Shown here: positions 1 to 64,000 of the stretch, piece by piece
How the letters are laid out: every line of letters begins with the position of its first letter
How positions within the stretch are numbered: position 1 is the first letter of the stretch
Assembly: GCA_024276605.1 (NCBI GenBank)
Contig: JAJRWX010000020.1
Location: 4,512-68,511 of the forward strand
DNA: 64,000 nucleotides
Source: Planctomycetota bacterium
GTDB lineage: Bacteria > Planctomycetota > Phycisphaerae > UBA1845
Direction of reading: 5' to 3'
Notes under the pieces: model-generated
Databases searched by the model: none
Told to the model about the DNA's origin: nothing
Seen by the model: only the letters and a program-made list of their open reading frames with translations
Translations under genes and position numbers: made by a program

Positions 1-64
1 ATGCTACCAAGAACGTCAAACCGACGATCGCTCTAAACAAACCACGAACTACATGACTCTTCAT
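1..64 (-). CDS. 5' end of an unidentified CDS running off the left edge (MKSHVVRGLFRAIVGLTFLVA..., hydrophobic signal/TM-like N-terminus)
   Basis: Own minus-strand translation: ATG at 64..62 with AAGGAG (77..72) 7 nt upstream. Only 21 codons are visible. Not in the ORF track. Confidence 0.3.
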   Translation of the reverse strand, partial: MKSHVVRGLFRAIVGLTFLVA

Positions 65-207
65 CTACAATCTCCTTCACTACTTGAACAATTAACCCCA
101 CGCTACAAAGGTAAGGCCCAATGTATGCACAGGTGACAATAATAAGCCAAATTCTATATCAATGACAGAATAAGGACATAGCCTTCTCAATGACCACGCC
201 AATACCA

Positions 208-1272
208 TCACGTACTAGCCAGGATATTCAATATGTCGCCATCGGCAACCAGGTAACTTTTACCCTCTTTGCGTACTTTCCCTGCCGCTTTCGCACCCTT
301 CATATCCTTGCAAGATACCAAATCATCGTAGGCAACGGTTTCCGCGCGAATAAATCCCCGCGCAATATCGGTGTGAATCTTACCAGCCGCCTGCACTGCA
401 GAACTTCCATATTTGACAGGCCAAGCCCGCACCTCATCCGCTCCCATCGTTAAAAATGAAATCAGACCGCATGCCCGATAACATTCTCGAATCAATCGGT
501 CCCTAGCCGGTGCATCTATACCCAAATCTTCCAGAAATGCCGCTCGATCGCTCTCATCAAGCAAGGCGATTTCAGCCTCAATACTTGCACTCAGGCTCAC
601 ACATGTTTCGACGTGAGGTAAGTCAAGCGATACGTTAGCATCAGCCTGATCATCAGACACATTAACCACGCACAGCACCGGTATTTCGGTTAGAAAACCA
701 AAGCTGGAAAGTTGTCTACGATCATCTTCACTCGACAGCGCATCCGCTAACGGACGCCCTGACTCCAGCGCCTCAAGGCACTTGATCAACAACGCATGCT
801 CTCGTTTTTCCTGATCGTGTGTTTTCGTCGGCTTCTTCAACGCCTTTCCAAGTCGTTCAATGCGCGTTGTCACCGTATCCAAGTCAGCGAAAATGATTTC
901 ATCCCACATGGCCGAAAAGTCCGCTTCGGCATCGATACGATTTCGATAGGCAGGTACGGAGGCGTTTTCAAAGGCACGCACGACAACGACAAGAAGATCC
1001 GCTTGCCGAACAACAGGCAACAAACGACGCCAACTTTCCTGACCATTGGCATCATCCAAGGAACAACCCGGCACATCGATAAACTCGATCGTCGCCTCAA
1101 CAACTTTCTTAGGATTATACAGTTTGGTAAGATATGCTAGCCGAGGGTCCGGAACATGCACGACGCCGGAGCGAGGTTCGGGTTGTGCAAAGGGGTCCAC
1201 CGTCAGACCGGTCACTGCGGAAAATACCGTCGATTTCCCGGATTGGGGAAGACCAATGAAGGCGGCTTTCAA
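208..1272 (-). CDS. ychF: Obg-like ribosome-binding ATPase YchF
   Basis: 354-aa ORF. P-loop GLPQSGKST at the N-terminus, YchF-type G domain, conserved C-terminal tail (KVRKEGKSYLVADGDIL). Confidence 0.9.
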   Translation of the reverse strand: MKAAFIGLPQSGKSTVFSAVTGLTVDPFAQPEPRSGVVHVPDPRLAYLTKLYNPKKVVEATIEFIDVPGCSLDDANGQESWRRLLPVVRQADLLVVVVRAFENASVPAYRNRIDAEADFSAMWDEIIFADLDTVTTRIERLGKALKKPTKTHDQEKREHALLIKCLEALESGRPLADALSSEDDRRQLSSFGFLTEIPVLCVVNVSDDQADANVSLDLPHVETCVSLSASIEAEIALLDESDRAAFLEDLGIDAPARDRLIRECYRACGLISFLTMGADEVRAWPVKYGSSAVQAAGKIHTDIARGFIRAETVAYDDLVSCKDMKGAKAAGKVRKEGKSYLVADGDILNILAST

Positions 1273-1352
1273 TAGACTAACCCTCTATGAGAAAAACCGC
1301 ACAACGTACACCTCAATCACCAAAACGTGAATCACGCCACAGGCCAAACCCG

Positions 1353-3566
1353 TTATAGATCCCAATCCTTAATCGCGTTTTCGATAGCTATGAGTTGATA
1401 TGTCCCAACCGCGCCATCATGATCAAATTCGACCGTTTCGCCAACTTTCAGTCCCATTAGTCTCTGGGCGAGCGGTGCGTTATAGTTAAAGCGACAACAG
1501 CTCAAATCAGCCTCCCAAGGCCCAAAAAACGTCATTTCATACTTACTATCATCTGTCGTCTTCTTGAAAATAGCGCGTGTTCCAATGCTCAAGCAACCAG
1601 TATCAACATCATCGGCCGTCATCACATGAGCCATATCCATCTCTTCGTTCATCTGACCCAACTTCGCTCGGAGTAAATCTCTTTCCTCCAACGCAAATTT
1701 ATATTCCGAATTTTCGCTCAGGTCACCGTGCTCAGCGGCTGCACCGATGGCTTTTGCATTTTCCGCCATTTTAACATTGAGGTGATGATCGATCTCTGCA
1801 CTGCGTTGTGTCATGCCTGTTCTCGTGACATATAATACATCGGAGCGCTCCCAAAGTGGCAAATGCGCCTTGGCGTCCTCTTCGGGGAATTTTGCGAGAA
1901 GAATTCTTACAAAATCTTCTTTGACCGCTTGTCCTAAGGAATCAGCTCGACGGATCTGATTTCTCAGCGCTTGGGCCATGCCCAAATCTATCGTCTCCAC
2001 ACATTGCTTAAATTTTTCACACCTTCTTGCCCCCAGCACCGAACGAGCTCTATCCAACATTTCGCGTAGCCGCGCTTTAGATACTTCTCCACGCAGACGT
2101 GCCGATTCCAATACACGAATAATACGGCTCACCAAACCGATTGGTTCAATTTGCTGAATAGACAATTCATCACCTGGACCGTTCCACAGCCAAAGCAATA
2201 CGTCAAACCCCTCTTCAGGGTGTTTCATCAACCGTTGGAAGACCGGGGCAAAATCTTCCCCAGTACAGCCATGATCGACAAGTCGCTTGGCAGCAAGATC
2301 GCAGGCCACATACGGCAAGCTGGGGAACCATTCCAGCAAACGCGCGGCCCAATCATCCGTGTGAACACGACAGAAACACTCAAGAAATGTGCCATACAAA
2401 CTTTCCACCGAGATAACTTGTAGCGTTTTCTTGAACTCATTACGCGGGCGAAAATACTCGATCGCCTCTTCGACGGGTGCGTCATAACCCGCTAACTCTC
2501 CCGCACGCGCAGCACACAACCAACATATGTCGGCCGATCCAGCCTTATCTTTCGCAAATCGCCTAGCCCGCTCGGACATCGTATCCGCACAGCGACGCAG
2601 GGCATCTAAACAGGGATCCTCTTTTCGCTGCCGGCACTCCCGAACATAACGATCAACACTGACCAACTGCGATTGCACATCTCTTTGCTTGGCAAAATCT
2701 TCTTCGAAATGCCCCTCGTGTGTAACCTCATCTTCGATGTAAGTCAGCTCATAAGGTGAACGCCCTTCGATCTTGACTTTGGGGAATTTCTTCAACGCGG
2801 TGCGTGCCCGTGTCCACCACTTTTTCCACTCTGATTCCGGTAACAAAGAAGGTGTCAGGCGTGCTAGCAGTTCATCACTGTCCAAGGTGTTATCGTTTTC
2901 CCGACAAAGTTCGATCACCACCTCCGCGGGTTCGCGACGAATGCGCTCCAATAACGCTTCCGGCGCAAAACACTGCATCACCACAAACTCAGTTTCCTTG
3001 GCCGGTCGATATTCGTCTGCCAACGTCACCGCACCAAATGTTTTACTGCCGGCAGGTGTCGTGATACTAAACGTCCAATCCGGCAGACTAATAGAATCCA
3101 CACGCGCCGCCATGTCTTCATGACGACCGGCCAGATAATCACCCTCTTTGATTTCCAAGGCGACTTGCAACGTACGCAATGCTCGACGTACCGGTCTGCC
3201 CTTCTCGATACCGGCCTCCTGCAGTAGTTCTTCCAGTGCCTCGCGGCCCTCATAAGCCTCGCGGTAGAGATCGGCTACCTGCTTTCTCAAATCGCCATGG
3301 TCACCAATGGCTAGAAGAAAGGGAGCGGCCACATCAAGAACTTCGCTCTTACTATGCCCAGCACACAAACCCTCAATGGCTGCCCAGCCAAGTGTAGCGG
3401 CGAAAGATTGCTTGTCTCTTTTGCATAATTCTGCCAACACACATTGATAGGATGCAAACTCACTAAGTGAAAGATCCTGAGATTCCACCAGTTGCATCCA
3501 CTGTTCCTCAACAGTTGAGGTGTTGCCACTTTCCGCCAATTTGAGCATCGATTGCGATTTCATCAA
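1353..3566 (-). CDS. Gre-factor-domain protein: ~570-aa unknown N-terminal region fused to a GreA/GreB-like C-terminal half
   Basis: 737-aa ORF. Near the C-terminus it reads EHGDLSENSEYKFALEERD, the Gre coiled-coil tip with the conserved acidic D/E. A small globular domain follows. Confidence 0.75.
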   Translation of the reverse strand: MMKSQSMLKLAESGNTSTVEEQWMQLVESQDLSLSEFASYQCVLAELCKRDKQSFAATLGWAAIEGLCAGHSKSEVLDVAAPFLLAIGDHGDLRKQVADLYREAYEGREALEELLQEAGIEKGRPVRRALRTLQVALEIKEGDYLAGRHEDMAARVDSISLPDWTFSITTPAGSKTFGAVTLADEYRPAKETEFVVMQCFAPEALLERIRREPAEVVIELCRENDNTLDSDELLARLTPSLLPESEWKKWWTRARTALKKFPKVKIEGRSPYELTYIEDEVTHEGHFEEDFAKQRDVQSQLVSVDRYVRECRQRKEDPCLDALRRCADTMSERARRFAKDKAGSADICWLCAARAGELAGYDAPVEEAIEYFRPRNEFKKTLQVISVESLYGTFLECFCRVHTDDWAARLLEWFPSLPYVACDLAAKRLVDHGCTGEDFAPVFQRLMKHPEEGFDVLLWLWNGPGDELSIQQIEPIGLVSRIIRVLESARLRGEVSKARLREMLDRARSVLGARRCEKFKQCVETIDLGMAQALRNQIRRADSLGQAVKEDFVRILLAKFPEEDAKAHLPLWERSDVLYVTRTGMTQRSAEIDHHLNVKMAENAKAIGAAAEHGDLSENSEYKFALEERDLLRAKLGQMNEEMDMAHVMTADDVDTGCLSIGTRAIFKKTTDDSKYEMTFFGPWEADLSCCRFNYNAPLAQRLMGLKVGETVEFDHDGAVGTYQLIAIENAIKDWDL

Positions 3567-3936
3567 TTATAGGTTCCCATACCAATAGATCGTACAAAAG
3601 ACCGAGCCGAATAGTATCCCATGATTCCCCACGATTGTCGAGAGAGCCAGTTCACGGCTGAATCGAACAGGATCAGTGCGAATCGTTCACGGGTACCTGC
3701 CACCCCCCTATCCAGGGTTGTTGTACCAATCTGTCATTCCCACGAAGGTGGGAATCCAGCTACGGCTCAGTGGATTTATAGCATGAAACTGGGTTCACGC
3801 CGACGTATGAACCACGGCCTACACGGAAATGACGAACTGCTGACGCACAGGCCTGCTGGCTCGCGCCTGCGGTTCTGATTTGGTGTCCCCATCCCACCAA
3901 TAGTGTCATGGCCTAGAATCAACAACCCGGAGGCTA

Positions 3937-4112
3937 GTGCTGTGTCACAGCTTCATGTTTGGGTTCATCCAGGGTGGCATGGGCAACGTTTTTTTTGCCC
4001 GTGTCGGCCTCCGGAACTACACGGGTAAGTCCCGATGTATCCCGACGTAAAATCGAGATACATCGGGACTTACCCATGCCACCCGAATACTTAGCTGTGG
4101 CAAAGCACTAGT
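3937..4112. repeat. Composite nested palindromic intergenic element
   Basis: Outer arms 3937-3955 and 4094-4112 are complementary at 16 of 19 positions. Inner arms GGGTGGCATGGG (3972-3983) and CCCATGCCACCC (4073-4084) pair with each other. There is a perfect 19-bp stem at 4023-4041/4057-4075 and a 6-bp stem at 3981-3986/3995-4000. Confidence 0.6.
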
Positions 4113-4152
4113 TTTAAACCCACTAGAATATTCGAAGTGAATATGAAAAGAA

Positions 4153-5289
4153 TCAAACCGGTACGTGCTTGCCCGTATGCTCCAAACTAACACTTAGCCC
4201 GCTAGCCCGCAGCCACCCCGTCCGCTGGGCAGCGCTAGCGAGCTTACTTTCCCACATCTTCAGATAGGCCCGAGCGGTCGTCTCCCAGTGAAGTGTGCCG
4301 GCATATTCAAAAGCCTGATTCACGAGCTTTAGACGTTTTTCGGGATGCGATATCATATCATCCACGATACGAGCAATGGCCTCACCGGAATCGGCAGCCA
4401 ACAAATACGGGCTAAATGACTCGCCGCAAACATAATCGCGTTTAAGCGGATCGACATACGCCGCACATACCAAACGACGACGGGCCATCGCTTCCTGGAT
4501 GGCCATGCGTCCATCGACAAAGGCGAAGCAAGCATCTTTGAATCGCACCTGCGCATCTGCACAACGACCATGAAACGTCACCGCAAGGTCACTCTCTTCA
4601 ACCTGAGCCTGCAATGATTCACGCAGCGAACCATCTCCATACACGTCCAAATGAAAAGGTCTTCCATATTTCGTTACCAGTTGATGCACCGCTTCGATAT
4701 ACATGCCAATGCCGGTGTCCGGCTCCAACCGCCCCACGTACAACGCAGAAGTCGGTTCAGGTTCTGCATGTTGCTCTATGTCTTGTGCGGCAGGCGTCAA
4801 TCCCTGATCCGGACAAATATCCGGCTGCACATCCAACCACTTTTCGATAAACGCACCGTCATGCGCAACCCCGGCAACCCATTTCGAAGAGCGTCGGGCA
4901 CGATTGATGTGCGACTCTGGTACAGGGTGAATACAGGCCATGCCGTGTCGAATCAAAAACACTTTGCGCCGACTCACGACCGGCCCTAGCATACGACAAA
5001 AATATTCAAGCATGTGCGTATTACTTACACTTACAACTTCGGCTTCACTAAAAAGATGCTGATGACGCACAAACCACCAACGACAGCGCATCGGGCTGCG
5101 ATAGGCCGGGAATCGATATATTTCAATACCATCGCGTACTTCTCTGTCCGGTTGACCCTCCTGCGTCGCACCGGCGACTACTCGAACGCTATGCCCTAGC
5201 CTCAACAGTGCAAGGCTTAACTGTTCAACATATTTTTCAACACCGCCTACGCTGGGCCAATATCGATGGACAAACAATACGATTTTCAT
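4153..5289 (-). CDS. Glycosyltransferase, GT-B fold (family 4-like)
   Basis: 378-aa ORF. The N-terminus MKIVLFVHRYWPSVGGVEKYV is typical of GT4 enzymes. Its ATG overlaps the upstream stop as ATGA. Confidence 0.8.
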   Translation of the reverse strand: MKIVLFVHRYWPSVGGVEKYVEQLSLALLRLGHSVRVVAGATQEGQPDREVRDGIEIYRFPAYRSPMRCRWWFVRHQHLFSEAEVVSVSNTHMLEYFCRMLGPVVSRRKVFLIRHGMACIHPVPESHINRARRSSKWVAGVAHDGAFIEKWLDVQPDICPDQGLTPAAQDIEQHAEPEPTSALYVGRLEPDTGIGMYIEAVHQLVTKYGRPFHLDVYGDGSLRESLQAQVEESDLAVTFHGRCADAQVRFKDACFAFVDGRMAIQEAMARRRLVCAAYVDPLKRDYVCGESFSPYLLAADSGEAIARIVDDMISHPEKRLKLVNQAFEYAGTLHWETTARAYLKMWESKLASAAQRTGWLRASGLSVSLEHTGKHVPV

Positions 5290-6149
5290 TTACATTCCAC
5301 CTTTTCCTCGGGTAATTTCGTCCGACTCGTTGTGACCAAGTGCAAACTATTTCCGGACGCCAACGGTACAATCTTAGCCCTTGTTTTTTTCGCTACACAC
5401 TTAGTCACCGCTACGACATTTGAAACAACCTGCCCAGGTGCCCAAGCGACACGTTCATCATGACGTATTACGTCATCTACAAATCCAGCGACACCGTCCA
5501 TTAAATAATCGTGAAAAATGATCAAACCACCCGGCGCCACATGTGGCCACCAAGTCTCAAAATCTGATCGGACCCCGTCATAAGAATGGTCGGCATCAAT
5601 AAACAACACGCGTATGGGATTACCTTCATACTTACCAGCCATCTCCGTCGTGTACCCAACCATGGTCGAAACTTGGCGGCTTACTCCCGCCTGAGTTAGC
5701 TGCTGACGAAATGCATCCAACGTGCTACCGCCGAATCGTTCGATCGAGGGATAGGCTTCGCCTCCCTCCTTGGTCCCCACAAATGTGTCCACCGCCCACA
5801 CATGTCCCTCACCTCGCACCGCACACGCCGTCGCCAAATAACTCGTCGTGAGACCTACCCACGACCCCAACTCCACGATATCACCCCGCCCTGGCCATGT
5901 CGCAGCCAATCGATAAATAGCCAGCAATTGATCCGCCGGCATCATCCCATCACCGGATGACCAATGCATCCGCTGCCATAGACGCATTAAGCCTGCTGCA
6001 ACGTGCGCATCCAACGTAAGCGCCTCCAACGGCAGACAAAACGATCGCCAGCCACCTAGTCGACGAACGGTATTCACGATCCGTCGTGCCACCGCAAGTC
6101 CGAGTCGATATTCACACAGCCGATAGCTGAGCTTAGCGGCACTCATCAC
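5286..6149 (-). CDS. Class I SAM-dependent methyltransferase
   Basis: 287-aa ORF with VELGSWVGLTT and LFIDADHSYDGVRSDFETWWPHVAPGGLIIFHDY, a Methyltransf_24-like signature. The likely ATG at 6146 overlaps the upstream TGA. Confidence 0.75.
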   Translation of the reverse strand: MMSAAKLSYRLCEYRLGLAVARRIVNTVRRLGGWRSFCLPLEALTLDAHVAAGLMRLWQRMHWSSGDGMMPADQLLAIYRLAATWPGRGDIVELGSWVGLTTSYLATACAVRGEGHVWAVDTFVGTKEGGEAYPSIERFGGSTLDAFRQQLTQAGVSRQVSTMVGYTTEMAGKYEGNPIRVLFIDADHSYDGVRSDFETWWPHVAPGGLIIFHDYLMDGVAGFVDDVIRHDERVAWAPGQVVSNVVAVTKCVAKKTRAKIVPLASGNSLHLVTTSRTKLPEEKVECK

Positions 6150-7021
6150 TCACTCCCACCGCTGTGCTGCGCGGTTTCGCGCTGCGCAAAAAGCAATAGA
6201 TTTAATCCCATAAACCGATCCCAAACGGAAACACGGTTATGCCAATCCGGCGCGTTACGCCACCATCGCTTAATCCAATGATCCCTCACTGACTGCCAAA
6301 AACCCGTGCAAACAACATCCACATGGATAAAACCAACGCATTGGGCTATGCTTTTTATCTCTCGTTTTGAGTAAGGAATTTCCTGACCATAAGGCCACCA
6401 CCCTCGTCGCTCCAGATAAAACTTCCAACAGCGATACGGCAGGCACCATGCATGAGGCACACTAATCATGGCCATACCATTCGGTTTGAGTACGTTATAA
6501 TGCGCAGCTGTTACCTGACGACGCTCATCACCTACGAAATGCTCCGTCACACCAAGTGATACCGCGACATCGTACGCTCCGGTGTGCTCCGCTAGAGAGC
6601 CAAGCATATCACCACTGACGAACTCCGCGCTTAGTCCAAGTCGCTTGAAACGATATTTGGCTTCTTCCAACGCTCGCTGACTCTGATCGAGCAACGTCAC
6701 GGTTGCGCCATGTTGTGCCAGAAGAACGGACAGATCACCACGACCGCAACCCAATTCAATTGTTTTCAAACCGGCGATCCCACCGAACGCACGTTCTAAT
6801 CGGTTAACGACATGCCGCCAACGCGGACTGCGCCGTTCGCGTGCCAAAAGTGCGTCATCCTTAGCCGTTAAGGGTCGATGCAACCACAAACGATCCCAGA
6901 CCGTCGTAGCCCGATCATGCATCGTGCTGGTTTTTGGTTTCGTTACCGTCTCGATCATGACGCGGCATCCCATCCTGATGTTTGCGACGGCGCTATCCAT
7001 ATTGCTTTTGCGGGATGACAA
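6146..7021 (-). CDS. Class I SAM-dependent methyltransferase
   Basis: SAM-binding motif IELGCGRGDLS, then LLDQS and a VTEHF region. The probable real start is ATG 6958, which overlaps the GT2 stop as ATGA. Confidence 0.75.
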   Translation of the reverse strand: MSSRKSNMDSAVANIRMGCRVMIETVTKPKTSTMHDRATTVWDRLWLHRPLTAKDDALLARERRSPRWRHVVNRLERAFGGIAGLKTIELGCGRGDLSVLLAQHGATVTLLDQSQRALEEAKYRFKRLGLSAEFVSGDMLGSLAEHTGAYDVAVSLGVTEHFVGDERRQVTAAHYNVLKPNGMAMISVPHAWCLPYRCWKFYLERRGWWPYGQEIPYSKREIKSIAQCVGFIHVDVVCTGFWQSVRDHWIKRWWRNAPDWHNRVSVWDRFMGLNLLLFAQRETAQHSGGSE

Positions 7022-8133
7022 TGACTACGTTCCACGGATGAATGTGACTTCTGCTTAGTCGGGAACACGTGCGAACTTGCCTTGTCGGATGTCTCATTTA
7101 TATGACCTAAGCTGTTTTCTTGAAGCAAACAACACGATGAAGTATTGTCCTGTATCATTTGCTCTCTTTGCTTCCTACGGCTCGATGTCACCAACCATGC
7201 ACCAGCAAATCGACATGCGTCAATCACACGACGCAAACTCAACTCATGCGATAAAGACCGTAACATAGTCATGCACGCGACACCAAGTTGCCCCTCACGC
7301 CCCTGATCGTACGCCATCTGAGTAGCGGATTCAGCAAGATGCCTATTCACAATGTGTTGCTGTTCGCTTGATAAATCTGCAAACATCTCGTTCAACGTGA
7401 GCAATGTATGATGGTTTTGAATGACATTGCGAACCTTGTCTGTGCGGCTCATACTGCCAGCCGTGTGATGATGCAGACACAATGGCTCATCCACATAGCC
7501 AGCCTCACAAATGCGTACAAGCTGCAAATAGAACAACCATTCCTCCGCATACGTAACGCCCACAGGCCAACGAATGTCACCAAGTCTTGTTCGACGTACC
7601 AGGCCTGTGATCGTTGAGATAAAATACTTTCGTAGCAGCACATCAAAGAGACTCTCCAAACACACGCACATATTCGGATCAATGCGCTCGTGCCGCACCT
7701 GACGCGCTTCTGGGCACAGTGTATCGAATACGCTATCTATACGTCGCCCTTGTAAGTCGATATACGCATAATCCGAATACACCAAACCCAGCGCAGGCCT
7801 AACCTCAAAAAGGTCCAGTTACCGTTCGAGTTTGGTAGGTAAAAATTCATCATCGCTATCTAGAAACGCGATGAACTCACCCCGCGCATGCGCCATACCA
7901 ACATTACGGGCTGCGCACGCACCGGCGTTGTCTTGATAGTGATATTGAAACCGATCACCAAGTATTTTAGCGTAATGTGTAGCTAACAACGGCGTTGAAT
8001 CGGTTGATCCATCATCGATCAAAACGATTTCCCATTGGCTTACAGACTGTGATCGCACAGAATCCAATGCGCGAGTGAGTAGGTGGCAGCGGTTAAAGGT
8101 TGGGATCACGATGGATACGATCGGCCTACTCAT
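6955..8133 (-). pseudogene. Family 2 glycosyltransferase interrupted by one in-frame TAA (7816-7818)
   Basis: ORF 7819..8133 holds the GT2 N-terminus (VSIVIPTFNR, LIDDGSTD, FLDSDDEF). ORF 6955..7785 continues in the same frame. My translation across the junction reads ...LPTKLER*LDLFEVRPALGLVYSDYAYIDL... Confidence 0.75.
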
Positions 8134-9536
8134 TATAGCACAGCCTCCATCGGTATCTGCTGGTCAAACTGTTTGGCTGCGACATCACAAGCCCGTTCAA
8201 ATTGCTGAGCCAATTGCGCCGCCAGTACATCGCGACGAAATCGCCGCAATGGTTGGGTTTCGAGGTGAGCAGGAAGATCACGCCCTACCGACATGGTAAA
8301 CACTTCACTAAGTGCCCGACTAATCGCTTCACTATCAAACGGAGCGCATACTCCGGCATGACCATCACGCACAATCCGCGCTGCATCTCCCTCTGGAGGT
8401 CCAACCAGTAAAATGGGGCGACTTGCGGCTAAGTACTCGTACAACTTAGCCGGCACCACAGAAGCACCGTTCCGTCCTTCCGGTACGCACATTAGCAATG
8501 CACGCGCAGTACACATCGCTTCGATAGCATGGGCATGATTCACGCGACCGGTATACACACACGTCGCCCCGGTAGCCGTAAAACGTGTTTTCACAGACTC
8601 GTTCACATGCCCCACCACACGGAGCACCAGCTTATTACCGTTACCTGTGCATGCACATGCAAACCTCGCCACACCATCAAATAACGCGTCACTCGTACGC
8701 CACCGGTCAGCCGATCCGACATACGTCAGTTCCAGCGTGTCATCATGTTGACTGCGTTCACTGCTAACGATGTTCTGAAAGTCATCGAGATCAAAACCGT
8801 TGGTGATGGTCACAAACTTATTCGCCCACGTGGGTACGTGCGATGATAGTATTTTTGTTTGCGTCGGTGTTACACCAACTACCACATCCGCCTCTTCTAG
8901 AATCTCTTGTTCCCACCGACGATGCACCTGCCGCCATTTCGGCGACTTCTCCTCATATCGATAATCATCCGTCCATAGATCACGAAAATCAGCCACCCAT
9001 GCACATCCAGTCAACCGTTTAAGGCTCAACGCGAGTAGATGGTTCGACGCAGGACTATAGGTCGAGTAAATAACATCAAATAAACCAGCCCTTAGCATAT
9101 CGACCAAAGATGCTTCACTAGCCCGTGCCCAATCAACCAGTGGGTCAGGTTGACTATATCGATTTTGTAACGCTTGAAATCGCCAGGCTAAAGCGTCTGA
9201 AAGACGAGACTTGTCGTCATTTACGCATTCGCACGCGGAATCGCGCAACATGCCATGATCATAAACTTTCACGCACCCTGGGAAATCTACCATGAGAGAC
9301 TTATCGCACGGCAGGTTCGGCAAGCGCCCCGCCGTCCACACCGTCGGCTGCCATCCTAGTTTCGATAGGTATTTCGCAAACTTGACGGAGCGCTGAACTC
9401 CCGGACCACCATGAGGTCCAAATACCGCGCTCAACATGAGCACTCGTCCAACAGGCGAATCAAATGATGTATCATTAGTTGACATACGAAACGCTGCCAT
9501 CCCATGCCATACCGACCCAGCTACACACACGCGCAC
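8133..9536 (-). CDS. Glycosyltransferase (GT-B, family 4-like)
   Basis: 467-aa ORF. The C-terminal half (VPAKLYEYLAASRPILLVG) resembles the GT4 sugar-donor domain. The likely start is ATG 9485 (MSTNDTSF...). Confidence 0.65.
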   Translation of the reverse strand: MRVCVAGSVWHGMAAFRMSTNDTSFDSPVGRVLMLSAVFGPHGGPGVQRSVKFAKYLSKLGWQPTVWTAGRLPNLPCDKSLMVDFPGCVKVYDHGMLRDSACECVNDDKSRLSDALAWRFQALQNRYSQPDPLVDWARASEASLVDMLRAGLFDVIYSTYSPASNHLLALSLKRLTGCAWVADFRDLWTDDYRYEEKSPKWRQVHRRWEQEILEEADVVVGVTPTQTKILSSHVPTWANKFVTITNGFDLDDFQNIVSSERSQHDDTLELTYVGSADRWRTSDALFDGVARFACACTGNGNKLVLRVVGHVNESVKTRFTATGATCVYTGRVNHAHAIEAMCTARALLMCVPEGRNGASVVPAKLYEYLAASRPILLVGPPEGDAARIVRDGHAGVCAPFDSEAISRALSEVFTMSVGRDLPAHLETQPLRRFRRDVLAAQLAQQFERACDVAAKQFDQQIPMEAVL

Positions 9537-9654
9537 ATATAGCGCATACTGCTATCGCAGCACACTAGTTATCGGTTCTTTAGAAGCGTCTCTTTGGGGT
9601 TGAATGAAGGCAGAATGGCGGATAAACCGTGTTAAATGGGTATAGCGCTCATCG

Positions 9655-10752
9655 TCACACAACACACATCACGCACTCACGGGCCTCTTGATAGGTAGCC
9701 ACACAGCGGTCGATAATCTTGCGCCAATCGTAATCCCGCTGCACCATAGCCCGCCCGGCTTCACCCATAACTTGACGCGCTTCACGATCACCAAGTGCTT
9801 TGATCATGGCATCAGCTAACTGTTCCGGCGCTTGCGGTGCGACCAACCAACCGGTCTCACCATCACGCACCGTTTCCGGAAGTCCGCCCACGTGAGAGGC
9901 TATGACAGGCACGCACATCGCAGATGATTCCAACGCCGCAGCACCAAAACTCTCACATACGGAGGGCACGACTGACAAATCCCAACCCGCTATGTGAGCA
10001 GGCAAGCTGCCATGCGATTGACGCCGTATCCAGTTCACTTGAAAATCGACGCCGTACATCCCAGCCAACTGCTTACACTTCACCAATTCCGGCCCATCGC
10101 CGATCATCTGAAACTTTGTCTGCGGAAATTCCTCAAGCACCGTGGGTATGGCACGCATCAAATAGGTTGCCCCATAAACCGGTCTAAACCCTTTGAAAAA
10201 ACCCACCGTACAGTGACCATCGTGAGGCTTTGGCGTAGACTGCATAGGTCGAAATAAATCCAAATCCACCCCCAGCGGCAGTAACGCCATCGCTGACTCA
10301 TCAATGTTAGCATACGCGGCTGTCGTACGCGCTAAATATGGCCCCCATACTGCCACCTTTGCGGCACATTGCAACATCATTCTTCGCTCAGCCACCACAT
10401 CTTCCGTTGGCGTCCCCTCACCCGGTGGCTGAACAACATCCGAACCCCACGGCGATGCCATGAAACATCCTTGGTCAATAATCTCCGGAGTAAATCCCCA
10501 CGGCGACAAAAAATGTACATGTACGACATCAAAACGCTTCATAAAATCGCGTAGGTAATGTCGCCAACGACTTTGCCATCGGCGCGGGTTCAGCACGCTA
10601 GGAGGAGGAATCCGAAACGATTCAACGGTCGCCCCTTCAACGGTCGTCGGTTTGTGCGTGACGATATGCACATCCACCCCGCGTGCAGCCAACCCCGCAG
10701 AGATGCGCTGAATATGGACCGAACGGGCGTCAGCGAACAGGCAAATTTTCAT
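9655..10752 (-). CDS. Glycosyltransferase family 4
   Basis: 365-aa ORF. N-terminus MKICLFADARSVH, plus the classic GT4 region PSVCESFGAAALESSAMCVPVIASHVGGLPETV. Confidence 0.85.
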   Translation of the reverse strand: MKICLFADARSVHIQRISAGLAARGVDVHIVTHKPTTVEGATVESFRIPPPSVLNPRRWQSRWRHYLRDFMKRFDVVHVHFLSPWGFTPEIIDQGCFMASPWGSDVVQPPGEGTPTEDVVAERRMMLQCAAKVAVWGPYLARTTAAYANIDESAMALLPLGVDLDLFRPMQSTPKPHDGHCTVGFFKGFRPVYGATYLMRAIPTVLEEFPQTKFQMIGDGPELVKCKQLAGMYGVDFQVNWIRRQSHGSLPAHIAGWDLSVVPSVCESFGAAALESSAMCVPVIASHVGGLPETVRDGETGWLVAPQAPEQLADAMIKALGDREARQVMGEAGRAMVQRDYDWRKIIDRCVATYQEARECVMCVV

Positions 10753-12049
10753 GTTCGCCTTTCCGTATCTCTGAATCCCCGTCGCAGCTTACACCAGGCT
10801 TGGGTATGCTTATCGTGGATTTCGAGCGAATGATCGACCATTCGTGATCGATACAAAGAATTCCCGTCGCATGACCACCATCGTCAATACAAAGCGGATA
10901 ACGAAACGGTGAATCGCACAGCATTTCGCCACTATCACCGTCCCACATACGCACGTTCCAAAAATATTGCCCCCCGCGCACGGGTAATCCTGAAATCATC
11001 AAACGAACTTCCTGCACACCGCTTCCCGCATGAATCATGACACCGTCACGACCGGAGTTGATGCTCACCAGATTCTCACTCACCGTTGCCCGCATATTCA
11101 GCTCGACAACAAGTTTGTGTACCGGCCTTTTCAGCGAAAACCGCACTTTAGCCGAGATGGTTTTTCCCGATCGCGTCCAAACCACGCCGTCGCTTGTTCC
11201 ATCATGAAACGTAAGGCCCATCAGTTCAACATCGCGCGGAACATCCTCACGACCTGATAGATCGCCTCGATGCGACATATAGGTCTGCGATATAGCCTGC
11301 ATATATTGGGTCACTGCATCCTGCGATGAACCATCAAACACCTTTCGGCCACGATCAAGGACGATGGCCCGACGACACACGGATTGCATCTGATCCAAAT
11401 TATGTGTCACCAGAATAAGCGTTGTTCCGTTGCACACCAATTCGTTCATTCGATCCATACAACGCAAACGAAATACCGCATCACCCACTGAAAGCACCTC
11501 ATCCACCAACAACACATCCGGATCAACATGCGCGGCGATACTAAATCCCAGACGTGCATACATACCTGAACTATAGCGCTTGACCGGGGTATCCAAAAAT
11601 CTTTCCAACCCTGCAAACGCCACAATATCATCAAGCTTGCGGCTAACCTCCGCCCGGTGCATGCCGAGTATGGCTCCGTTTAGATAAATATTTTCCCGAC
11701 CCGTAAGATCACCATGAAAGCCCGCGCCAACCTCAATCAAAGCCGCTAGCCGACCTCTCAAAATCACTTCGCCGGAATCGGGCTGAACAATACCCGCCAG
11801 AATTTTCAGTGCCGTACTTTTCCCCGCACCGTTGGGACCGATGATGCCTAGCGCTTCACCTCGTGCCACCGAGAAATCGACATCCGTTAGTGCGCGTACG
11901 ACCGATTTACGTCGACCGTTTGCCGGCCTGCTTACCAACTTTCGCATCCCTGCAGCGAGCAAATCGCGGATCGAATCATGGCCGGCGCCAAGACGAAATC
12001 GCTTGGATACGCGATTAAATCGTACGATTTCATCCGCCATCAGATACAC
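10730..12049 (-). CDS. wzt: Polysaccharide ABC exporter ATP-binding protein (Wzt/TagH type) with a C-terminal beta-rich extension
   Basis: Walker A GPNGAGKST, signature-like SSGMYARL, Walker B LLVDEVLSVGD. About 190 further residues are typical of Wzt carbohydrate-binding domains. The alternative ATG at 12040 shares its A with the wzm stop (TGATG). Confidence 0.88.
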   Translation of the reverse strand: MYLMADEIVRFNRVSKRFRLGAGHDSIRDLLAAGMRKLVSRPANGRRKSVVRALTDVDFSVARGEALGIIGPNGAGKSTALKILAGIVQPDSGEVILRGRLAALIEVGAGFHGDLTGRENIYLNGAILGMHRAEVSRKLDDIVAFAGLERFLDTPVKRYSSGMYARLGFSIAAHVDPDVLLVDEVLSVGDAVFRLRCMDRMNELVCNGTTLILVTHNLDQMQSVCRRAIVLDRGRKVFDGSSQDAVTQYMQAISQTYMSHRGDLSGREDVPRDVELMGLTFHDGTSDGVVWTRSGKTISAKVRFSLKRPVHKLVVELNMRATVSENLVSINSGRDGVMIHAGSGVQEVRLMISGLPVRGGQYFWNVRMWDGDSGEMLCDSPFRYPLCIDDGGHATGILCIDHEWSIIRSKSTISIPKPGVSCDGDSEIRKGEHENLPVR

Positions 12050-12873
12050 TCCGCAAAACGATACGACGCACGCCTAAAACATAACCAACCAAAGACAAAT
12101 ACCAGTAGCGCCGCCGCACTTGCATATACAAAGCCGCCCAGGCTCGGCAAATGGCCGTAGATCAAACAATCTCGATAAGCGCCAATGATCGGAACCAGCG
12201 GATTCAGTGAAAGAATAAGTGACAACGTACTGCCATCTTTTGGCACGGGAACCACCACGGCTGAAACAAACATGAGCAATTGCACACCTATCCCGGCTAT
12301 CTGGCGCACATCACGATAAAACAAATTCGCCATGGCCAGAATCATCCCCAGACCAATGGTCATCAGCACCTGCACGATCACGATAACGGGTACGAATAGC
12401 ACTGACGGATGTAGGACAAACACCCAGTCGCCTGTCAGATGAAAATACACCATCATGGCTACAAGAACGGTCATCGCGACGCAATAATCCACTAAACCGC
12501 TAGCCACACATGACAACGGAAAAACCTCACGCGGAAAGTACACTTTGGTCACTAAATTTCGATTGGCTACTAAAGAGTTCACACACCCAATCAAACTCAT
12601 GCTAAAAAAAGTCCAGGGCACCAACCCCGTATAGGCAAACAGGGCATAAGGCATATCCACCGCCATAATCGATGAGGCCGGCACCGCCCGGGTAAAAACA
12701 AATGTAAAAACCAGCATCATCGAAAAAGGTAGTAAAATCGCCCAACCAATACCAAGCAAAGATTGCTTATACCGCACTCGAATATCGCGCCAGGTCAAAA
12801 CCCATAGTAGGTGACGATATCTAAGCCACTCAAATATCGAAGAATCAGCATGATTTGCTAGTTGAGCGCGCAC
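12040..12873 (-). CDS. wzm: ABC-2 type polysaccharide exporter permease (Wzm)
   Basis: 277-aa ORF, multi-pass hydrophobic, directly upstream of and overlapping wzt. Confidence 0.85.
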   Translation of the reverse strand: MRAQLANHADSSIFEWLRYRHLLWVLTWRDIRVRYKQSLLGIGWAILLPFSMMLVFTFVFTRAVPASSIMAVDMPYALFAYTGLVPWTFFSMSLIGCVNSLVANRNLVTKVYFPREVFPLSCVASGLVDYCVAMTVLVAMMVYFHLTGDWVFVLHPSVLFVPVIVIVQVLMTIGLGMILAMANLFYRDVRQIAGIGVQLLMFVSAVVVPVPKDGSTLSLILSLNPLVPIIGAYRDCLIYGHLPSLGGFVYASAAALLVFVFGWLCFRRASYRFAECI

Positions 12874-12987
12874 CGTAGGCGATTCCTCCCAAAGACATTC
12901 CCATCATTCACACGTCGGTTTATCGGTCGGTCACCAGCGCGGCTTTGCTAGGGTTACGCTTTGAAACTGATCTGGCAGGTCGTTGGT

Positions 12988-13035
12988 GGGTGGCATGGGT
13001 AAGCGATAGCTTACCCGTGGCGAGCATAGCCACCC
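12988..13035. repeat. Hairpin element sharing the GGGTGGCATGGGTAAG...CTTACCCGTG core with 3972-4084
   Basis: GGGTAAGC-GATA-GCTTACCC stem-loop at 12997-13016. The outer GGGTGGC (12988-12994) pairs with GCCACCC (13029-13035). It lies downstream of gpsA. Confidence 0.55.
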
Positions 13036-13145
13036 AAGCACAAAAAGGCATGTTCCGATAACACGGAAAGAACTGATCTATCACAACGTAGCAGCATGCC
13101 AACACGAGTTTGAGTAAATAGTAAATAAGGCTATGTACGGACAGA

Positions 13146-14150
13146 TTAAGGCTCAGCCCGCAAACGTCGAGTCATCAAACGCTCAATGGCAGACGTGGGA
13201 CTTTGCCCCTCAAAAAGAACCGTCGCCACAGCTTCGACTATAGGCATTTCTACATGATGACGCGTCGCTAGCTCCATCACACTCCGCGTCGTGGGTATCC
13301 CTTCAATCACCGACGTCGTGGTAGCCAAAACGTGCTTCGCCGTTTCCCCCCGACCGATTCGTTCACCCGCGGTGCGATTCCTGCCGATTTTCGACACGCA
13401 TGTGGTGAACAAATCTCCCACCCCAGCCAATCCACGAAACGTTTCCGGATGGGCATGAAAGACCTCCCCCAACCTGGCGATTTCTACAAGTCCGCGCGTT
13501 AACAAAGAAGCCTTCGCGTTATCACCCGCGCCGATCCCGTCACAAATACCCGCCGCAATAGCTATCACATTCTTAACCGCGCCGGCTATTTCAACACCGA
13601 TCAGGTCCGTACTCGAATAGACTCGAAGCTGCGGCGTACTAAATGCGTGCTGTACAAGCTGGGCCACTGCCTCGTCATCCGAAGCAGCTACGAGACTCGC
13701 CGGCTTATGATCCGCCACCTCCGAAGCAATACTTGGACCGGATAAACATGCGATCGGTACATCACCCAGACAGACCTTGATAATAGCTGTCGGCAATTGC
13801 AACGTACCAACTTCGATCCCCTTGGCTACGCTAACGATGGCTACCTCACGCGGCGCATTCCCAGCCAGTTGCGACCATATATCACGCATGAATTGACATG
13901 GCACCGCGGAGACAATCAATTCCGCCCCACGAAAAGCCTCTATAGCTTCGTTTGTAATCTTTAAGGCATCAGGAAGTGCAAAACCGGCAAGATATTTTTT
14001 ATTCTCCCGATCTCGACCTAGTAAGTTGACATGGTCCGCACTACGCCCCCACAGCGTCACATCAACGCCCTGCTCACACAGCAGTAGCGCACACACCGTA
14101 CCCATCGCCCCATCACCGATCACACAGGCTCGAGAAATCCCATCAGGCAT
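13146..14150 (-). CDS. gpsA: NAD(P)H-dependent glycerol-3-phosphate dehydrogenase
   Basis: 334-aa ORF. Contains NAD-binding GDGAMGT, SVAKGIE, AGAVKNVIAIAAG and GLAGVGDLFTTCVSKIGRNRTAGERIG. Confidence 0.92.
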   Translation of the reverse strand: MPDGISRACVIGDGAMGTVCALLLCEQGVDVTLWGRSADHVNLLGRDRENKKYLAGFALPDALKITNEAIEAFRGAELIVSAVPCQFMRDIWSQLAGNAPREVAIVSVAKGIEVGTLQLPTAIIKVCLGDVPIACLSGPSIASEVADHKPASLVAASDDEAVAQLVQHAFSTPQLRVYSSTDLIGVEIAGAVKNVIAIAAGICDGIGAGDNAKASLLTRGLVEIARLGEVFHAHPETFRGLAGVGDLFTTCVSKIGRNRTAGERIGRGETAKHVLATTTSVIEGIPTTRSVMELATRHHVEMPIVEAVATVLFEGQSPTSAIERLMTRRLRAEP

Positions 14151-14194
14151 GGTGCACGAATAAACAACAGCACAACTTCCCTGGGCTACACGCC

Positions 14195-14371
14195 CTAGGC
14201 AAGGTTAAATGCGCCGAAAACAAAATCAGCGACGAGGCTTCCAACAATTTGCGTGGTTAAACCGGAAAAAATAGAATTGGTATCAAAAGTACAACCACCG
14301 GCTTGAAACAACATGCCTGCTGCGACAACCAGTGACGCCTTTTGTGTCCACATAGATATCCGTCGTCTCAT
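14195..14371 (-). CDS. Possible small secreted/lipoprotein (58 aa), absent from the ORF track
   Basis: Own translation: MRRRISMWTQKASLVVAAGMLFQAGGCTFDTNSIFSGLTTQIVGSLVADFVFGAFNLA. It has a basic n-region, a hydrophobic core and a lipobox-like AGG|C. No strong RBS. Confidence 0.35.
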   Translation of the reverse strand: MRRRISMWTQKASLVVAAGMLFQAGGCTFDTNSIFSGLTTQIVGSLVADFVFGAFNLA

Positions 14372-14448
14372 TATGACCTAACCCGCCTTCCATGACTAAT
14401 AAATTACACAGAACATCGCCGCATAATTGAACTTCCCAAGCCTATACA

Positions 14449-15693
14449 TTATTCACTATCAGCCGGCGAAGATGACTGCAACATCACCAATTCACTGGCC
14501 ACATATATGGGCACAGGATTCACACTACCCGCTTGTAAACGCTTAGTCGACGCACGAACACCGACATAACGACCGATGTAATCATTAACGTTAATCTCTG
14601 ATCGCGTAGGAATCTCTACATATCCAATCGTTCGTGAAGTCGCACCGGATGTATCCACCAGCCGCAAACGCCTTGGACGAAGCGTTGCAGGATATAAAGC
14701 ACTCTCACGCAACTCACCCTTGGCATCCAACCCCAATGGCGTTGGCGGCTCAACCGCATGTATCGAACCACGCTCCACTAAAAACCGACGACGCTTTTCA
14801 TCAGTTTGTTCATTCATATTTCGCAAGTTGCGAACGGTATTAGCCAAGCTGATCATTTCCTCAATCTGACGTACACGACCTTCCGCGTATTGTTTCGAGA
14901 ATAGATCCTCGTCCTGAGATACAATGGTTTGATATTGTTTCACTAATGTGTCGAAATTCCGACGTAGCAGAGGCTTTTCTAATTCAACCTTTAGCGGTGC
15001 TTCGAGTGCTTCGAGTGCCCGTCGCTGCTGAGTCGGCTCCATATATCCAAATGGCGATACAGCGTCATCTACGCTCGTCTCATCCTTATTACCGGTAGCA
15101 TCACGATCGCCGGTTAAGGGCGACGTTTGACCATCCGCATCCGCACGATGCACAGTCGCACTATCCTTTGCCGAAGTCACCGCAGCCCGGTCTGCTGTAA
15201 TCGGCTCAATAAATTTTTTACTTATCCAAAAATATGCCCCCTTAGGAGGGGTAATGCGCAGAAAACCATCAGGATTACGACCAAGAATCGTTACCTCATC
15301 CCCCTTCGACAATTGCAACTGCACGGTATACTTACTGGAATTCAACTGCGAACCGGCACGAACCCGAACATTGTTGCCATTCACCACACCCCGCTTATTA
15401 TCTACCGTGTCCACATAGTCGCCGGAAATCAGACTAAACGTGTTCGCAGGTGCTGCAATGGCAAACCAATCATCTTTCTCGTCAACAATCCGTACCCGAT
15501 CTCCTGCGCTCAGTTTAGTCGTTGTGTAATGATTCAAACTCGGACCGCTACGTACATACACATCCTCAGCCACCACCTCACCCTCTGTGGGTAACGCTGC
15601 TAATGCGGTTTGTGTATGCGCCGCATAAAACACCGGCCACATAGTTAACATAGCTAAAACAAATCGTCTATCTCGAAGACGTGCGCTCAACAT
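14449..15693 (-). CDS. Secreted SH3-domain protein, function unknown
   Basis: 414-aa ORF with a signal-like N-terminus (VLAMLTMWPVFYAAHTQTALA). Two bacterial SH3-like segments are present (VYVRSGPSLNHYTTTKLSAGDRVRIV and VRVRAGSQLNSSKYTVQLQLSKGDEVTIL). Confidence 0.65.
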   Translation of the reverse strand: MLSARLRDRRFVLAMLTMWPVFYAAHTQTALAALPTEGEVVAEDVYVRSGPSLNHYTTTKLSAGDRVRIVDEKDDWFAIAAPANTFSLISGDYVDTVDNKRGVVNGNNVRVRAGSQLNSSKYTVQLQLSKGDEVTILGRNPDGFLRITPPKGAYFWISKKFIEPITADRAAVTSAKDSATVHRADADGQTSPLTGDRDATGNKDETSVDDAVSPFGYMEPTQQRRALEALEAPLKVELEKPLLRRNFDTLVKQYQTIVSQDEDLFSKQYAEGRVRQIEEMISLANTVRNLRNMNEQTDEKRRRFLVERGSIHAVEPPTPLGLDAKGELRESALYPATLRPRRLRLVDTSGATSRTIGYVEIPTRSEINVNDYIGRYVGVRASTKRLQAGSVNPVPIYVASELVMLQSSSPADSE

Positions 15694-15848
15694 GGCAAGC
15701 CACCTCCCTGTGCCGAATCCGTAGAAGTTTACATCACGTTAATATAACAAAAACTCTATCCCTCAAGGCATGAAGTGTCAATCCGCAAAACGCACTGGTT
15801 AGGGCTGCAAAACCATGAAGACTTCTGTTATACTCCCCCGACAGAATC

Positions 15849-17297
15849 ATGATGTACGCACACACAACAACACACGCTCCGCTCATCGTCGAACCGTTGC
15901 GAGCCTCAGTTTCGCCGGATGATGCCATTGTGAGTTTTTCTAGATTGCGCGAACCTGCAATCCTGGAAAGTCTTATCCAACCACATACTTACGCGCGATA
16001 TTCCATCTTCGCATTCGATCCGATTGATCAATTCACAGCTTACGCCTCAGACCCCGGCTGCCCATTCCAACAGCTCGCAGATCGCTCAGCCTTGTATGCC
16101 ACCCCCGCTGCGGACTCTGTCGAAATCCCCTTTACCGGGGGCTGGATCGGGTATTTCACGTATGAGGCAGGGTTACGCGCAGAAAAGATCATTACACGCA
16201 CAGACCGTTATATCCGTGATATTCATTTACCGATAGCCCACTTCAAGCTATACGACACGGCAGCGGTGTATGACCACAATAATCATCAATGGTTCGCAGT
16301 CGCCGTAGATTTACCATGCCCTACAAGAAGTTCACGGCAAATCACTCCACCTGAACGCATCCAGATGATCGCCTCCCTCCTGCATCAGACTGAGCCTGCA
16401 CACGACGCCTGCTCGTACCATACTCATCCACCGGCTACCGCTCGTGCGAATATGACACGAAAGAAATATCTCCACAAAGTTGCCCGCGCTAAGGCGTACA
16501 TCGCCGCTGGTGACATCTTCGAAGTAAACCTATCCCAGCGTTTTGAGGTTCGTGTTGATGCAACGCCGGAGGACATTTATCGACGACTACGAGCAGTCAA
16601 CCCCTCATCCCATGCCGCCTTTCTGCCGTGGGGTGAACTAACTGTCATGTCCTCGTCACCGGAATTGTTTCTCCAACTTACAGGCAACCATGTGGTCACG
16701 CGCCCCATCAAAGGTACCAGACCCAGAGGATGCGACGACGTAGCTGATTCTATCCATCACCAAGCCTTGGCAGACAGCGAAAAAGACCGGGCGGAACTGA
16801 CCATGATTATTGATCTGCTGCGCAACGATCTTGGCAGGGTGTGTGAATACGCCAGCGTCAACGTGCGTGAATCCGCAGCCATCGAACCCCTGCCCCACGT
16901 CTTCCATCAGGTAGCTACGGTCGAAGGCACCCTGCGAAAGCACTGCTCATGGCTCGACTTATTGCGTGCCACATTTCCCGGCGGTTCCATCACCGGCGCA
17001 CCGAAAATCCGCGCCATGCAAATCATCCACGAACTGGAACATTCCCCTCGGGGCGTATATTGTGGTTCGATAGGACTGATCGGAATCAATGGAAATCTGT
17101 CGCTCAATATCGCCATCCGTACCATAGTCCAGCAGGCCAATCTGGTACGATTCGATGCGGGCGGAGCTATCGTCGCCGATAGTGATCCACAACAGGAATA
17201 TGAAGAAATCATGGCCAAAGTGAAAGGCATGATGCAAGCACTGGACTGCACCATGCAAGATCACATTCAACCCGTACAAGAGTTGACGCACGCGTGA
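15849..17297 (+). CDS. pabB: Aminodeoxychorismate synthase component I (chorismate-binding enzyme)
   Basis: 482-aa ORF. Chorismate-binding signature FPGGSITGAPKIRAMQIIHELE...PRGVYCGSIG. Followed by a class IV aminotransferase-fold gene with a GTGA overlap. Confidence 0.8.
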   Translation: MMYAHTTTHAPLIVEPLRASVSPDDAIVSFSRLREPAILESLIQPHTYARYSIFAFDPIDQFTAYASDPGCPFQQLADRSALYATPAADSVEIPFTGGWIGYFTYEAGLRAEKIITRTDRYIRDIHLPIAHFKLYDTAAVYDHNNHQWFAVAVDLPCPTRSSRQITPPERIQMIASLLHQTEPAHDACSYHTHPPATARANMTRKKYLHKVARAKAYIAAGDIFEVNLSQRFEVRVDATPEDIYRRLRAVNPSSHAAFLPWGELTVMSSSPELFLQLTGNHVVTRPIKGTRPRGCDDVADSIHHQALADSEKDRAELTMIIDLLRNDLGRVCEYASVNVRESAAIEPLPHVFHQVATVEGTLRKHCSWLDLLRATFPGGSITGAPKIRAMQIIHELEHSPRGVYCGSIGLIGINGNLSLNIAIRTIVQQANLVRFDAGGAIVADSDPQQEYEEIMAKVKGMMQALDCTMQDHIQPVQELTHA

Positions 17298-18166
17298 CAC
17301 CTATTGTCTATTTCAATGGCGCGTTCATTGCCGAGGATAAAGCCCGGCTGCCCATTCACGACGGCGGCTGGCTGCACGGTGCGGGCCTTTTTGAAACCAT
17401 GAGAGCGGAAAATAGCCGCATATTTCGTGTAGAATCGCACATGGAAAGATTGCTGCAATCCGCAGAAAAACTGCTCAGACCCCTCACGCGCAGTGAGTTA
17501 CCCTCTCGCGTAGATTTTCTCGAATTACTTGAGCGAAATGATCTAAAAGTCGCCCGTGTTCGATTAACCGTAACCGTCGGCTCGATACATCTGCCGGCAA
17601 CGGATGTTGACCAGCCGCCACCGCTCACCGTTTGCGTCACCGCCGTCCCACTCTCGCCGCCGATCCAATCTCTTTACGAAAATGGGGTACAGGTGTGCGT
17701 ATCAGGCTACAAAGTTTCTCCCCACGACCCACTCGCCGGGCACAAGACCACTGCCTTCCTCGGTCGATTACTCGGTCTTCGACAAGCGCAACAAAGTAAA
17801 TGCTTCGAGTCGTTATGGTTCAACACCAACAACTTGTTGGCTGAAGGTTGTATCACGAACGTGTTCATCATCAAAAATGGTCAATTAAAAACACCACCAC
17901 GCGACACACCTATTCTGTGCGGTATCGCCCGCAGCCTCGTACTTGATTTAGGCAAACGCCTGGACCTAAACCCTCTGCAAATACCGCTAACCATAAACGA
18001 CCTCCTGGACGCGGACGAATTGTTTCTCACCAACTCCATCATCCAGGTTCTACCCGTCATTCGCGTCGAACAACATGACATCGCCCAGGGCCGTGTCGGT
18101 AAAATGACACGGCTATTGCTCGAAGCATATCGAGAGCAGACCAAAAAGGAATGCACACCAGTATGA
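17294..18166 (+). CDS. pabC: Aminodeoxychorismate lyase / class IV aminotransferase-fold protein
   Basis: 290-aa ORF, class IV fold motifs (GLFETMR, EGCITNVFIIKNG), translationally coupled to pabB. Confidence 0.7.
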   Translation: MTPIVYFNGAFIAEDKARLPIHDGGWLHGAGLFETMRAENSRIFRVESHMERLLQSAEKLLRPLTRSELPSRVDFLELLERNDLKVARVRLTVTVGSIHLPATDVDQPPPLTVCVTAVPLSPPIQSLYENGVQVCVSGYKVSPHDPLAGHKTTAFLGRLLGLRQAQQSKCFESLWFNTNNLLAEGCITNVFIIKNGQLKTPPRDTPILCGIARSLVLDLGKRLDLNPLQIPLTINDLLDADELFLTNSIIQVLPVIRVEQHDIAQGRVGKMTRLLLEAYREQTKKECTPV

Positions 18167-19308
18167 GCAAAGCAGCGACCAAGACAGCCACACGTAAAAA
18201 AGCTACCGTGAACGATCTATGTCAGGCTATGGACAACATTGCACCCCCAGGTCTCGCGCAAAGTTGGGATAATGTCGGCTTGATTCTCGGCGACCCACAC
18301 AATCAACTAAAACGCGTCCTCTTATGCATCGATCTAACTACACCTGTGCTCAAAGAAGCGGTTCGTCTGCGCGTTGGCGCCATCCTCGCCTACCACCCCC
18401 CCATCTTCAAACCGCTCAGCCGCCTCGTCGCCGGCTCGGCGGACATGGCCTCGCTGGTTTGGGAATGTGCACGCAGCCATATCGCGATCTATGCCACGCA
18501 TACGGCACTAGACGCTGCAGAAGGTGGTGCCAACGATGTCCTGGCAGCCATGTGCGGCCTCAAAGTATCTGAGCCTCTGGAATATATGGATCAACCCGGT
18601 CATAGCCAATGTAAAGTGGTCACCTTCGTTCCCGCAGGCGCCGTCCAGCTTGTTGCCAACGCCGTGTTCGCCGCCGGTGCCGGCCACATTGGCGATTATT
18701 CACATTGCAGTTTCCGCACCCCAGGGCAAGGAAGTTTTTTCGGGCACGAATCCACAACACCTAGCGTCGGAAAACGAGGCCGAGATGAAACAGTAAATGA
18801 AACACGGCTGGAATTCGTAACGCCGCAGCATAAACTCCCCCGCGTTATCACCGCTATGCTTCAGTCACATCCCTACGAAGAACCCGCTTTCGACATCTAT
18901 CCACTACAGCCAACACCTGTCAAAGGTATCGGGCGAGTTGGCACGCTCCCCCAACCAACCACCCTTGGAAAATTGGCATCAAAACTCAAACGAATCGTCA
19001 GCGCAAACTGTGTGCAAATCGTAGGCAACACCTCCCAGCCTGTTAAGCGCATAATCGTGGTCGTAGGGGCAGCCGGGAGCCTGCCCTTCAAAACTACGCT
19101 GGGTAAACGTGACGCCGTCATCACCGGAGAAATTCGCCACCACGACGCACTAGCGTTTGATCGGATAGGATGTGGCGCGATCGCGCTCAACCATTGGACC
19201 AGCGAAAGACCAATCCTAGCACCATTGGCCAAGCAATTAGCAAAAGCCATCCCGGACGTGAGTTTTCGCATCAGCAACGCCGATTGCGAACCATTTCAAC
19301 GAATTTGA
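18151..19308 (+). CDS. NIF3-family dinuclear metal-centre protein (YbgI/GTP cyclohydrolase 1 type 2 homologue)
   Basis: 385-aa ORF with SWDNVGLILGD, AYHPPIF, ATHTALD, NHWTSE and a PII-like insertion. The likely start is ATG 18163, overlapping the pabC stop as ATGA. Confidence 0.8.
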   Translation: MHTSMSKAATKTATRKKATVNDLCQAMDNIAPPGLAQSWDNVGLILGDPHNQLKRVLLCIDLTTPVLKEAVRLRVGAILAYHPPIFKPLSRLVAGSADMASLVWECARSHIAIYATHTALDAAEGGANDVLAAMCGLKVSEPLEYMDQPGHSQCKVVTFVPAGAVQLVANAVFAAGAGHIGDYSHCSFRTPGQGSFFGHESTTPSVGKRGRDETVNETRLEFVTPQHKLPRVITAMLQSHPYEEPAFDIYPLQPTPVKGIGRVGTLPQPTTLGKLASKLKRIVSANCVQIVGNTSQPVKRIIVVVGAAGSLPFKTTLGKRDAVITGEIRHHDALAFDRIGCGAIALNHWTSERPILAPLAKQLAKAIPDVSFRISNADCEPFQRI

Positions 19309-19344
19309 GCACAGAATTCCTACAACACGAAAAACAAAATACGC

Positions 19345-21612
19345 CTATTCAATACTCAGCAAAGTCCTTGGCGATCCTCGATCGAGCGAGGCCAGCTTCA
19401 CCACCTTGCGACTCGCTTCTGTGATCACAGACCATGATTCACCTTCTGGAGACAATATCGAATCCACATCAACATGCGCTAGCTCGATCATACTCCCGCC
19501 CAAATGAACCGCCGTCACCATGCGGCTCTTCTCACAAAATTCGTACATAACTTCCCATGTCGGGGCCGCCTGTTTTTCACCGTAATAAGGCGCCACCAAC
19601 CCCTGCACATCGTCGGGTTGATCTCTGCCGCTAACAAGATCGATCGATGTAACCTTTGCCTCACGAGCACACAGGGCCAATGATATATCGCCAAGCGCAG
19701 ACTGAGCCGTCACCTGCGCCCTCTCAGCGTCAAGCTTCCACGGCCAATCGGCCAAATGCCAGCGCAACGTCGCTCGATGATCTCCATCACCAAACAAATC
19801 ATCCACCACCAGCCATACGTCATCCGCCATGCCAATCACGCTACGCCGATGTAACACTCTCCAAGGCTTGCGATCGTAATCGCTGCGTTCGCCCTCCATC
19901 CACGCCAGACCACTATCATTAACATAGTGATGTTTGATCCGCCCACTCAGCCAGGGTAGCATCAAAAATCTCGATACAAATTCCGCAGGTTCATTATCAT
20001 CTATCTCAATCGTATTATGCGCTTTAGTGGACTTGAAGTATTGCGCCACGTCACCCCGACCGGGTGTATAGTACAAATACGATCCAGCATCTTGAAAAAC
20101 ATTGTGCCCCTGCCACCAAAGGTCCACATGCAACTGATCGCAATGCCCAGGTCTATCCCGATACGTATGGCACCGCATCATGGCCCACGAAGCCTCTTTT
20201 CTCAGCGTAAAATATCCGCCCTCTTCAAACGCCGTCGATCCAACGCGCTCAACTTTTGTACACTCGCCAGCCAATGCCTCCGTCGCTTCATCACCGAACA
20301 ACCAGTACACATCCTCATCCCACAATCCTGCCGGGAGCCATCTTTCACGATGCACCAGAAAATGTACCGCCTGCAATACGGGACGATAATCGGTAAAATC
20401 ACATTCATTTAGTGGTAGTACCAATGACCCGTCGTTGTTTCCATAGTTAGGTGCGCGACCATGATTTTCATCCATCATGGCATGCAAAAATGTCTTGGCC
20501 TTATCCAATCGCTCGTAGATATCACGTTCAAATGGCTCGTTGGCCAGTTCTGCCACACGCAACGCAACCAAGCTCACCTGCAACATCACCCGGTGGTAGT
20601 TAAACGAATGTTGGATGTAACTACCGTCGTCGTAAATCTGCATCCGCAGTTGATCGGTCAATACGCGCCGCCCTAAGCGCCGCCATGGCGGTGATGATTG
20701 AAATTCCGGGAATAAATACCCAATCAACATCAACCCACAAGCCTCAGACAATGCATGATTATTCTTCTGCGATATGGCATAATCGATATGATGCTCGATG
20801 CGATATCCCGTCGCCCAGGCCAGCTTCGCCATCTGCACCCAATGCTTAGGCTCCGCCTCATCTGCGAACGTCCAAAACCCCAGCAACATAGCCATCAAGC
20901 GCACCGCGCTTTCCTGCCCACATTTCCATTGAAAACCATCGAAAGGCTGATTCCCATCCATCCACGAATCTACCCACCGCCAAAATTCAACTGCGTGCGT
21001 TGGATCCCCATCACGCACCGCACACCGCGCTAGATCATAAGCCCACGCTGCTCGTGAAGGCTCCCACATGACTCGCGCATCCCCTAATGCCTCATCAAAG
21101 AAGGGCAAATCAGACCACAGTCGATCCTTGGCACTACTTCCACCTGTAAACGGATTAGTATGCCAATCATTTTTTTCCGGAGAAGGTGTATGAAAAAAAT
21201 ACACGCACCGATTCTCACGTAGCAGCGCTACACGTTCTTCCAACGACGGTGAACGATCCCCCGCAGCCTCTATAACATGCTCAATTAACTTCGGGGGTTG
21301 ACCCAGTGGGAAGAAAAAGGGGAGCGATTGCCCGCGCTTCAGCGCCGTATATCCCTCATCATCGGTATCCACACCAGCCTCACACAGCTCGCTAAGCCTG
21401 ATGGTATGCCAAGGTTGGCGCCGGAACACCCGCCGAGTTAGCCCCAACCGATCTTTCATGGCTAAACCCAACCGCTGACTCAATAGTCCAGGACCAAAGT
21501 GCTTGAGCAAATAATATGTTTTCAACAAGAAATTCATCAACGCCTCAAGAACCGCCAGGAACGCCCACGCCCGCCATGCCAAGCAGGCCCAATTAACGCT
21601 TCCAATCGACAT
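19345..21612 (-). CDS. Heparinase II/III-like (polysaccharide lyase-fold) protein
   Basis: 755-aa ORF with NNHALSEACGL, FNYHRVMLQ, GHCDQLHVDLWWQG and TKAHNTIEIDD, which resemble alginate-lyase/Hepar_II_III domains. Confidence 0.7.
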   Translation of the reverse strand: MSIGSVNWACLAWRAWAFLAVLEALMNFLLKTYYLLKHFGPGLLSQRLGLAMKDRLGLTRRVFRRQPWHTIRLSELCEAGVDTDDEGYTALKRGQSLPFFFPLGQPPKLIEHVIEAAGDRSPSLEERVALLRENRCVYFFHTPSPEKNDWHTNPFTGGSSAKDRLWSDLPFFDEALGDARVMWEPSRAAWAYDLARCAVRDGDPTHAVEFWRWVDSWMDGNQPFDGFQWKCGQESAVRLMAMLLGFWTFADEAEPKHWVQMAKLAWATGYRIEHHIDYAISQKNNHALSEACGLMLIGYLFPEFQSSPPWRRLGRRVLTDQLRMQIYDDGSYIQHSFNYHRVMLQVSLVALRVAELANEPFERDIYERLDKAKTFLHAMMDENHGRAPNYGNNDGSLVLPLNECDFTDYRPVLQAVHFLVHRERWLPAGLWDEDVYWLFGDEATEALAGECTKVERVGSTAFEEGGYFTLRKEASWAMMRCHTYRDRPGHCDQLHVDLWWQGHNVFQDAGSYLYYTPGRGDVAQYFKSTKAHNTIEIDDNEPAEFVSRFLMLPWLSGRIKHHYVNDSGLAWMEGERSDYDRKPWRVLHRRSVIGMADDVWLVVDDLFGDGDHRATLRWHLADWPWKLDAERAQVTAQSALGDISLALCAREAKVTSIDLVSGRDQPDDVQGLVAPYYGEKQAAPTWEVMYEFCEKSRMVTAVHLGGSMIELAHVDVDSILSPEGESWSVITEASRKVVKLASLDRGSPRTLLSIE

Positions 21613-21777
21613 TCAACACTGTTTACGATCTATCGGCCAACCACGATATTTTGCACCGCCCAAGCTGCCGCCTGCCGTAGTAACTATGAAACAGCCGATA
21701 TATCGCTCATAGTGCCCCGATTTGCGGGTATGATCTTAGATTACGTTTACACCGAATGTAACCACTGACGAGCAGAT

Positions 21778-23085
21778 ATGTCCCGAATTCTAAGGCTTTC
21801 TCGATACGCATCCTGGAACGCAGCCGATCAGGTCATCACCCTCGGCGTGCCCCGCTTGATTCTCTTCCCCATTCTAGGCGCTATGCTCGGCGAAGACACG
21901 TTCGGCACCTTCGTTATCGCGCTCGGCTTAATCAACATCGTCGGCCTATCGCCAAGCAACGGCCTGGTAGGTTACATCATTCGCGACCTCGTCAAACAAG
22001 ACGATTCATCTCAGCCATTACTACTGCGCACATCACTAACGCTGAGCCTTGCCACGACGCTACCCTTCACTTTATTTTTCATCTTCGGTGCCCAGCAATT
22101 ATCCGGGCTGTATCAAAACAATGCCGGCTTGATGCGACTACTACCCTGGTTGGGCGCTTATCTATTACTCACCAACATCGTTGAAACCTCGTTAACCATG
22201 CAACGTGTCCGACGAAACTTCCACATCTCAGCCCTAGTCCACACACTCCAATCAGCCGTGCTATTCTCGGCGATCCCGTTGTATCGTGCTTGGGGTGAAC
22301 AAGGCATAGCTATAGCCTACGTCATCGCAACGACTGCCGCACTAATCGCATCCATCTCATCCGAACGATCCACTTACCTACGCACGCCCATCTATGCCGG
22401 CAGATTCGCCAAAGCCGCCATGCGCGTCTGGCCGGCATTCTCTATCTCAGCCTTTATCTCCCTATCAGCCGGGTATCTCGACCGGCTCGTACTGGGCTAT
22501 TGGTGGTCGCCGGCTGTGGTCGCGCCTTTCTTCGCCGCCGTCAGCACAGCCAGTATGTTCGCCGTTCCCGGTGTTCAAGCATCGAATCTTATGCTCAGTA
22601 TGCTGGGCAAGTTTGAACGTAAAGATCAATTCGATAGGCGATTCTATTCTCGATATGCCTGGTTCATAGGTGCGTGGACCATGATGGCCTTTATCGTGGG
22701 CGTCTTCCTCGGAAGCCCCATCCTTACTCTATTATATCCGCGTTACGTCGAACAAGCGTTGCCGCTCTGGTCCTACGCCGTCGCCGCATTTGCCTTATCC
22801 AATGTGCCCATGCTCTGTCGTCCGTTTGTCTCCAAGTTTCTCAATCCCAATTTACTACCAGCCCTTTCTACCATCAGTTTGATCGCACGCATCATTCCGC
22901 TTGTCATACTTGTGCCCACCGGCGGTAAACACGGTGCAGTGCTGGCCCTGCTCATCGGGTCCGCCATCACAGCATTGGCGTGGCTGCTGTTATATTTACG
23001 ACACTTTGTGCTGGCGGTTGATGTTTCCCGCAAATCCATACCATCACATTCAAAGGAGGCGTCAAAAGTAGGATGTCAGCAATAA
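21778..23085 (+). CDS. Oligosaccharide flippase family (Wzx/MOP-like) membrane protein
   Basis: 435-aa multi-pass membrane ORF. The N-terminal SWNAADQVITLGVPRLILFPIL is typical of polysaccharide biosynthesis/flippase proteins. Confidence 0.65.
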   Translation: MSRILRLSRYASWNAADQVITLGVPRLILFPILGAMLGEDTFGTFVIALGLINIVGLSPSNGLVGYIIRDLVKQDDSSQPLLLRTSLTLSLATTLPFTLFFIFGAQQLSGLYQNNAGLMRLLPWLGAYLLLTNIVETSLTMQRVRRNFHISALVHTLQSAVLFSAIPLYRAWGEQGIAIAYVIATTAALIASISSERSTYLRTPIYAGRFAKAAMRVWPAFSISAFISLSAGYLDRLVLGYWWSPAVVAPFFAAVSTASMFAVPGVQASNLMLSMLGKFERKDQFDRRFYSRYAWFIGAWTMMAFIVGVFLGSPILTLLYPRYVEQALPLWSYAVAAFALSNVPMLCRPFVSKFLNPNLLPALSTISLIARIIPLVILVPTGGKHGAVLALLIGSAITALAWLLLYLRHFVLAVDVSRKSIPSHSKEASKVGCQQ

Positions 23086-23469
23086 AGCATCGAAGTCGCT
23101 GTAATGACTTCGGATATGGGAGGATGTTGTAGACGAAGACCCAGCAGTCGAACTGATCGATCGATCAGAACGGACTGACTTACCGAAACTAGATAGCTTT
23201 TCATTAACCATGAACCACACAAAGATTGATAAATGTGTCATACAGTAGCTCACATTTTGAATTGTACACAAAATCGAGTTCACGGCATAATAGGTTGGAC
23301 CGATAATTCTATGATATAAGCAGCGTAATGTGGCCGACCATTGGTCGATGTCATGTACATGATTTGCGCGTCGCTATGGCTTCGTAGCAATCTCGGCTTG
23401 CCGGGGATGAGCGCTCGATGTGAACAGGATGTTTGTCAGCCCTGCCCCTAAACCAGAGCCGGGCAGACC

Positions 23470-23889
23470 GTGATCGCCAGAGTATCGATATTCTCTGGGC
23501 CACATTACAAAATAGCGTTGCCGGATTGTTGCCAGCGGGATCGTATGTCTGAATTTGAGAAGCGTTTTGACATGAACCAGTTAATTCCCCGAGTTTCCAT
23601 ATTCCATTTACTGTTGATGGCTACACTAATATGTATTGGGGTGAGCAATGACAAATGCCGAGGCTTTGTGATTGGTTCTACCAAGGCAAAAACAGCCGGA
23701 CCAGCTAGCCCATCTTTCGCCATTAAAGTGAGTGGGCAACCACTTAAGATTTACTCAACATCATACGTATCGAATAAATGGATCACGGCTAACGTCTCAC
23801 AGCATGAACCCGGACTGAATCCGGATCACTGGGAACTACGAATCACCCTAAAAGATCATACACTGACGGAGATATGGTTTCCTTGGTAA
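23470..23889 (+). CDS. Hypothetical membrane-anchored protein, possibly the N-terminal part of the next ORF
   Basis: 139-aa ORF with one TM segment (VSIFHLLLMATLICIGV). It is in the same frame as 23905..25398, separated by a single TAA plus 15 nt. Confidence 0.4.
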   Translation: MIARVSIFSGPHYKIALPDCCQRDRMSEFEKRFDMNQLIPRVSIFHLLLMATLICIGVSNDKCRGFVIGSTKAKTAGPASPSFAIKVSGQPLKIYSTSYVSNKWITANVSQHEPGLNPDHWELRITLKDHTLTEIWFPW

Positions 23890-23904
23890 TCAAACGCCAC
23901 AATA

Positions 23905-25398
23905 ATGGGATCCCAATTGGGGAACGACATCGTCTATTCCACGTACCGACTCGGCGTTGTACATCTCGCTTCAACATTACCGGAAAATACTTGGTTGGGG
24001 CATACGTATCCGGGTGAAGCATTTGCGCCACTCGTCATCACCGCCGATGATTCAGACGGGCGCATCGTAGCCGCCGTAAATTGGCCTCCTAAGCGTGCCA
24101 GGGCGAGTTTCGCTCGTGGACGTATGGGTATTAGATATGCTGAAAATTTTAAGCCGCGTTCCGTTCATCAATTTCGAGCGATGATCGCTACCGCAACAGC
24201 TGATTCTTCTACATTGACAAAACCGTGGCACCTCTTGCTGGATCGATACAAAGCGTGGTTACAACCGCACATGCAGGACGCCGGGCTTTATCCCGTACAA
24301 TATCCTGATGCCATTCGTAACGCCCATGGGTGGATGCACGTCTCCCTTCATTGGTTGCCACAATTCGAAGTCGCTGATATTCGACGGCTATACAAACAAC
24401 ACAGCAACGTGTTCCCATGGATTCAGTTCTGGGGACAAATGAGCAACTACCAGCGAGACCCAGGAGAAGGCCGGAAGGGGCGAGCCATACCACCACTTCA
24501 GCCAGGTGAGAAAGTGGGTTGTTGCGTTGACCGACCCAGCGTTCACCACAGATATCTTCCCGAGCTGTCGCAAGTCTGCCGAGACATCACGGGCATCGGT
24601 GGTATGATCGGATTTTATGCGAGACCGAAGTCTCCCTATCAAGCCATGACAACTCCCGGCAGCGCCGAACTTCAATTCCTGACGAACTGGATTGATATCA
24701 ATAAGCGGGCAGGCGCCAATACGTTTTACTTGGATGTCCTTGGCGCCCGATACTTTGGTGAAGCACTGGATGTGGCCAAACTCTTCAAAGTCAAGTTTCC
24801 AAAAAATACGATTGTTGAATGGCCCGTGGATATTTACCCCACTTCGTTTCTTATTAGCGGATCGCTGTGGGGCGGCCCGAAGTACAGCACGCGTCCCGGG
24901 CAATCACCTTCATCGCTGTGCAAGGAACTCGACTGCATCACCTTTGTCAATTTCGGACGCTACCTGTTAGATGACCGGATCATGTTTTTAGGTCGGTCAA
25001 ACGGCGATTTTATGTGGTGGGGACACTACCGCAAATTCGATCATTGGACGGAGCGTCAAGCGTTTTTGTTGGGTGCCAAGTTCGATGCACCCACGAGATT
25101 CAAAGGTCAACGGGGGTGGATCGACCCGGTTAACCCCGTGGTCAAAAGTATCGTGCAAGAATGGGAGCGGGTAACGTGGTGGCAACGTCGACCGGTTTAT
25201 CATGATCAAGTTGGTATTTCGGATGTGCCTACGGGCATCGACGTCCGGCGGTTTGTAGACGAGGAAGGAATCAATCTATTTGTAGTGGACAACCCTAAAG
25301 CGTTATGGGGGCATGCCATACGTTTTGACGGTCGCAGAATTGCCCTGCCCGCCAAGCGGATAGCGATATTGATTGACAAAGTGGAACAAAACGAATGA
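23905..25398 (+). CDS. Hypothetical protein in a glycan locus
   Basis: 497-aa ORF with uninterrupted protein-like composition. I recognise no motif with confidence. Confidence 0.65.
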   Translation: MGSQLGNDIVYSTYRLGVVHLASTLPENTWLGHTYPGEAFAPLVITADDSDGRIVAAVNWPPKRARASFARGRMGIRYAENFKPRSVHQFRAMIATATADSSTLTKPWHLLLDRYKAWLQPHMQDAGLYPVQYPDAIRNAHGWMHVSLHWLPQFEVADIRRLYKQHSNVFPWIQFWGQMSNYQRDPGEGRKGRAIPPLQPGEKVGCCVDRPSVHHRYLPELSQVCRDITGIGGMIGFYARPKSPYQAMTTPGSAELQFLTNWIDINKRAGANTFYLDVLGARYFGEALDVAKLFKVKFPKNTIVEWPVDIYPTSFLISGSLWGGPKYSTRPGQSPSSLCKELDCITFVNFGRYLLDDRIMFLGRSNGDFMWWGHYRKFDHWTERQAFLLGAKFDAPTRFKGQRGWIDPVNPVVKSIVQEWERVTWWQRRPVYHDQVGISDVPTGIDVRRFVDEEGINLFVVDNPKALWGHAIRFDGRRIALPAKRIAILIDKVEQNE

Positions 25399-25415
25399 GG
25401 CCTGTTTATGTTTGA

Positions 25416-26870
25416 GTGGTCACAAAAAAAAGGCCTGAGAATCCTGCCATGATCGTAATGATTCATTTGGTCATCACGGCACTTTGCGCATTTGAATGTC
25501 TCTGCGCGTTGGCAAACATTCGCGGCAAACTGCCGAAGCTTATCATCTTCGGCGGGATGGGAATCATCCACGGCATTGTACCCGTACTTACACCGGTCGG
25601 CTTGCGTTGGTCGGGATTGAGCGAAAGCACCCACACTCATGCAGCGTTTCTGGCACTGATCGGTATGATCATGTTATCGCTAGGATGGCGGCTCTTTGAG
25701 CGGTTTCACGTTCAGTGGCCCGGGCTGTCCCCGGGGTTGCTCAAGGCCATCGAAAGCCCATCCGGACAACGATGGTTACGGCGAATATTCTGGACAACGA
25801 GCGTACTCAGTGTTACGGCCTGGCTGGTGAGTTTGGTGGCGTCGGCTGGATCATTGCAAGCGGCGTTGCATGCTGGACGATTTCAATATCGAGGCGAGGG
25901 GCAGGTGTATTGGCGTGCAATTTTGCAGCATGTGGCCAGTCTGATTGTCATGCCGGGGTTCGTATGTTTCTTTCTACCTCGGCGATATTGGTTGATCGGT
26001 GTTGTGTTTGCAATAACGGCAACGGCGTTCGTGTTCTGGTCAAGCCAGGGCGCACGCGGGTTGTCGCTCGGCGTGCTAGGCGGGATGGTGCTCGGATATT
26101 CTTTTCGTCACAAGTTCGCCGTTCACCGTTTTATACTTCTCGTAATATGCTCTGCGGCAATCGTATTACTTTCCACCTCTATGTACGAAGCGCGGAAGGT
26201 CATGGCGAAGGCCTCGTTCGGTGAGATAGTGGGAATTGTCTTTTCAGCGGAAACATATCGCGAGGCGCTGAGTCGTGACCCACTCAACTACCATCAAATC
26301 CTTGCGGCTGCCGTCGAACATTTCCCGAGGGACCATCCATACCTCAACGGGGCCACTTATCGCCGCATATTGATGTTCTATTTACCGCGCACTTATTTCT
26401 CGTCGATCAAACCAGCTGACACACATAACACATTTGCAGAAGTCGTCCAAGGTAAACGTACGACAAACACAATCCCACCGACGATGATCGGCGACGGGTA
26501 CATCAATTTCTGGGGATTCCCAGGTGTCGTGATCACCATGTTCATCAACGGCATCCTGTTCGCCTACGCGTCACAGAAGATGCGCGAGCATATGCTTTTT
26601 TTCCTCGTGTTTGGCGCACCGTTTATTCGGCTAGCACTTCTTGCAATCCGTGGCTCACCCTATGAGATAATGGCCCTGTTGATTAGCGGTACCGTCCTTG
26701 TCTGGATGCTATCACTAGGAACAGGCCTGTCATTCGTAACCACGCAACAGATGATTAGAAAAACAAACTACGACGCTTCCTCACCGACACGTCGCACGCG
26801 ACCGAAACGGATTGGCTCGGGCAGCAAACGATCAAGACAAGGGTTTTTGGGTGTGGACCAGCGCGCCTGA
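25416..26870 (+). CDS. Multi-pass membrane protein, Wzy/O-antigen-polymerase-like by context
   Basis: 484-aa ORF with roughly 10 hydrophobic segments, located between glycan genes. The function is inferred from context only. Confidence 0.5.
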   Translation: MVTKKRPENPAMIVMIHLVITALCAFECLCALANIRGKLPKLIIFGGMGIIHGIVPVLTPVGLRWSGLSESTHTHAAFLALIGMIMLSLGWRLFERFHVQWPGLSPGLLKAIESPSGQRWLRRIFWTTSVLSVTAWLVSLVASAGSLQAALHAGRFQYRGEGQVYWRAILQHVASLIVMPGFVCFFLPRRYWLIGVVFAITATAFVFWSSQGARGLSLGVLGGMVLGYSFRHKFAVHRFILLVICSAAIVLLSTSMYEARKVMAKASFGEIVGIVFSAETYREALSRDPLNYHQILAAAVEHFPRDHPYLNGATYRRILMFYLPRTYFSSIKPADTHNTFAEVVQGKRTTNTIPPTMIGDGYINFWGFPGVVITMFINGILFAYASQKMREHMLFFLVFGAPFIRLALLAIRGSPYEIMALLISGTVLVWMLSLGTGLSFVTTQQMIRKTNYDASSPTRRTRPKRIGSGSKRSRQGFLGVDQRA

Positions 26871-26893
26871 GAATATCATAGAATTCGGAGACA

Positions 26894-28270
26894 ATGACAC
26901 AAAAGATGGTAGCTCCCGCATTACGACAAGTTTGGCGAAATGCCTGCCAGTCCGGCTTATCACCACGACTGCGCTCCGAAGCGGGTTGGGTGCTATGCAA
27001 CAAAATGGGCGAGTTTGGTCTTGCCTTTGTAGAACTGAAGTTGCTAGCCGCGATCATGGGACCGCTTGTGTTTGCGGAATACCGTCTCGTTTTGACCGCA
27101 TTGCTACTTCTCGGTCATGCCTTAATCATGCCGATGCAGCAGGCGTACTTGCGATACAGTCACACCGCCCACAACGAGGGGATGTCGCAGGCGGCTGATC
27201 GGATTGCGAAGCGCTGGTTGACTGTCGTAACGCTTAGCGTCGTCGTGCTCGCCGCTGTGACATCGAAACCACTATCTCATTGGCTCGGGTTACATCCTTG
27301 GACCCTACTAGCCGGCGGGTTTGTGTTTTTGGGGAATCGATGGCGAACGTTCACATTGCAAACTTTGGATTTCAACCGGCAGCGACGGATCGTAGCGATC
27401 CTCAACATCGGATTCTTGGCCACCGCATTAGTGACAGTCGTGGTGGTTTTACGCATGTCGTCCGTGTCAGCTAGTACGGCACTTTTCAGTTATGCCTCGA
27501 TCGCAGTCGTCTTCGGCATCATCGGATTAATGTACCTTCCGCGTCACGAAGCGGGTTCATCTGTGCCCGGCAAGAGCGGATTGCCTAATTTAATCCGACA
27601 GTTCGGCGTACCATACGCCATGCTACTCATCTTTCAATGGGTATTCACTTTCTCCGAGAGGTACATACTCGGCATTCAATTGGATTTGAATTCGGTGGGT
27701 ATTTATATCGCGGCATACATGGTCTGCGGTTTTCCGTTTATGATGGGTTTGGCCTTTATCAAAGGTTTTTTGCTTCCGATAGCCTATCAGCGCTCTAGCG
27801 ATACCAGCGACGCGGGGCGTTTTTGGTCGGCTAACGTAATCCTACTGACGGGCATAGCCGTATATATCGTTGTGGGCGCATTAACACTACCGATATACGG
27901 ACTCTTTGGCACAAGGATTCTAGAATTGATGACGAGTTCGGAATACACCTTGTCTACAAGCACGCTGGTTTGCCTAGCTGTCGCACGGTATTTTCAGTGC
28001 CTCGGACCGCTCCTCGAATCGATCTTCGCCGTACACAAGCGAGTCACAGGATTTCTAAGATACCGTTTATTAGGCGGCTTAGTGGTTATTCCGTTATTGT
28101 GGTTTGCGATCAATTGGAAAGGCGTGGATGGAGCGGCGCAGGGAATTCTCGCAGCCAATGTGGTATTCATTGTTGCCGTAACATTAGGTCCGGGTGGTTG
28201 TCTGGGTATGATTCAAACGGCCCGTCGCAACGCATCAAAGGCTACGGAACCCGAAACACGCGCAGTATAA
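26894..28270 (+). CDS. Second flippase-family (MOP/Wzx-like) membrane protein
   Basis: 458-aa multi-pass ORF with the same architecture as 21778..23085. Confidence 0.6.
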   Translation: MTQKMVAPALRQVWRNACQSGLSPRLRSEAGWVLCNKMGEFGLAFVELKLLAAIMGPLVFAEYRLVLTALLLLGHALIMPMQQAYLRYSHTAHNEGMSQAADRIAKRWLTVVTLSVVVLAAVTSKPLSHWLGLHPWTLLAGGFVFLGNRWRTFTLQTLDFNRQRRIVAILNIGFLATALVTVVVVLRMSSVSASTALFSYASIAVVFGIIGLMYLPRHEAGSSVPGKSGLPNLIRQFGVPYAMLLIFQWVFTFSERYILGIQLDLNSVGIYIAAYMVCGFPFMMGLAFIKGFLLPIAYQRSSDTSDAGRFWSANVILLTGIAVYIVVGALTLPIYGLFGTRILELMTSSEYTLSTSTLVCLAVARYFQCLGPLLESIFAVHKRVTGFLRYRLLGGLVVIPLLWFAINWKGVDGAAQGILAANVVFIVAVTLGPGGCLGMIQTARRNASKATEPETRAV

Positions 28271-28273
28271 GTA

Positions 28274-29458
28274 TTGATGATGAAGTTCACTGTTCTCATT
28301 CCGGCGTTCTCGTATGCAGTAAAGCACGTTCGTCCGGGCCTGTCGTTGCACCTAGCCTGCCAAGCGTTGGCCTTACGCCGGGTCGCGGAGCCGTTGGGGA
28401 TACGCGTAGTCGTAGCATCAACGCCGGACGAAGACTCGCCGGGGCTTTGGGATCGGATACGCGATGCATTTGATGCTGAGGACATCTACCTGCTAGATGA
28501 CGGGTACACGTCGCTAGCCCAAGCTACTAGTGATCTCGTTAAACAACATGGTCGCGTAGTGGCTCATATTCAGGGTACACGGCAGTTGCGCACATTGGCT
28601 GGGCTGAGGAAGGAGTTTCCCGATCGTGTACGACTCGTCTTCACCGTACATTCATTTCGCAACGCATCCTGGAAACGACAGCCATATTCGTGGATTTTAT
28701 CACACATGCTGCGGCGTTCCGTCGATCATACGGTGTTTCTATCGCCGTACGCGATGAATCAATTTGTAAACCACAAAGCCGTGTTCAACGCCGGACGTGG
28801 CAGCATCGTCCCCTTGGGAATCGAATGGGACTGGGAACAAGGCTGCGAGAAACCGGACTTGAGTTTTCTTGATGAGAATGTACGAGGCTCTATCGAAGAT
28901 GAAGCGGCGTTCAACTTTGTTTACCTAGCAGCCTTTAAGCCCGGCAAAGGGCACGACTGGATGTTTCGCAGCATGGCGCCGGTGTTTCGTCGCCACCGCA
29001 ACGCACGCCTGGTTCTACCGGGTTGGGGAAGCGATCAAATTCAGACGTCGTTGCGTACTCTGGCGAGTCGCCTGGACATCGCATCTCAAGTTCTTTGGCC
29101 GGGCAGGATCAGCCGGCAAGACGTTGTAAATCTGCTTCGTTGTTGCCATGCCGGTATCATTCCGTCCCGATCAGAAACATTCGGACAGTGCATCGTGGAG
29201 TCTATGGCTGCCGGGCTTCCGGTGTTGGGAACGCGTAAAGGCGTGGGCGAGTGGCTCATTATGGATTATAGCACAGGTATTGGCGTCGGGTACGGCGATC
29301 AGGATGCTCTTGCCCGCGCGGCTGATTATTGTTTGACGCACCGGGAAGCAGCTTCCGCGATGGGCAAACGCGCGGCTAAGCTGGTAAGGTTGGCGTTCGA
29401 CTGGGATGAGATCGCGGCTTCTCACCTTCGGATTTATCAGTCTCTTTTTCAAGCATGA
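28274..29458 (+). CDS. Glycosyltransferase family 4
   Basis: 394-aa ORF with the GT4 region PSRSETFGQCIVESMAAGLPVLGTRKGVGEWL. Confidence 0.85.
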   Translation: MMMKFTVLIPAFSYAVKHVRPGLSLHLACQALALRRVAEPLGIRVVVASTPDEDSPGLWDRIRDAFDAEDIYLLDDGYTSLAQATSDLVKQHGRVVAHIQGTRQLRTLAGLRKEFPDRVRLVFTVHSFRNASWKRQPYSWILSHMLRRSVDHTVFLSPYAMNQFVNHKAVFNAGRGSIVPLGIEWDWEQGCEKPDLSFLDENVRGSIEDEAAFNFVYLAAFKPGKGHDWMFRSMAPVFRRHRNARLVLPGWGSDQIQTSLRTLASRLDIASQVLWPGRISRQDVVNLLRCCHAGIIPSRSETFGQCIVESMAAGLPVLGTRKGVGEWLIMDYSTGIGVGYGDQDALARAADYCLTHREAASAMGKRAAKLVRLAFDWDEIAASHLRIYQSLFQA

Positions 29459-30327
29459 GTCGAGATGAGGTTGTGGCTAGCATGAGAAAAACGGACTCAA
29501 TGATCTGCTTCGTACACGTCGAACGAGCGGGCGGTACGACGCTACACACGATCTTCCGTAACAACCATCCGTTCGGGTACCTGCCACTGACACCTCGTTC
29601 GATTTGGGCAAATGAGGATGACCATGTGTTCACGCTCACTCAGGCTCAAAAGTTCTTTAGGCTGTGTCCATTCGCGGTGGGATTCGGCGGGCACACGGTT
29701 CGAACCTACATTGATTATGCTTCAGTGTTGGGCAAACCGGTTCGTTACATCACTTACCTGCGCGATCCGATCGCACGGTATATTTCCCACTACAATTACC
29801 ATCGCAACGTCAGCGGGATCGATTGGACGCTCGATGCCTTTCTCCGTGAGAAGCGGCTGCACAATTTCATGACCAAACGACTCGCAGGTTGCTTCGACGT
29901 AGAACGCGCAAAAGAACAGCTTGAACAACGCGTAGCATTCGTCGGGCTTACTGATCGGTTTGATGAATCACTCCTGTTACTTCGCGCCGAGCTTGGCTTG
30001 CCGGAACTCAACATTTTCTACGAAAAACAAAATGCCAGTCGCATCGCCCACTACGAAAAAGACCCGGAGCTTCAGAAAGATGAGACGCAACAACGAATCA
30101 GAGAAGTCAACGCGTTAGATATCGAGTTATATGATTTCGCGAGGAACGAACTCTACGCGAAATACGTTCACCGATTTGGGCCTGGCTTAGATCAGGCCGT
30201 TGAGGATTTCCAAGAGGTCAACCGTACCTATACATTCAACAAAGTACGGAGATTATGCTGGTCGGCATTTCGGTATCTGGGCTACCGGAACCTGGAATAC
30301 GCGATACACAAGCTTTATCCGGTGTAG
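29455..30327 (+). CDS. Sulfotransferase family protein
   Basis: 290-aa ORF. 5'-PSB-like FVHVERAGGTTLHTIF and 3'-PB-like YITYLRDPIARYISHYNY. Its ATG overlaps the upstream stop (ATGA). Confidence 0.7.
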   Translation: MSRDEVVASMRKTDSMICFVHVERAGGTTLHTIFRNNHPFGYLPLTPRSIWANEDDHVFTLTQAQKFFRLCPFAVGFGGHTVRTYIDYASVLGKPVRYITYLRDPIARYISHYNYHRNVSGIDWTLDAFLREKRLHNFMTKRLAGCFDVERAKEQLEQRVAFVGLTDRFDESLLLLRAELGLPELNIFYEKQNASRIAHYEKDPELQKDETQQRIREVNALDIELYDFARNELYAKYVHRFGPGLDQAVEDFQEVNRTYTFNKVRRLCWSAFRYLGYRNLEYAIHKLYPV

Positions 30328-30577
30328 AGACCAAGATCACCACCGGATTATGGCCATCGTATCGGTCATGGTAAGGAGTCATAATAAAGTCTCCACAGCG
30401 ACGAATGGGGCAGGATGCGTGCCTTGAAGCATTTTGCTTGGGTAATGATCCGATATAGCTATGAGACTAACTAAGATGGTATTGGCAAGACCGGTATCGT
30501 CCGATACGTTGCCATTTTGAATGAATCAAGGGTGAGAAGGACGGCTGTTGCGTCTTTCATGATGGAGGTGTAACCAA

Positions 30578-32818
30578 GTGCGGCAGGTGCTGCAACATTT
30601 ACGATCCGGTGAGATTCAAGTCGCGGATGTGCCAAGTCCGGCGATTCGTCCCGGTCATCTACTCATCCAGACGACGCGGAGCCTTATTTCTTCGGGTACG
30701 GAGCGGAGCTTGGTTGAATTCAGTCAGGCGAGCCTGCTGGGTAAAGCCCGCGCTCAACCGGAAAAGGTTCGTCAGGTACTCCAGAAAATCAAAACCGACG
30801 GCTTAATGCCTACGTTGGAAGTCGTATTCCAACGTCTCGATGAGCCTTTACCCCTTGGGTATTGTAATGCGGGTAAGGTAGTTGGTATCGGCGCAGGGGT
30901 TCGCGGATATCACGTTGGTGATCGCGTTGTATCGAACGGTGCCCATGCGGAAATGGTTTGCGTACCCACGACGCTAGCTGCCCATATTCCAGACGGTGTA
31001 AGTGATGAGGCCGCGAGCTTTACCGTATTAGGTGCGATTGGACTCCACGGTATCCGTCTGGCGGCACCTACCATGGGTGAGAAGTTCGCCGTCATCGGGT
31101 TAGGACTCGTCGGTTTACTAACCATGCAACTCCTTCGTCGACATGGTTGCCAGGTCATAGGCATCGATCCGAATCCGCAGCGATGCCAACTTGCCCAACA
31201 ATGGGGTTTTCAAGCGTTTAGCGCGGAGGATGGGCATCATGCCGTCGCGTCTGCCACCTCCTTTTCCGGCGGGCAAGGTGTGGATGGTGTGTTGATAACC
31301 GCCTCGGCCAAGACCAATGATATAATCCATCAAGCGGCTGGCATGTGTCGAAAACGAGGGCGTATTGTGCTGGTCGGCGTGGTCGGTCTTGATCTGCAGC
31401 GTAGTGATTTTTATGCCAAGGAACTGACATTTCAAGTATCCTGCTCCTACGGACCTGGCCGGTATGATGATGAGTATGAAGCGAAGGTGCGGGATTATCC
31501 ATTGCCCTATGTGCGTTGGACGGCTGCACGCAATTTTGCAGCGGTGTTAGAGAGTTTAGCTGATGGCGCGGTTGAGATCGAGCCGTTGATTTCTTCGCGT
31601 ATCGCACACAGTGAGGCAAGTAACGCGTATGAAAGAATTGTCAATGATCCATCTTCTCTGGGTGTGATGTTGACTTATCCAGCGCAGGCTGCGCCGGATG
31701 ACAAAAGTGTGCGCCTAACGCCGATCACATCCGTTGCGTCTTCACCAACCAAGCCCATAATTGGGGTGATTGGTGCCGGTCAATTTACGAAACTGGTGTT
31801 GCTACCGTCTATAAAAGCCGCCGGCGGACATATTGAAGCCATCGCCAGTTCCGGAGGTGTCTCAGCCGCTCATGCCGGTCGAAGTGTGGACGCAGCTATA
31901 GCCACTTCCGACGTCGATGAATTGCTCGATAATACAAGCATCAATACGGTCTTTATTGCCACTCGCCATAACACACACGCAGATCTCGTCTGTCGCGCAC
32001 TGTCGGCTGGAAAACACGTGTTCGTCGAAAAACCTCTAGCCATTGATGAATCGCAATTGCAGGCGGTTCGCCAGGCATGTCAGGCAAATCCTAACCAACA
32101 GTTAATGGTCGGTTTTAATCGGCGATTCGCGCCGCATACGCAGCGCGTTACTTCGCTATTAGCTTCTCGCGTGTCAGCGATTAACGTGATTATTACGGTC
32201 AACGCTGGTGCCATACCGCCTGACAGTTGGCATCACGACCCTGAGATTGGCGGCGGGAGAATCATTGGCGAAGGGTGCCACTTCATCGATTTACTGGTCC
32301 ACCTGATCGATCAGCCGATCACTTCCGTACATGCCCTAGCTATGCAGGGTATAGGTAATGATCTGACCGAGGACACCGTGAATATACAACTTCGCTTTGT
32401 GGATGGATCGATCGGCACCATTCACTACTTTTCAAATGGCCCGAAATCCTATCCGAAAGAACGCGTGGAAGTTTTCAGCGAGGGTCGTGGCCTTGTCATT
32501 GACAATTGGCGTTCGCTACGCGGATTTAATTGGTCCGGAGTCACGAAAATGCGTATGCGTCAGGATAAAGGCCATCGGGCTGAGGTAACAGCTTTCTTAC
32601 ATAGCGTACAACAAGGCGGCGCAGCACCTATCCCACTATCCCAGATCGACATGGTCACAGCCGCAAGTTTCGCCGTGAATGAATCACTAAGAACCCGGCA
32701 ACCAATAACGCTCGCTTACGATGAGCAGGAACCAGCACAGGATAATCCACCCATCACACCCGCTGCGAACACCGACAAGAATCTGGCACCACTCAACCAC
32801 CCCAGCGCACCAGCGTAA
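30578..32818 (+). CDS. Bi-domain oxidoreductase (zinc-type alcohol dehydrogenase N-half plus Gfo/Idh/MocA C-half)
   Basis: 746-aa ORF. MDR-type N-half (GYCNAGKVVGIG, VIGLGLVGLL) and a Rossmann GVIGAGQF with an EKPLA motif in the C-half. Confidence 0.8.
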   Translation: MRQVLQHLRSGEIQVADVPSPAIRPGHLLIQTTRSLISSGTERSLVEFSQASLLGKARAQPEKVRQVLQKIKTDGLMPTLEVVFQRLDEPLPLGYCNAGKVVGIGAGVRGYHVGDRVVSNGAHAEMVCVPTTLAAHIPDGVSDEAASFTVLGAIGLHGIRLAAPTMGEKFAVIGLGLVGLLTMQLLRRHGCQVIGIDPNPQRCQLAQQWGFQAFSAEDGHHAVASATSFSGGQGVDGVLITASAKTNDIIHQAAGMCRKRGRIVLVGVVGLDLQRSDFYAKELTFQVSCSYGPGRYDDEYEAKVRDYPLPYVRWTAARNFAAVLESLADGAVEIEPLISSRIAHSEASNAYERIVNDPSSLGVMLTYPAQAAPDDKSVRLTPITSVASSPTKPIIGVIGAGQFTKLVLLPSIKAAGGHIEAIASSGGVSAAHAGRSVDAAIATSDVDELLDNTSINTVFIATRHNTHADLVCRALSAGKHVFVEKPLAIDESQLQAVRQACQANPNQQLMVGFNRRFAPHTQRVTSLLASRVSAINVIITVNAGAIPPDSWHHDPEIGGGRIIGEGCHFIDLLVHLIDQPITSVHALAMQGIGNDLTEDTVNIQLRFVDGSIGTIHYFSNGPKSYPKERVEVFSEGRGLVIDNWRSLRGFNWSGVTKMRMRQDKGHRAEVTAFLHSVQQGGAAPIPLSQIDMVTAASFAVNESLRTRQPITLAYDEQEPAQDNPPITPAANTDKNLAPLNHPSAPA

Positions 32819-32891
32819 ACGTGATACACCTCAACTCTAAACGTATCGAGTCGTAATAATTAAAGTATGTGTCCCCCTAATACACCGGAAC

Positions 32892-33066
32892 CGTATACCC
32901 AATTCGAAATGATGTTTCAAACCGATGCTGCAGATGCACAACGGAATCGGGTATTGTCAGAGCACCACGGCGCGAGCCTGGTGACATATTACGCGGGGTG
33001 GACCGCAGGCTGGCGCCATGCGGCTCTGATTTACCGTCCGCAGGCTGGCGCCGTGCGGCTCTGATT
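32892..33066 (+). repeat. Copy A of a ~180-bp direct repeat
   Basis: Aligns by eye with 33246-33426. The last 110 nt (32957-33066 versus 33317-33426) differ at two positions. Confidence 0.85.
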
Positions 33067-33546
33067 TCTTGTCCGCAGGCTTGCGCCGTGCGGCTCTGAC
33101 TCGCAACCATCCCGTGGAGGTATCACCACTCCCGATAGGTACATGCGTCATCTAGCAGAAAAGAGCGCACCTTTTTCGCAATATTTTTTATTTCGCTTAC
33201 CAGAGGCGAAGAATCGTGGTTTACGGCGTTGACCGCACGCTAAAACGTATACCCAATTCGAAATAAATTATCAAATTGATGCTGCATATGCACAACGGAA
33301 TCGACGTTGGGTAATGTCAGAGCACCACGGCGCGAGCCTGGTGACATATTACGTGGGGTGGACCGCAGGCTGGCGCCATGCAGCTCTGATTTACCGTCCG
33401 CAGGCTGGCGCCGTGCGGCTCTGATTGGCAAAAAGACACCGCAGGCTTGCGGAGTGTTGTAATGTACCGGAAGACACCACAGGCTTGCGCCTTGTGGCTC
33501 GGATTGGTTGGAAGAACCCGCAGGCTTGCGCCTTGCGGCTCTGATT
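32957..33546. repeat. Cluster of ~29-nt hairpin units (consensus CCGCAGGCTKGCGCCKTGCGGCTCTGATT), REP/BIME-like
   Basis: Plus-orientation units lie at 33003-33031, 33038-33066, 33073-33099, 33363-33391, 33398-33426, 33477-33505 and 33518-33546, with a partial unit at 33439-33452. Inverted units lie at 32957-32983 and 33317-33343. Confidence 0.8.
33246..33426 (+). repeat. Copy B of a ~180-bp direct repeat
   Basis: See copy A. The 5' ~65 nt are more diverged and contain a 6-nt indel. Confidence 0.85.
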
Positions 33547-33569
33547 CTTTACGAAGAAGTCGCCTGTTA

Positions 33570-36155
33570 TTAGTTCTTGTTTGTCCCGTCTGGAGTGTCA
33601 CCATTAAGAGCAAGTTTGCTGCGCCACTCAATGGCAAGGGCGGCCTTGCCTTTGTTGGGTTCAGCTGTGTCCCAAGCTTCATAGAGTTTAACTATGTTTT
33701 CACCCGCTTGCCTGGTCCGGGGATGATCCTGACCGAAAGAGGTCTTCATGGTCGCGTAACCCGCTAGCAAAGGTGACTGAGCTTTATTGAATTCTTGTTG
33801 GTCGAATAGGGACATACCGAGACCTATCTGAAAGGCTGCGATAATCCAGTGCCCCTCAGGTAGAGCCGACTTACTACGCGCAACGAGGTCGGCGTAGATC
33901 GTAGCTGCTTGTGCGGATTTTCCTTGTGTTCTCAATAGTCCGGCTAAGTTGCTGGTTGCACCAAGTGTGTTTGGGTGATTCTCACCGAGAACGCGGCGGG
34001 CCACACGCGCCGCTTCTCGATAAAGCGGCTCGGCCTCGCTCAGCTTATGTTGTTTTTTCAGGACGAACGCAAGATTGTTCGTTGCGGCTATTGTGTTAGG
34101 GTGATCGGTACCCAAGGTTGAAAGGTTTACTTCATAAGCCTCTCGAAAAAGTTTTTCCGCCTCTACAAATTTACCGCGATCCCGCAGCAAGGTCGCAAGA
34201 TTGTTGATACTCTCGATGGTTAGCGCATGCGTTGTACCGAACACTTCAATGCGACCTTGCAATGCCTCGCGAAGAAAGGGTTCGGCTTGATCCAGTTTAT
34301 TCAACGCTAGCAAGACATCACCAAGGTTATTGAGCGTATCCAATAGGTCGAGATGATTGGACCTAAGTGATTCACGCTGCGCTGCCAGAACTCGGCGAAG
34401 CGGTTGCTCAGCCTGGGCAGGTTTTCCCGCGGCACGTTGCAAGGCTGCCAAGCCGGTAAGCCATGACCATGCCGTAGGATCATGCAGGCCGCGCTGGCTC
34501 GCGTAGACATCTAAACCTAAGCGGTACAATTGTTCGGCCTCATCATACATGCCTCGATATTGCAGCAAGGTGGCCAGCCCGTGCATAGTAGCGAGTGTTG
34601 TATCATCCTCCGGGCCGAGGACTCGTCGACACAATTGGAGACAGTCGCGGTAGATGCGCTCCGCCTCGTCCCAGTCTCCTTGATCGGTTAATACACCTCC
34701 GAGGCTGCGCATGACATTCAACGTTGTCTCATGTTCGTCTCCCCAGACTTCCCGCGCGATCTGCAACGCCTTACTGACATGCTCGTGTGCCTCATCAAAG
34801 AGACCTAAGCCACGATAAGTTGCACCGATGGTGTCATGGAGCGTCACTTGAATTTTCGGTTGATCGGTAAAAGACGCATCAATTTGCCTGGTTGCACTAT
34901 CCAAAAGATCAACCACACGCACGTCTCGACCCTGCAGATTCGGATCGGCTGAACTAATCATGTGTACGAGAAACTCGTTGACCGCCTCGGCTTTCTCTGC
35001 TTCAGTTCGGGCTATGTCACGTTCTTGACGTATACGCACTGCCTGATAGGTGGCGGTAACTGCAAACGCGCAGACCAGGAAAAACACTGTTGAAAAGAGA
35101 GCGACGGGAAGTCGATGACGCCTCACCATTTTGCGAAACTGATATAGTGTACTGGGTGGATGCGCAACGATCGGCTCACCATGCAGGTATCGACGAAGGT
35201 CTTCACCGAACCCGTCGATAGTTTGATAGCGCCTTTCCTTATCCTTGCTAAGTGCTTTAAGGACGATGGATTCCATCTCTCGATCAACGGCGGGTGCAAT
35301 CGTAGACGGTCTAACCGGTTCCGCCTCTTCAATGTTGCGGAGCACATCCGGCAGGTCGCCATCTACATCGTACGGCAACCGGCCTGTCAGTGCCTTGTAC
35401 AACACGATGCCCAGTGAATACACATCCGTTCGAACATCGATCGCGCCCGATCTACCACGCAAGTGTTCAGGCGCAGCGAAAGCGGGTGTACCAACGAATT
35501 GTTCGGTCAACGTAATCGAAGGTTGCGCGGAGGTGGGATTGATGGAGCGTGCCAGCCCGAAGTCGAGTACGTGCGGTGCGCCGGCGGCGTCCACGAGAAT
35601 ATTAGACGGCTTGATATCGCGGTGAATAATCCCGTGTTGATGCGCATGACGAATCGCATCACAAATAACAGCCACCAACTCCGCGATCTGACGCGGTGAG
35701 CGGCGGCCCGCGCCTTGACCCGACGCCCATTCATCAAATGGGACACCGTCAATCCACTCCATAGCCAATAACGGCTGACCGTCTACGATTTCGATTCCGA
35801 AGACGGTTACAATGTTGGGGTGGTTGAGTCCCGCAGCTAACTCCACTTCCCGTTCGAAACGTCGGCGCATGGCTGCGGTAGCGAAAGACCCGGCTAACAT
35901 ACGCTTGATCGCGATCTCTCGTTTGGTGCCCGGCTGCCGCGCACGGTAGACGATACCCTGACCGCCACGGCTAACTTCCTCGATCAGCTCATAGGATCCA
36001 ATGCAACCCAAGGCCAACGGAGTCTCCGCCTCGCGCACGCGGTCCATCCAATCGTCGGTCGCAGTATCCAGACCAAACGAATCCGGAGGAGTACATGACT
36101 TACTCGGCGGTGACTTCCCCATTGTCCTCGTCCTCTTCTTCGATCTGCCCGGCAA
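33570..36155 (-). CDS. Ser/Thr protein kinase with one TM segment and a C-terminal TPR array
   Basis: 861-aa ORF with kinase motifs GGQGIVYRA, AIKR, HRDIKPSNILV, DFGLA and APE. A hydrophobic segment (LFSTVFFLVCAFAVTA) is followed by many TPR-like repeats. Confidence 0.9.
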   Translation of the reverse strand: MPGRSKKRTRTMGKSPPSKSCTPPDSFGLDTATDDWMDRVREAETPLALGCIGSYELIEEVSRGGQGIVYRARQPGTKREIAIKRMLAGSFATAAMRRRFEREVELAAGLNHPNIVTVFGIEIVDGQPLLAMEWIDGVPFDEWASGQGAGRRSPRQIAELVAVICDAIRHAHQHGIIHRDIKPSNILVDAAGAPHVLDFGLARSINPTSAQPSITLTEQFVGTPAFAAPEHLRGRSGAIDVRTDVYSLGIVLYKALTGRLPYDVDGDLPDVLRNIEEAEPVRPSTIAPAVDREMESIVLKALSKDKERRYQTIDGFGEDLRRYLHGEPIVAHPPSTLYQFRKMVRRHRLPVALFSTVFFLVCAFAVTATYQAVRIRQERDIARTEAEKAEAVNEFLVHMISSADPNLQGRDVRVVDLLDSATRQIDASFTDQPKIQVTLHDTIGATYRGLGLFDEAHEHVSKALQIAREVWGDEHETTLNVMRSLGGVLTDQGDWDEAERIYRDCLQLCRRVLGPEDDTTLATMHGLATLLQYRGMYDEAEQLYRLGLDVYASQRGLHDPTAWSWLTGLAALQRAAGKPAQAEQPLRRVLAAQRESLRSNHLDLLDTLNNLGDVLLALNKLDQAEPFLREALQGRIEVFGTTHALTIESINNLATLLRDRGKFVEAEKLFREAYEVNLSTLGTDHPNTIAATNNLAFVLKKQHKLSEAEPLYREAARVARRVLGENHPNTLGATSNLAGLLRTQGKSAQAATIYADLVARSKSALPEGHWIIAAFQIGLGMSLFDQQEFNKAQSPLLAGYATMKTSFGQDHPRTRQAGENIVKLYEAWDTAEPNKGKAALAIEWRSKLALNGDTPDGTNKN

Positions 36156-36732
36156 TAAGCTCCTTTAACCGATTGCGAATCCGTTGCTTGATCTTGTGTA
36201 CCGCCTGCTCGGTCAGGTCGTAATCGACCGCGACTGTCTTGACCGGGTCACCAGTCAACAATCGGTCGAATATATCAATGCTGCGGGCCTCGAACGTCGT
36301 ACGCACATGCTGCATGGCAAGTCGGTAGTGATGCCTCATCCACTCCTGCTCCCACAATTCGTCTACCTCACCATCGCTACCACCGGCAACCGTAGCCAGT
36401 ACACCACTATCTAGCGCCACACTACGACGTTCTGGACGGGAAAAATGTCGAGAAATCGCACTTCTTACGACTTGCCCCAGGTATCCACGAAATCGACCAC
36501 GTTCGGGTCGGTACTCAAAGGCACGCAAACTCTTGGCAAGGTTGGTCATGGCAATTTGCCGTACATCCTCAGCATCTGCCGCTTGAATACTTCGCGCCCG
36601 ACAATAACGGATGATTAACTCCCGATACTTGGCATCGAATTCACGCCAGGCTGCTTGGTTGGCAGGGTCACGAACCCGCGAAAGCAGAGATGGTTGAGTA
36701 GTATCATGCCCCATATTAAACGCTCTAATCAC
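36100..36732 (-). CDS. ECF-type RNA polymerase sigma factor
   Basis: 210-aa ORF with sigma-70 region 2-like (AWREFDAKYRELIIRYC, DAEDVRQ) and region 4-like (YDLTEQAVHKIKQRIRNRLKE) segments. It overlaps the kinase ORF. Confidence 0.85.
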   Translation of the reverse strand: MIRAFNMGHDTTQPSLLSRVRDPANQAAWREFDAKYRELIIRYCRARSIQAADAEDVRQIAMTNLAKSLRAFEYRPERGRFRGYLGQVVRSAISRHFSRPERRSVALDSGVLATVAGGSDGEVDELWEQEWMRHHYRLAMQHVRTTFEARSIDIFDRLLTGDPVKTVAVDYDLTEQAVHKIKQRIRNRLKELIAGQIEEEDEDNGEVTAE

Positions 36733-36794
36733 CCCCTGAGTCGCGGTAGTGATTGAGAAACACCGTATCGGGCCTGCCCAAGCAAGCGGCTACA

Positions 36795-36821
36795 TACGTG
36801 TAGTGAAACATGCAGGTTTCA
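36795..36821 (-). promoter_or_regulatory. Candidate ECF-type promoter (TGAAAC-N17-CGTA) upstream of the sigma factor gene
   Basis: The minus strand reads TGAAACCTGCATGTTTCACTACACGTA about 60 nt upstream of the ATG at 36732. The -35-like hexamer is also half of the palindrome TGAAAC-N6-GTTTCA (36804-36821). Confidence 0.25.
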
Positions 36822-37178
36822 TTCCGCTTATGCCAAGCGGTTCACATTCTACGGAAAATAACTTAAAGGAGCTATCCCAATGCGACTACACGATAGCTAT
36901 ATAAGTTAGCGGCGCGATAGGCAACCATAATGTTGGCTAATGCGTAGGTCGAAGAACCACACTCGTTGACCAATCCTTAGTGGCTCACCCCCCATCGCTT
37001 TGTTTACCTTGCACTAAACCTTCCACGTACGCGCGTCATGACGGTCATGGCTAGTCTTCTGCTGCCAAATCGGACGGTGAATTGGGGGAATGGGTAACGT
37101 GTATTGGGATCGTTGTAACTAGCGCCCCAGTCAAGCGTTAGACGCTGATGTCACTAGTAGATCACAACGGTCAGACGA

Positions 37179-37225
37179 AGCGGGTGATGGGATTCGAACC
37201 CACGACATTCACGTTGGCAACGTGA
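37179..37225 (-). tRNA. 3' fragment of tRNA-Gly(GCC), positions 27-73 only; not a complete gene
   Basis: The minus strand reads TCACG-TTGCCAA-CGTGA (anticodon arm, GCC), ATGTC (variable loop), GTGGG-TTCGAAT-CCCAT (T arm), CACCCGC (acceptor 3' strand) and T (discriminator). No matching 5' acceptor strand GCGGGTG or D arm occurs upstream. Confidence 0.6.
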
Positions 37226-37568
37226 CGGCAGTGGGTCTTAAGGTAATAAGTAGCAAAGAGTTACGACATCAAGCAAATCACCTTGCAGTTTTCTTTCGCC
37301 CCCTTTGGTAGAAGAAACTGCGCAACGAAGGCGAACGGTGAACTTGATGAATAAATCTGAAACCAATACTTGTTGTCTTTGAGATGAGGCCTGTTGTCGA
37401 GTGCGACTTATATTGACTATGACGAGTTGTTATGGATCCTACCGTTTACACGTGACGACTGGGTGAATGAATAGTTACGTTGTCCCAGAATCGCTAACAC
37501 ATACATCAGTAGCTTAGATGAAATCATCTTCGGCAAACGATCATTGACCACACGAGTAATGTTGTGGA

Positions 37569-40500
37569 TCACCGGCAGCCGAGCTTGGCTATGTTGGATG
37601 ATGGAATGCCATTTGCTTTGTCAAACGCACCACCGGTGAATAGTGCTGGGCCATTTACGCCGTCATCGAAAACAGCCAGCGCTTGCACAGCTACCATTCC
37701 TGTACCCGTCACGCCGCCGCCCGGATCATTGCCCGGTCGACCGGAGAGGCCAACAGGTATCCATGTGCTACCAGTCCACTTGGCAAGATGGTTGACTGAA
37801 ACGCCTCCAGTAGTCATAGTGAAATCACCACCGGCGTAGAGTCTCAATCCTTGGCCAACACCGAATGCCATTAGTGTGTCCACACGATTTGCCCCCAACC
37901 CGTTATCCATCCCAGACCAGTTACCGGCATTATCCAATTTAGCAATCCTGTTGACCGACATTGTGCCAATCGTGAGGAAGTCACCACCTACATAGAGTGC
38001 AGAACCAGAGCCGTCATCGAAGACATACAGGGCATGGACTGATCCATTGATGATACCCCCGACGGCTGACCATGCGGAACCATCCCAACGGGCGAGATTG
38101 GCGGTACCGGGGACGTTGCCTGCATCGGTAAAATCGCCACCAACATAAAGCTTAGGGCCGCTGCCATCATCAAAGACGTCCATCGCAAACACTGATCCCC
38201 CATTGACACCACCTCCGATTGTCGTCCATACTGCCCCGTCCCACATCTTGATTCCGCCAGGGAACACACCACCCGCATAGAGAGCCGAACCATTGGCACC
38301 GTCATTGAAGACCGCCAACGACTCAACGATGCCGCCGACGGAGCCGACTGCACTCCAATTGGTTCCGTCCCATCGGGCTACGTTATTGGCGGTTGAGTTG
38401 CCAGCCTTCACGAAATCACCGCCAGCAAACAGTAGCGGCGGGTTCGGCTCTGCGCCATCCTCATCGAAGTTGGCTAATGCATTGACTGACGCCACGCATT
38501 GAATCCCAGTGCAGTCCATGCCACTGCCCAACGACGACCATGTTACACCGTCAAACCTTGCGACGGCGCTACTAGGGAAATTCGACTCATTGCTATCGCA
38601 CGGGCCTTTCGACGGTATGAATGAACCACCGGCATACAGGGCGGTGCCTGACCCGTCGTCGTGTACAACTAGCGCCTTTACTTCGTCGTTTAAGCCGTTA
38701 CTTAGTACCGACCATTCCGGGGCATCCCACTTAGCTACATAGCCCTGCTCGTTGAGTACACCCCCACCACCCGCAGCATCGCAGTCAGCACCATCGCCTA
38801 CTTTGCCACCAACATAGAGGGCCGCACCGTTGCCATCGTCGAATACGGTCAGCGCAGTACCAGTGGATTCGATGCCATTGCCCATCGAAGACCAAGCAGT
38901 GCCGTTCCATTGGGCAACCCGTCTTAAATTGGCTCCGCTACCTATGTTGACATCTGAGAATTGACCGCTCGCGTAAAGAATTCTACTAACGCCGTCGTCA
39001 AGACCGGCCAGAGCTAGTACCTCACCGTCGAGAGAGTTACCCAATGCCGACCATACGGCACCATCCCATCGTGCCATATTTCGTAGGATTACACTGGAGT
39101 CAATTGAGTTCTTCGGGTCGCTGAAGGTGCCGCCGGCGTACAACGCCGTGCCGATGCCGGAACCATCATCAAAAACAACTAATGAAGTAACTTTCCTACC
39201 AGCACCACCAAGACCATCATAACCGACGCGGCTAATCGTCGTACCATCCCACTTGGCTATGCTTACAAAATCGGGATTACTATCTACAAAGAAATCGCCA
39301 CCGATATAGAGCTGAGATGAGCTAGTGCCATCGTTGAACACAGCCAAATCGAGCACTATGCCATTATCAATTCCGATCCCTACCCCAATAGCCGACCATG
39401 TGCCTGTCGCGGGGTTCCACTTGGCTAAACGATTGGCGGGTGTGCCGTCACCAGTCTGGAAGAAGTCACCACCCACAAAAAGTGCGGGCGGGTTAGGGCC
39501 ATTGCCATCGTCGTCGTATGCAGCCACGGCATAAGGCGTGTTTGCGATGCCAATGCCAAAACCCATCCAGTCGCGTCCATTCCATTTGGCCACTCTGTTT
39601 ACGCTCGTGCCGCCAGCAGTTTGGAACGCGCCGACGGCGTAAAGCGCTTCACCTAATCCATCGTTCAAGTCGATGACAGCCAAGTCGAACACATTGTCAT
39701 TCACACCGTCAACACTGGTTGTGCTATCCACCAACGCATGCCATCGCTGGCCGTCCCACTTGGCGATGTTGTTAGCCGGTGTGCCACCTGCGGAGGAGAA
39801 ATTGCCAGCCACAAAGAGTGCGGGCGGGTTAGGGCCAGTGCCATCATCATCAAAGACAGCCATCGCGAAGATGTCAAAGCCCTCGAACGTGGTCGGGCCA
39901 AAGGCTGTAGCCCAGGGCTCGTCACAAGTATTATCAATCGTAATAATCCCCACGTCGGTGATGCCGTCAGGTACGGGTTCCGCGAGTGCGGATATACCAG
40001 ATTCGGTTTTGCCAGTTACAGTGATTGTCGCATCCGCAAATATTTCCGGCGTCGTGCTAAGCGGCAAGTTTACTCCGACGGCGAAGTAGCCGGTCGCATC
40101 GCTAGTCCCCGTCCCAATGGGTTGTGACGGTGGTTCGCCGTTAGGCCCGGTAGTAGGTATTTGTACCGTGATCGATGCGTTGTCGACCGGCTCACTTTTC
40201 GTGTTACGCACAAAACCCTCGACAGTGGTAGAGATCAGGTCACCGGGATAGGCAACCGTTACTTTGACGACGGATGTCGCGCCTTTGTCAGTAGCGGTAA
40301 TAAATGCATCGCCGGGGGAAATGCCGATCACGTTGATGGTGTTCGCCAGCGTTAGATCAGGATCATCGCCTACGATGCGGGCTATGTTTGCGTTACTTGA
40401 ACGGTACGTCGTCCAGGGTGACGGTAGCGTTACCTCCTGCGGTGCACTACCTGCAAAGGTAGCCAATATCATTAGCGCTCTGCGATCACCGGCGGTGAAG

Positions 40501-40940
40501 ATGGAACCGCACTCCGTAGGTGCCGCTGGATCGCAGCCAACCTGTAGCGCGATCGACTCAGGAAGCGGCGGCGGAAACGGGCTGATGACAAAAGAATTCA
40601 ACTGAAACGAAAAGACGCCGCCGGGCGTAATGCGAATGGCGTTGCTACTATAGACATAAAGCGTACCGGAGGCCGTCGTACGCGCACCGGAAAGACGGTA
40701 CACATCGTCTGCTAAAAAATCAGGGAGCATCCCCGGCCCACCCGGCCCAAATAAATCCGGCGCGGCGATATTGGAGAGCAAAAAGGAGCCATCCGACTCA
40801 ACCCGAACCGTCTGCCCGTTGATCGTCACCGACCAACGCTCGTCGAGCTGACCGAAGGCTTCTGTGGCACAGGCCGCGAGGAGGAGAGTCGCCAGCGCCA
40901 GTCGCCCGGTTATTAGCGAGAAAACATTTTGATGCATCAT
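37569..40940 (-). CDS. Secreted repeat protein: Big_2-like Ig domain plus about 13 propeller-type repeats (...ALYVGGDF...A[KR]WDG..W...)
   Basis: The track ORF is 37569..41120. The internal ATG at 40940 gives a signal peptide (MMHQNVFSLITGRLALATLLLAACATEAFG) and removes the overlap with the upstream gene. I counted the repeats by eye. Confidence 0.8.
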   Translation of the reverse strand: MMHQNVFSLITGRLALATLLLAACATEAFGQLDERWSVTINGQTVRVESDGSFLLSNIAAPDLFGPGGPGMLPDFLADDVYRLSGARTTASGTLYVYSSNAIRITPGGVFSFQLNSFVISPFPPPLPESIALQVGCDPAAPTECGSIFTAGDRRALMILATFAGSAPQEVTLPSPWTTYRSSNANIARIVGDDPDLTLANTINVIGISPGDAFITATDKGATSVVKVTVAYPGDLISTTVEGFVRNTKSEPVDNASITVQIPTTGPNGEPPSQPIGTGTSDATGYFAVGVNLPLSTTPEIFADATITVTGKTESGISALAEPVPDGITDVGIITIDNTCDEPWATAFGPTTFEGFDIFAMAVFDDDGTGPNPPALFVAGNFSSAGGTPANNIAKWDGQRWHALVDSTTSVDGVNDNVFDLAVIDLNDGLGEALYAVGAFQTAGGTSVNRVAKWNGRDWMGFGIGIANTPYAVAAYDDDGNGPNPPALFVGGDFFQTGDGTPANRLAKWNPATGTWSAIGVGIGIDNGIVLDLAVFNDGTSSSQLYIGGDFFVDSNPDFVSIAKWDGTTISRVGYDGLGGAGRKVTSLVVFDDGSGIGTALYAGGTFSDPKNSIDSSVILRNMARWDGAVWSALGNSLDGEVLALAGLDDGVSRILYASGQFSDVNIGSGANLRRVAQWNGTAWSSMGNGIESTGTALTVFDDGNGAALYVGGKVGDGADCDAAGGGGVLNEQGYVAKWDAPEWSVLSNGLNDEVKALVVHDDGSGTALYAGGSFIPSKGPCDSNESNFPSSAVARFDGVTWSSLGSGMDCTGIQCVASVNALANFDEDGAEPNPPLLFAGGDFVKAGNSTANNVARWDGTNWSAVGSVGGIVESLAVFNDGANGSALYAGGVFPGGIKMWDGAVWTTIGGGVNGGSVFAMDVFDDGSGPKLYVGGDFTDAGNVPGTANLARWDGSAWSAVGGIINGSVHALYVFDDGSGSALYVGGDFLTIGTMSVNRIAKLDNAGNWSGMDNGLGANRVDTLMAFGVGQGLRLYAGGDFTMTTGGVSVNHLAKWTGSTWIPVGLSGRPGNDPGGGVTGTGMVAVQALAVFDDGVNGPALFTGGAFDKANGIPSSNIAKLGCR

Positions 40941-40971
40941 AGGACTCCGTATTACGCGGCGACTCGATTCT

Positions 40972-42183
40972 CTACCTATCGCGGCCACCCAACTGCGGCC
41001 CTCTTGATTCCTTATCTTTTTTTCGTTTCCGAAGAATGTTCTCAACAGCCCGCTCCAGGAAACGCTCTTCCATTTGCACGAGGGATGACGCAGCTTGTTG
41101 TCGGAGTGCTTCGTCTGCATCGTTTGCCGCCATGTTCTTCAGGGCCGCCTTTAGCTGTGGGTGTATCTCGTAGTCCTCACGAGAACGAATCACCACCCAG
41201 TCCTCTCCGAACGACCAGACTAATGACTGTAATGCAGCTTTTCGAACATTCTCAAAAGGGCTGGTCATGCCTCTTAGCGCGATCTCACGGATTCGTTCTC
41301 GATGTGCAGCGTCAGTGTGGAAAGTACCTTGCGATCGCGCACCCAACCCTGCGAATGATCCCACAATCATCTGCTGGGCATCCTCGTCGAGGTCGTCGCG
41401 TTCGGCTAGTTTTACCACTTCTTCAACACCGCCAATTCCATAGACGGTTCCTAACGCCAAAACCCTCAGCCGATAGGCCACGGACGATCGACTGGTTCTT
41501 CCTTCGCCAATTTGGGATTCTAGTTTTGGAAGAGGCATGATATCTCTTAATCGTATGACTCTATTCTCAAATACTAACTCCTCGGAGCAAAAGAGGTGGA
41601 CAGCGTTTTCCAAGAAATCCTTAGCCGAAGGCCCAAACACTGCCAGTGTTTTGACGATGACCTTGTACTGGTCTAGTGATTGGGACGGATCACGCTGATC
41701 CAAGTGGGAACCGTTCCATTGCGCAAGAAGCACCACGACAGCCCTTTTGCGAATGTGTTCATTCAGTTGGGCAAGCGCTTTGGCGCAACTTGCCACTATA
41801 GACGAATCTGTTTCGATCAGACCGATCAATAATTGCTGATGTGCTCGTTCGTCATTTCGATCATTCAGTTGTCCCAGTATTGCATACAGCGTCCTTCGCG
41901 GAACTACAACCCGAAACCTAGCGTCATTTCTAAGGGCGTCAACTACAGCCGGAATGACTTCCTTTAGTGGTAATTGCTTTAGCGTATTCAGGACAACGGC
42001 GTATTGCGGGTGCAAAGACGAACTGGTAGGTTCACCATAGTTCGCACACAACTCGTCAAACATTCTTACCATTGTGCCAGAAGTATGTTCTTCTTGTGCA
42101 ACGACTTGGGTCGGCCTACCCAAACACCCGAGAATTGCTATCAGTAGCAATACCGTCGCATAGCGTGCATTAAGAAATCTCAT
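40972..42183 (-). CDS. Secreted alpha-helical (HEAT/ARM-like) repeat protein, function unknown
   Basis: The track ORF is 40972..42252. The ATG at 42183 gives a signal-like MRFLNARYATVLLLIAILGCLG and avoids overlap with the giant gene's stop. Confidence 0.55.
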   Translation of the reverse strand: MRFLNARYATVLLLIAILGCLGRPTQVVAQEEHTSGTMVRMFDELCANYGEPTSSSLHPQYAVVLNTLKQLPLKEVIPAVVDALRNDARFRVVVPRRTLYAILGQLNDRNDERAHQQLLIGLIETDSSIVASCAKALAQLNEHIRKRAVVVLLAQWNGSHLDQRDPSQSLDQYKVIVKTLAVFGPSAKDFLENAVHLFCSEELVFENRVIRLRDIMPLPKLESQIGEGRTSRSSVAYRLRVLALGTVYGIGGVEEVVKLAERDDLDEDAQQMIVGSFAGLGARSQGTFHTDAAHRERIREIALRGMTSPFENVRKAALQSLVWSFGEDWVVIRSREDYEIHPQLKAALKNMAANDADEALRQQAASSLVQMEERFLERAVENILRKRKKDKESRGPQLGGRDR

Positions 42184-42208
42184 GTCAAGCTCTCCAATTG
42201 TCCATCCA

Positions 42209-45200
42209 TCAAGGTACTGGTTGCCAATCACCAAGCGCTGGCATTGCATCAAGTATTACGATGTCCTCTCCTCCGAGGAGAGGAGGGAACAGGTCATCTG
42301 GATCGGGCGTTCGGCCTGCGGCACAGGGATCGAAGATATAGACCTGGACTCCATTGAAATATAACTCATGCCATGGAAATGCGTCGTGCCAGCTACCACT
42401 ACCTGGTTTGATACGCCACTCAAAGGGACTAAGAACGCCGTTGACGCAGGTTTGCCGAAACTCGAAGGTAATGTGAGCATCAATCGCAGGGGCAGCGGTT
42501 ACACATGGATTTCCACCGACCAGATCAAACTGAACTTCGCTGATGGAGTTGCTAACATGGGTCAAAACAGCGGATAGTGTATTTCCATTCGCACCATTCG
42601 CGGCTGTGGCGACGCACTCCGGTGCGGCAGTGGCGGCAATACAGTCGGTACAGAAACTCGGACAAACTTGTCCCGATGGACATGTAACGATGTTGCTCGC
42701 TTGGTCGTTGTAGCCGAATGTTGTACCAAAGGATACCTGTGATCCCCGAACCCCGTTCGTCATCGCGCCACTCGCCATCTTCGGGCTGACGCTGACATGA
42801 TAGGACTGAAACGTCCGGCTTGGCGAACCAGCATATGCGAAGTTACGATTGTCGCCTTGGAAGAAGTCCGTAATGCCCGGTAGCCACCCTGTCGAAACCG
42901 CACGGCAGGCGATAAACGCCTTGTATCGTATCTCGACTTCGCCGTATTCAACGATATTAAGCAACACTTTGTCTTCGCAGGATATTCCGTTCTTGATAAA
43001 CGAGAGTGTCAACTCGACAGGACCGGGTGTCAGCGCTTCGACCCACGAATCGTAGGTATTGTACACACCCGTTGACAAGTAGAAATCATCGCGAAGATTT
43101 GCGCCCATCGGCACCAATACCCAGTCATCGTTGAACGGGGCCGCTGCGGCGGGGTTGATCGCCAGCAGACGGACCGATCCAGTGCCTCCTGTTTGAGTAA
43201 TTGTGATTGCAGAACCCGCCAAAACTCCGTCGTCTTCGGGAAGAACGAAGGCATTACACGCAATCAGACCATTTAGCGCAATTGAAGTTCCATCTGCAGT
43301 CAATGGGGACGCATCCGCCTTGTCGGCAACCGGATCACCGGTAGCATCCAACTTGCCTTCATCGAAGTCGTTATTCGTCGCAACCTTCAAACCCGGCAGT
43401 GTTTCCTCCGCATTCTCAGCGATCCCGCCAATTTCCATGTCCACATCCACCACCGTGATCTTGACAATGTCCGTACATGTGCTCGGACCGTTTTCGTACT
43501 TGAGCGTCAGCGTCACATCACGAGCGGAGGCGCTTGCAACGACACCCTCTACCCAGACATTCATAGGCATGTCCGCCAGGGCATTGCACCCTGCTTCGCT
43601 GGGCGTGGCCCAGCAGGCGGGGAGGGTGATCGGGTCGCTACGATCTGGAGCTTTGTAGACCTTTACCTTGCTCGAACTGGTCGATAGGGTAACTTTCCAT
43701 TCGGTCGCACCCGAGACCGATAGAGTCAGCATACGAAGGTCATCTTCACCAGCCGTCGGAGAGCCTTCGTCCTTGTCAGGTGTTCCGTTGTTGTTGTCGT
43801 CATCATCATTGACGCACAAGAATCCCCCAGGGTTTTCTTCGTCTTCGTCCGAGATACCAGCCAAGTCTAAGTCCGGTTCGATCGCCTCGGCCATCTTTGG
43901 GCCGATAGTGATGTCAGACGGCGGACATTCGCGCTCGGCCATAGCGGTGTAGACGATGTAGTAAGTGCCGGGCTTTGTTGTGAGAATCGTGGCCACGGAA
44001 CCCGATCCTTTGACCGTCGTGCCGTCCGGTTTGGTAACGGTCCACTTGTAGTTGGGCGTGACTGCGGGAATGGGCATCTTTGCCGTACAGTCCACGCGCT
44101 TGATGCCGCCGCTGTCCACGACGCCGCTGGCGGTGAAGGTGATGGTGTCTCCGACGCAGACCGGATCGCGGTCCACATCAATCATCCCGCCGCTCAGTGA
44201 GCCATTGTCCAGGCACCCTTCGCAATCCTGCGAACAGCACTCGCCGTTTCCGCAGCACCGCTCCGGCGGGCAGCAGGTTGTCCCACCGCAGCATGGTTCA
44301 CTCGCGGTGCAACATCCCTCTCCGCAGCATTCGACTTCGCAGCAGTGATCGCCGCAGCATAAGGTTCCCGCAGCATTGCAGGGGCAGCAAGGGTCAGGAT
44401 TGTTGCAACAGGGATCGTTAGCACCTTCCCCGCAGCATGGGTCTGCCGCAACGAGCAAGATTGACGACGCTACAGAATCATCTTCATCAGCGGGGGCAAC
44501 GGCTGCTACTGCAGCGGCTGCGCAACACGGGTTGTCCGGGTTGCAGCAGGGATCGGGATTGCCGCAGCACGGGTCATTCGAGTTGCAACAAGGGTCATCG
44601 CTGCCACAGCATGGATTGTCTGGATTGCAACATCGATTCGGATTGCCACAACAGGGATCGTTCGAGTTGCAGCATGGATCTTCACTGCCACAGCAGGGGT
44701 TGTCAGGATTACAACAACGATCGGGATTATTGCAGCAGGGACCGCCCCCATTGCAGCACGGGTCCGGGTCTTCACAACAGGGATCGCCCTGACAGCAGCG
44801 GTCATAACAACAACCGCTAGCATCTCCTTCGCATTCATCGTATTCGCAATCGCCAGTAACCGAATACGGTGGGCAGTTGCAGCCCCAACCGGCTAGTGAC
44901 AAGCCCGTGCCGGGATCGCTGACGATGCGCGAGCCGTCACCGGTGACCTGGCCCGTGGCTACGATCTCGAAGCGCGATGTGCCGTGGTTGAAGCTCAGGA
45001 AGTACGCAATCGACCCGGCGGGTAGGCCGGACATGTTCGGGTAGGTGATTTGGATTGGTGGATCGAACATCGCGCCGCTCGGCTGGAGTGTCCAGGAGAA
45101 CGGCGGTGACGCACCGTCGGGGATCGGCATGGGGATGTCGTCGGCATGCACCTGGTTGAGGTAGATCGGCTGGCCGTCGGGCGCGGGTTGGCCACTAGCG

Positions 45201-48100
45201 AGCGTCATCGATCCGGCCTTGACAACCATCTTCAACCCCTCCATGCCTTCGACCTTCAGGATGGTATCCGGGTCGCCGGGCGTGGCGCTGTAGGTGTTCT
45301 TCACGTTGTTGGGATTCAGCGACGGCAGCAGGACCGGCGTGGGCAGCGAGTTGGCCGCATTGGGAACAACGATGGTTTCGTAGTGAAGGGACGGGAAAGT
45401 GCCCGGCGGTTTGTCGCATTGAGGGGTTGTGCAGGTCGGACCGCCAATGTGGACCTGACCCGATCCGTCCACGTACAGATCGGTCTTCCCCGAACCGGAC
45501 ACATTGTCGAACTGAAATCGTCCGTTTATGTCGGTAACCGTGTCCGGCATGAACACCCCGCCGACCGCCAGTCTGCAAGTCGCGCCTCCAATGGGCTGAC
45601 TAGCGTTGTTGAGCACGATGCCGGAAAAGCTGGTGACCACGGCCTCGTCGCGCACCAGGCCAAAAATCACGAACCGGGCGGGCTGCATGGTCGGGTTGGC
45701 CACTGGCCTCACTTCGACGACGTTGTTGCCCCAGTCGGGGCCGAGTGTAAAATCTACCTGTGCGTGACCGGTGCGACCGGTATATACCGTCACGCTCTGC
45801 CCAGTAACGATGTTTGGCTGGCTGACCGGGTCCGATTCACGGCACGGGAGCGGCGAAGTGTTTCCTGTAACCTTTCCCCCTCCTTTTACAACGGTAAATG
45901 TCACCGGTACCGGGCAGACCCCGTTGCAAGCGTCGCTGACCCAGACGCGCAGCGGCTCCGGCGCCGGGCCGCCGGCTTCGGCTCGCTGGTTGTTGCCCGT
46001 GCCGATGTTGATCTGATTGACCGGCGCGGGCGCAGCCGAGGCGCAGAAGGCCACTGTCCCCGCGATGCTCATCGACTTCACCTCGACGCGGTTGTTCCCG
46101 CAACCAGCGTCGTAGCCGAGCCGCCAGTATGCGCGAGCCTCGCCATTGGCGTCGGTGCGTACCTGGAACATCATGCTGCCGGGGTCCATGTTGCCGGGCA
46201 TCGGCGTGATCTCCGCCGCCGTGGCCCCGAGCCGACCGTTGCTGCGTGTCACATCGAAGGTGACAACCTTGTTGACGAACGGGGTGCCGTCCGCGCGGGT
46301 CATCCGAACGACGATCGGTGATGGCAACACCGTCCCCATCTGACCAGTCTGAGCGTTACCGGATACGACGATCATTTGCGGCGTGCCGGAAGGAATCGCC
46401 ACCTGAGTGACGATAATCTGCTTGGTGATGGAGTTGCCCATCTCGTCCGTGGCCGTCGCGTCGATGACGGTTGGCTGGTCGATCGGTCCCAGGGGTACGC
46501 TCGGCGCGAAGAAGGTTCCGTTGTTGCCGATCCCGACATCCACGATAGCATCGATGGGATTGGCCATGTCTCCGTTGACGACGAGTTGTACCTGCAGGCC
46601 CATGAACCCGCTGAGCATATCGCCGACGCGGCCCGCCACATCGGTCGTAGTCGTGGTGATCTGCGCGGCGCCGGTGGGGAAGTCGATGAACAGATGCGGC
46701 GGCTCGGTATCGTGTGTCACGCTCGTAACCGTCGGAGGACTGCGGACACCGGCGCAGGTACTCAGGGTCGTGAAGAATATGTGGCTGACCCGATCGGAGA
46801 TAAGTGGTAGATCAATGGTGAAGGTGCCGTTGGAAACCGGGGCCGTGAATGTCCCCGCCGGACTCACCGTTTCGACCGATGTGCCTCCGGGGGCGTTGCC
46901 CGTGATCGTGACCGATGTAGCCGTCGTCATGGTCGTGTGTGCATTAAGTGTTGGCACGGGCGGCGGAATCAGCCCCGTCACCACCGGCGGCACAGTCGGA
47001 GCGATTAGCAACTCACCTGATTGATCGGCAAGGGCGTTACTGATGTTGATGGTGTAGGTGCCGCATTGGGGAAGCGGCGGCACAAAATTGTAAACGGCGG
47101 TCATGCCAAATGGCCCACCAACTCCCGATGTCGGGACTATGAGATTATTGCCGCCGTCTACAAGAAAGCAGGTGCGTTCGTTTATCCTCAAATCGGAAAT
47201 TATCTCATTGAAGTCGATTACGATTCTGTCGAACGAGCCTAGGAGTCCACTGCTTGGCTCTCGAATCGCGGTCACAATCGGCGGTGTTCCATCGGTAGTG
47301 GGAAGCGTTCGTCCTTCTGCCAGGCGGAAGATGGCCACATCTTGGGCATTGACAATTCCATCAACATTCAGGTCAGCCCGACTGTCGAACCTAGCCCCCC
47401 CTATAACACTCGGCAGGGCATCACGAATAATAATTCCATCCGGTCCATCGACCACGCCGTCTCGGTTGGCATCGCCTTGAAGGATGTTGATCCGAAACAC
47501 CGCCTGCCCGCCGCGAACACCGTCGCCCGAAGGCAGCACAGCACTCAAGGGATCAGCGATCTCGCCGTCCAGTTCGTTACCGACAATGTCCGTTACGGTG
47601 TAGTCCACCACCACCGTGAGCCGATCGTCGCGGACGGGTGAAGCGAAACTCACTGTCAGGATGTAGGTAACGACGTCGTAGGATGAGGTGAAATTGGTAA
47701 CGTTTCCAGCACCTACCGTCCATATGGTAATGGCCCCTGTTGGAATCGGAGTCGTTACAGGCTCCGTAAAGCCGATCTGAATTTCACGCAACCCAAGATT
47801 ATCCACGATCCATCTACCCGGCGTAGGCGACAGCCGATCAATCCGGGGTGGCGTTGCATCGAGGGCACGGCGTGGTATGGGCTTCCGCGACTTCTTGGAT
47901 AGTACGATTGACTGCCGAACGCTTGGTCGCGATTTTTTGGGCTTGGTTGATACCTGCGCGACCGAGTTATCGCCGGAAAGTTGTGTCTTTGACACATGCG
48001 GATCCAGCGGACCATCATTAAGTGTAGCAACAGCAAGCACATCAACACCAAATAACAGCGTTATACCAAACCATGACCAGAAGATGACACTTTTTATCAC
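42209..48100 (-). CDS. Giant (1963 aa) secreted multidomain protein with SbsA/Big-like Ig domains, a dockerin-type EF-hand pair, a CarboxypepD_reg-like domain, a Cys-Cys heptad region, a PKD-like domain and an unknown C-terminal region
   Basis: N-terminal hydrophobic anchor or signal. GDANRDGVVDGPD and ADLNVDGIVNAQD dockerin repeats. Big_1-like VVSGNAQTGQMGTVLPSPIVV. Its ATGA overlap with the upstream gene indicates an operon. Confidence 0.85.
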   Translation of the reverse strand: MIKSVIFWSWFGITLLFGVDVLAVATLNDGPLDPHVSKTQLSGDNSVAQVSTKPKKSRPSVRQSIVLSKKSRKPIPRRALDATPPRIDRLSPTPGRWIVDNLGLREIQIGFTEPVTTPIPTGAITIWTVGAGNVTNFTSSYDVVTYILTVSFASPVRDDRLTVVVDYTVTDIVGNELDGEIADPLSAVLPSGDGVRGGQAVFRINILQGDANRDGVVDGPDGIIIRDALPSVIGGARFDSRADLNVDGIVNAQDVAIFRLAEGRTLPTTDGTPPIVTAIREPSSGLLGSFDRIVIDFNEIISDLRINERTCFLVDGGNNLIVPTSGVGGPFGMTAVYNFVPPLPQCGTYTINISNALADQSGELLIAPTVPPVVTGLIPPPVPTLNAHTTMTTATSVTITGNAPGGTSVETVSPAGTFTAPVSNGTFTIDLPLISDRVSHIFFTTLSTCAGVRSPPTVTSVTHDTEPPHLFIDFPTGAAQITTTTTDVAGRVGDMLSGFMGLQVQLVVNGDMANPIDAIVDVGIGNNGTFFAPSVPLGPIDQPTVIDATATDEMGNSITKQIIVTQVAIPSGTPQMIVVSGNAQTGQMGTVLPSPIVVRMTRADGTPFVNKVVTFDVTRSNGRLGATAAEITPMPGNMDPGSMMFQVRTDANGEARAYWRLGYDAGCGNNRVEVKSMSIAGTVAFCASAAPAPVNQINIGTGNNQRAEAGGPAPEPLRVWVSDACNGVCPVPVTFTVVKGGGKVTGNTSPLPCRESDPVSQPNIVTGQSVTVYTGRTGHAQVDFTLGPDWGNNVVEVRPVANPTMQPARFVIFGLVRDEAVVTSFSGIVLNNASQPIGGATCRLAVGGVFMPDTVTDINGRFQFDNVSGSGKTDLYVDGSGQVHIGGPTCTTPQCDKPPGTFPSLHYETIVVPNAANSLPTPVLLPSLNPNNVKNTYSATPGDPDTILKVEGMEGLKMVVKAGSMTLASGQPAPDGQPIYLNQVHADDIPMPIPDGASPPFSWTLQPSGAMFDPPIQITYPNMSGLPAGSIAYFLSFNHGTSRFEIVATGQVTGDGSRIVSDPGTGLSLAGWGCNCPPYSVTGDCEYDECEGDASGCCYDRCCQGDPCCEDPDPCCNGGGPCCNNPDRCCNPDNPCCGSEDPCCNSNDPCCGNPNRCCNPDNPCCGSDDPCCNSNDPCCGNPDPCCNPDNPCCAAAAVAAVAPADEDDSVASSILLVAADPCCGEGANDPCCNNPDPCCPCNAAGTLCCGDHCCEVECCGEGCCTASEPCCGGTTCCPPERCCGNGECCSQDCEGCLDNGSLSGGMIDVDRDPVCVGDTITFTASGVVDSGGIKRVDCTAKMPIPAVTPNYKWTVTKPDGTTVKGSGSVATILTTKPGTYYIVYTAMAERECPPSDITIGPKMAEAIEPDLDLAGISDEDEENPGGFLCVNDDDDNNNGTPDKDEGSPTAGEDDLRMLTLSVSGATEWKVTLSTSSSKVKVYKAPDRSDPITLPACWATPSEAGCNALADMPMNVWVEGVVASASARDVTLTLKYENGPSTCTDIVKITVVDVDMEIGGIAENAEETLPGLKVATNNDFDEGKLDATGDPVADKADASPLTADGTSIALNGLIACNAFVLPEDDGVLAGSAITITQTGGTGSVRLLAINPAAAAPFNDDWVLVPMGANLRDDFYLSTGVYNTYDSWVEALTPGPVELTLSFIKNGISCEDKVLLNIVEYGEVEIRYKAFIACRAVSTGWLPGITDFFQGDNRNFAYAGSPSRTFQSYHVSVSPKMASGAMTNGVRGSQVSFGTTFGYNDQASNIVTCPSGQVCPSFCTDCIAATAAPECVATAANGANGNTLSAVLTHVSNSISEVQFDLVGGNPCVTAAPAIDAHITFEFRQTCVNGVLSPFEWRIKPGSGSWHDAFPWHELYFNGVQVYIFDPCAAGRTPDPDDLFPPLLGGEDIVILDAMPALGDWQPVP
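44210..44890 (-). repeat. Coding repeat: 26 vicinal Cys-Cys pairs, mostly CC-X5 heptads, including a 28-aa super-repeat
   Basis: Translation reads ...CCNPDNPCCGSEDPCCNSNDPCCGNPNRCCNPDNPCCGSDDPCCNSNDPCCGNPDPCCNPDNPCC, then an Ala-rich linker, then ...PCCGEGANDPCCNNPDPCCPC...CCGNGECCSQDCEGC. A 21-nt periodicity is visible in the DNA. Confidence 0.9.
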
Positions 48101-50445
48101 TGGATCATCCCCTCTTGCACAGAATGTGTCGCACTGCGACTACGAAGAACTATTGAGCCAGCGGTGACAACCAGTAATGCCATCATAAAGAGTCCCCACT
48201 CTGATACGGCAGGTATGGGTATTTCGCATTCACCCTGCGCGCTAGTGCATATCGAACAGCCACCCTGATGCGTGCCAATCAGCGCCGCGCATTGTGTTGG
48301 TGTCAAGCCGTCCTGGCACGTACTATCCAGCAAGCAGCAAGCACCCATGACATCATTCGCGCAAGTCGTGCAGGTGCCTTGAAAGCTGCCACCTTGCTCC
48401 GTACAAGCGGTTAGAGTAATGGCATCCTGACAAGTATCACTTGGCAGACAACATGCGCCGGTAGCTTCTGCACAAATCGACGCATCACCTTGATGCGTAC
48501 CGCCCAGCACCGCACACTCCGCCTCCGTGATCGACTCCTGACAGGTGCCGTCTGATAGGCAGCAGGCCCCGGTGACGCCAAACGCAGGCGGACCGCTTGG
48601 CGGGGCCGGAAAGTCATCGATGAAGGTGAAAGTGCCACCTGTCGCATCAGCCAGCGCCTGGAAAAAAGTCGCATCCGGCACACCAGTGCCTAGCAAGGTA
48701 CCCGTCTCCGCATCCACTTTCCCGGTCACACGACCTTGGCTCAGATCGCCCCAGAGCCTCGCCAACACAACAGCATTGCCGATCGTGTGATCGCACACCT
48801 TTTGTTGCCAGGAGTCGGGATGAAACTCACCGCATGCTTCGCCGAACGGGCTTCCACCAAACTGCGGAAGCAGAACGCGATCTCCGGCGCACGACCCGTC
48901 GCTATTGTTCTCCTCGCCGTCCGTGCTCACGCTGATTTCCAAGCTCTTGTCTGCAGCCACAGGAAAAGCCGCTAGCAGTGCGTCCACAGCACCGCACAAG
49001 GACTCAGCCAACGGCGTCGAGCCGGAGCAGTTCACTCCTTCCAGTGATTCCAATGCCACCTTGGCTGTTGCTTCGTCCACGAATCCGACCGTCAAGGGAG
49101 TTGGTTCCGTACCCGTGAATATCCAGACGGCCACGGACGATCCCACGGGATTCTGAACAAAGAACGACATCACATCGGAGATTGCCGTTTGGCGCGCCCT
49201 CTCGCATCGCGTCGTGCTGTCGTCGAACGGCGTTTGCATCGAACCCGTGCGGTCTAGCAGGATGATCCGGTGCATCGCGTGGCAGGGTGGATCGAGATCG
49301 GCGCAAAGCACGCCACCTGTCCAGACTTCAGTGGCGCCCTGGCATTGACTTTGCAATACATCCCGGCACGGGGCGAGGTTGGGATCGCAACACGCACCGA
49401 TGGGCAGTCCCGGCCCGCAACCGCCCGCTTCGATTTCATAGGCCGTAATGAGGTCGTTCGACACCGAGCCTCGGGGATCCGTCCGCACCCACACAACATC
49501 GGTTGGAGCGAAGGTGTTGGAATCGCAAGCCATATCTCCCAACCAACCATTTCCGTTGGCGAAAATAGTGCCGGGGAGCAACTCCCCAGAGACTGTATCC
49601 GGTGTCTTTCCGGTACGAATAATATGACTACCTCCGTCATCGGTCAGATACAGTTTGTCGCCACCAAAGATCAAGCCCGTATTGTTTGCAAGGTCGAAAT
49701 TGTTTGGGAGGCCAGCACCAACCGCTGTCGCATCGAACCCTTCAACGAATGTGCCATCCGTGCGAAATACACCTATGTTTTCGTTGACAGTATCGCTGCA
49801 CCAGATTTCGTCAGTAATTGGGTCATACAGCAAACCGTCGAGGCGGCAGAAAGTAAAGAACCTCTGTCCATTTGCAGGGTTGGTAATGTCGAAGGGGACA
49901 GTAAACATGAGTGTCACTGTGTCGTCGTCAAAATCCCAAAAGTAGATAGGCATGTCCGCGTTGACTACAGCGGGGTCGCCGCATACACCAAAGCCGGAAC
50001 CTCCGATGCTTCTTTGCGTACCGATCCATAAGCCGTTCCGGTTGGTGTCATACGACATCGCCGCTGGCCACTCGGCTATTCCCGTGTCGAAAGTGCTGAT
50101 GAGTGCCCCATCTACAGGTGAGATTGTGTATATGTTAGAGTCACTACACCGGTTGAAATACAGCTGCGTACCACCAAAGGCCAAACCAATGCTGCAAAAC
50201 TGGCTGCCAATAGTAGGCTGTGGTGATATGGTCGCAACAGGATCACCAACGGCTCCCCGTGCATGAGTCGCGCCCAACCCGAACACCGAAGCCATCAGGG
50301 TCAGCGCAAAGCCAACATGGCGCATACCATAGCCTCTCTGGAGCGTACAAGTTTCGCAACAATAAATGTGCATGTTGTTCCCTCTTTCAACAGACCTTCT
50401 AACCCTACCCATCAATCTTTCTAATGCTCCACTCGTCAAGGGCAT
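48097..50445 (-). CDS. Secreted vWA-domain protein with four GACC Cys-rich modules and an IPTL-CTERM-type anchor
   Basis: MIDAS-like ILLDRTGSM. The module GACCx(2-3)[DS]xC...GGxxQG...C occurs three times at the C-terminus and once mid-protein. The tail is IPIPAVSEWGLFMMALLVVTAGSIVLRSR. The likely start is ATG 50325 (MRHVGFALTLMASVFGLGATHA). Confidence 0.8.
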   Translation of the reverse strand: MPLTSGALERLMGRVRRSVERGNNMHIYCCETCTLQRGYGMRHVGFALTLMASVFGLGATHARGAVGDPVATISPQPTIGSQFCSIGLAFGGTQLYFNRCSDSNIYTISPVDGALISTFDTGIAEWPAAMSYDTNRNGLWIGTQRSIGGSGFGVCGDPAVVNADMPIYFWDFDDDTVTLMFTVPFDITNPANGQRFFTFCRLDGLLYDPITDEIWCSDTVNENIGVFRTDGTFVEGFDATAVGAGLPNNFDLANNTGLIFGGDKLYLTDDGGSHIIRTGKTPDTVSGELLPGTIFANGNGWLGDMACDSNTFAPTDVVWVRTDPRGSVSNDLITAYEIEAGGCGPGLPIGACCDPNLAPCRDVLQSQCQGATEVWTGGVLCADLDPPCHAMHRIILLDRTGSMQTPFDDSTTRCERARQTAISDVMSFFVQNPVGSSVAVWIFTGTEPTPLTVGFVDEATAKVALESLEGVNCSGSTPLAESLCGAVDALLAAFPVAADKSLEISVSTDGEENNSDGSCAGDRVLLPQFGGSPFGEACGEFHPDSWQQKVCDHTIGNAVVLARLWGDLSQGRVTGKVDAETGTLLGTGVPDATFFQALADATGGTFTFIDDFPAPPSGPPAFGVTGACCLSDGTCQESITEAECAVLGGTHQGDASICAEATGACCLPSDTCQDAITLTACTEQGGSFQGTCTTCANDVMGACCLLDSTCQDGLTPTQCAALIGTHQGGCSICTSAQGECEIPIPAVSEWGLFMMALLVVTAGSIVLRSRSATHSVQEGMIQ

Positions 50446-51659
50446 GTCAGCGGCCCTGATGCTGCAAGAAGTTCTCCTGAGAAATCAGTGATGGCGTTGC
50501 TGACATTTATCGTGTATGTGTCACATTGAGCGAGCGGCTCCAAGAAATTGTAAACTGCGGTTCTCCCAAATGGTCCGCCTACAGCAGTTGTTGGAACCAC
50601 GACATTTCCAAACCCATCCACGAGAAAACAGGTATGCACAGTGATCCGTGGGTCGGAAACTATCTCATTAAAATCAACAATGATCCTGTCAAAATCCTGT
50701 TGTTCGACCGTTGGTTCGCGTATTCCCGTAAGTACGGGTGGCACATTGTCCGTTGCGGGGAGCTGGTTGCCGAATGCGGCTGCTATTATGTTGGCATCCG
50801 CCGCATCCACGCATCCATCACCATTCAGATCAGCCATCGCATTGAAACCTGTATCGCCATCACACAAGCCAAGCGAATCATTGACAATGGCTTCATCTGC
50901 TGCGTTTACAACACCGTCGCGGTTGGCGTCGCCTTGCAGAACGCGAATCCGAAATACACCCTGCCCACCGTTGATGCCATTACCCGAAGGAAGCACCGCG
51001 TTTTTGGGGTCGAGTATCTCGCCATCGAGCGGATGGCCAGCTACATCCTCTATCGTGTAGTCCACCACCACCGTCACCTGATCGTCGCGCAGCGGCTGGG
51101 CGAAAGCCACAGTCAACACAAACGTATCCGGGTCGTAGCTCGTCGTGAAACCGTTGACCGTACCGCCACTGAGTAACCAAACATCCACGGCATCAGTTGG
51201 CACGATCACCGGTTCCGAAAAACCAATCTTCACTTCCGTCAGGCCAATATCATCCACGACCCATTCCCCCGGCGTGGGCGCAAAGATAACAATCTGCGGT
51301 GGCCCCTGACCAAAACCAAATCGAGCCTGAAACCCTGCGAAGTCACGCAGGTCGATGTCCGTGTCAGGGTCAAAGTTTCCAGGATCACAATTGGAACTGA
51401 CGCTGCCACCAGTGGGACCGCTGAGGCAATCAACAAATGTTACGAGGTCAACTAGGTTGACCTCGCCGTCAAAGTCAAAGTCACCGGGAAGTTGTGCATA
51501 TGCCACTGAGCTAAAGAATACGCTCGCAACTATTACTGCAATACTGTTGATTAGTTTCCGCCTCAATCCACTTCCTCCTCTACGCGCACACCACAACTGC
51601 AAAGCGCGGCTCTCCCTAATGGAGATAAACACCATCTGTGCGTAGCGCGCTCGCACCAT
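50436..51659 (-). CDS. Secreted protein with two dockerin-type EF-hand pairs; paralogue of residues ~85-370 of the giant protein
   Basis: GDFDFDGEVNLVD...DPDTDIDLRD, and GDANRDGVVNAAD...ADLNGDGCVDAAD. Alignment by eye to the giant protein is colinear over about 290 aa. Confidence 0.8.
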   Translation of the reverse strand: MVRARYAQMVFISIRESRALQLWCARRGGSGLRRKLINSIAVIVASVFFSSVAYAQLPGDFDFDGEVNLVDLVTFVDCLSGPTGGSVSSNCDPGNFDPDTDIDLRDFAGFQARFGFGQGPPQIVIFAPTPGEWVVDDIGLTEVKIGFSEPVIVPTDAVDVWLLSGGTVNGFTTSYDPDTFVLTVAFAQPLRDDQVTVVVDYTIEDVAGHPLDGEILDPKNAVLPSGNGINGGQGVFRIRVLQGDANRDGVVNAADEAIVNDSLGLCDGDTGFNAMADLNGDGCVDAADANIIAAAFGNQLPATDNVPPVLTGIREPTVEQQDFDRIIVDFNEIVSDPRITVHTCFLVDGFGNVVVPTTAVGGPFGRTAVYNFLEPLAQCDTYTINVSNAITDFSGELLAASGPLTCP

Positions 51660-51719
51660 TGATTATTTTTTTGGCAATCTTCACGAGTCACACCCTCAGA
51701 CCATCCAAAACCTTCTTAT

Positions 51720-52685
51720 TCATCTTCGTGACGTCAAAAGACCATCATTTTTACCAAACACGACGGTCCCCACAGCCATGATTAAAGAACACATCACGAT
51801 CACGCCCCACTCGGAGACCGTCGGAATCGTAGCCGGGTCAATAACCCGAATCGTGCCGGGCGTAGTCGTAAACGAAACCGATGCTCCATTACCATCAATC
51901 AGCGCGGACGACGAGGTAAGCTGAATGGTGAAGTCGCCAACAGCATCCAATGGTACATCAAAAAACACCTGCGCGAGTACATCGTTCACATCATCGACGG
52001 CCTGCACGGTGGAAAAGTCGTCCGTGTTGGTCGTAACTGAAACGCCTCCCGTACCGTTGTCGGCAATCACACTGAAAAATGGATCGCGGGTCGCGCCGCT
52101 TGCGGTGATGAAATTCTGCTGGTCGAAGAAATTGGTGAAACCCGCATTGGCTGTCACCGTGCCAACCGCGCCGGATTCAGGCGTGATGTCCACATCGACC
52201 GTATAGCTTGATAGTGGCGTTGTGTTGTCGCGGAGCAGAAATAATACGGATACCGTTTGGCCGGAAAACGCTGTAGTGGCAGGCATTTCGACGATGATGC
52301 GCTCAGTCCCAGCCACGGTCTGTATCGCCGTGGTCGTTCGAGAAGGTGAGCGACCTTCGCGCTTAGCCTGTCGAAACAGGGCTACATCTAATGCGTTGAC
52401 TGTGCCGTCGCCATTTAGGTCGGCCTGCGGATTGAAATCAGGCTGGCCAATGCTACGCCCAATTGATGCACGAAGTGTTATTGCAGAAAATAGTATCGAA
52501 TCATCATGGGAGGTGGGAATATGAAGCTGTGCAGCTGCCACCGTAGTGGCCGTCAAAAATATCGACCACATACATACGACGATATACCGCCCTTTACCTC
52601 GCACGAAGTCTCCTTCCCGGCTCGGCACAGCATTTACTAATGTACGGCCCAAACTATGGATTAATCCATAGTCAAGGTAACACAT
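51720..52685 (-). CDS. Surface protein: dockerin-like repeat, cohesin-like beta domain (tentative) and an IPTL-CTERM-type anchor
   Basis: ADLNGDGTVNALDVALF, a ~150-aa beta-rich domain, and the C-terminal IPTVSEWGVIVMCSLIMAVGTVVFGK followed by basic residues. Confidence 0.7.
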   Translation of the reverse strand: MCYLDYGLIHSLGRTLVNAVPSREGDFVRGKGRYIVVCMWSIFLTATTVAAAQLHIPTSHDDSILFSAITLRASIGRSIGQPDFNPQADLNGDGTVNALDVALFRQAKREGRSPSRTTTAIQTVAGTERIIVEMPATTAFSGQTVSVLFLLRDNTTPLSSYTVDVDITPESGAVGTVTANAGFTNFFDQQNFITASGATRDPFFSVIADNGTGGVSVTTNTDDFSTVQAVDDVNDVLAQVFFDVPLDAVGDFTIQLTSSSALIDGNGASVSFTTTPGTIRVIDPATIPTVSEWGVIVMCSLIMAVGTVVFGKNDGLLTSRR

Positions 52686-53129
52686 TCAAGAATTGGAATC
52701 AAGAAAAAAATAAGAGATGGGAATATTACTCGTATATATCCCAGGGTACGGAACCAGTCATTGTAGGTTCTCAATAAAGATCCCCGCCTCTAGCGGTGTG
52801 GATCCTTATTCTTGCGGGAAGCTGTTGTACGGTCTTACGAGCATGCTCGTGTTTGATTTAGGTTTCTTAAGAACTACGACAGCTCGTCTAGTATATACCA
52901 ATAGCACCGACCAAGTGGCCTGAAACATCTTTAGAATCTAGTGATCTGGTGGGTCGGATGATCAACCAACCTCGGGAAATACCTACCGGAAAGAGATTTA
53001 TGACAAGTTATGCTTAAGTACGATCTGCGCAATCAAGTCCTACCTAATCCTTTCCCAATAAATACACTTACGAAGGGTACAGTGGCAGATTGATTTACCG
53101 AGACACTCGCTCCGCTCAGCCCTGTAACA

Positions 53130-53161
53130 AACAACCCCTCACCTTTCGGTAAGAGGTTGTT
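53130..53161 (-). terminator. Hairpin terminator candidate downstream of 53223..53897
   Basis: 14-bp stem with a GAAA loop on the minus-strand RNA. The two C/A mismatches on the plus strand become G-U pairs on the minus strand, so the fold is strand-specific. The trailing sequence is UUGUUAC. Confidence 0.4.
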
Positions 53162-53222
53162 CAGATAGTTGCTTATCAGCTTGTCTTGCTTGTAAGCAGC
53201 TAATTGTCATTAAGTAGAATAA

Positions 53223-53897
53223 CTACTCAGCCATACCTCCACGCCAAACGCAAGGATTATTATTACCACAGCCGCCCTGCCGTGTGCAACTGTAATTAGT
53301 ACCATGACCACCTTCACAACTTGCGGCATTGCCATATTGGCAAACACAATTGCCGGTGGCCAACTGCCTGTAGTTCTTTTCGATAACAGATGCAGCTACT
53401 GTAGAATTCTTCGACGGCTCGAATACTGCGATGACAAGCCGATCATAGAATGACTCATCCATGTTGAAATCGAGCTCAGTTACCTCATCGGAAACAACAT
53501 CCCACCTTGTCGCATACTCAGCAGTGAAATCAAAGACGAATACGTCCTCGACCGTGCCGGCTGCGTTTTCTCGCGTCACTTCAATGATTCGATTGTTGTC
53601 GTTGTAATTATACACGTCCATGTAACCGTTGTCGTAAACTACCTTTTGAAGATTGCCTAGTTCATTATAGATGAATCGACCGCTATCCGACGCCAACCCG
53701 ATCGATGTAATGCGCCCGTGGTCCTCAACGAATACTTGTAAACTAATAGGCTCGGTCACCCGTGCATCATCGACAGACACAATGGTTTTGGCTGTCTCGC
53801 TAATTCCAGAAGTCTGACCGCATGCCTGAACAAATATGGATACCATTACCGCAAGCCCTAATACCAAAGTAAGACGCTGCCATGACTTAACCATCAT
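53223..53897 (-). CDS. Lipoprotein with a Cys/Gly-rich C-terminus, function unknown
   Basis: 224-aa ORF with a signal peptide and lipobox (LAVMVSIFVQAC). A strong RBS (GGGAGGA) lies about 8 nt upstream of the ATG. Confidence 0.7.
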   Translation of the reverse strand: MMVKSWQRLTLVLGLAVMVSIFVQACGQTSGISETAKTIVSVDDARVTEPISLQVFVEDHGRITSIGLASDSGRFIYNELGNLQKVVYDNGYMDVYNYNDNNRIIEVTRENAAGTVEDVFVFDFTAEYATRWDVVSDEVTELDFNMDESFYDRLVIAVFEPSKNSTVAASVIEKNYRQLATGNCVCQYGNAASCEGGHGTNYSCTRQGGCGNNNPCVWRGGMAE

Positions 53898-53916
53898 CGT
53901 GAAATCCTCCCTTTAG

Positions 53917-53948
53917 AAAAAAACACAAATCGGGCCACATGGCCCGAT
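53917..53948 (-). terminator. Rho-independent-terminator-like hairpin (minus strand) immediately upstream of the lipoprotein RBS
   Basis: ATCGGGCC-ACAT-GGCCCGAT, a perfect 8-bp stem at 53929-53948. On the minus strand it is followed by UUGUGUUUUUUU. Confidence 0.4.
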
Positions 53949-54156
53949 AACATGCACAGTTCCACAATCGTATCCAAACGAACCACGCGATACAAGCGAA
54001 ATGTTTTCTGGCTGTGATCAGCCTCAGATGTGCATACAGTTTCCCTCATTTCTGTACAGCATCCCTTGATAGAGTAGAATCATGACTTTCCAGGACGTGC
54101 GCGAGCGATAATAACAGCTTCGGAAACCTCCAACCGCCGCAGAGCCGGGGTAATTC

Positions 54157-57100
54157 ATGACTGATCAGTTTTTCGACCAACCGATCCTCAACTCACCATA
54201 CGAGTACCCGCAACGACACTGGGAACTTGACGCGAGCGGCCAGCCGACCACCAACATCATCGATAAACGCCGCACTGCCGAGTTCATCACCCCTATTCCC
54301 AAGCCCAAGAAACGGAAGGGATCAAAGGCCCAGCAGGAGATGGTCTTCGACGAGGGCAAGGGACTCTCAACTGCCGAACAGCAATACGACACCATGTCGA
54401 TGGTCAACGACGTGCGTCGTCGTGTGAATATATGGCGTCAATCCACAAATCCAAACGAATGGCAGGTCACACCGGAGACTGCACGGCTTCTCCAACACTG
54501 GCGTCACCATAGCTTTAGCAGCTTGCGACCATTCTTCTGTCAAATCGAAGCCGTCGAGACAGTCATTTGGCTTACCGAAGTCGCGCCGAAACAAGGCAAG
54601 GAAATCCGAGCAGTACTTGACAATTTGTCAACGGCCAGCGAAGAGGCCAATCCCGGACTCGCTCGTCTCGCTCTAAAGCTCGCTACCGGAGCAGGCAAAA
54701 CAACGGTCATGGCCATGATCATCGCTTGGCAGACGATCAACGCTGTGCGACGACCTAACAGCAAGAAATTCACCCGGGGATTCCTCGTGGTCAGTCCCGG
54801 CATCACGATCAAGGATCGCCTGCGCGTCCTACAACCCAACGATCCGGACAGCTACTACCAGTCAAGAGAACTCGTTCCCGGTGACATGCTCGCAGACCTC
54901 GACCGAGCCAAGATCGTCATCACCAACTACCACGCTTTCAAGCTGCGCGAAACAATGGATCTGTCGAAGGGTGGCCGCTCACTGCTGCAGGGTCGCGGCG
55001 AAGAACTCAAGACTCAAGAGACTGAAGGGCAAATGCTGCAACGCGTCATGCCCGACCTCATGGGCATGAAGAACGTTCTAATCCTCAACGACGAGGCCCA
55101 TCACTGCTATCGTGAAAAGCCAGTAGGAGACGACGACGAAGGCGAATTGAAGGGCGATGAAAAGAAAGAAGCTGAAAAGAATCGTGAGGCTGCACGAGTT
55201 TGGATCTCTGGTCTGGAAACGGTTAGCCGCAAGTTAGGCGTCAACCGCATCTTCGACCTTTCCGCAACACCGTTCTTTCTGCGTGGTTCCGGTTACGCCG
55301 AAGGAACCCTGTTTCCCTGGACTACGACTGATTTTTCGCTAATGGATGCGATTGAGTGCGGCATCGTCAAACTCCCCCGCGTTCCCGTCGCCGACAATAT
55401 CCCCGGTGGCGATATGCCGAAGTTCCGCGAGCTATGGAAACACATCGCCAAGAAAATGCCCAAGAAAGGACGTGGCAAGGGTGCCAAACTGGACCCGTTA
55501 AGCATACCGGTCGAGTTACAGACGGCACTCGAAGCGCTCTACGGCCACTACGAAAAGACCTTCCACCTGTGGCAGGAAGAAGGCATCAGCGTACCCCCCT
55601 GCTTCATCCTCGTATGCAACAACACATCGACGTCGAAACTCGTCTACGACTATATCTCCGGCTTCCATCGCGAGAACGACGATGGTTCATCTACGCTTGA
55701 GAATGGTCGGCTCGCGTTGTTCCGTAATTTTAATGAACACGGCGATCCATTCCCCATGCCGCGTACGCTTTTAATTGATAGCGAACAATTGGAATCCGGC
55801 GACGCCCTCGACAAGAACTTTCGTCACGTCGCTTCGGACGAAATCGAACGCTTCCGCCGTGAAATCATTGAACGTACTGGTGATCGCCAACAAGCCGAGA
55901 AAATAACCGACCAAGAACTACTCCGCGAAGTCATGAACACAGTTGGCAAGAAGGACAGACTTGGCGGGGCTATCCGCTGCGTCGTATCAGTGTCCATGTT
56001 GACCGAAGGATGGGACGCCAACAACGTCACCCACATCCTTGGTGTTCGTGCTTTCGGCACTCAGCTTCTCTGCGAGCAGGTCATCGGCCGAGCACTGCGA
56101 CGCCAATCGTATGACCTTAATGAGGATGGCCTGTTCAACGTCGAATACGCTGATGTCCTGGGTATACCATTCGATTTCACAGCCAAGCCCGTTGTCGCAC
56201 CTCCACAGAAGCCGCGTGAAACCGTGCATGTTAAAGCCATGCGCCCCGAACGTGATCACCTTGAGATACAATTCCCGCGCGTGGAGGGCTATCGCGTCGA
56301 ACTTCCGGAAGAACGACTCACCGCCGAGTTCAACGACGACTCGACATTAGAATTAACACCCGATCTCGTCGGCCCGTCGATCACACACAATGCAGGCATC
56401 ATCGGCGAGGCTGTCGATCTGAATCTCATCCACACCGGCGACTTACGCCGGTCAACACTGCTGTTCCACCTTACGCAACGATTACTCTATACCAAGTGGC
56501 GTGATCCCAGCGAGGAACCCAAGCTCCACCTCTTCGGCCAACTCAAACGCATCACGCGGCAGTGGCTCGACAACCACCTCGTCTGCAAAGGTGGCATGTA
56601 CCCGGCACAACTGATGTACCAGGAACTCGCCGACATAGCCTGTGAGCGAATCACCGCCGGTATCACGCGCAAGCTCATTGGCGACAACCCCATCAAGGCC
56701 GTGCTCGACCCGTACAACCCCACCGGCTCGACAATTCACGTAAACTTCAACACGTCGAAAAAGGACCGGTGGGAAACGGATGCCCGACGTTGCCATGTCA
56801 ACTGGGTTATTCTCGACAGCGACTGGGAAGCAGAGTTCTGCCGTGTCGCCGAAGCACATCCGCGCGTTAAAGCATACGTCAAGAATCATAATCTTGGATT
56901 TGAAGTACCTTACAAGTATGGTTCCGAATCCCGCAGGTATCGGCCTGACTTCATTGTACTGGTAGACGACGGCCACGGTGACGGCGACCTAATCAACCTA
57001 GTCGTTGAGATAAAAGGCTATCGACGCGAGGATGCCAAAGAAAAGAAATCCACCATGGAAACATACTGGGTTCCCGGCGTAAACAATCTCAAGACCTATG

Positions 57101-57234
57101 GCCGCTGGGCGTTCGCTGAGTTCTGCGACGTTTACGCAATGGAGGCTGAATTTGAGGCGAAGGTCGAAGCCGAGTTTAATAAGATGATTGACGCTGTAGC
57201 CTCCGATGGCTCAACGGTGGAGGACAGCGTATGA
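54157..57234 (+). CDS. res: Type III-like restriction enzyme, Res subunit (SF2 helicase plus C-terminal PD-(D/E)xK-like nuclease)
   Basis: 1025-aa ORF. Walker A KLATGAGKTTVMA, DEAH box ILNDEAHHCY, motif VI-like QVIGRALRR, and a C-terminal YRPDFIVLV...LVVEIKGYRRED. Confidence 0.88.
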   Translation: MTDQFFDQPILNSPYEYPQRHWELDASGQPTTNIIDKRRTAEFITPIPKPKKRKGSKAQQEMVFDEGKGLSTAEQQYDTMSMVNDVRRRVNIWRQSTNPNEWQVTPETARLLQHWRHHSFSSLRPFFCQIEAVETVIWLTEVAPKQGKEIRAVLDNLSTASEEANPGLARLALKLATGAGKTTVMAMIIAWQTINAVRRPNSKKFTRGFLVVSPGITIKDRLRVLQPNDPDSYYQSRELVPGDMLADLDRAKIVITNYHAFKLRETMDLSKGGRSLLQGRGEELKTQETEGQMLQRVMPDLMGMKNVLILNDEAHHCYREKPVGDDDEGELKGDEKKEAEKNREAARVWISGLETVSRKLGVNRIFDLSATPFFLRGSGYAEGTLFPWTTTDFSLMDAIECGIVKLPRVPVADNIPGGDMPKFRELWKHIAKKMPKKGRGKGAKLDPLSIPVELQTALEALYGHYEKTFHLWQEEGISVPPCFILVCNNTSTSKLVYDYISGFHRENDDGSSTLENGRLALFRNFNEHGDPFPMPRTLLIDSEQLESGDALDKNFRHVASDEIERFRREIIERTGDRQQAEKITDQELLREVMNTVGKKDRLGGAIRCVVSVSMLTEGWDANNVTHILGVRAFGTQLLCEQVIGRALRRQSYDLNEDGLFNVEYADVLGIPFDFTAKPVVAPPQKPRETVHVKAMRPERDHLEIQFPRVEGYRVELPEERLTAEFNDDSTLELTPDLVGPSITHNAGIIGEAVDLNLIHTGDLRRSTLLFHLTQRLLYTKWRDPSEEPKLHLFGQLKRITRQWLDNHLVCKGGMYPAQLMYQELADIACERITAGITRKLIGDNPIKAVLDPYNPTGSTIHVNFNTSKKDRWETDARRCHVNWVILDSDWEAEFCRVAEAHPRVKAYVKNHNLGFEVPYKYGSESRRYRPDFIVLVDDGHGDGDLINLVVEIKGYRREDAKEKKSTMETYWVPGVNNLKTYGRWAFAEFCDVYAMEAEFEAKVEAEFNKMIDAVASDGSTVEDSV

Positions 57235-57428
57235 GCGACGAAAAACTCCCTACCCAGCAGCCACCAAAAAAGAAAATTGAGCACGGACCAACCATTCGGA
57301 ATTTCCGAATAGTTGGTTCGAGGCAATCACGGCAGTTTGTCGCGGTTTCCGACCATTTTGTTGATGTCAACACAATGATCGATCTTGGTGAGGGAAGTCA
57401 ATTCGAGGTGGTCGATGCCAAGCTTTGA
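57231..57428 (+). CDS. 65-codon micro-ORF coupled to res (ATGA overlap); coding status uncertain
   Basis: Its ATG overlaps the res TGA. The ATG (57415) of the next gene lies inside its 3' end. The segment TIRNFRIVGSRQSRQ...MIDLG faintly recalls the core of RhuM-family proteins, from memory only. Confidence 0.3.
   Translation: MSDEKLPTQQPPKKKIEHGPTIRNFRIVGSRQSRQFVAVSDHFVDVNTMIDLGEGSQFEVVDAKL

Positions 57429-64000: not shown

Follow-up and report, generated by a model that had tools for sequence, protein, structure and literature searches.

The 64,000-nt stretch of DNA analysed here (the window), from an uncultured planctomycete of the Phycisphaerae, contains a cluster of six genes between positions 37569 and 52685. 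We confirmed by translation that all six open reading frames are on the minus strand, as are the other features of the window described below. Gaps and overlaps between genes are at most ~110 nt once probable start codons are applied, and the initial annotation was correct about this compact arrangement. The genes are P0001 (51720..52685), P0002 (50436..51659), P0003 (48097..50445), P0004 (42209..48100; 1963 aa, "the giant"), P0005 (40972..42252) and P0006 (37569..41120). The probable start of P0001 is GTG at 52604, with a Shine-Dalgarno-like motif (GGAAGGAG) upstream of it. That of P0003 is M41, as in the stored database protein; those of P0005 and P0006, read from the sequences, are M24 (ATG 42183) and M61 (40940). 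All six products look exported, and the signal peptides of P0005 (ILGC) and P0006 (LAAC) are lipobox-like. Promoter and terminator scans of the cluster gave matches at chance level only.

We found that the beta domain of P0001 has the fold of a cohesin. The predicted protein runs from a signal peptide through a half-dockerin and a beta-sandwich (residues ~121-283; 51837..52325) to a tail made of IPTVSEWG, a transmembrane helix and basic residues (51723..51830). Its AlphaFold (AF2) model has pLDDT >90 over residues 70-285. When the model was compared with the PDB using Foldseek, ranks 1-31 were all cohesins, above any other beta-sandwich. The best match was cohesin 5n5p_A (E 4.7e-10, TMt 0.70), and others included 6kgf, 2vn5 and 1aoh. 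Target TM-scores of 0.62-0.70 against single-cohesin chains, with an rmsd of 5-6 Å, indicate that the modelled match is good but not tight. The Pfam Cohesin HMM was silent on this domain even at E<=10, and hhalign showed no similarity to the Pfam cohesin that this genome itself encodes. The domain may therefore descend from true cohesins or not, since a jelly-roll beta-sandwich can also evolve separately or be recruited to bind something else. The likeness to cohesins, which the initial annotation had called its weakest step, holds at the level of the modelled fold.

P0001 carries a single Ca-binding loop, DLNGDGTVNALD (52368..52424), which matches only positions 2-20 of Pfam Dockerin_1 (21.7 bits). 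A profile of 40 P0001 homologues (alignment A1) aligned this loop with the second half of a type-I dockerin (2y3n_B residues 23-55, E 5e-7). The loop is missing from distant orthologues. Three members of the cluster had been credited with paired dockerin-type loops; this is true of P0002 and P0004, but not of P0001.

P0002 and P0004 share a Big_5–dockerin–Big_5 head. In P0002, which begins with a signal peptide, the head spans 50445-51323 (Dockerin_1 part, 50781-50933); in P0004 it comprises residues 77-372 (46985..47872; Dockerin_1 part, 47330-47476). The Big_5 model matches both proteins (E 5e-10 in P0002). Dockerin_1 matches P0002 with E 9e-10 and 39.1 bits, against a cut-off of 22.9. The giant, also said to bear a dockerin, scored 28.8 bits in the genome scan, against 21.4 bits when the protein was searched whole, which bears the claim out. 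The two heads are paralogous (57% identity over 291 aa), and an alignment of 28 heads shows both Ca loops retained. No gene of this genome other than P0002 and P0004 encodes the head. That this cluster has one cohesin-fold domain for two heads, with a half-dockerin on the cohesin-fold protein as well, counts against the docking proposed below. P0002 had been described as a double-dockerin protein. Its C-terminal dockerin is a Pfam match; the N-terminal module (51318-51491) has no direct Pfam match, but is 37-47% identical to C-terminal modules of ~20 proteins of this genome that do match Dockerin_1.

We found that the cohesin-fold gene and a head-bearing gene stay together. Of 25 distinct loci, most of them in Phycisphaerae MAGs, 22 have the two directly side by side, and one more has them within 7 kb of each other. 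The adjacency, in which orthologues of P0002 take part, persists at 30-40% identity, and one genome (G013) has three separate paralogous pairs. The cargo varies in length from 364 to 2826 aa and includes Ig-like, TSP_3, HYR, collagen, FG-GAP, RHS and PAD domains. The conserved core is the cohesin anchor with its dockerin head or heads, joined in the nearer clade by the vWA protein. The propeller gene, P0006, is only partly conserved, and the HEAT gene, P0005, travels with the C-terminal module of the giant and not with the core. Co-conservation, which the initial annotation had proposed as a test, therefore applies to the anchor–head pair but not to the six genes as one set. Such adjacency proves co-inheritance and shared function; direct contact does not follow from it.

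P0001 and P0003 end in similar tails. As the initial annotation had noted, both have an IPxVSEWG motif (IPTVSEWG in P0001, IPAVSEWG in P0003 at 48100-48219). The IPTL-CTERM model (PF18203) scored 19.3 and 18.2 bits on them, just under its cut-off of 20.8, and marks 8 of 39 P0001 homologues in precomputed annotations. Tails are interchanged among P0001 orthologues: some have IPTVSEWG, some a C-terminal dockerin, and distant ones have a classical VPEP PEP-CTERM tail in place of IPTVSEWG. The presence of PEP-CTERM tails in these orthologues indicates that the tail seen here is an exosortase-class signal. This genome encodes 14 IPTVSEWG tails versus one PEP-CTERM tail. The sortase-like enzyme that had been expected elsewhere in the genome has candidates in two exosortase genes that lie near EpsI and export genes, but both score under every subtype cut-off and are thus unclassified. 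Exosortases are found in 56 of 61 relatives, so their presence does not discriminate.

Upstream of its tail, P0003 has a signal peptide, a beta-propeller (49291-50241), a vWA-like alpha/beta domain (48616-49272) and Cys-rich modules (48226-48585). In Foldseek its AF2 model (pLDDT 83) matched propellers, best to the glutaminyl cyclases 3nol and 3mbr (TMt 0.70), and also NHL domains. The VWA_2 model scored 20.8 bits on the whole protein and 24.1 on the excised domain, below the cut-off of 27, and PF13519 is precomputed on P0003 homologues. P0006 has a lipoprotein-like signal, an N-terminal Ig-like region and a propeller of ~13 repeats. This repeat number had been read from the sequence before, and we counted 13 W(D/N)G..W marks; the Pfam matches are to propeller models (Rax2, E 5e-12; DUF5122, E 2e-8). 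At loci L001, L006, L015 and L049 its N-terminal region (residues ~65-400) is again encoded downstream of the giant.

We found that the giant is polymorphic at its C-terminus. After the head come an Ig-like stalk, a Cys-Cys repeat block and a variable region (42212..43429) that begins after a TVVDVD junction at residue ~1557. Homologous giants are alike over residues ~15-1557 of P0004 but not beyond, and this break is seen even where two loci have 71% identity up to the junction; the conserved part is the first ~1030-1557 residues. The variable parts of orthologous giants include PAD (E 1e-36) in one, DUF6531 with RHS repeats and an RHS core (E 1e-50) in another, and FG-GAP. In P0004 a DUF3238-like domain makes up the last 246 residues (42212-42949); relatives of this module match DUF3238 in Pfam. 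The module is common to 204 protein clusters, and many of the proteins that end in it are otherwise unrelated. The motifs GDxRxF and HDxFPxxE are invariant or nearly so in the family, and the profile matches PDB 3c5p_A, the one relative with a solved structure and a protein of unknown function (E 4.9e-15).

The gene that follows, P0005, encodes a HEAT-repeat lipoprotein (Pfam HEAT, 26.4 bits, above the cut-off), in agreement with its earlier description as HEAT-like and secreted. We found only two homologues among 5.8 billion clusters. At three loci (L059, L072 and L075) a free-standing C-terminal module has a P0005-like gene directly downstream, with a gap of 7-26 nt. Identity of module and partner falls in parallel in these cassettes (63%/51%, 47%/34% and 32%/25%), and one of them starts exactly at the TVVDV junction motif. 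The DUF3238-like tip and the HEAT gene thus form a free two-gene unit elsewhere, resembling effector–partner cassettes. The initial annotation had suggested adhesion or capture. This is plausible, but the polymorphic C-terminus, the co-travelling partner gene and the RHS-bearing orthologue make an exchangeable effector at least as likely.

The cluster lies on what looks like a mobile island of ~30 kb. A direct repeat consisting of the 3' 46 nt of tRNA-Gly(GCC) and 178 nt of downstream flank is found at 37002..37224 and marks the lower boundary. A second copy, 93% identical over 224 bp, is outside the window (contig C105 71819-72042, equivalent to 67308-67531). The homologous site of a same-genus genome (G002) has an intact tRNA-Gly. 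Neither same-genus genome has the cluster, which ~11 of 61 relatives do carry, and the island on which it sits is beside restriction-modification genes.

The best explanation of our results, slightly more probable than not, is a socket-and-plug surface display system built on cohesin–dockerin-type parts. P0001 would be exported and then retained by its exosortase-class tail (IPTVSEWG, hydrophobic helix, basic residues) at the cell surface, a location that we assume for this diderm planctomycete. Its cohesin-fold domain would be the socket, and the two-loop Ca-binding dockerin within the shared head of P0002 and P0004 the plug. We propose that the giant would then be tethered to the cell through non-covalent docking that depends on Ca, projecting its Ig-like stalk, Cys-Cys repeat block and exchangeable C-terminal module. 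P0003, with its propeller, vWA domain and Cys-rich stalk modules, would be another protein anchored through this type of tail, and P0006 an accessory propeller lipoprotein. The DUF3238-like module and P0005 may be an effector–partner pair, and the whole unit is accessory DNA.

It is possible, if rather unlikely, that nothing docks: P0001 might be a generic beta-sandwich, glycan- or matrix-binding or S-layer-like, and the dockerins Ca-stabilised linkers. Shared regulation and joint export would then be all that keeps the genes together, with P0001 perhaps an accessory or export helper of the giant. Planctomycetes have many dockerin-like EF-hand modules, frequently with no cohesin at all, and these may be mere linkers of this kind. 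The missing sequence-level cohesin signal in P0001 and the excess of dockerin matches (31) over the very few cohesins of this genome are consistent with this reading. So is an IPTL-CTERM protein of ~312 aa in Methylomirabilis, which has been localised experimentally as an S-layer protein (PMC8671808), a finding that also speaks for the anchoring role of such tails in surface display. However, the fold match is specific to cohesins, the one-to-one adjacency with one particular head holds at 22 loci while the cargo varies freely, and the orthologues with a dockerin instead of an anchor look like adaptor scaffoldins. A dockerin also lies within 8 kb of four of the five other Pfam-positive or near-positive cohesin sites of this genome, against ~0.10 expected per site from 31 dockerins in 4.5 Mb (binomial p ~5e-4).

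Contact-dependent antagonism, to which we give a similarly low probability, would refine surface display and does not exclude it. Here the cohesin–dockerin pair merely holds a polymorphic toxin on the cell, with the DUF3238-like C-terminus as toxin and P0005 as envelope immunity protein, and the giant would be likened to wall-anchored WapA/Rhs or CdiA. A conserved N-terminus with a variable C-terminus, the RHS and PAD giants, and a next gene that varies from locus to locus all fit such a system. Module and HEAT gene co-diverge in the three cassettes, one of which starts at the junction motif in the manner of orphan CT cassettes. The HD..E and GDxR motifs, being invariant, hint at an enzyme, and the island position beside restriction-modification genes is also in keeping with it. 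However, DUF3238 is not known to have any activity, many of the family members that stand alone resemble ordinary secreted proteins in having lipoprotein or signal peptides, and P0005 might just as well act as a chaperone, inhibitor or docking partner. The domain of the RHS protein P0135 sits after an Ig-like domain and not right behind a canonical RHS core cleavage motif, and we identified neither delivery machinery nor receptor-binding logic.

A cellulosome- or amylosome-like complex that degrades polysaccharides has the cohesin-fold and dockerin parts in its favour, and among the other dockerin-tagged proteins of this genome are beta-helix proteins whose fold resembles that of pectate lyases, but it is very improbable: no glycoside hydrolase domain was found in the six proteins, as had been noted before, lyase and CBM domains are likewise absent from these proteins and all three kinds from the cargo of 20+ related loci, and that cargo consists instead of the domains listed above, from Ig-like to PAD.

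The proposed display system belongs with the cohesin–dockerin assemblies, a known kind; a "planctosome" hypothesis was reportedly put forward in 2019. Cellulosomes are built from similar docking parts; here these parts appear to have been reused for a giant surface protein with a swappable tip, and not for the digestion of plant fibre.

We found that the six minus-strand open reading frames described in the initial annotation are all present. In transcription order these are P0001 (window positions 51720-52685), P0002 (50436-51659), P0003 (48097-50445), the 1963-aa giant P0004 (42209-48100), P0005 (40972-42252) and P0006 (37569-41120). Signal-like N-terminal segments were read from the translations of all six, with lipobox-like signals in P0005 (ILGC) and P0006 (LAAC). 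P0001 probably starts at the GTG at 52604, which is preceded by GGAAGGAG. A search of the six proteins against NCBIfam gave nothing beyond the Pfam results described below, and counts from a promoter and terminator scan of 36.7-54.2 kb were at shuffle level and uninformative on operon structure. Directly upstream of the cluster is a minus-strand open reading frame (53223-53897) for a 224-aa lipoprotein-like product that has RHS/YD repeats (Pfam, E = 2.8e-5) and whose C-terminus is Cys-rich; it was not conserved in the related loci.

The beta domain of P0001 is, by its predicted fold, a cohesin. A database of 5.8 billion clusters contained 39 homologues of P0001 (46-79% identity in the best local alignment), none of which bears a functional name. 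With the homologue alignment as input, AlphaFold2 gave a model with pLDDT above 90 over residues 70-285. When this model was compared to the PDB with Foldseek, ranks 1-31 were all cohesins (E from 4.7e-10 to 4e-5). The target TM-scores of the single-cohesin chains were 0.62-0.70, and unrelated Ig-like folds did not appear before rank 32. The matches included ScaB of R. flavefaciens, CohA2 of C. acetobutylicum, a cohesin of C. cellulolyticum, and CipA and OlpA of C. thermocellum. Judged from the model and these matches, the domain is a nine-stranded jelly-roll beta-sandwich with cohesin topology. The sequence methods were silent. The excised domain did not match the Pfam Cohesin family (PF00963) even at E<=10 and had no match in NCBIfam, and hhalign found no similarity (probability 0.5%) between a 40-sequence P0001 profile and the Pfam-positive cohesin of the same genome. 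The initial annotation had called this domain cohesin-like, which holds for the fold and not for the sequence. Because the fold match comes with silent sequence methods, we regard P0001 as cohesin-like in structure and as a possible descendant of the cohesin family.

We found that the gene for this cohesin-fold protein is closely linked to a gene for a putative, dockerin-bearing partner. We surveyed six genomic contexts of homologues, ten loci from one-genome-per-species contigs (almost all labelled Phycisphaerae or Phycisphaerales) and eleven loci from related genomes, 25 distinct loci altogether. The cohesin-fold gene adjoined a gene opening with a ~290-residue Big_5–dockerin–Big_5 head in 22 of the 25, and in one more the head-bearing gene was 7 kb away. 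This adjacency is indirect evidence for the putative, calcium-dependent binding of a dockerin by P0001. The two loci with no head gene were those with the weakest homologues (28-32% identity). The pairing persisted at 30-40% identity, and one related genome had three separate paralogous pairs. Behind the head, the cargo varied in length (364-2826 aa) and in its domains (TSP_3, HYR, collagen, FG-GAP, RHS or PAD). Both calcium-binding loops of the dockerin (DANRDGVVN..D and ADLNxDGxVN..D) were kept in all 28 aligned heads. Co-conservation of the six genes, as proposed initially, was thus found for this core pair; the full set is not uniformly kept. P0003 joins the core pair in the nearer clade, and the first two genes are in swapped order in one sub-clade. 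Two short contigs with close homologues of the cluster (L012 and L013) had been binned in Gemmatimonadota and Anaerolineales MAGs, and the longer contigs were all from Phycisphaerae; the two represent either a mis-binned island-like segment or a transfer.

In this genome the head is restricted to P0002 and the giant P0004, and both matched Big_5 in Pfam. Both also have a type I dockerin (PF00404) above the cut-off with two F-hand calcium loops (Dockerin_1, 39.1 bits for P0002, and 28.8 bits for P0004 in the genome scan). Dockerin-type pairs had been assigned to three members of the cluster. P0001, the third, has one loop, the second half of a dockerin only, and is not a full member of the family. 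P0002 had been described as a double-dockerin protein: Pfam recognizes one of the two, and the N-terminal module is a dockerin solely by transitive homology, through ~20 Pfam-positive C-terminal dockerins of the same genome. Of the head dockerins compared (47330-47476 in P0004, 50781-50933 in P0002, and 26 others), most contain a Cys pair (in …G.C.G… and …DGC…) that probably forms a disulfide. In P0004 and a few others, the two cysteines have been lost together.

Other cohesins and dockerins are encoded elsewhere in the genome. A dockerin was found within 8 kb of four of the five other Pfam-detectable cohesin sites (contig C27, 23194-25797; C98, 71168-78827; C24, 13195-20906; C66, 2170-3384), compared to ~0.10 per site expected by chance by our own arithmetic. 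The genome may therefore contain several independent loci of the socket–plug kind. The cohesin protein on C24 is 243 aa long and ends in an IPTL-type tail. About 20 other proteins have a C-terminal dockerin of the type of the P0002 N-terminal module (contigs C16, C35, C44, C50, C54, C58, C88 and C91; loci L062-L070), including four right-handed beta-helix proteins, an FG-GAP/UnbV protein, a matrixin-like peptidase and a purple acid phosphatase. Judged by their sequences, these would amount to a wider dockerin-tagged exoproteome.

The anchor tails of P0001 and P0003 plainly have the motif, the hydrophobic helix and the basic residues of an IPTL-CTERM signal. They scored 19.3 and 18.2 bits, respectively, with PF18203, just below its cut-off of 20.8, and PF18203 was precomputed on 8 of the 39 P0001 homologues. 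Fourteen open reading frames in the genome end in [IV]P[TA][VIM]S[EQ]WG followed by a helix and basic residues (examples are on contigs C10, C18, C19, C23, C24, C40, C50, C59, C67 and C109), and only one has a classical PEP-CTERM tail. At distant loci, orthologues of the cohesin-fold protein end in VPEP or IPEP PEP-CTERM tails, in variants of these, or in an anchorless C-terminal dockerin; the last of these look adaptor-like. This exchange of tails between orthologues suggests that the IPTL-type tail is functionally interchangeable with an exosortase signal. As far as we found, such a swap has not been described in the literature.

The initial annotation called for a cognate sortase-like enzyme elsewhere in the genome. 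We found two exosortase-family genes, one a nucleotidyltransferase fusion followed by EpsI (C52, 57283-58044) and one adjoining a polysaccharide export gene (C44, 33224-34006). Their matches (200 and 184 bits) did not reach the cut-off of any named Xrt subtype. Among 61 relatives, exosortases were present in 56, with no discriminating correlation with IPTVSEWG tails. Because exosortases are near-universal in the order, no single enzyme can be assigned to the tails. Exosortase open reading frames of ~600-700 aa fused to a nucleotidyltransferase were noted in some tail-bearing genomes, and this lead was dropped because of an imperfect match. In five distant loci (L050, L051, L052, L053 and L058), the C-termini of the cargo proteins consist of a Cys/Gly-rich motif (CG..CG.MG), a hydrophobic helix and an Arg cluster, an arrangement that resembles MYXO-CTERM. 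This is a sorting-like C-terminal tail of a third kind, and both partners would be anchored in those loci.

P0003, the anchored vWA-like protein, was modeled (pLDDT 83) as an N-terminal beta-propeller, an alpha/beta domain, Cys-rich modules and an anchor helix. The best structural matches of the propeller (49291-50241) were bacterial and plant glutaminyl cyclases (target TM-score 0.65-0.70), and NHL domains were also matched. From the model, it is a possibility that the propeller is an enzymatic, not purely adhesive, head on the vWA protein. The excised vWA region scored 24.1 bits with VWA_2 (cut-off 27), and PF13519 was precomputed on homologues. Alternating beta and alpha elements at residues 352-570 of the model, together with a D-R-T-G-S motif, are consistent with a vWA domain; the whole-chain fold search was dominated by the propeller. 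The HEAT-like and propeller assignments of P0005 and P0006 were confirmed by Pfam (HEAT and Rax2/DUF5122, respectively). It is the N-terminal ~330 residues of P0006, and not its propeller, that recur 3' of the giants in several loci.

We found that the giant is polymorphic. Homologous giants align with P0004 to residue ~1557, or just to ~1030-1080, and are unrelated beyond. For example, the giants of loci L001 and L006 share 71% identity up to the junction and are unrelated past it. The junction is preceded by a conserved motif, C-x-D-x-V-x-[IL]-T-V-V-[DQ]-V-D. The variable C-termini of other giants include PAD (E = 1e-36), DUF6531 with RHS repeats and an RHS core (E = 1e-50), and FG-GAP. In P0004, the Pfam matches over the middle and C-terminal pieces were confined to weak hints of Ig-like, CarboxypepD_reg and PKD domains, and the last 246 residues are a DUF3238-like domain. 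This domain is found in 204 protein clusters, often as the C-terminal end of unrelated large proteins, among them an RHS protein and proteins with Cys repeats. Its GDxRxF and HDxFPxxE motifs are invariant or nearly so, and its profile matches PDB 3c5p_A, annotated as "unknown function". We found no mention of DUF3238 in the literature.

The C-terminal module travels with its downstream partner gene. P0005, the HEAT lipoprotein encoded 3' of the giant, has only two homologues among the 5.8 billion clusters. At three unrelated loci (L059, L072 and L075), a free-standing copy of the P0004 C-terminal region is followed 7-26 nt on by a gene for a P0005-like exported HEAT protein. Module and partner show parallel divergence over these loci (63%/51%, 47%/34% and ~32%/25% identity), and one free-standing copy, P0089, opens exactly at the TVVDV junction motif. 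At L059, the gene after the pair (11840-13210, 456 aa) ends in an IPTL-type tail. The combination of a conserved N-terminal region, a variable module past a junction and a co-travelling downstream gene matches the effector–partner cassettes of polymorphic toxin systems, as far as the gene arrangements indicate. The free cassettes, their parallel divergence and the start of one of them at the junction motif favor the more specific reading that the DUF3238-like tip and P0005 are a toxin–immunity pair. However, no activity is reported for the DUF3238-like module, and many members of its family resemble ordinary secreted lipoproteins; for these reasons we consider that reading rather doubtful. Distinctly less probable is the broader proposal that the cryptic cohesin–dockerin pair of Phycisphaerae is a general exosortase-anchored socket for exchangeable giant effectors, with the Big_5–dockerin–Big_5 head as its plug, here serving a contact-dependent weapon with the DUF3238-like tip as a new toxin family and the HEAT lipoprotein as a new immunity family. 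If true, polymorphic toxins tethered by cohesin–dockerin docking would have their first example, and IPTL-CTERM sorting in planctomycetes its first functional role.

The cluster is an accessory region. Neither of the two same-genus genomes has the full-length cohesin-fold family, which occurs in ~11 of 61 relatives, and synteny with one of the same-genus genomes (G002) ends at 32.7 kb. Two copies of a 224-bp direct repeat, 93% identical to each other, are found at 37002-37224 and at 71819-72042 of the contig (C105; 67308-67531 in window numbering, 5308-5531 of locus L046). Each copy consists of the 3' 46 nt of tRNA-Gly(GCC) and 178 nt of downstream flank. The tRNA-Gly is intact at the homologous site of G002; ARAGORN found no intact tRNA on the contig, both copies being 3' fragments. 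The 30,083 bp between the repeats contain the six genes, the small YD-repeat lipoprotein gene, a type III restriction-modification operon and a gene for a UvrD-like helicase. No tyrosine integrase was found there; apart from the genes just listed, there were only unknown genes. A fragment of a DDE (rve_3) transposase is just outside the repeats, at the contig end. The island reading rests on the repeats, the absence from same-genus genomes and the break in synteny, not on a complete mobile element. At related loci, the flanking genes are for restriction-modification, primase/DUF3987, or Dam/ImmA/HTH. Based on the patchy presence, the repeats and these flanks, we conclude that the cluster is accessory DNA that probably moves horizontally within the family.

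Cohesin–dockerin docking, known above all from the cellulosomes of Gram-positive bacteria, has found wide use as a tool in protein engineering. To our knowledge, almost none of the catalogued non-cellulosomal pairs has been functionally tested. The genes described here encode a candidate socket–plug pair that is compact (~165 residues for the domain and ~290 for the head), comes from a diderm planctomycete and has unusually strong genomic linkage. Fold-level searching found cohesins missed by the sequence models tried here, so a count of planctomycete dockerins that lack cohesins may be misleading. The interchange of IPTL-CTERM and PEP-CTERM tails on orthologues bears on what sorts IPTL-CTERM proteins. 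The exchangeable tip of the giant and its co-travelling HEAT partner are a candidate DUF3238-like effector–partner family with a solved structure.

The mechanistically closest relatives are the cellulosomal single-cohesin anchoring proteins and type I pairs, which we compared using C. thermocellum OlpA (PDB 3ul4) and the C. cellulolyticum pair (2vn5). Like them, the system has a small protein with one cohesin-fold domain, anchored at the surface (a placement that is predicted here), partners with a two-loop calcium-binding dockerin recognized by Pfam Dockerin_1, and clustered genes; they are also the best structural matches of P0001. Unlike in these pairs, P0001 does not resemble the cohesin family in sequence, the host is a diderm planctomycete, and the anchor is a C-terminal tail of the putative exosortase class rather than an SLH domain or sortase signal. 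In addition, the dockerin is internal and has a Big_5 domain on either side, at the N-terminal end of the cargo, and the cargo is a giant that is non-enzymatic or of unknown function rather than a glycoside hydrolase. No carbohydrate-active domain was found in the six proteins or in the cargo of 20+ related loci, in agreement with the absence of glycoside hydrolases noted initially, and we rejected a cellulosome or amylosome for this reason.

Among published ideas, the nearest is the 2019 'planctosome' hypothesis for Nemodlikiaceae (Phycisphaerae; Andrei et al., ISME J), a purely computational proposal of a non-cellulolytic cohesin/dockerin surface complex with Pfam-detectable cohesins, a 2,210-aa scaffold anchored by a lamin-tail domain (LTD), an adaptor, and M12B/M14 peptidases (PMC6461901). 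The two systems share the class, non-cellulolytic cohesin/dockerin proteins, and a surface complex proposed from computation alone. They differ in the socket, here a cryptic cohesin-fold protein of ~300 aa that ends in an IPTL/PEP-CTERM tail, and in the plug, here a dedicated head module on polymorphic cargo that has no peptidases. An IPTL-CTERM signal also occurs on the 312-aa S-layer protein mela_00855 of Methylomirabilis, which is localized to the cell surface (PMC8671808) and is similar in size to P0001. As with PEP-CTERM and IPTL-CTERM signals, the tails here have a C-terminal motif, a hydrophobic helix and a basic cluster in a genome with exosortase genes; unlike PF18203 signals, those of P0001 and P0003 fall slightly under the Pfam cut-off.

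We found nowhere a description of a cryptic cohesin-fold socket with an IPTL/PEP-CTERM tail, of a Big_5–dockerin–Big_5 head, or of a polymorphic giant with a partner cassette of this kind. Polymorphic toxins with surface-anchored delivery include Rhs/WapA and CdiA-CT with its orphan CT–immunity cassettes. The giants resemble Rhs, WapA and CdiA in having a long conserved N-terminal region, a sharp junction, a variable C-terminal module and a variable small gene directly 3', and in the free module and partner cassettes starting at the junction motif; one orthologue of the giant is a true RHS protein. They differ from those toxins in having an exported HEAT lipoprotein as the partner, a DUF3238-like module with no reported toxin activity, and a setting without T5, T6 or T7 secretion genes; attachment would instead be through cohesin–dockerin docking.

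Follow-up and report, generated by a model that had tools for sequence, protein, structure and literature searches.

What might a bacterium do with a segment of some 225 residues that is packed with vicinal Cys-Cys (CC) pairs and set in the middle of a giant secreted protein? The segment was found in a Planctomycetota bacterium (Phycisphaerae, UBA1845; assembly GCA_024276605.1, contig JAJRWX010000020.1, forward-strand positions 4,512-68,511), and the 64,000 nt between these positions, the whole stretch of DNA that was analysed, are referred to below as the window.

The host gene (Table 1) starts with GTG and overlaps the stop of the upstream ORF by 4 nt, and an identical 1963-residue protein is present in the public collection. 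Three spurious ORFs in other frames overlap the CC region. Pfam assigned a Big_5 Ig-like domain (E = 8.3e-8) and a type I dockerin (E = 2.9e-4, with a score slightly below the gathering cut-off) to the N-terminal part. The β-rich domain that leads into the array is a feature of the ‘giant’ subfamily of relatives, its junction with the array recurring in P0001, P0014, P0015, P0020, P0030 and P0051. Two members of the downstream chain of Ig-like domains are similar to the N-terminal and middle domains of peptidylarginine deiminases (best Foldseek matches PAD3/PAD4, E = 1.6e-9 over ~300 columns, followed by Ig chains); past residue ~1557 the protein is not common to the orthologues L001 and L002. 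Taken together, the signal-peptide-like N-terminus, the Big_5 and dockerin domains and the planctomycete relatives support the view of the host as a planctomycete-type secreted multi-domain protein, in agreement with the preliminary description, which had called it a bacterial surface protein.

Table 1. Features of the host gene and its product (window positions).
Feature	Residues	Window position	Strand	Basis
Host gene, secreted multi-domain protein	1-1963	42209..48100	-	ORF list and translation; orthologues L001-L003, P0014
Probable Sec signal peptide, MIKSVIFWSWFGITLLFGVDVLAVA/T	1-25	48026..48100	-	Predicted by reading the sequence
Big_5 Ig-like domain and type I dockerin	81-179; 209-257	47330..47860	-	Pfam
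Conserved β-rich domain before the array, ending ...AGWGCNCPPYSVTGDC	~934-1074	44879..45301	-	BLASTP to L001-L004
N-terminal cap, four single Cys (C1075, C1077, C1085, C1090)	1075-1096	44813..44878	-	
Block 1, 15 CC pairs, 12 consecutive exact heptads	1097-1193	44522..44812	-	
Super-repeat, two full 28-residue (84-nt) copies	1129-1156; 1157-1184	44549..44716	-	TRF, codon comparison
Super-repeat, partial third copy		44522..44548	-	
Ala-rich acidic linker, AAAAVAAVAPADEDDSVASSILLVAADP, 28 residues	1194-1221	44438..44521	-	
Block 2, 11 CC pairs and 3 single Cys, spacings 5-10, ending CCSQDCEGC	1222-1296	44213..44437	-	
Downstream chain of Ig-like β-sandwich domains	1301-1730	42911..44200	-	AF2 (pLDDT ~90), Foldseek
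C-terminal β-rich region	1731-1963	42212..42910	-	AF2, lower pLDDT

All 26 CC pairs reported for positions 44210-44890 were found and lie inside that span, at residues 1097-1289 (44234..44812 in the minus-strand translation of the host gene), where 53 of 193 residues are Cys. The distances from one pair to the next run 5, 6 and then 7 twelve times over, followed by 30 across the linker and by 9, 7, 10, 5, 5, 5, 7, 6, 6 and 6. The heptad register claimed for the region is thus exact in block 1, whereas block 2 is only loosely periodic; the Ala-rich linker between the two blocks is just as it had been described. Chance is a poor explanation of this regularity, as 20,000 composition-preserving shuffles of the 225-residue region gave at most 3 consecutive 7-residue spacings against the 12 observed, and the shuffled whole protein held a mean of 4 CC pairs rather than 26. 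Block 1 is 31% Cys and acidic (16 acidic versus 3 basic residues), with a single aromatic and no aliphatic residue, so that any fold it adopts must be held by its cysteines. His is almost absent from the CC region. In all the region contains 59 Cys, an odd count that leaves at least one thiol free.

The 28-residue super-repeat occurs as two full copies and a partial third, as first proposed, and TRF describes it as a period of 84 nt in 2.5 copies with 76% matches. At the DNA level copies 1 and 2 are 79% identical, the differing codons comprising 14 synonymous and 3 non-synonymous changes, with both TGT and TGC being used for Cys. Four orthologues of 57-63% identity retain 97-100% of the 59 Cys, with an identical block 1 spacing series, conserved block 2 cysteines, a conserved extra single Cys (in CCPCN), and a linker that is found in all of them (22-28 residues, 45-70% identity). 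Outside the Cys positions the array is 59-73% identical, much as the flanking globular domains are. Some of the losses are paired, with C1075 and C1085 of the N-terminal cap missing together from L002, and C1264 and C1277 of block 2 missing together from P0014; two losses of a single Cys were also seen (P0001 and L009). The codon counts and the orthologue Cys conservation support the idea, already put forward in the preliminary description, that the copies differ at synonymous positions while selection keeps the CC pattern at the protein level. Its other concern, a possible assembly artefact, can be set aside because independent MAGs and metagenomes share the same layout, and the array can be taken as real.

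A survey of CC heptad arrays, which had been suggested as a follow-up, did reveal relatives, and the 28-residue super-repeat form is nearly restricted to Phycisphaerae/Planctomycetota MAGs. With a family defined by at least 5 tandem units of C-C-[GN]-x-x-[DN]-[PR] at 7-residue spacing, of which the host protein has 12 consecutive exact heptads, we obtained the consensus C-C-G/N-S-x-D/N-P from 577 heptads in 49 proteins. The family amounts to about 50 clusters among 1.84 billion representative proteins, and its arrays are open-ended, with 5-52 pairs at CC-x5 spacing. CC-containing matches in the profile search had E values of 7.5e-58 to 1e-10, and tblastn matches in genome loci 2e-91 to 8e-10; similarity to members includes both a cap, C.C.RCCQG..CC..PDPCC, and the super-repeat, RCCNxDNPCCGSxDPCCNxxDPCCGxx. 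About half of the 100 representative-search matches were discarded as unrelated low-complexity heptads (xxDPxxx) with no CC, and a third homologue search added just 5 new sequences. Among the members there are dockerin, Ig-like, VWD, Dicty_CTDC, metallopeptidase and RHS domains; hydrophobic, leader-like N-termini (as read from the sequences) and extracellular Pfam domains are features of many of them. Arrays pass without a break into CxDGxPCTxDxC modules, a type usual in disulfide-rich extracellular proteins, and CCx3-5CC tracts like block 2 are present in other members. These comparisons indicate a CC-heptad repeat family that is real, conserved and apparently previously undescribed.

As to whether any known domain accounts for the pattern, searches of Pfam and NCBIfam with the region and its sub-blocks at E ≤ 10 returned only a chance match to MSSP at 0.73, a profile search of PDB sequences gave a best E of 0.13 (a 34-residue toxin), and literature searches on the motif strings and on vicinal-Cys repeats in Planctomycetes found nothing relevant. 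The initial claim of novelty therefore stands in so far as Pfam, NCBIfam, PDB sequences and the literature searched offer no characterised domain that fits, but ‘unique’ would be too strong a word given the small family described above.

Of the known systems the granulins come closest in architecture. They have several CC pairs 5-8 residues apart with flanking single Cys, the two Cys of each pair bond different partners, and the resulting disulfide ladder pins a stack of β-hairpins with little hydrophobic core, the same architecture that we propose for the CC array. Granulins are, however, a fixed 12-Cys unit (C-x5-6-C-x5-CC-x8-CC-x6-CC-x5-CC-x4-C-x5-6-C), whereas CC-x5 is here repeated up to 52 times in bacterial proteins, and PF00396 had no Pfam match on the host protein. 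The keratin-associated proteins (Keratin_B2) likewise consist of tandem short CC repeats with Pro, ~30% Cys and no regular secondary structure, and their CC-x3 pentad spacing is the same as in part of block 2. They differ in having a period of 5 rather than the 7 of block 1, and in being eukaryotic components of an intracellular matrix that are cross-linked intermolecularly to keratin; no Keratin_B2 Pfam profile matched, and the relatives found were Planctomycetota MAGs. Thrombospondin type 3 repeats (Asp/Asn-rich, disulfide-pinned, extracellular, Ca2+-binding and without a hydrophobic core) and the Cys-rich domains of cnidarian minicollagens (short units ending in CC, whose disulfides can reshuffle) share some of these traits, but both differ from the CC heptads in spacing and consensus. 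The Dicty_CTDC modules (PF00526) and the Cys-rich stalk of Myxococcus TraA (PMC3325183) are tandem Cys-rich modules with a presumed stalk function in bacterial surface proteins, and CTDC-like modules directly adjoin CC arrays in family proteins. Their unit is a profile-matched CxDGxPCTxDxCxxGxC of ~24 residues with four single Cys, unlike the paired and unmatched CC heptads; PF00526 matched 4 of the 49 family members, in the adjoining modules and not in the heptads, and had no match in the host protein.

Structure prediction, which had also been recommended, gave no confident model of the CC region. AF2 run on residues 1072-1314 with a 20-sequence family alignment returned a mean pLDDT of 48 (~40 in block 1, where no secondary structure was predicted) and a short helix in the Ala-rich linker, itself of low confidence. 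This model was kept out of the fold search, since matches to it would be meaningless.

The natural variants of the family were more informative. Where two adjacent pairs have each been left with one Cys, the pattern is always xC...Cx, in 9 of 9 lineages (L010, L029/30, P0013, P0019, P0029, the P0132-136 group, L016, P0007/L033 and P0016, their independence judged by eye), and the other three possible patterns were never seen. Such a change corresponds to the loss of exactly one disulfide between the first Cys of pair k and the second Cys of pair k+1. Among the arrays that begin with a single Cys, 16 have it at the C1 position and 6 at C2, and a C1-only start is the N-cap predicted by a staggered ladder, which supports such a ladder. 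At the C-terminal end the caps are heterogeneous, the next single Cys lying at +8 (n = 15), +7 (n = 11) or +5 (n = 15), and 9 of the 15 cases at +8 are internal degenerate heptads. In addition, heptad position 3 alternates between G and N (151 alternating versus 28 non-alternating transitions), giving the 14-residue sub-period that a two-edged meander should have. The paired losses and cap statistics thus favour an i,i+8 ladder over the granulin register, in which the ladder skips a pair and the second Cys bonds the first Cys two pairs ahead; this register predicts Cx..CC..xC losses, and none was seen. We also set aside i,i+6 rings, C2(k)-C1(k+1), under which every xC...Cx variant would be left with two Cys lacking a partner. 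RiPP-like Cys-Asp thioether links, suggested by a CX3D spacing that recalls the ranthipeptides, were rejected as well, with no radical-SAM gene among the ORFs scanned and a giant secreted protein as host.

The extracytoplasmic context, the paired Cys losses, the caps and the G/N alternation all favour an inter-pair ladder, and of the three roles originally offered (metal-binding sponge, disulfide-laddered stalk or redox-reactive cross-linking segment) it is the stalk that gains from the extracellular setting, the pair-specific losses and the N-cap form; the same evidence lends the sponge no positive support. We put at roughly 50% the probability that the segment is an extracellular cystine-stabilised module, a disulfide-stapled rigid acidic rod or spacer of a previously undescribed family. 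On this model the cysteines would be oxidised following Sec export, with no bond inside a pair and an i,i+8 bond from the first Cys of each pair k to its partner, the second Cys of pair k+1. Each CC-x5-CC would then form a two-residue mini-hairpin whose open end is closed by the disulfide, and the hairpins, one upon another, would build a meander ribbon in which each rung has one disulfide and the turn types alternate on the two edges, much like an indefinitely extended granulin-like hairpin stack with Asp/Asn-lined edges and no hydrophobic core. The Ala-rich linker would constitute one long turn, an excursion loop closed by C1192-C1223, and block 2 a more compact and irregular cystine-rich cap. 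The whole might serve as a spacer of fixed length, resistant to proteases, that separates two Ig-like domain chains of a secreted protein with a dockerin. Against oxidation stand the low-oxygen habitats of many Phycisphaerae and the finding that no Dsb-type gene was seen among the window ORFs scanned. The low-confidence AF2 model, the heterogeneous C-terminal caps, the odd Cys count with its conserved extra single Cys, and the two losses of a single Cys also count against the ladder.

A different use of the same cysteines, in which every CC closes its own eight-membered i,i+1 ring to give either a flexible chain of beads or a strained element open to redox switching, is in our judgement unlikely. 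Self-contained pairs would explain why isolated CC pairs precede the CTDC-like modules of P0011 and why arrays such as block 1 can stop uncapped; the two single Cys that many N-caps hold in a CxxC arrangement could bond each other, and the xC...Cx rule also admits a reading in which a single CX5C bond has taken the place of two vicinal disulfides. Nevertheless, vicinal pairing predicts no preference among the four loss patterns, of which only one was observed, and it leaves unexplained both the C1 bias of the N-caps and the strict G/N alternation. Vicinal disulfides are moreover rare and strained, and the CC neighbours in granulins, conotoxins and TIL/VWF modules bond different partners.

Just as improbable, to our minds, is intermolecular cross-linking, in which the cysteines would form or exchange disulfides with envelope or matrix proteins and so harden the surface layer. 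The genomic setting is suggestive here, with 41 Cys encoded by the upstream ORF, further Cys-rich surface proteins encoded by neighbouring genes, 2-3 genes of the CC family in each of several genomes, and the odd Cys count noted above. Planctomycete envelopes have historically been reported as protein-rich and high in cystine and proline, and possible analogues exist in the chlamydial cysteine-rich outer-membrane complex, the Cys-rich domains of cnidarian minicollagens and the keratin-associated proteins; our literature search retrieved no paper supporting cystine- and proline-rich planctomycete envelopes. On the other hand, the loss of Cys in pairs points to a fixed intramolecular geometry, and the same pair number and spacing in orthologues hints at a particular fold and not at a segment of general stickiness. 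The module is also very rare and sits mid-chain among globular domains, and nothing suggests that it is a bulk envelope component.

Doubtful to a somewhat greater degree is an extracellular metallothionein-like sponge, in which reduced CC pairs would bind Cu(I), Zn, Cd or As(III) in thiolate clusters. Vicinal dithiols do chelate soft metals, and block 1 has a classical metallothionein composition, with ~30% Cys (the range for the class is 15-30%), CC motifs, hardly any aromatic or aliphatic side chains and no secondary structure in the prediction, in keeping with proteins that have none without ligand. Record titles further suggest that related MAGs come from groundwater- or sediment-type samples, where thiols could stay reduced. 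Metallothioneins are, however, small, usually cytosolic and built on irregular C-x-C and C-x-x-C motifs, whereas here a strictly periodic domain is embedded in a Sec-exported giant beside disulfide-rich modules. Cluster ligands would not be expected to show strict periodicity, a fixed copy number or Cys losses that are both paired and position-specific, and the losses point instead to disulfides. No metallothionein family matched the region in Pfam or NCBIfam at E ≤ 10, its scarcity of His is likewise unfavourable, and no metal-resistance or transport genes were seen nearby among the window ORFs scanned. A related idea is that the arrays are an extracellular poly-dithiol device, at least partly reduced in the low-oxygen habitats that many Phycisphaerae occupy, which captures soft metals or metalloids, or exchanges disulfides and so ‘cures’ surface fibres to a cross-linked layer; we would give this version, too, only a small chance, on a level with vicinal pairing and cross-linking. 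Finally, neutral low-complexity expansion or an assembly artefact of no specific function, to which the tandemly repetitive DNA and the spurious overlapping ORFs might point, is effectively refuted by repeats whose DNA identity is no more than 76-79%, most of the differences being synonymous, and by the recurrence of the same Cys-conserving architecture in independent MAGs and metagenomes.

If the arrays were instead to prove metal-binding or cross-linking, they would represent an unusual extracellular thiol chemistry in bacteria, and a redox- or metal-responsive poly-dithiol material would be without earlier description in these organisms. The paired Cys losses in natural variants illustrate how disulfide topology may be deduced where structure prediction fails. 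Should the proposed i,i+8 connectivity be true, the CC array would be a repeat protein without a hydrophobic core, with a disulfide every seven residues and no set number of rungs, that is, a natural ‘cystine ladder’ rod of interest to protein designers and materials scientists alike. In the surface proteomes of the Planctomycetota, which are largely without annotation, such a rod would count as a further named module.

The giant protein of the window carries 26 CC dipeptides between aa 1097 and 1289 (window 44234..44812), a stretch in which 53 of 193 residues are Cys. Pair-to-pair spacings are, in order, 5, 6, twelve consecutive 7s, 30 (the linker), 9, 7, 10, 5, 5, 5, 7, 6, 6 and 6, and from this series the 15 pairs of block 1 make a strict heptad array and block 2, with 11 pairs and three single Cys, has only a loose periodicity. 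The preliminary description had placed all 26 pairs in heptad register, which holds for the pair count and for block 1 but not for block 2, with its spacings of 5-10. When the 225-aa region was shuffled 20,000 times with its composition preserved, the longest run of 7-residue spacings was 3, versus the 12 observed. Both the Ala-rich linker (AAAAVAAVAPADEDDSVASSILLVAADP) and the 28-aa super-repeat were found as first worded, the latter at aa 1129-1156 and 1157-1184 plus a partial third copy (TRF: period 84 nt, 2.5 copies, 76% matches). The two full copies share 79% DNA identity and differ at 17 codons, 14 of them synonymous and 3 non-synonymous, in agreement with the earlier remark that copies diverge synonymously while the CC pairs persist. 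G+C content is 0.59-0.61 over 44-48 kb of the window and ~0.52 elsewhere; in other reading frames three ORFs overlap the CC region, and these arise from the G+C-rich repeat as by-products and could be mis-called as genes.

A genome scan with a degenerate pattern (one genome per species) yielded 20 loci with CC arrays, three of which (L001, L002 and L003) are full orthologues; a fourth (P0014) was found through a protein search. The four share 57-63% identity with the window protein across most of its length, and they retain 97-100% of the 59 Cys in aa 1072-1296, with an identical block-1 spacing series and linkers of 22-28 aa. Non-Cys positions of the segment are 59-73% identical, close to what the globular domains on either side show (62-65% and 66-82%). 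Taken together, this conservation indicates that the CC segment evolves as a fixed-length folded domain and not as a free-running low-complexity linker. It also refutes an assembly artefact or neutral expansion, and the earlier claim that the pattern is no artefact is thereby upheld.

The two closest orthologues, L001 and L003 (contigs JAZDCZ010000094.1 and JAZDCZ010000334.1), come from a MAG labelled Gemmatimonadota that bears two copies, while all other relatives are Phycisphaerae/Planctomycetota; the label probably reflects mis-binning, and less likely transfer. The alignment of L001 and L002 with the window protein stops at aa ~1557, beyond which their sequence is unrelated (aa ~1557-1963; window 42212..43430, minus strand), and a counterpart of aa 1692-1926, 30% identical, closes another CC-array protein (L014). 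Judging from these alignments, a C-terminal module seems to have been swapped between the proteins.

A profile built from six CC regions and searched against 1.84 billion representative proteins gave 100 matches at E<=1e-3. About half lack CC, being low-complexity repeats of heptad period with no relation to the family; the ~50 genuine members have 5-37 CC pairs each, and genome locus L009 has 52. The heptad consensus is C-C-G(58%)/N(24%)-S(50%)-x-D(69%)/N(21%)-P(79%) (577 exact heptads). Arrays take two forms. The simple form, (CCGSxDP)n, is also present beyond Planctomycetota (e.g. Nannocystaceae protein P0006). The super-repeat form opens on a conserved motif (C.C.RCCQG..CC..PDPCC), contains a 28-aa unit (RCCNxDNPCCGSxDPCCNxxDPCCGxx), alternates G and N at heptad position 3 (151 alternating versus 28 non-alternating transitions), and is almost confined to Phycisphaerae/Planctomycetota MAGs, plus 14 metagenome contigs and the two Gemmatimonadota-labelled ones. 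Since two proteins of possibly eukaryotic source (P0037 and P0046, Logan assemblies) carry simple CCGSxDP arrays, directly upstream of a GDPH...FD motif and VWD domain matches, the basic heptad may predate the Phycisphaerae super-repeat form or be spread more widely. Many arrays (among them P0004, P0017, P0025, L015, L017 and L019) are followed by a conserved module, PCDPxCGDPCxCxxCDDGDPCTxDxC, and others (P0007, P0032, L006) are preceded by CCxDPCxCDPCC decads; these are additional unnamed Cys-rich units travelling with the heptads. Wherever family members are named they are ‘hypothetical’, save the P0027 cluster (‘RHS repeat-associated protein’, a JGI label).

The N-terminus of the window protein resembles a signal peptide, with Big_5 and then dockerin domains next. 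For the 663 aa downstream of the CC region AF2 predicts a confident beta-sandwich fold (mean pLDDT 76; ~90 over the first 430 residues); Foldseek matches this part best to the N-terminal and middle domains of peptidylarginine deiminases (PAD), which are non-catalytic, and then to generic Ig chains. The PAD-like region carries an acidic loop (VNDDDDNNNGTPDKD) with no catalytic domain after it, and the window protein as a whole showed no enzymatic domain. Across the family the array is combined with dockerin, Ig-like, VWD, CTDC-like, metallopeptidase and RHS domains, and once with a true PAD catalytic domain (PF03068, E 3e-45); many members have leader peptides. This N-terminus, the flanking domains and the family's domain partners point to a CC module that sits between domains of extracytoplasmic proteins.

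The giant gene has as neighbours genes for dockerin/Big_5 proteins, for a Cys-rich VWA-like protein, for proteins of HEAT-repeat and beta-propeller type, and for an ECF sigma factor and a Ser/Thr kinase; together they make up a planctomycete-like surface-protein cluster. The 782-aa upstream ORF matches VWA_2 weakly, contains three or four repeats of ~32 aa (GACCLxDGTCxxxxTxxxCxxxGGxxQG) and has no NCBIfam match at E<=0.01; its C-terminal end (IPIPAVSEWGLFMMALLVVTAGSIVLRSR) resembles an IPTL-CTERM-type sorting signal. Glycosyltransferases of the GT4 type (several), two methyltransferases, a pair of ABC-2 exporter proteins, a heparinase II/III-like lyase and a Polysacc_synt flippase-like protein make up the polysaccharide-type cluster. 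In the same part of the window, three ORFs of 435-497 aa are without a Pfam match.

Features of the window around the CC-array gene
Feature	Position	Strand	Remark
Giant gene, 1963-aa ORF	42209..48100	minus	ORF list and translation
Domains resembling PAD N-terminal/middle domains	42911..44200 (aa 1301-1730)	minus	Foldseek E 1.6e-9
Overlapping ORFs, 110-138 aa	44376..44792; 44437..44820; 44506..44838	plus; plus; minus	other frames of CC region
Upstream ORF, 782 aa, 41 Cys	48097..50445	minus	4-nt overlap (GTGA) with giant gene's start
Short ORF, single RHS repeat match	53223..53897	minus	adjoins surface-protein cluster
ResIII helicase and endonuclease domain, 1025 aa	54157..57234	plus	restriction-like; follows the RHS-match ORF
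Polysaccharide-type cluster	4153..12873 and 19345..30327		left half of window

Block 1 is 31% Cys, with no aliphatic and one aromatic residue (16 acidic versus 3 basic), and on this composition any structure it adopts must be cysteine-held. Because AF2 gave no confident model of the CC region, natural variants were read as mutagenesis data. Adjacent pairs each cut to one Cys occur in L010 (twice), L029/30, P0013, P0019, P0029 and the P0132-136 group (one residue inserted), and further in L016 (relative to its own paralogous copy), P0016 (shortened loops) and P0007/L033 (array end). Every case is xC...Cx, the upstream pair keeping its second Cys and the downstream pair its first, and none of the other three combinations was found; at equal odds nine of nine would arise by chance at ~4e-6, with lineage independence judged by eye. 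At array N-caps, Cys at the first position only (C-x-G-S-x-D-P-CC) outnumbers the second position only by 16 to 6. Orthologues also lose Cys in twos (C1075 and C1085 in L002; C1264 and C1277 in P0014).

A staggered disulfide ladder, in which C1 of pair k would bond C2 of pair k+1 (i to i+8), predicts both the xC...Cx losses, each removing exactly one disulfide, and a C1-only heptad as N-terminal cap. A CC-x5-CC unit would then make a two-residue hairpin with the disulfide closing its open end, and hairpin after hairpin would build a meander whose disulfides switch between two faces; G-type and N-type turns would lie on its opposite edges, hence the 14-aa sub-period. The Ala-rich linker would be a loop closed by C1192 (last C1 of block 1) and C1223 (first C2 of block 2). 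Granulin is a hairpin stack and the closest precedent, of which the array would be an open-ended version. Heterogeneous C-terminal caps and the odd Cys total (59) count against the ladder, and we put this proposed reading as a whole at a probability of about 0.5.

Were each CC pair its own vicinal disulfide, as beads, the xC...Cx rule would also fit, as two such bonds replaced by one CX5C bond, but the nine-of-nine bias, the cap bias and the G/N alternation would all go unpredicted, and we consider this unlikely. Intermolecular cross-linking is equally improbable: it agrees with older reports that planctomycete envelopes are rich in cystine and proline, but the fixed geometry, fixed copy number and rarity of the module speak against it. 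A metallothionein-like metal sponge, which fits in composition only, is more doubtful still given the secreted context, strict periodicity, paired and position-specific Cys losses and a neighbourhood free of metal-related genes.

Tested for membership of the metallothioneins, granulins, keratin-associated proteins and CTDC-type repeats, the segment belongs to none of the four: their profiles do not match it, and its period or unit differs from theirs. No match to the CC-heptad repeat turned up in Pfam, NCBIfam, PDB sequences or the papers searched, nor any public name or paper for it, and within these sources the initial statement that no characterised bacterial domain with this pattern is known stands. 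By itself the finding settles no long-standing question; it is of relevance to specialists in protein structure and in planctomycetes. In its working the CC segment is probably akin to a granulin-type or Cys-rich stalk module, and the most fitting description for it is a new family of extracellular cystine-stabilised repeats.
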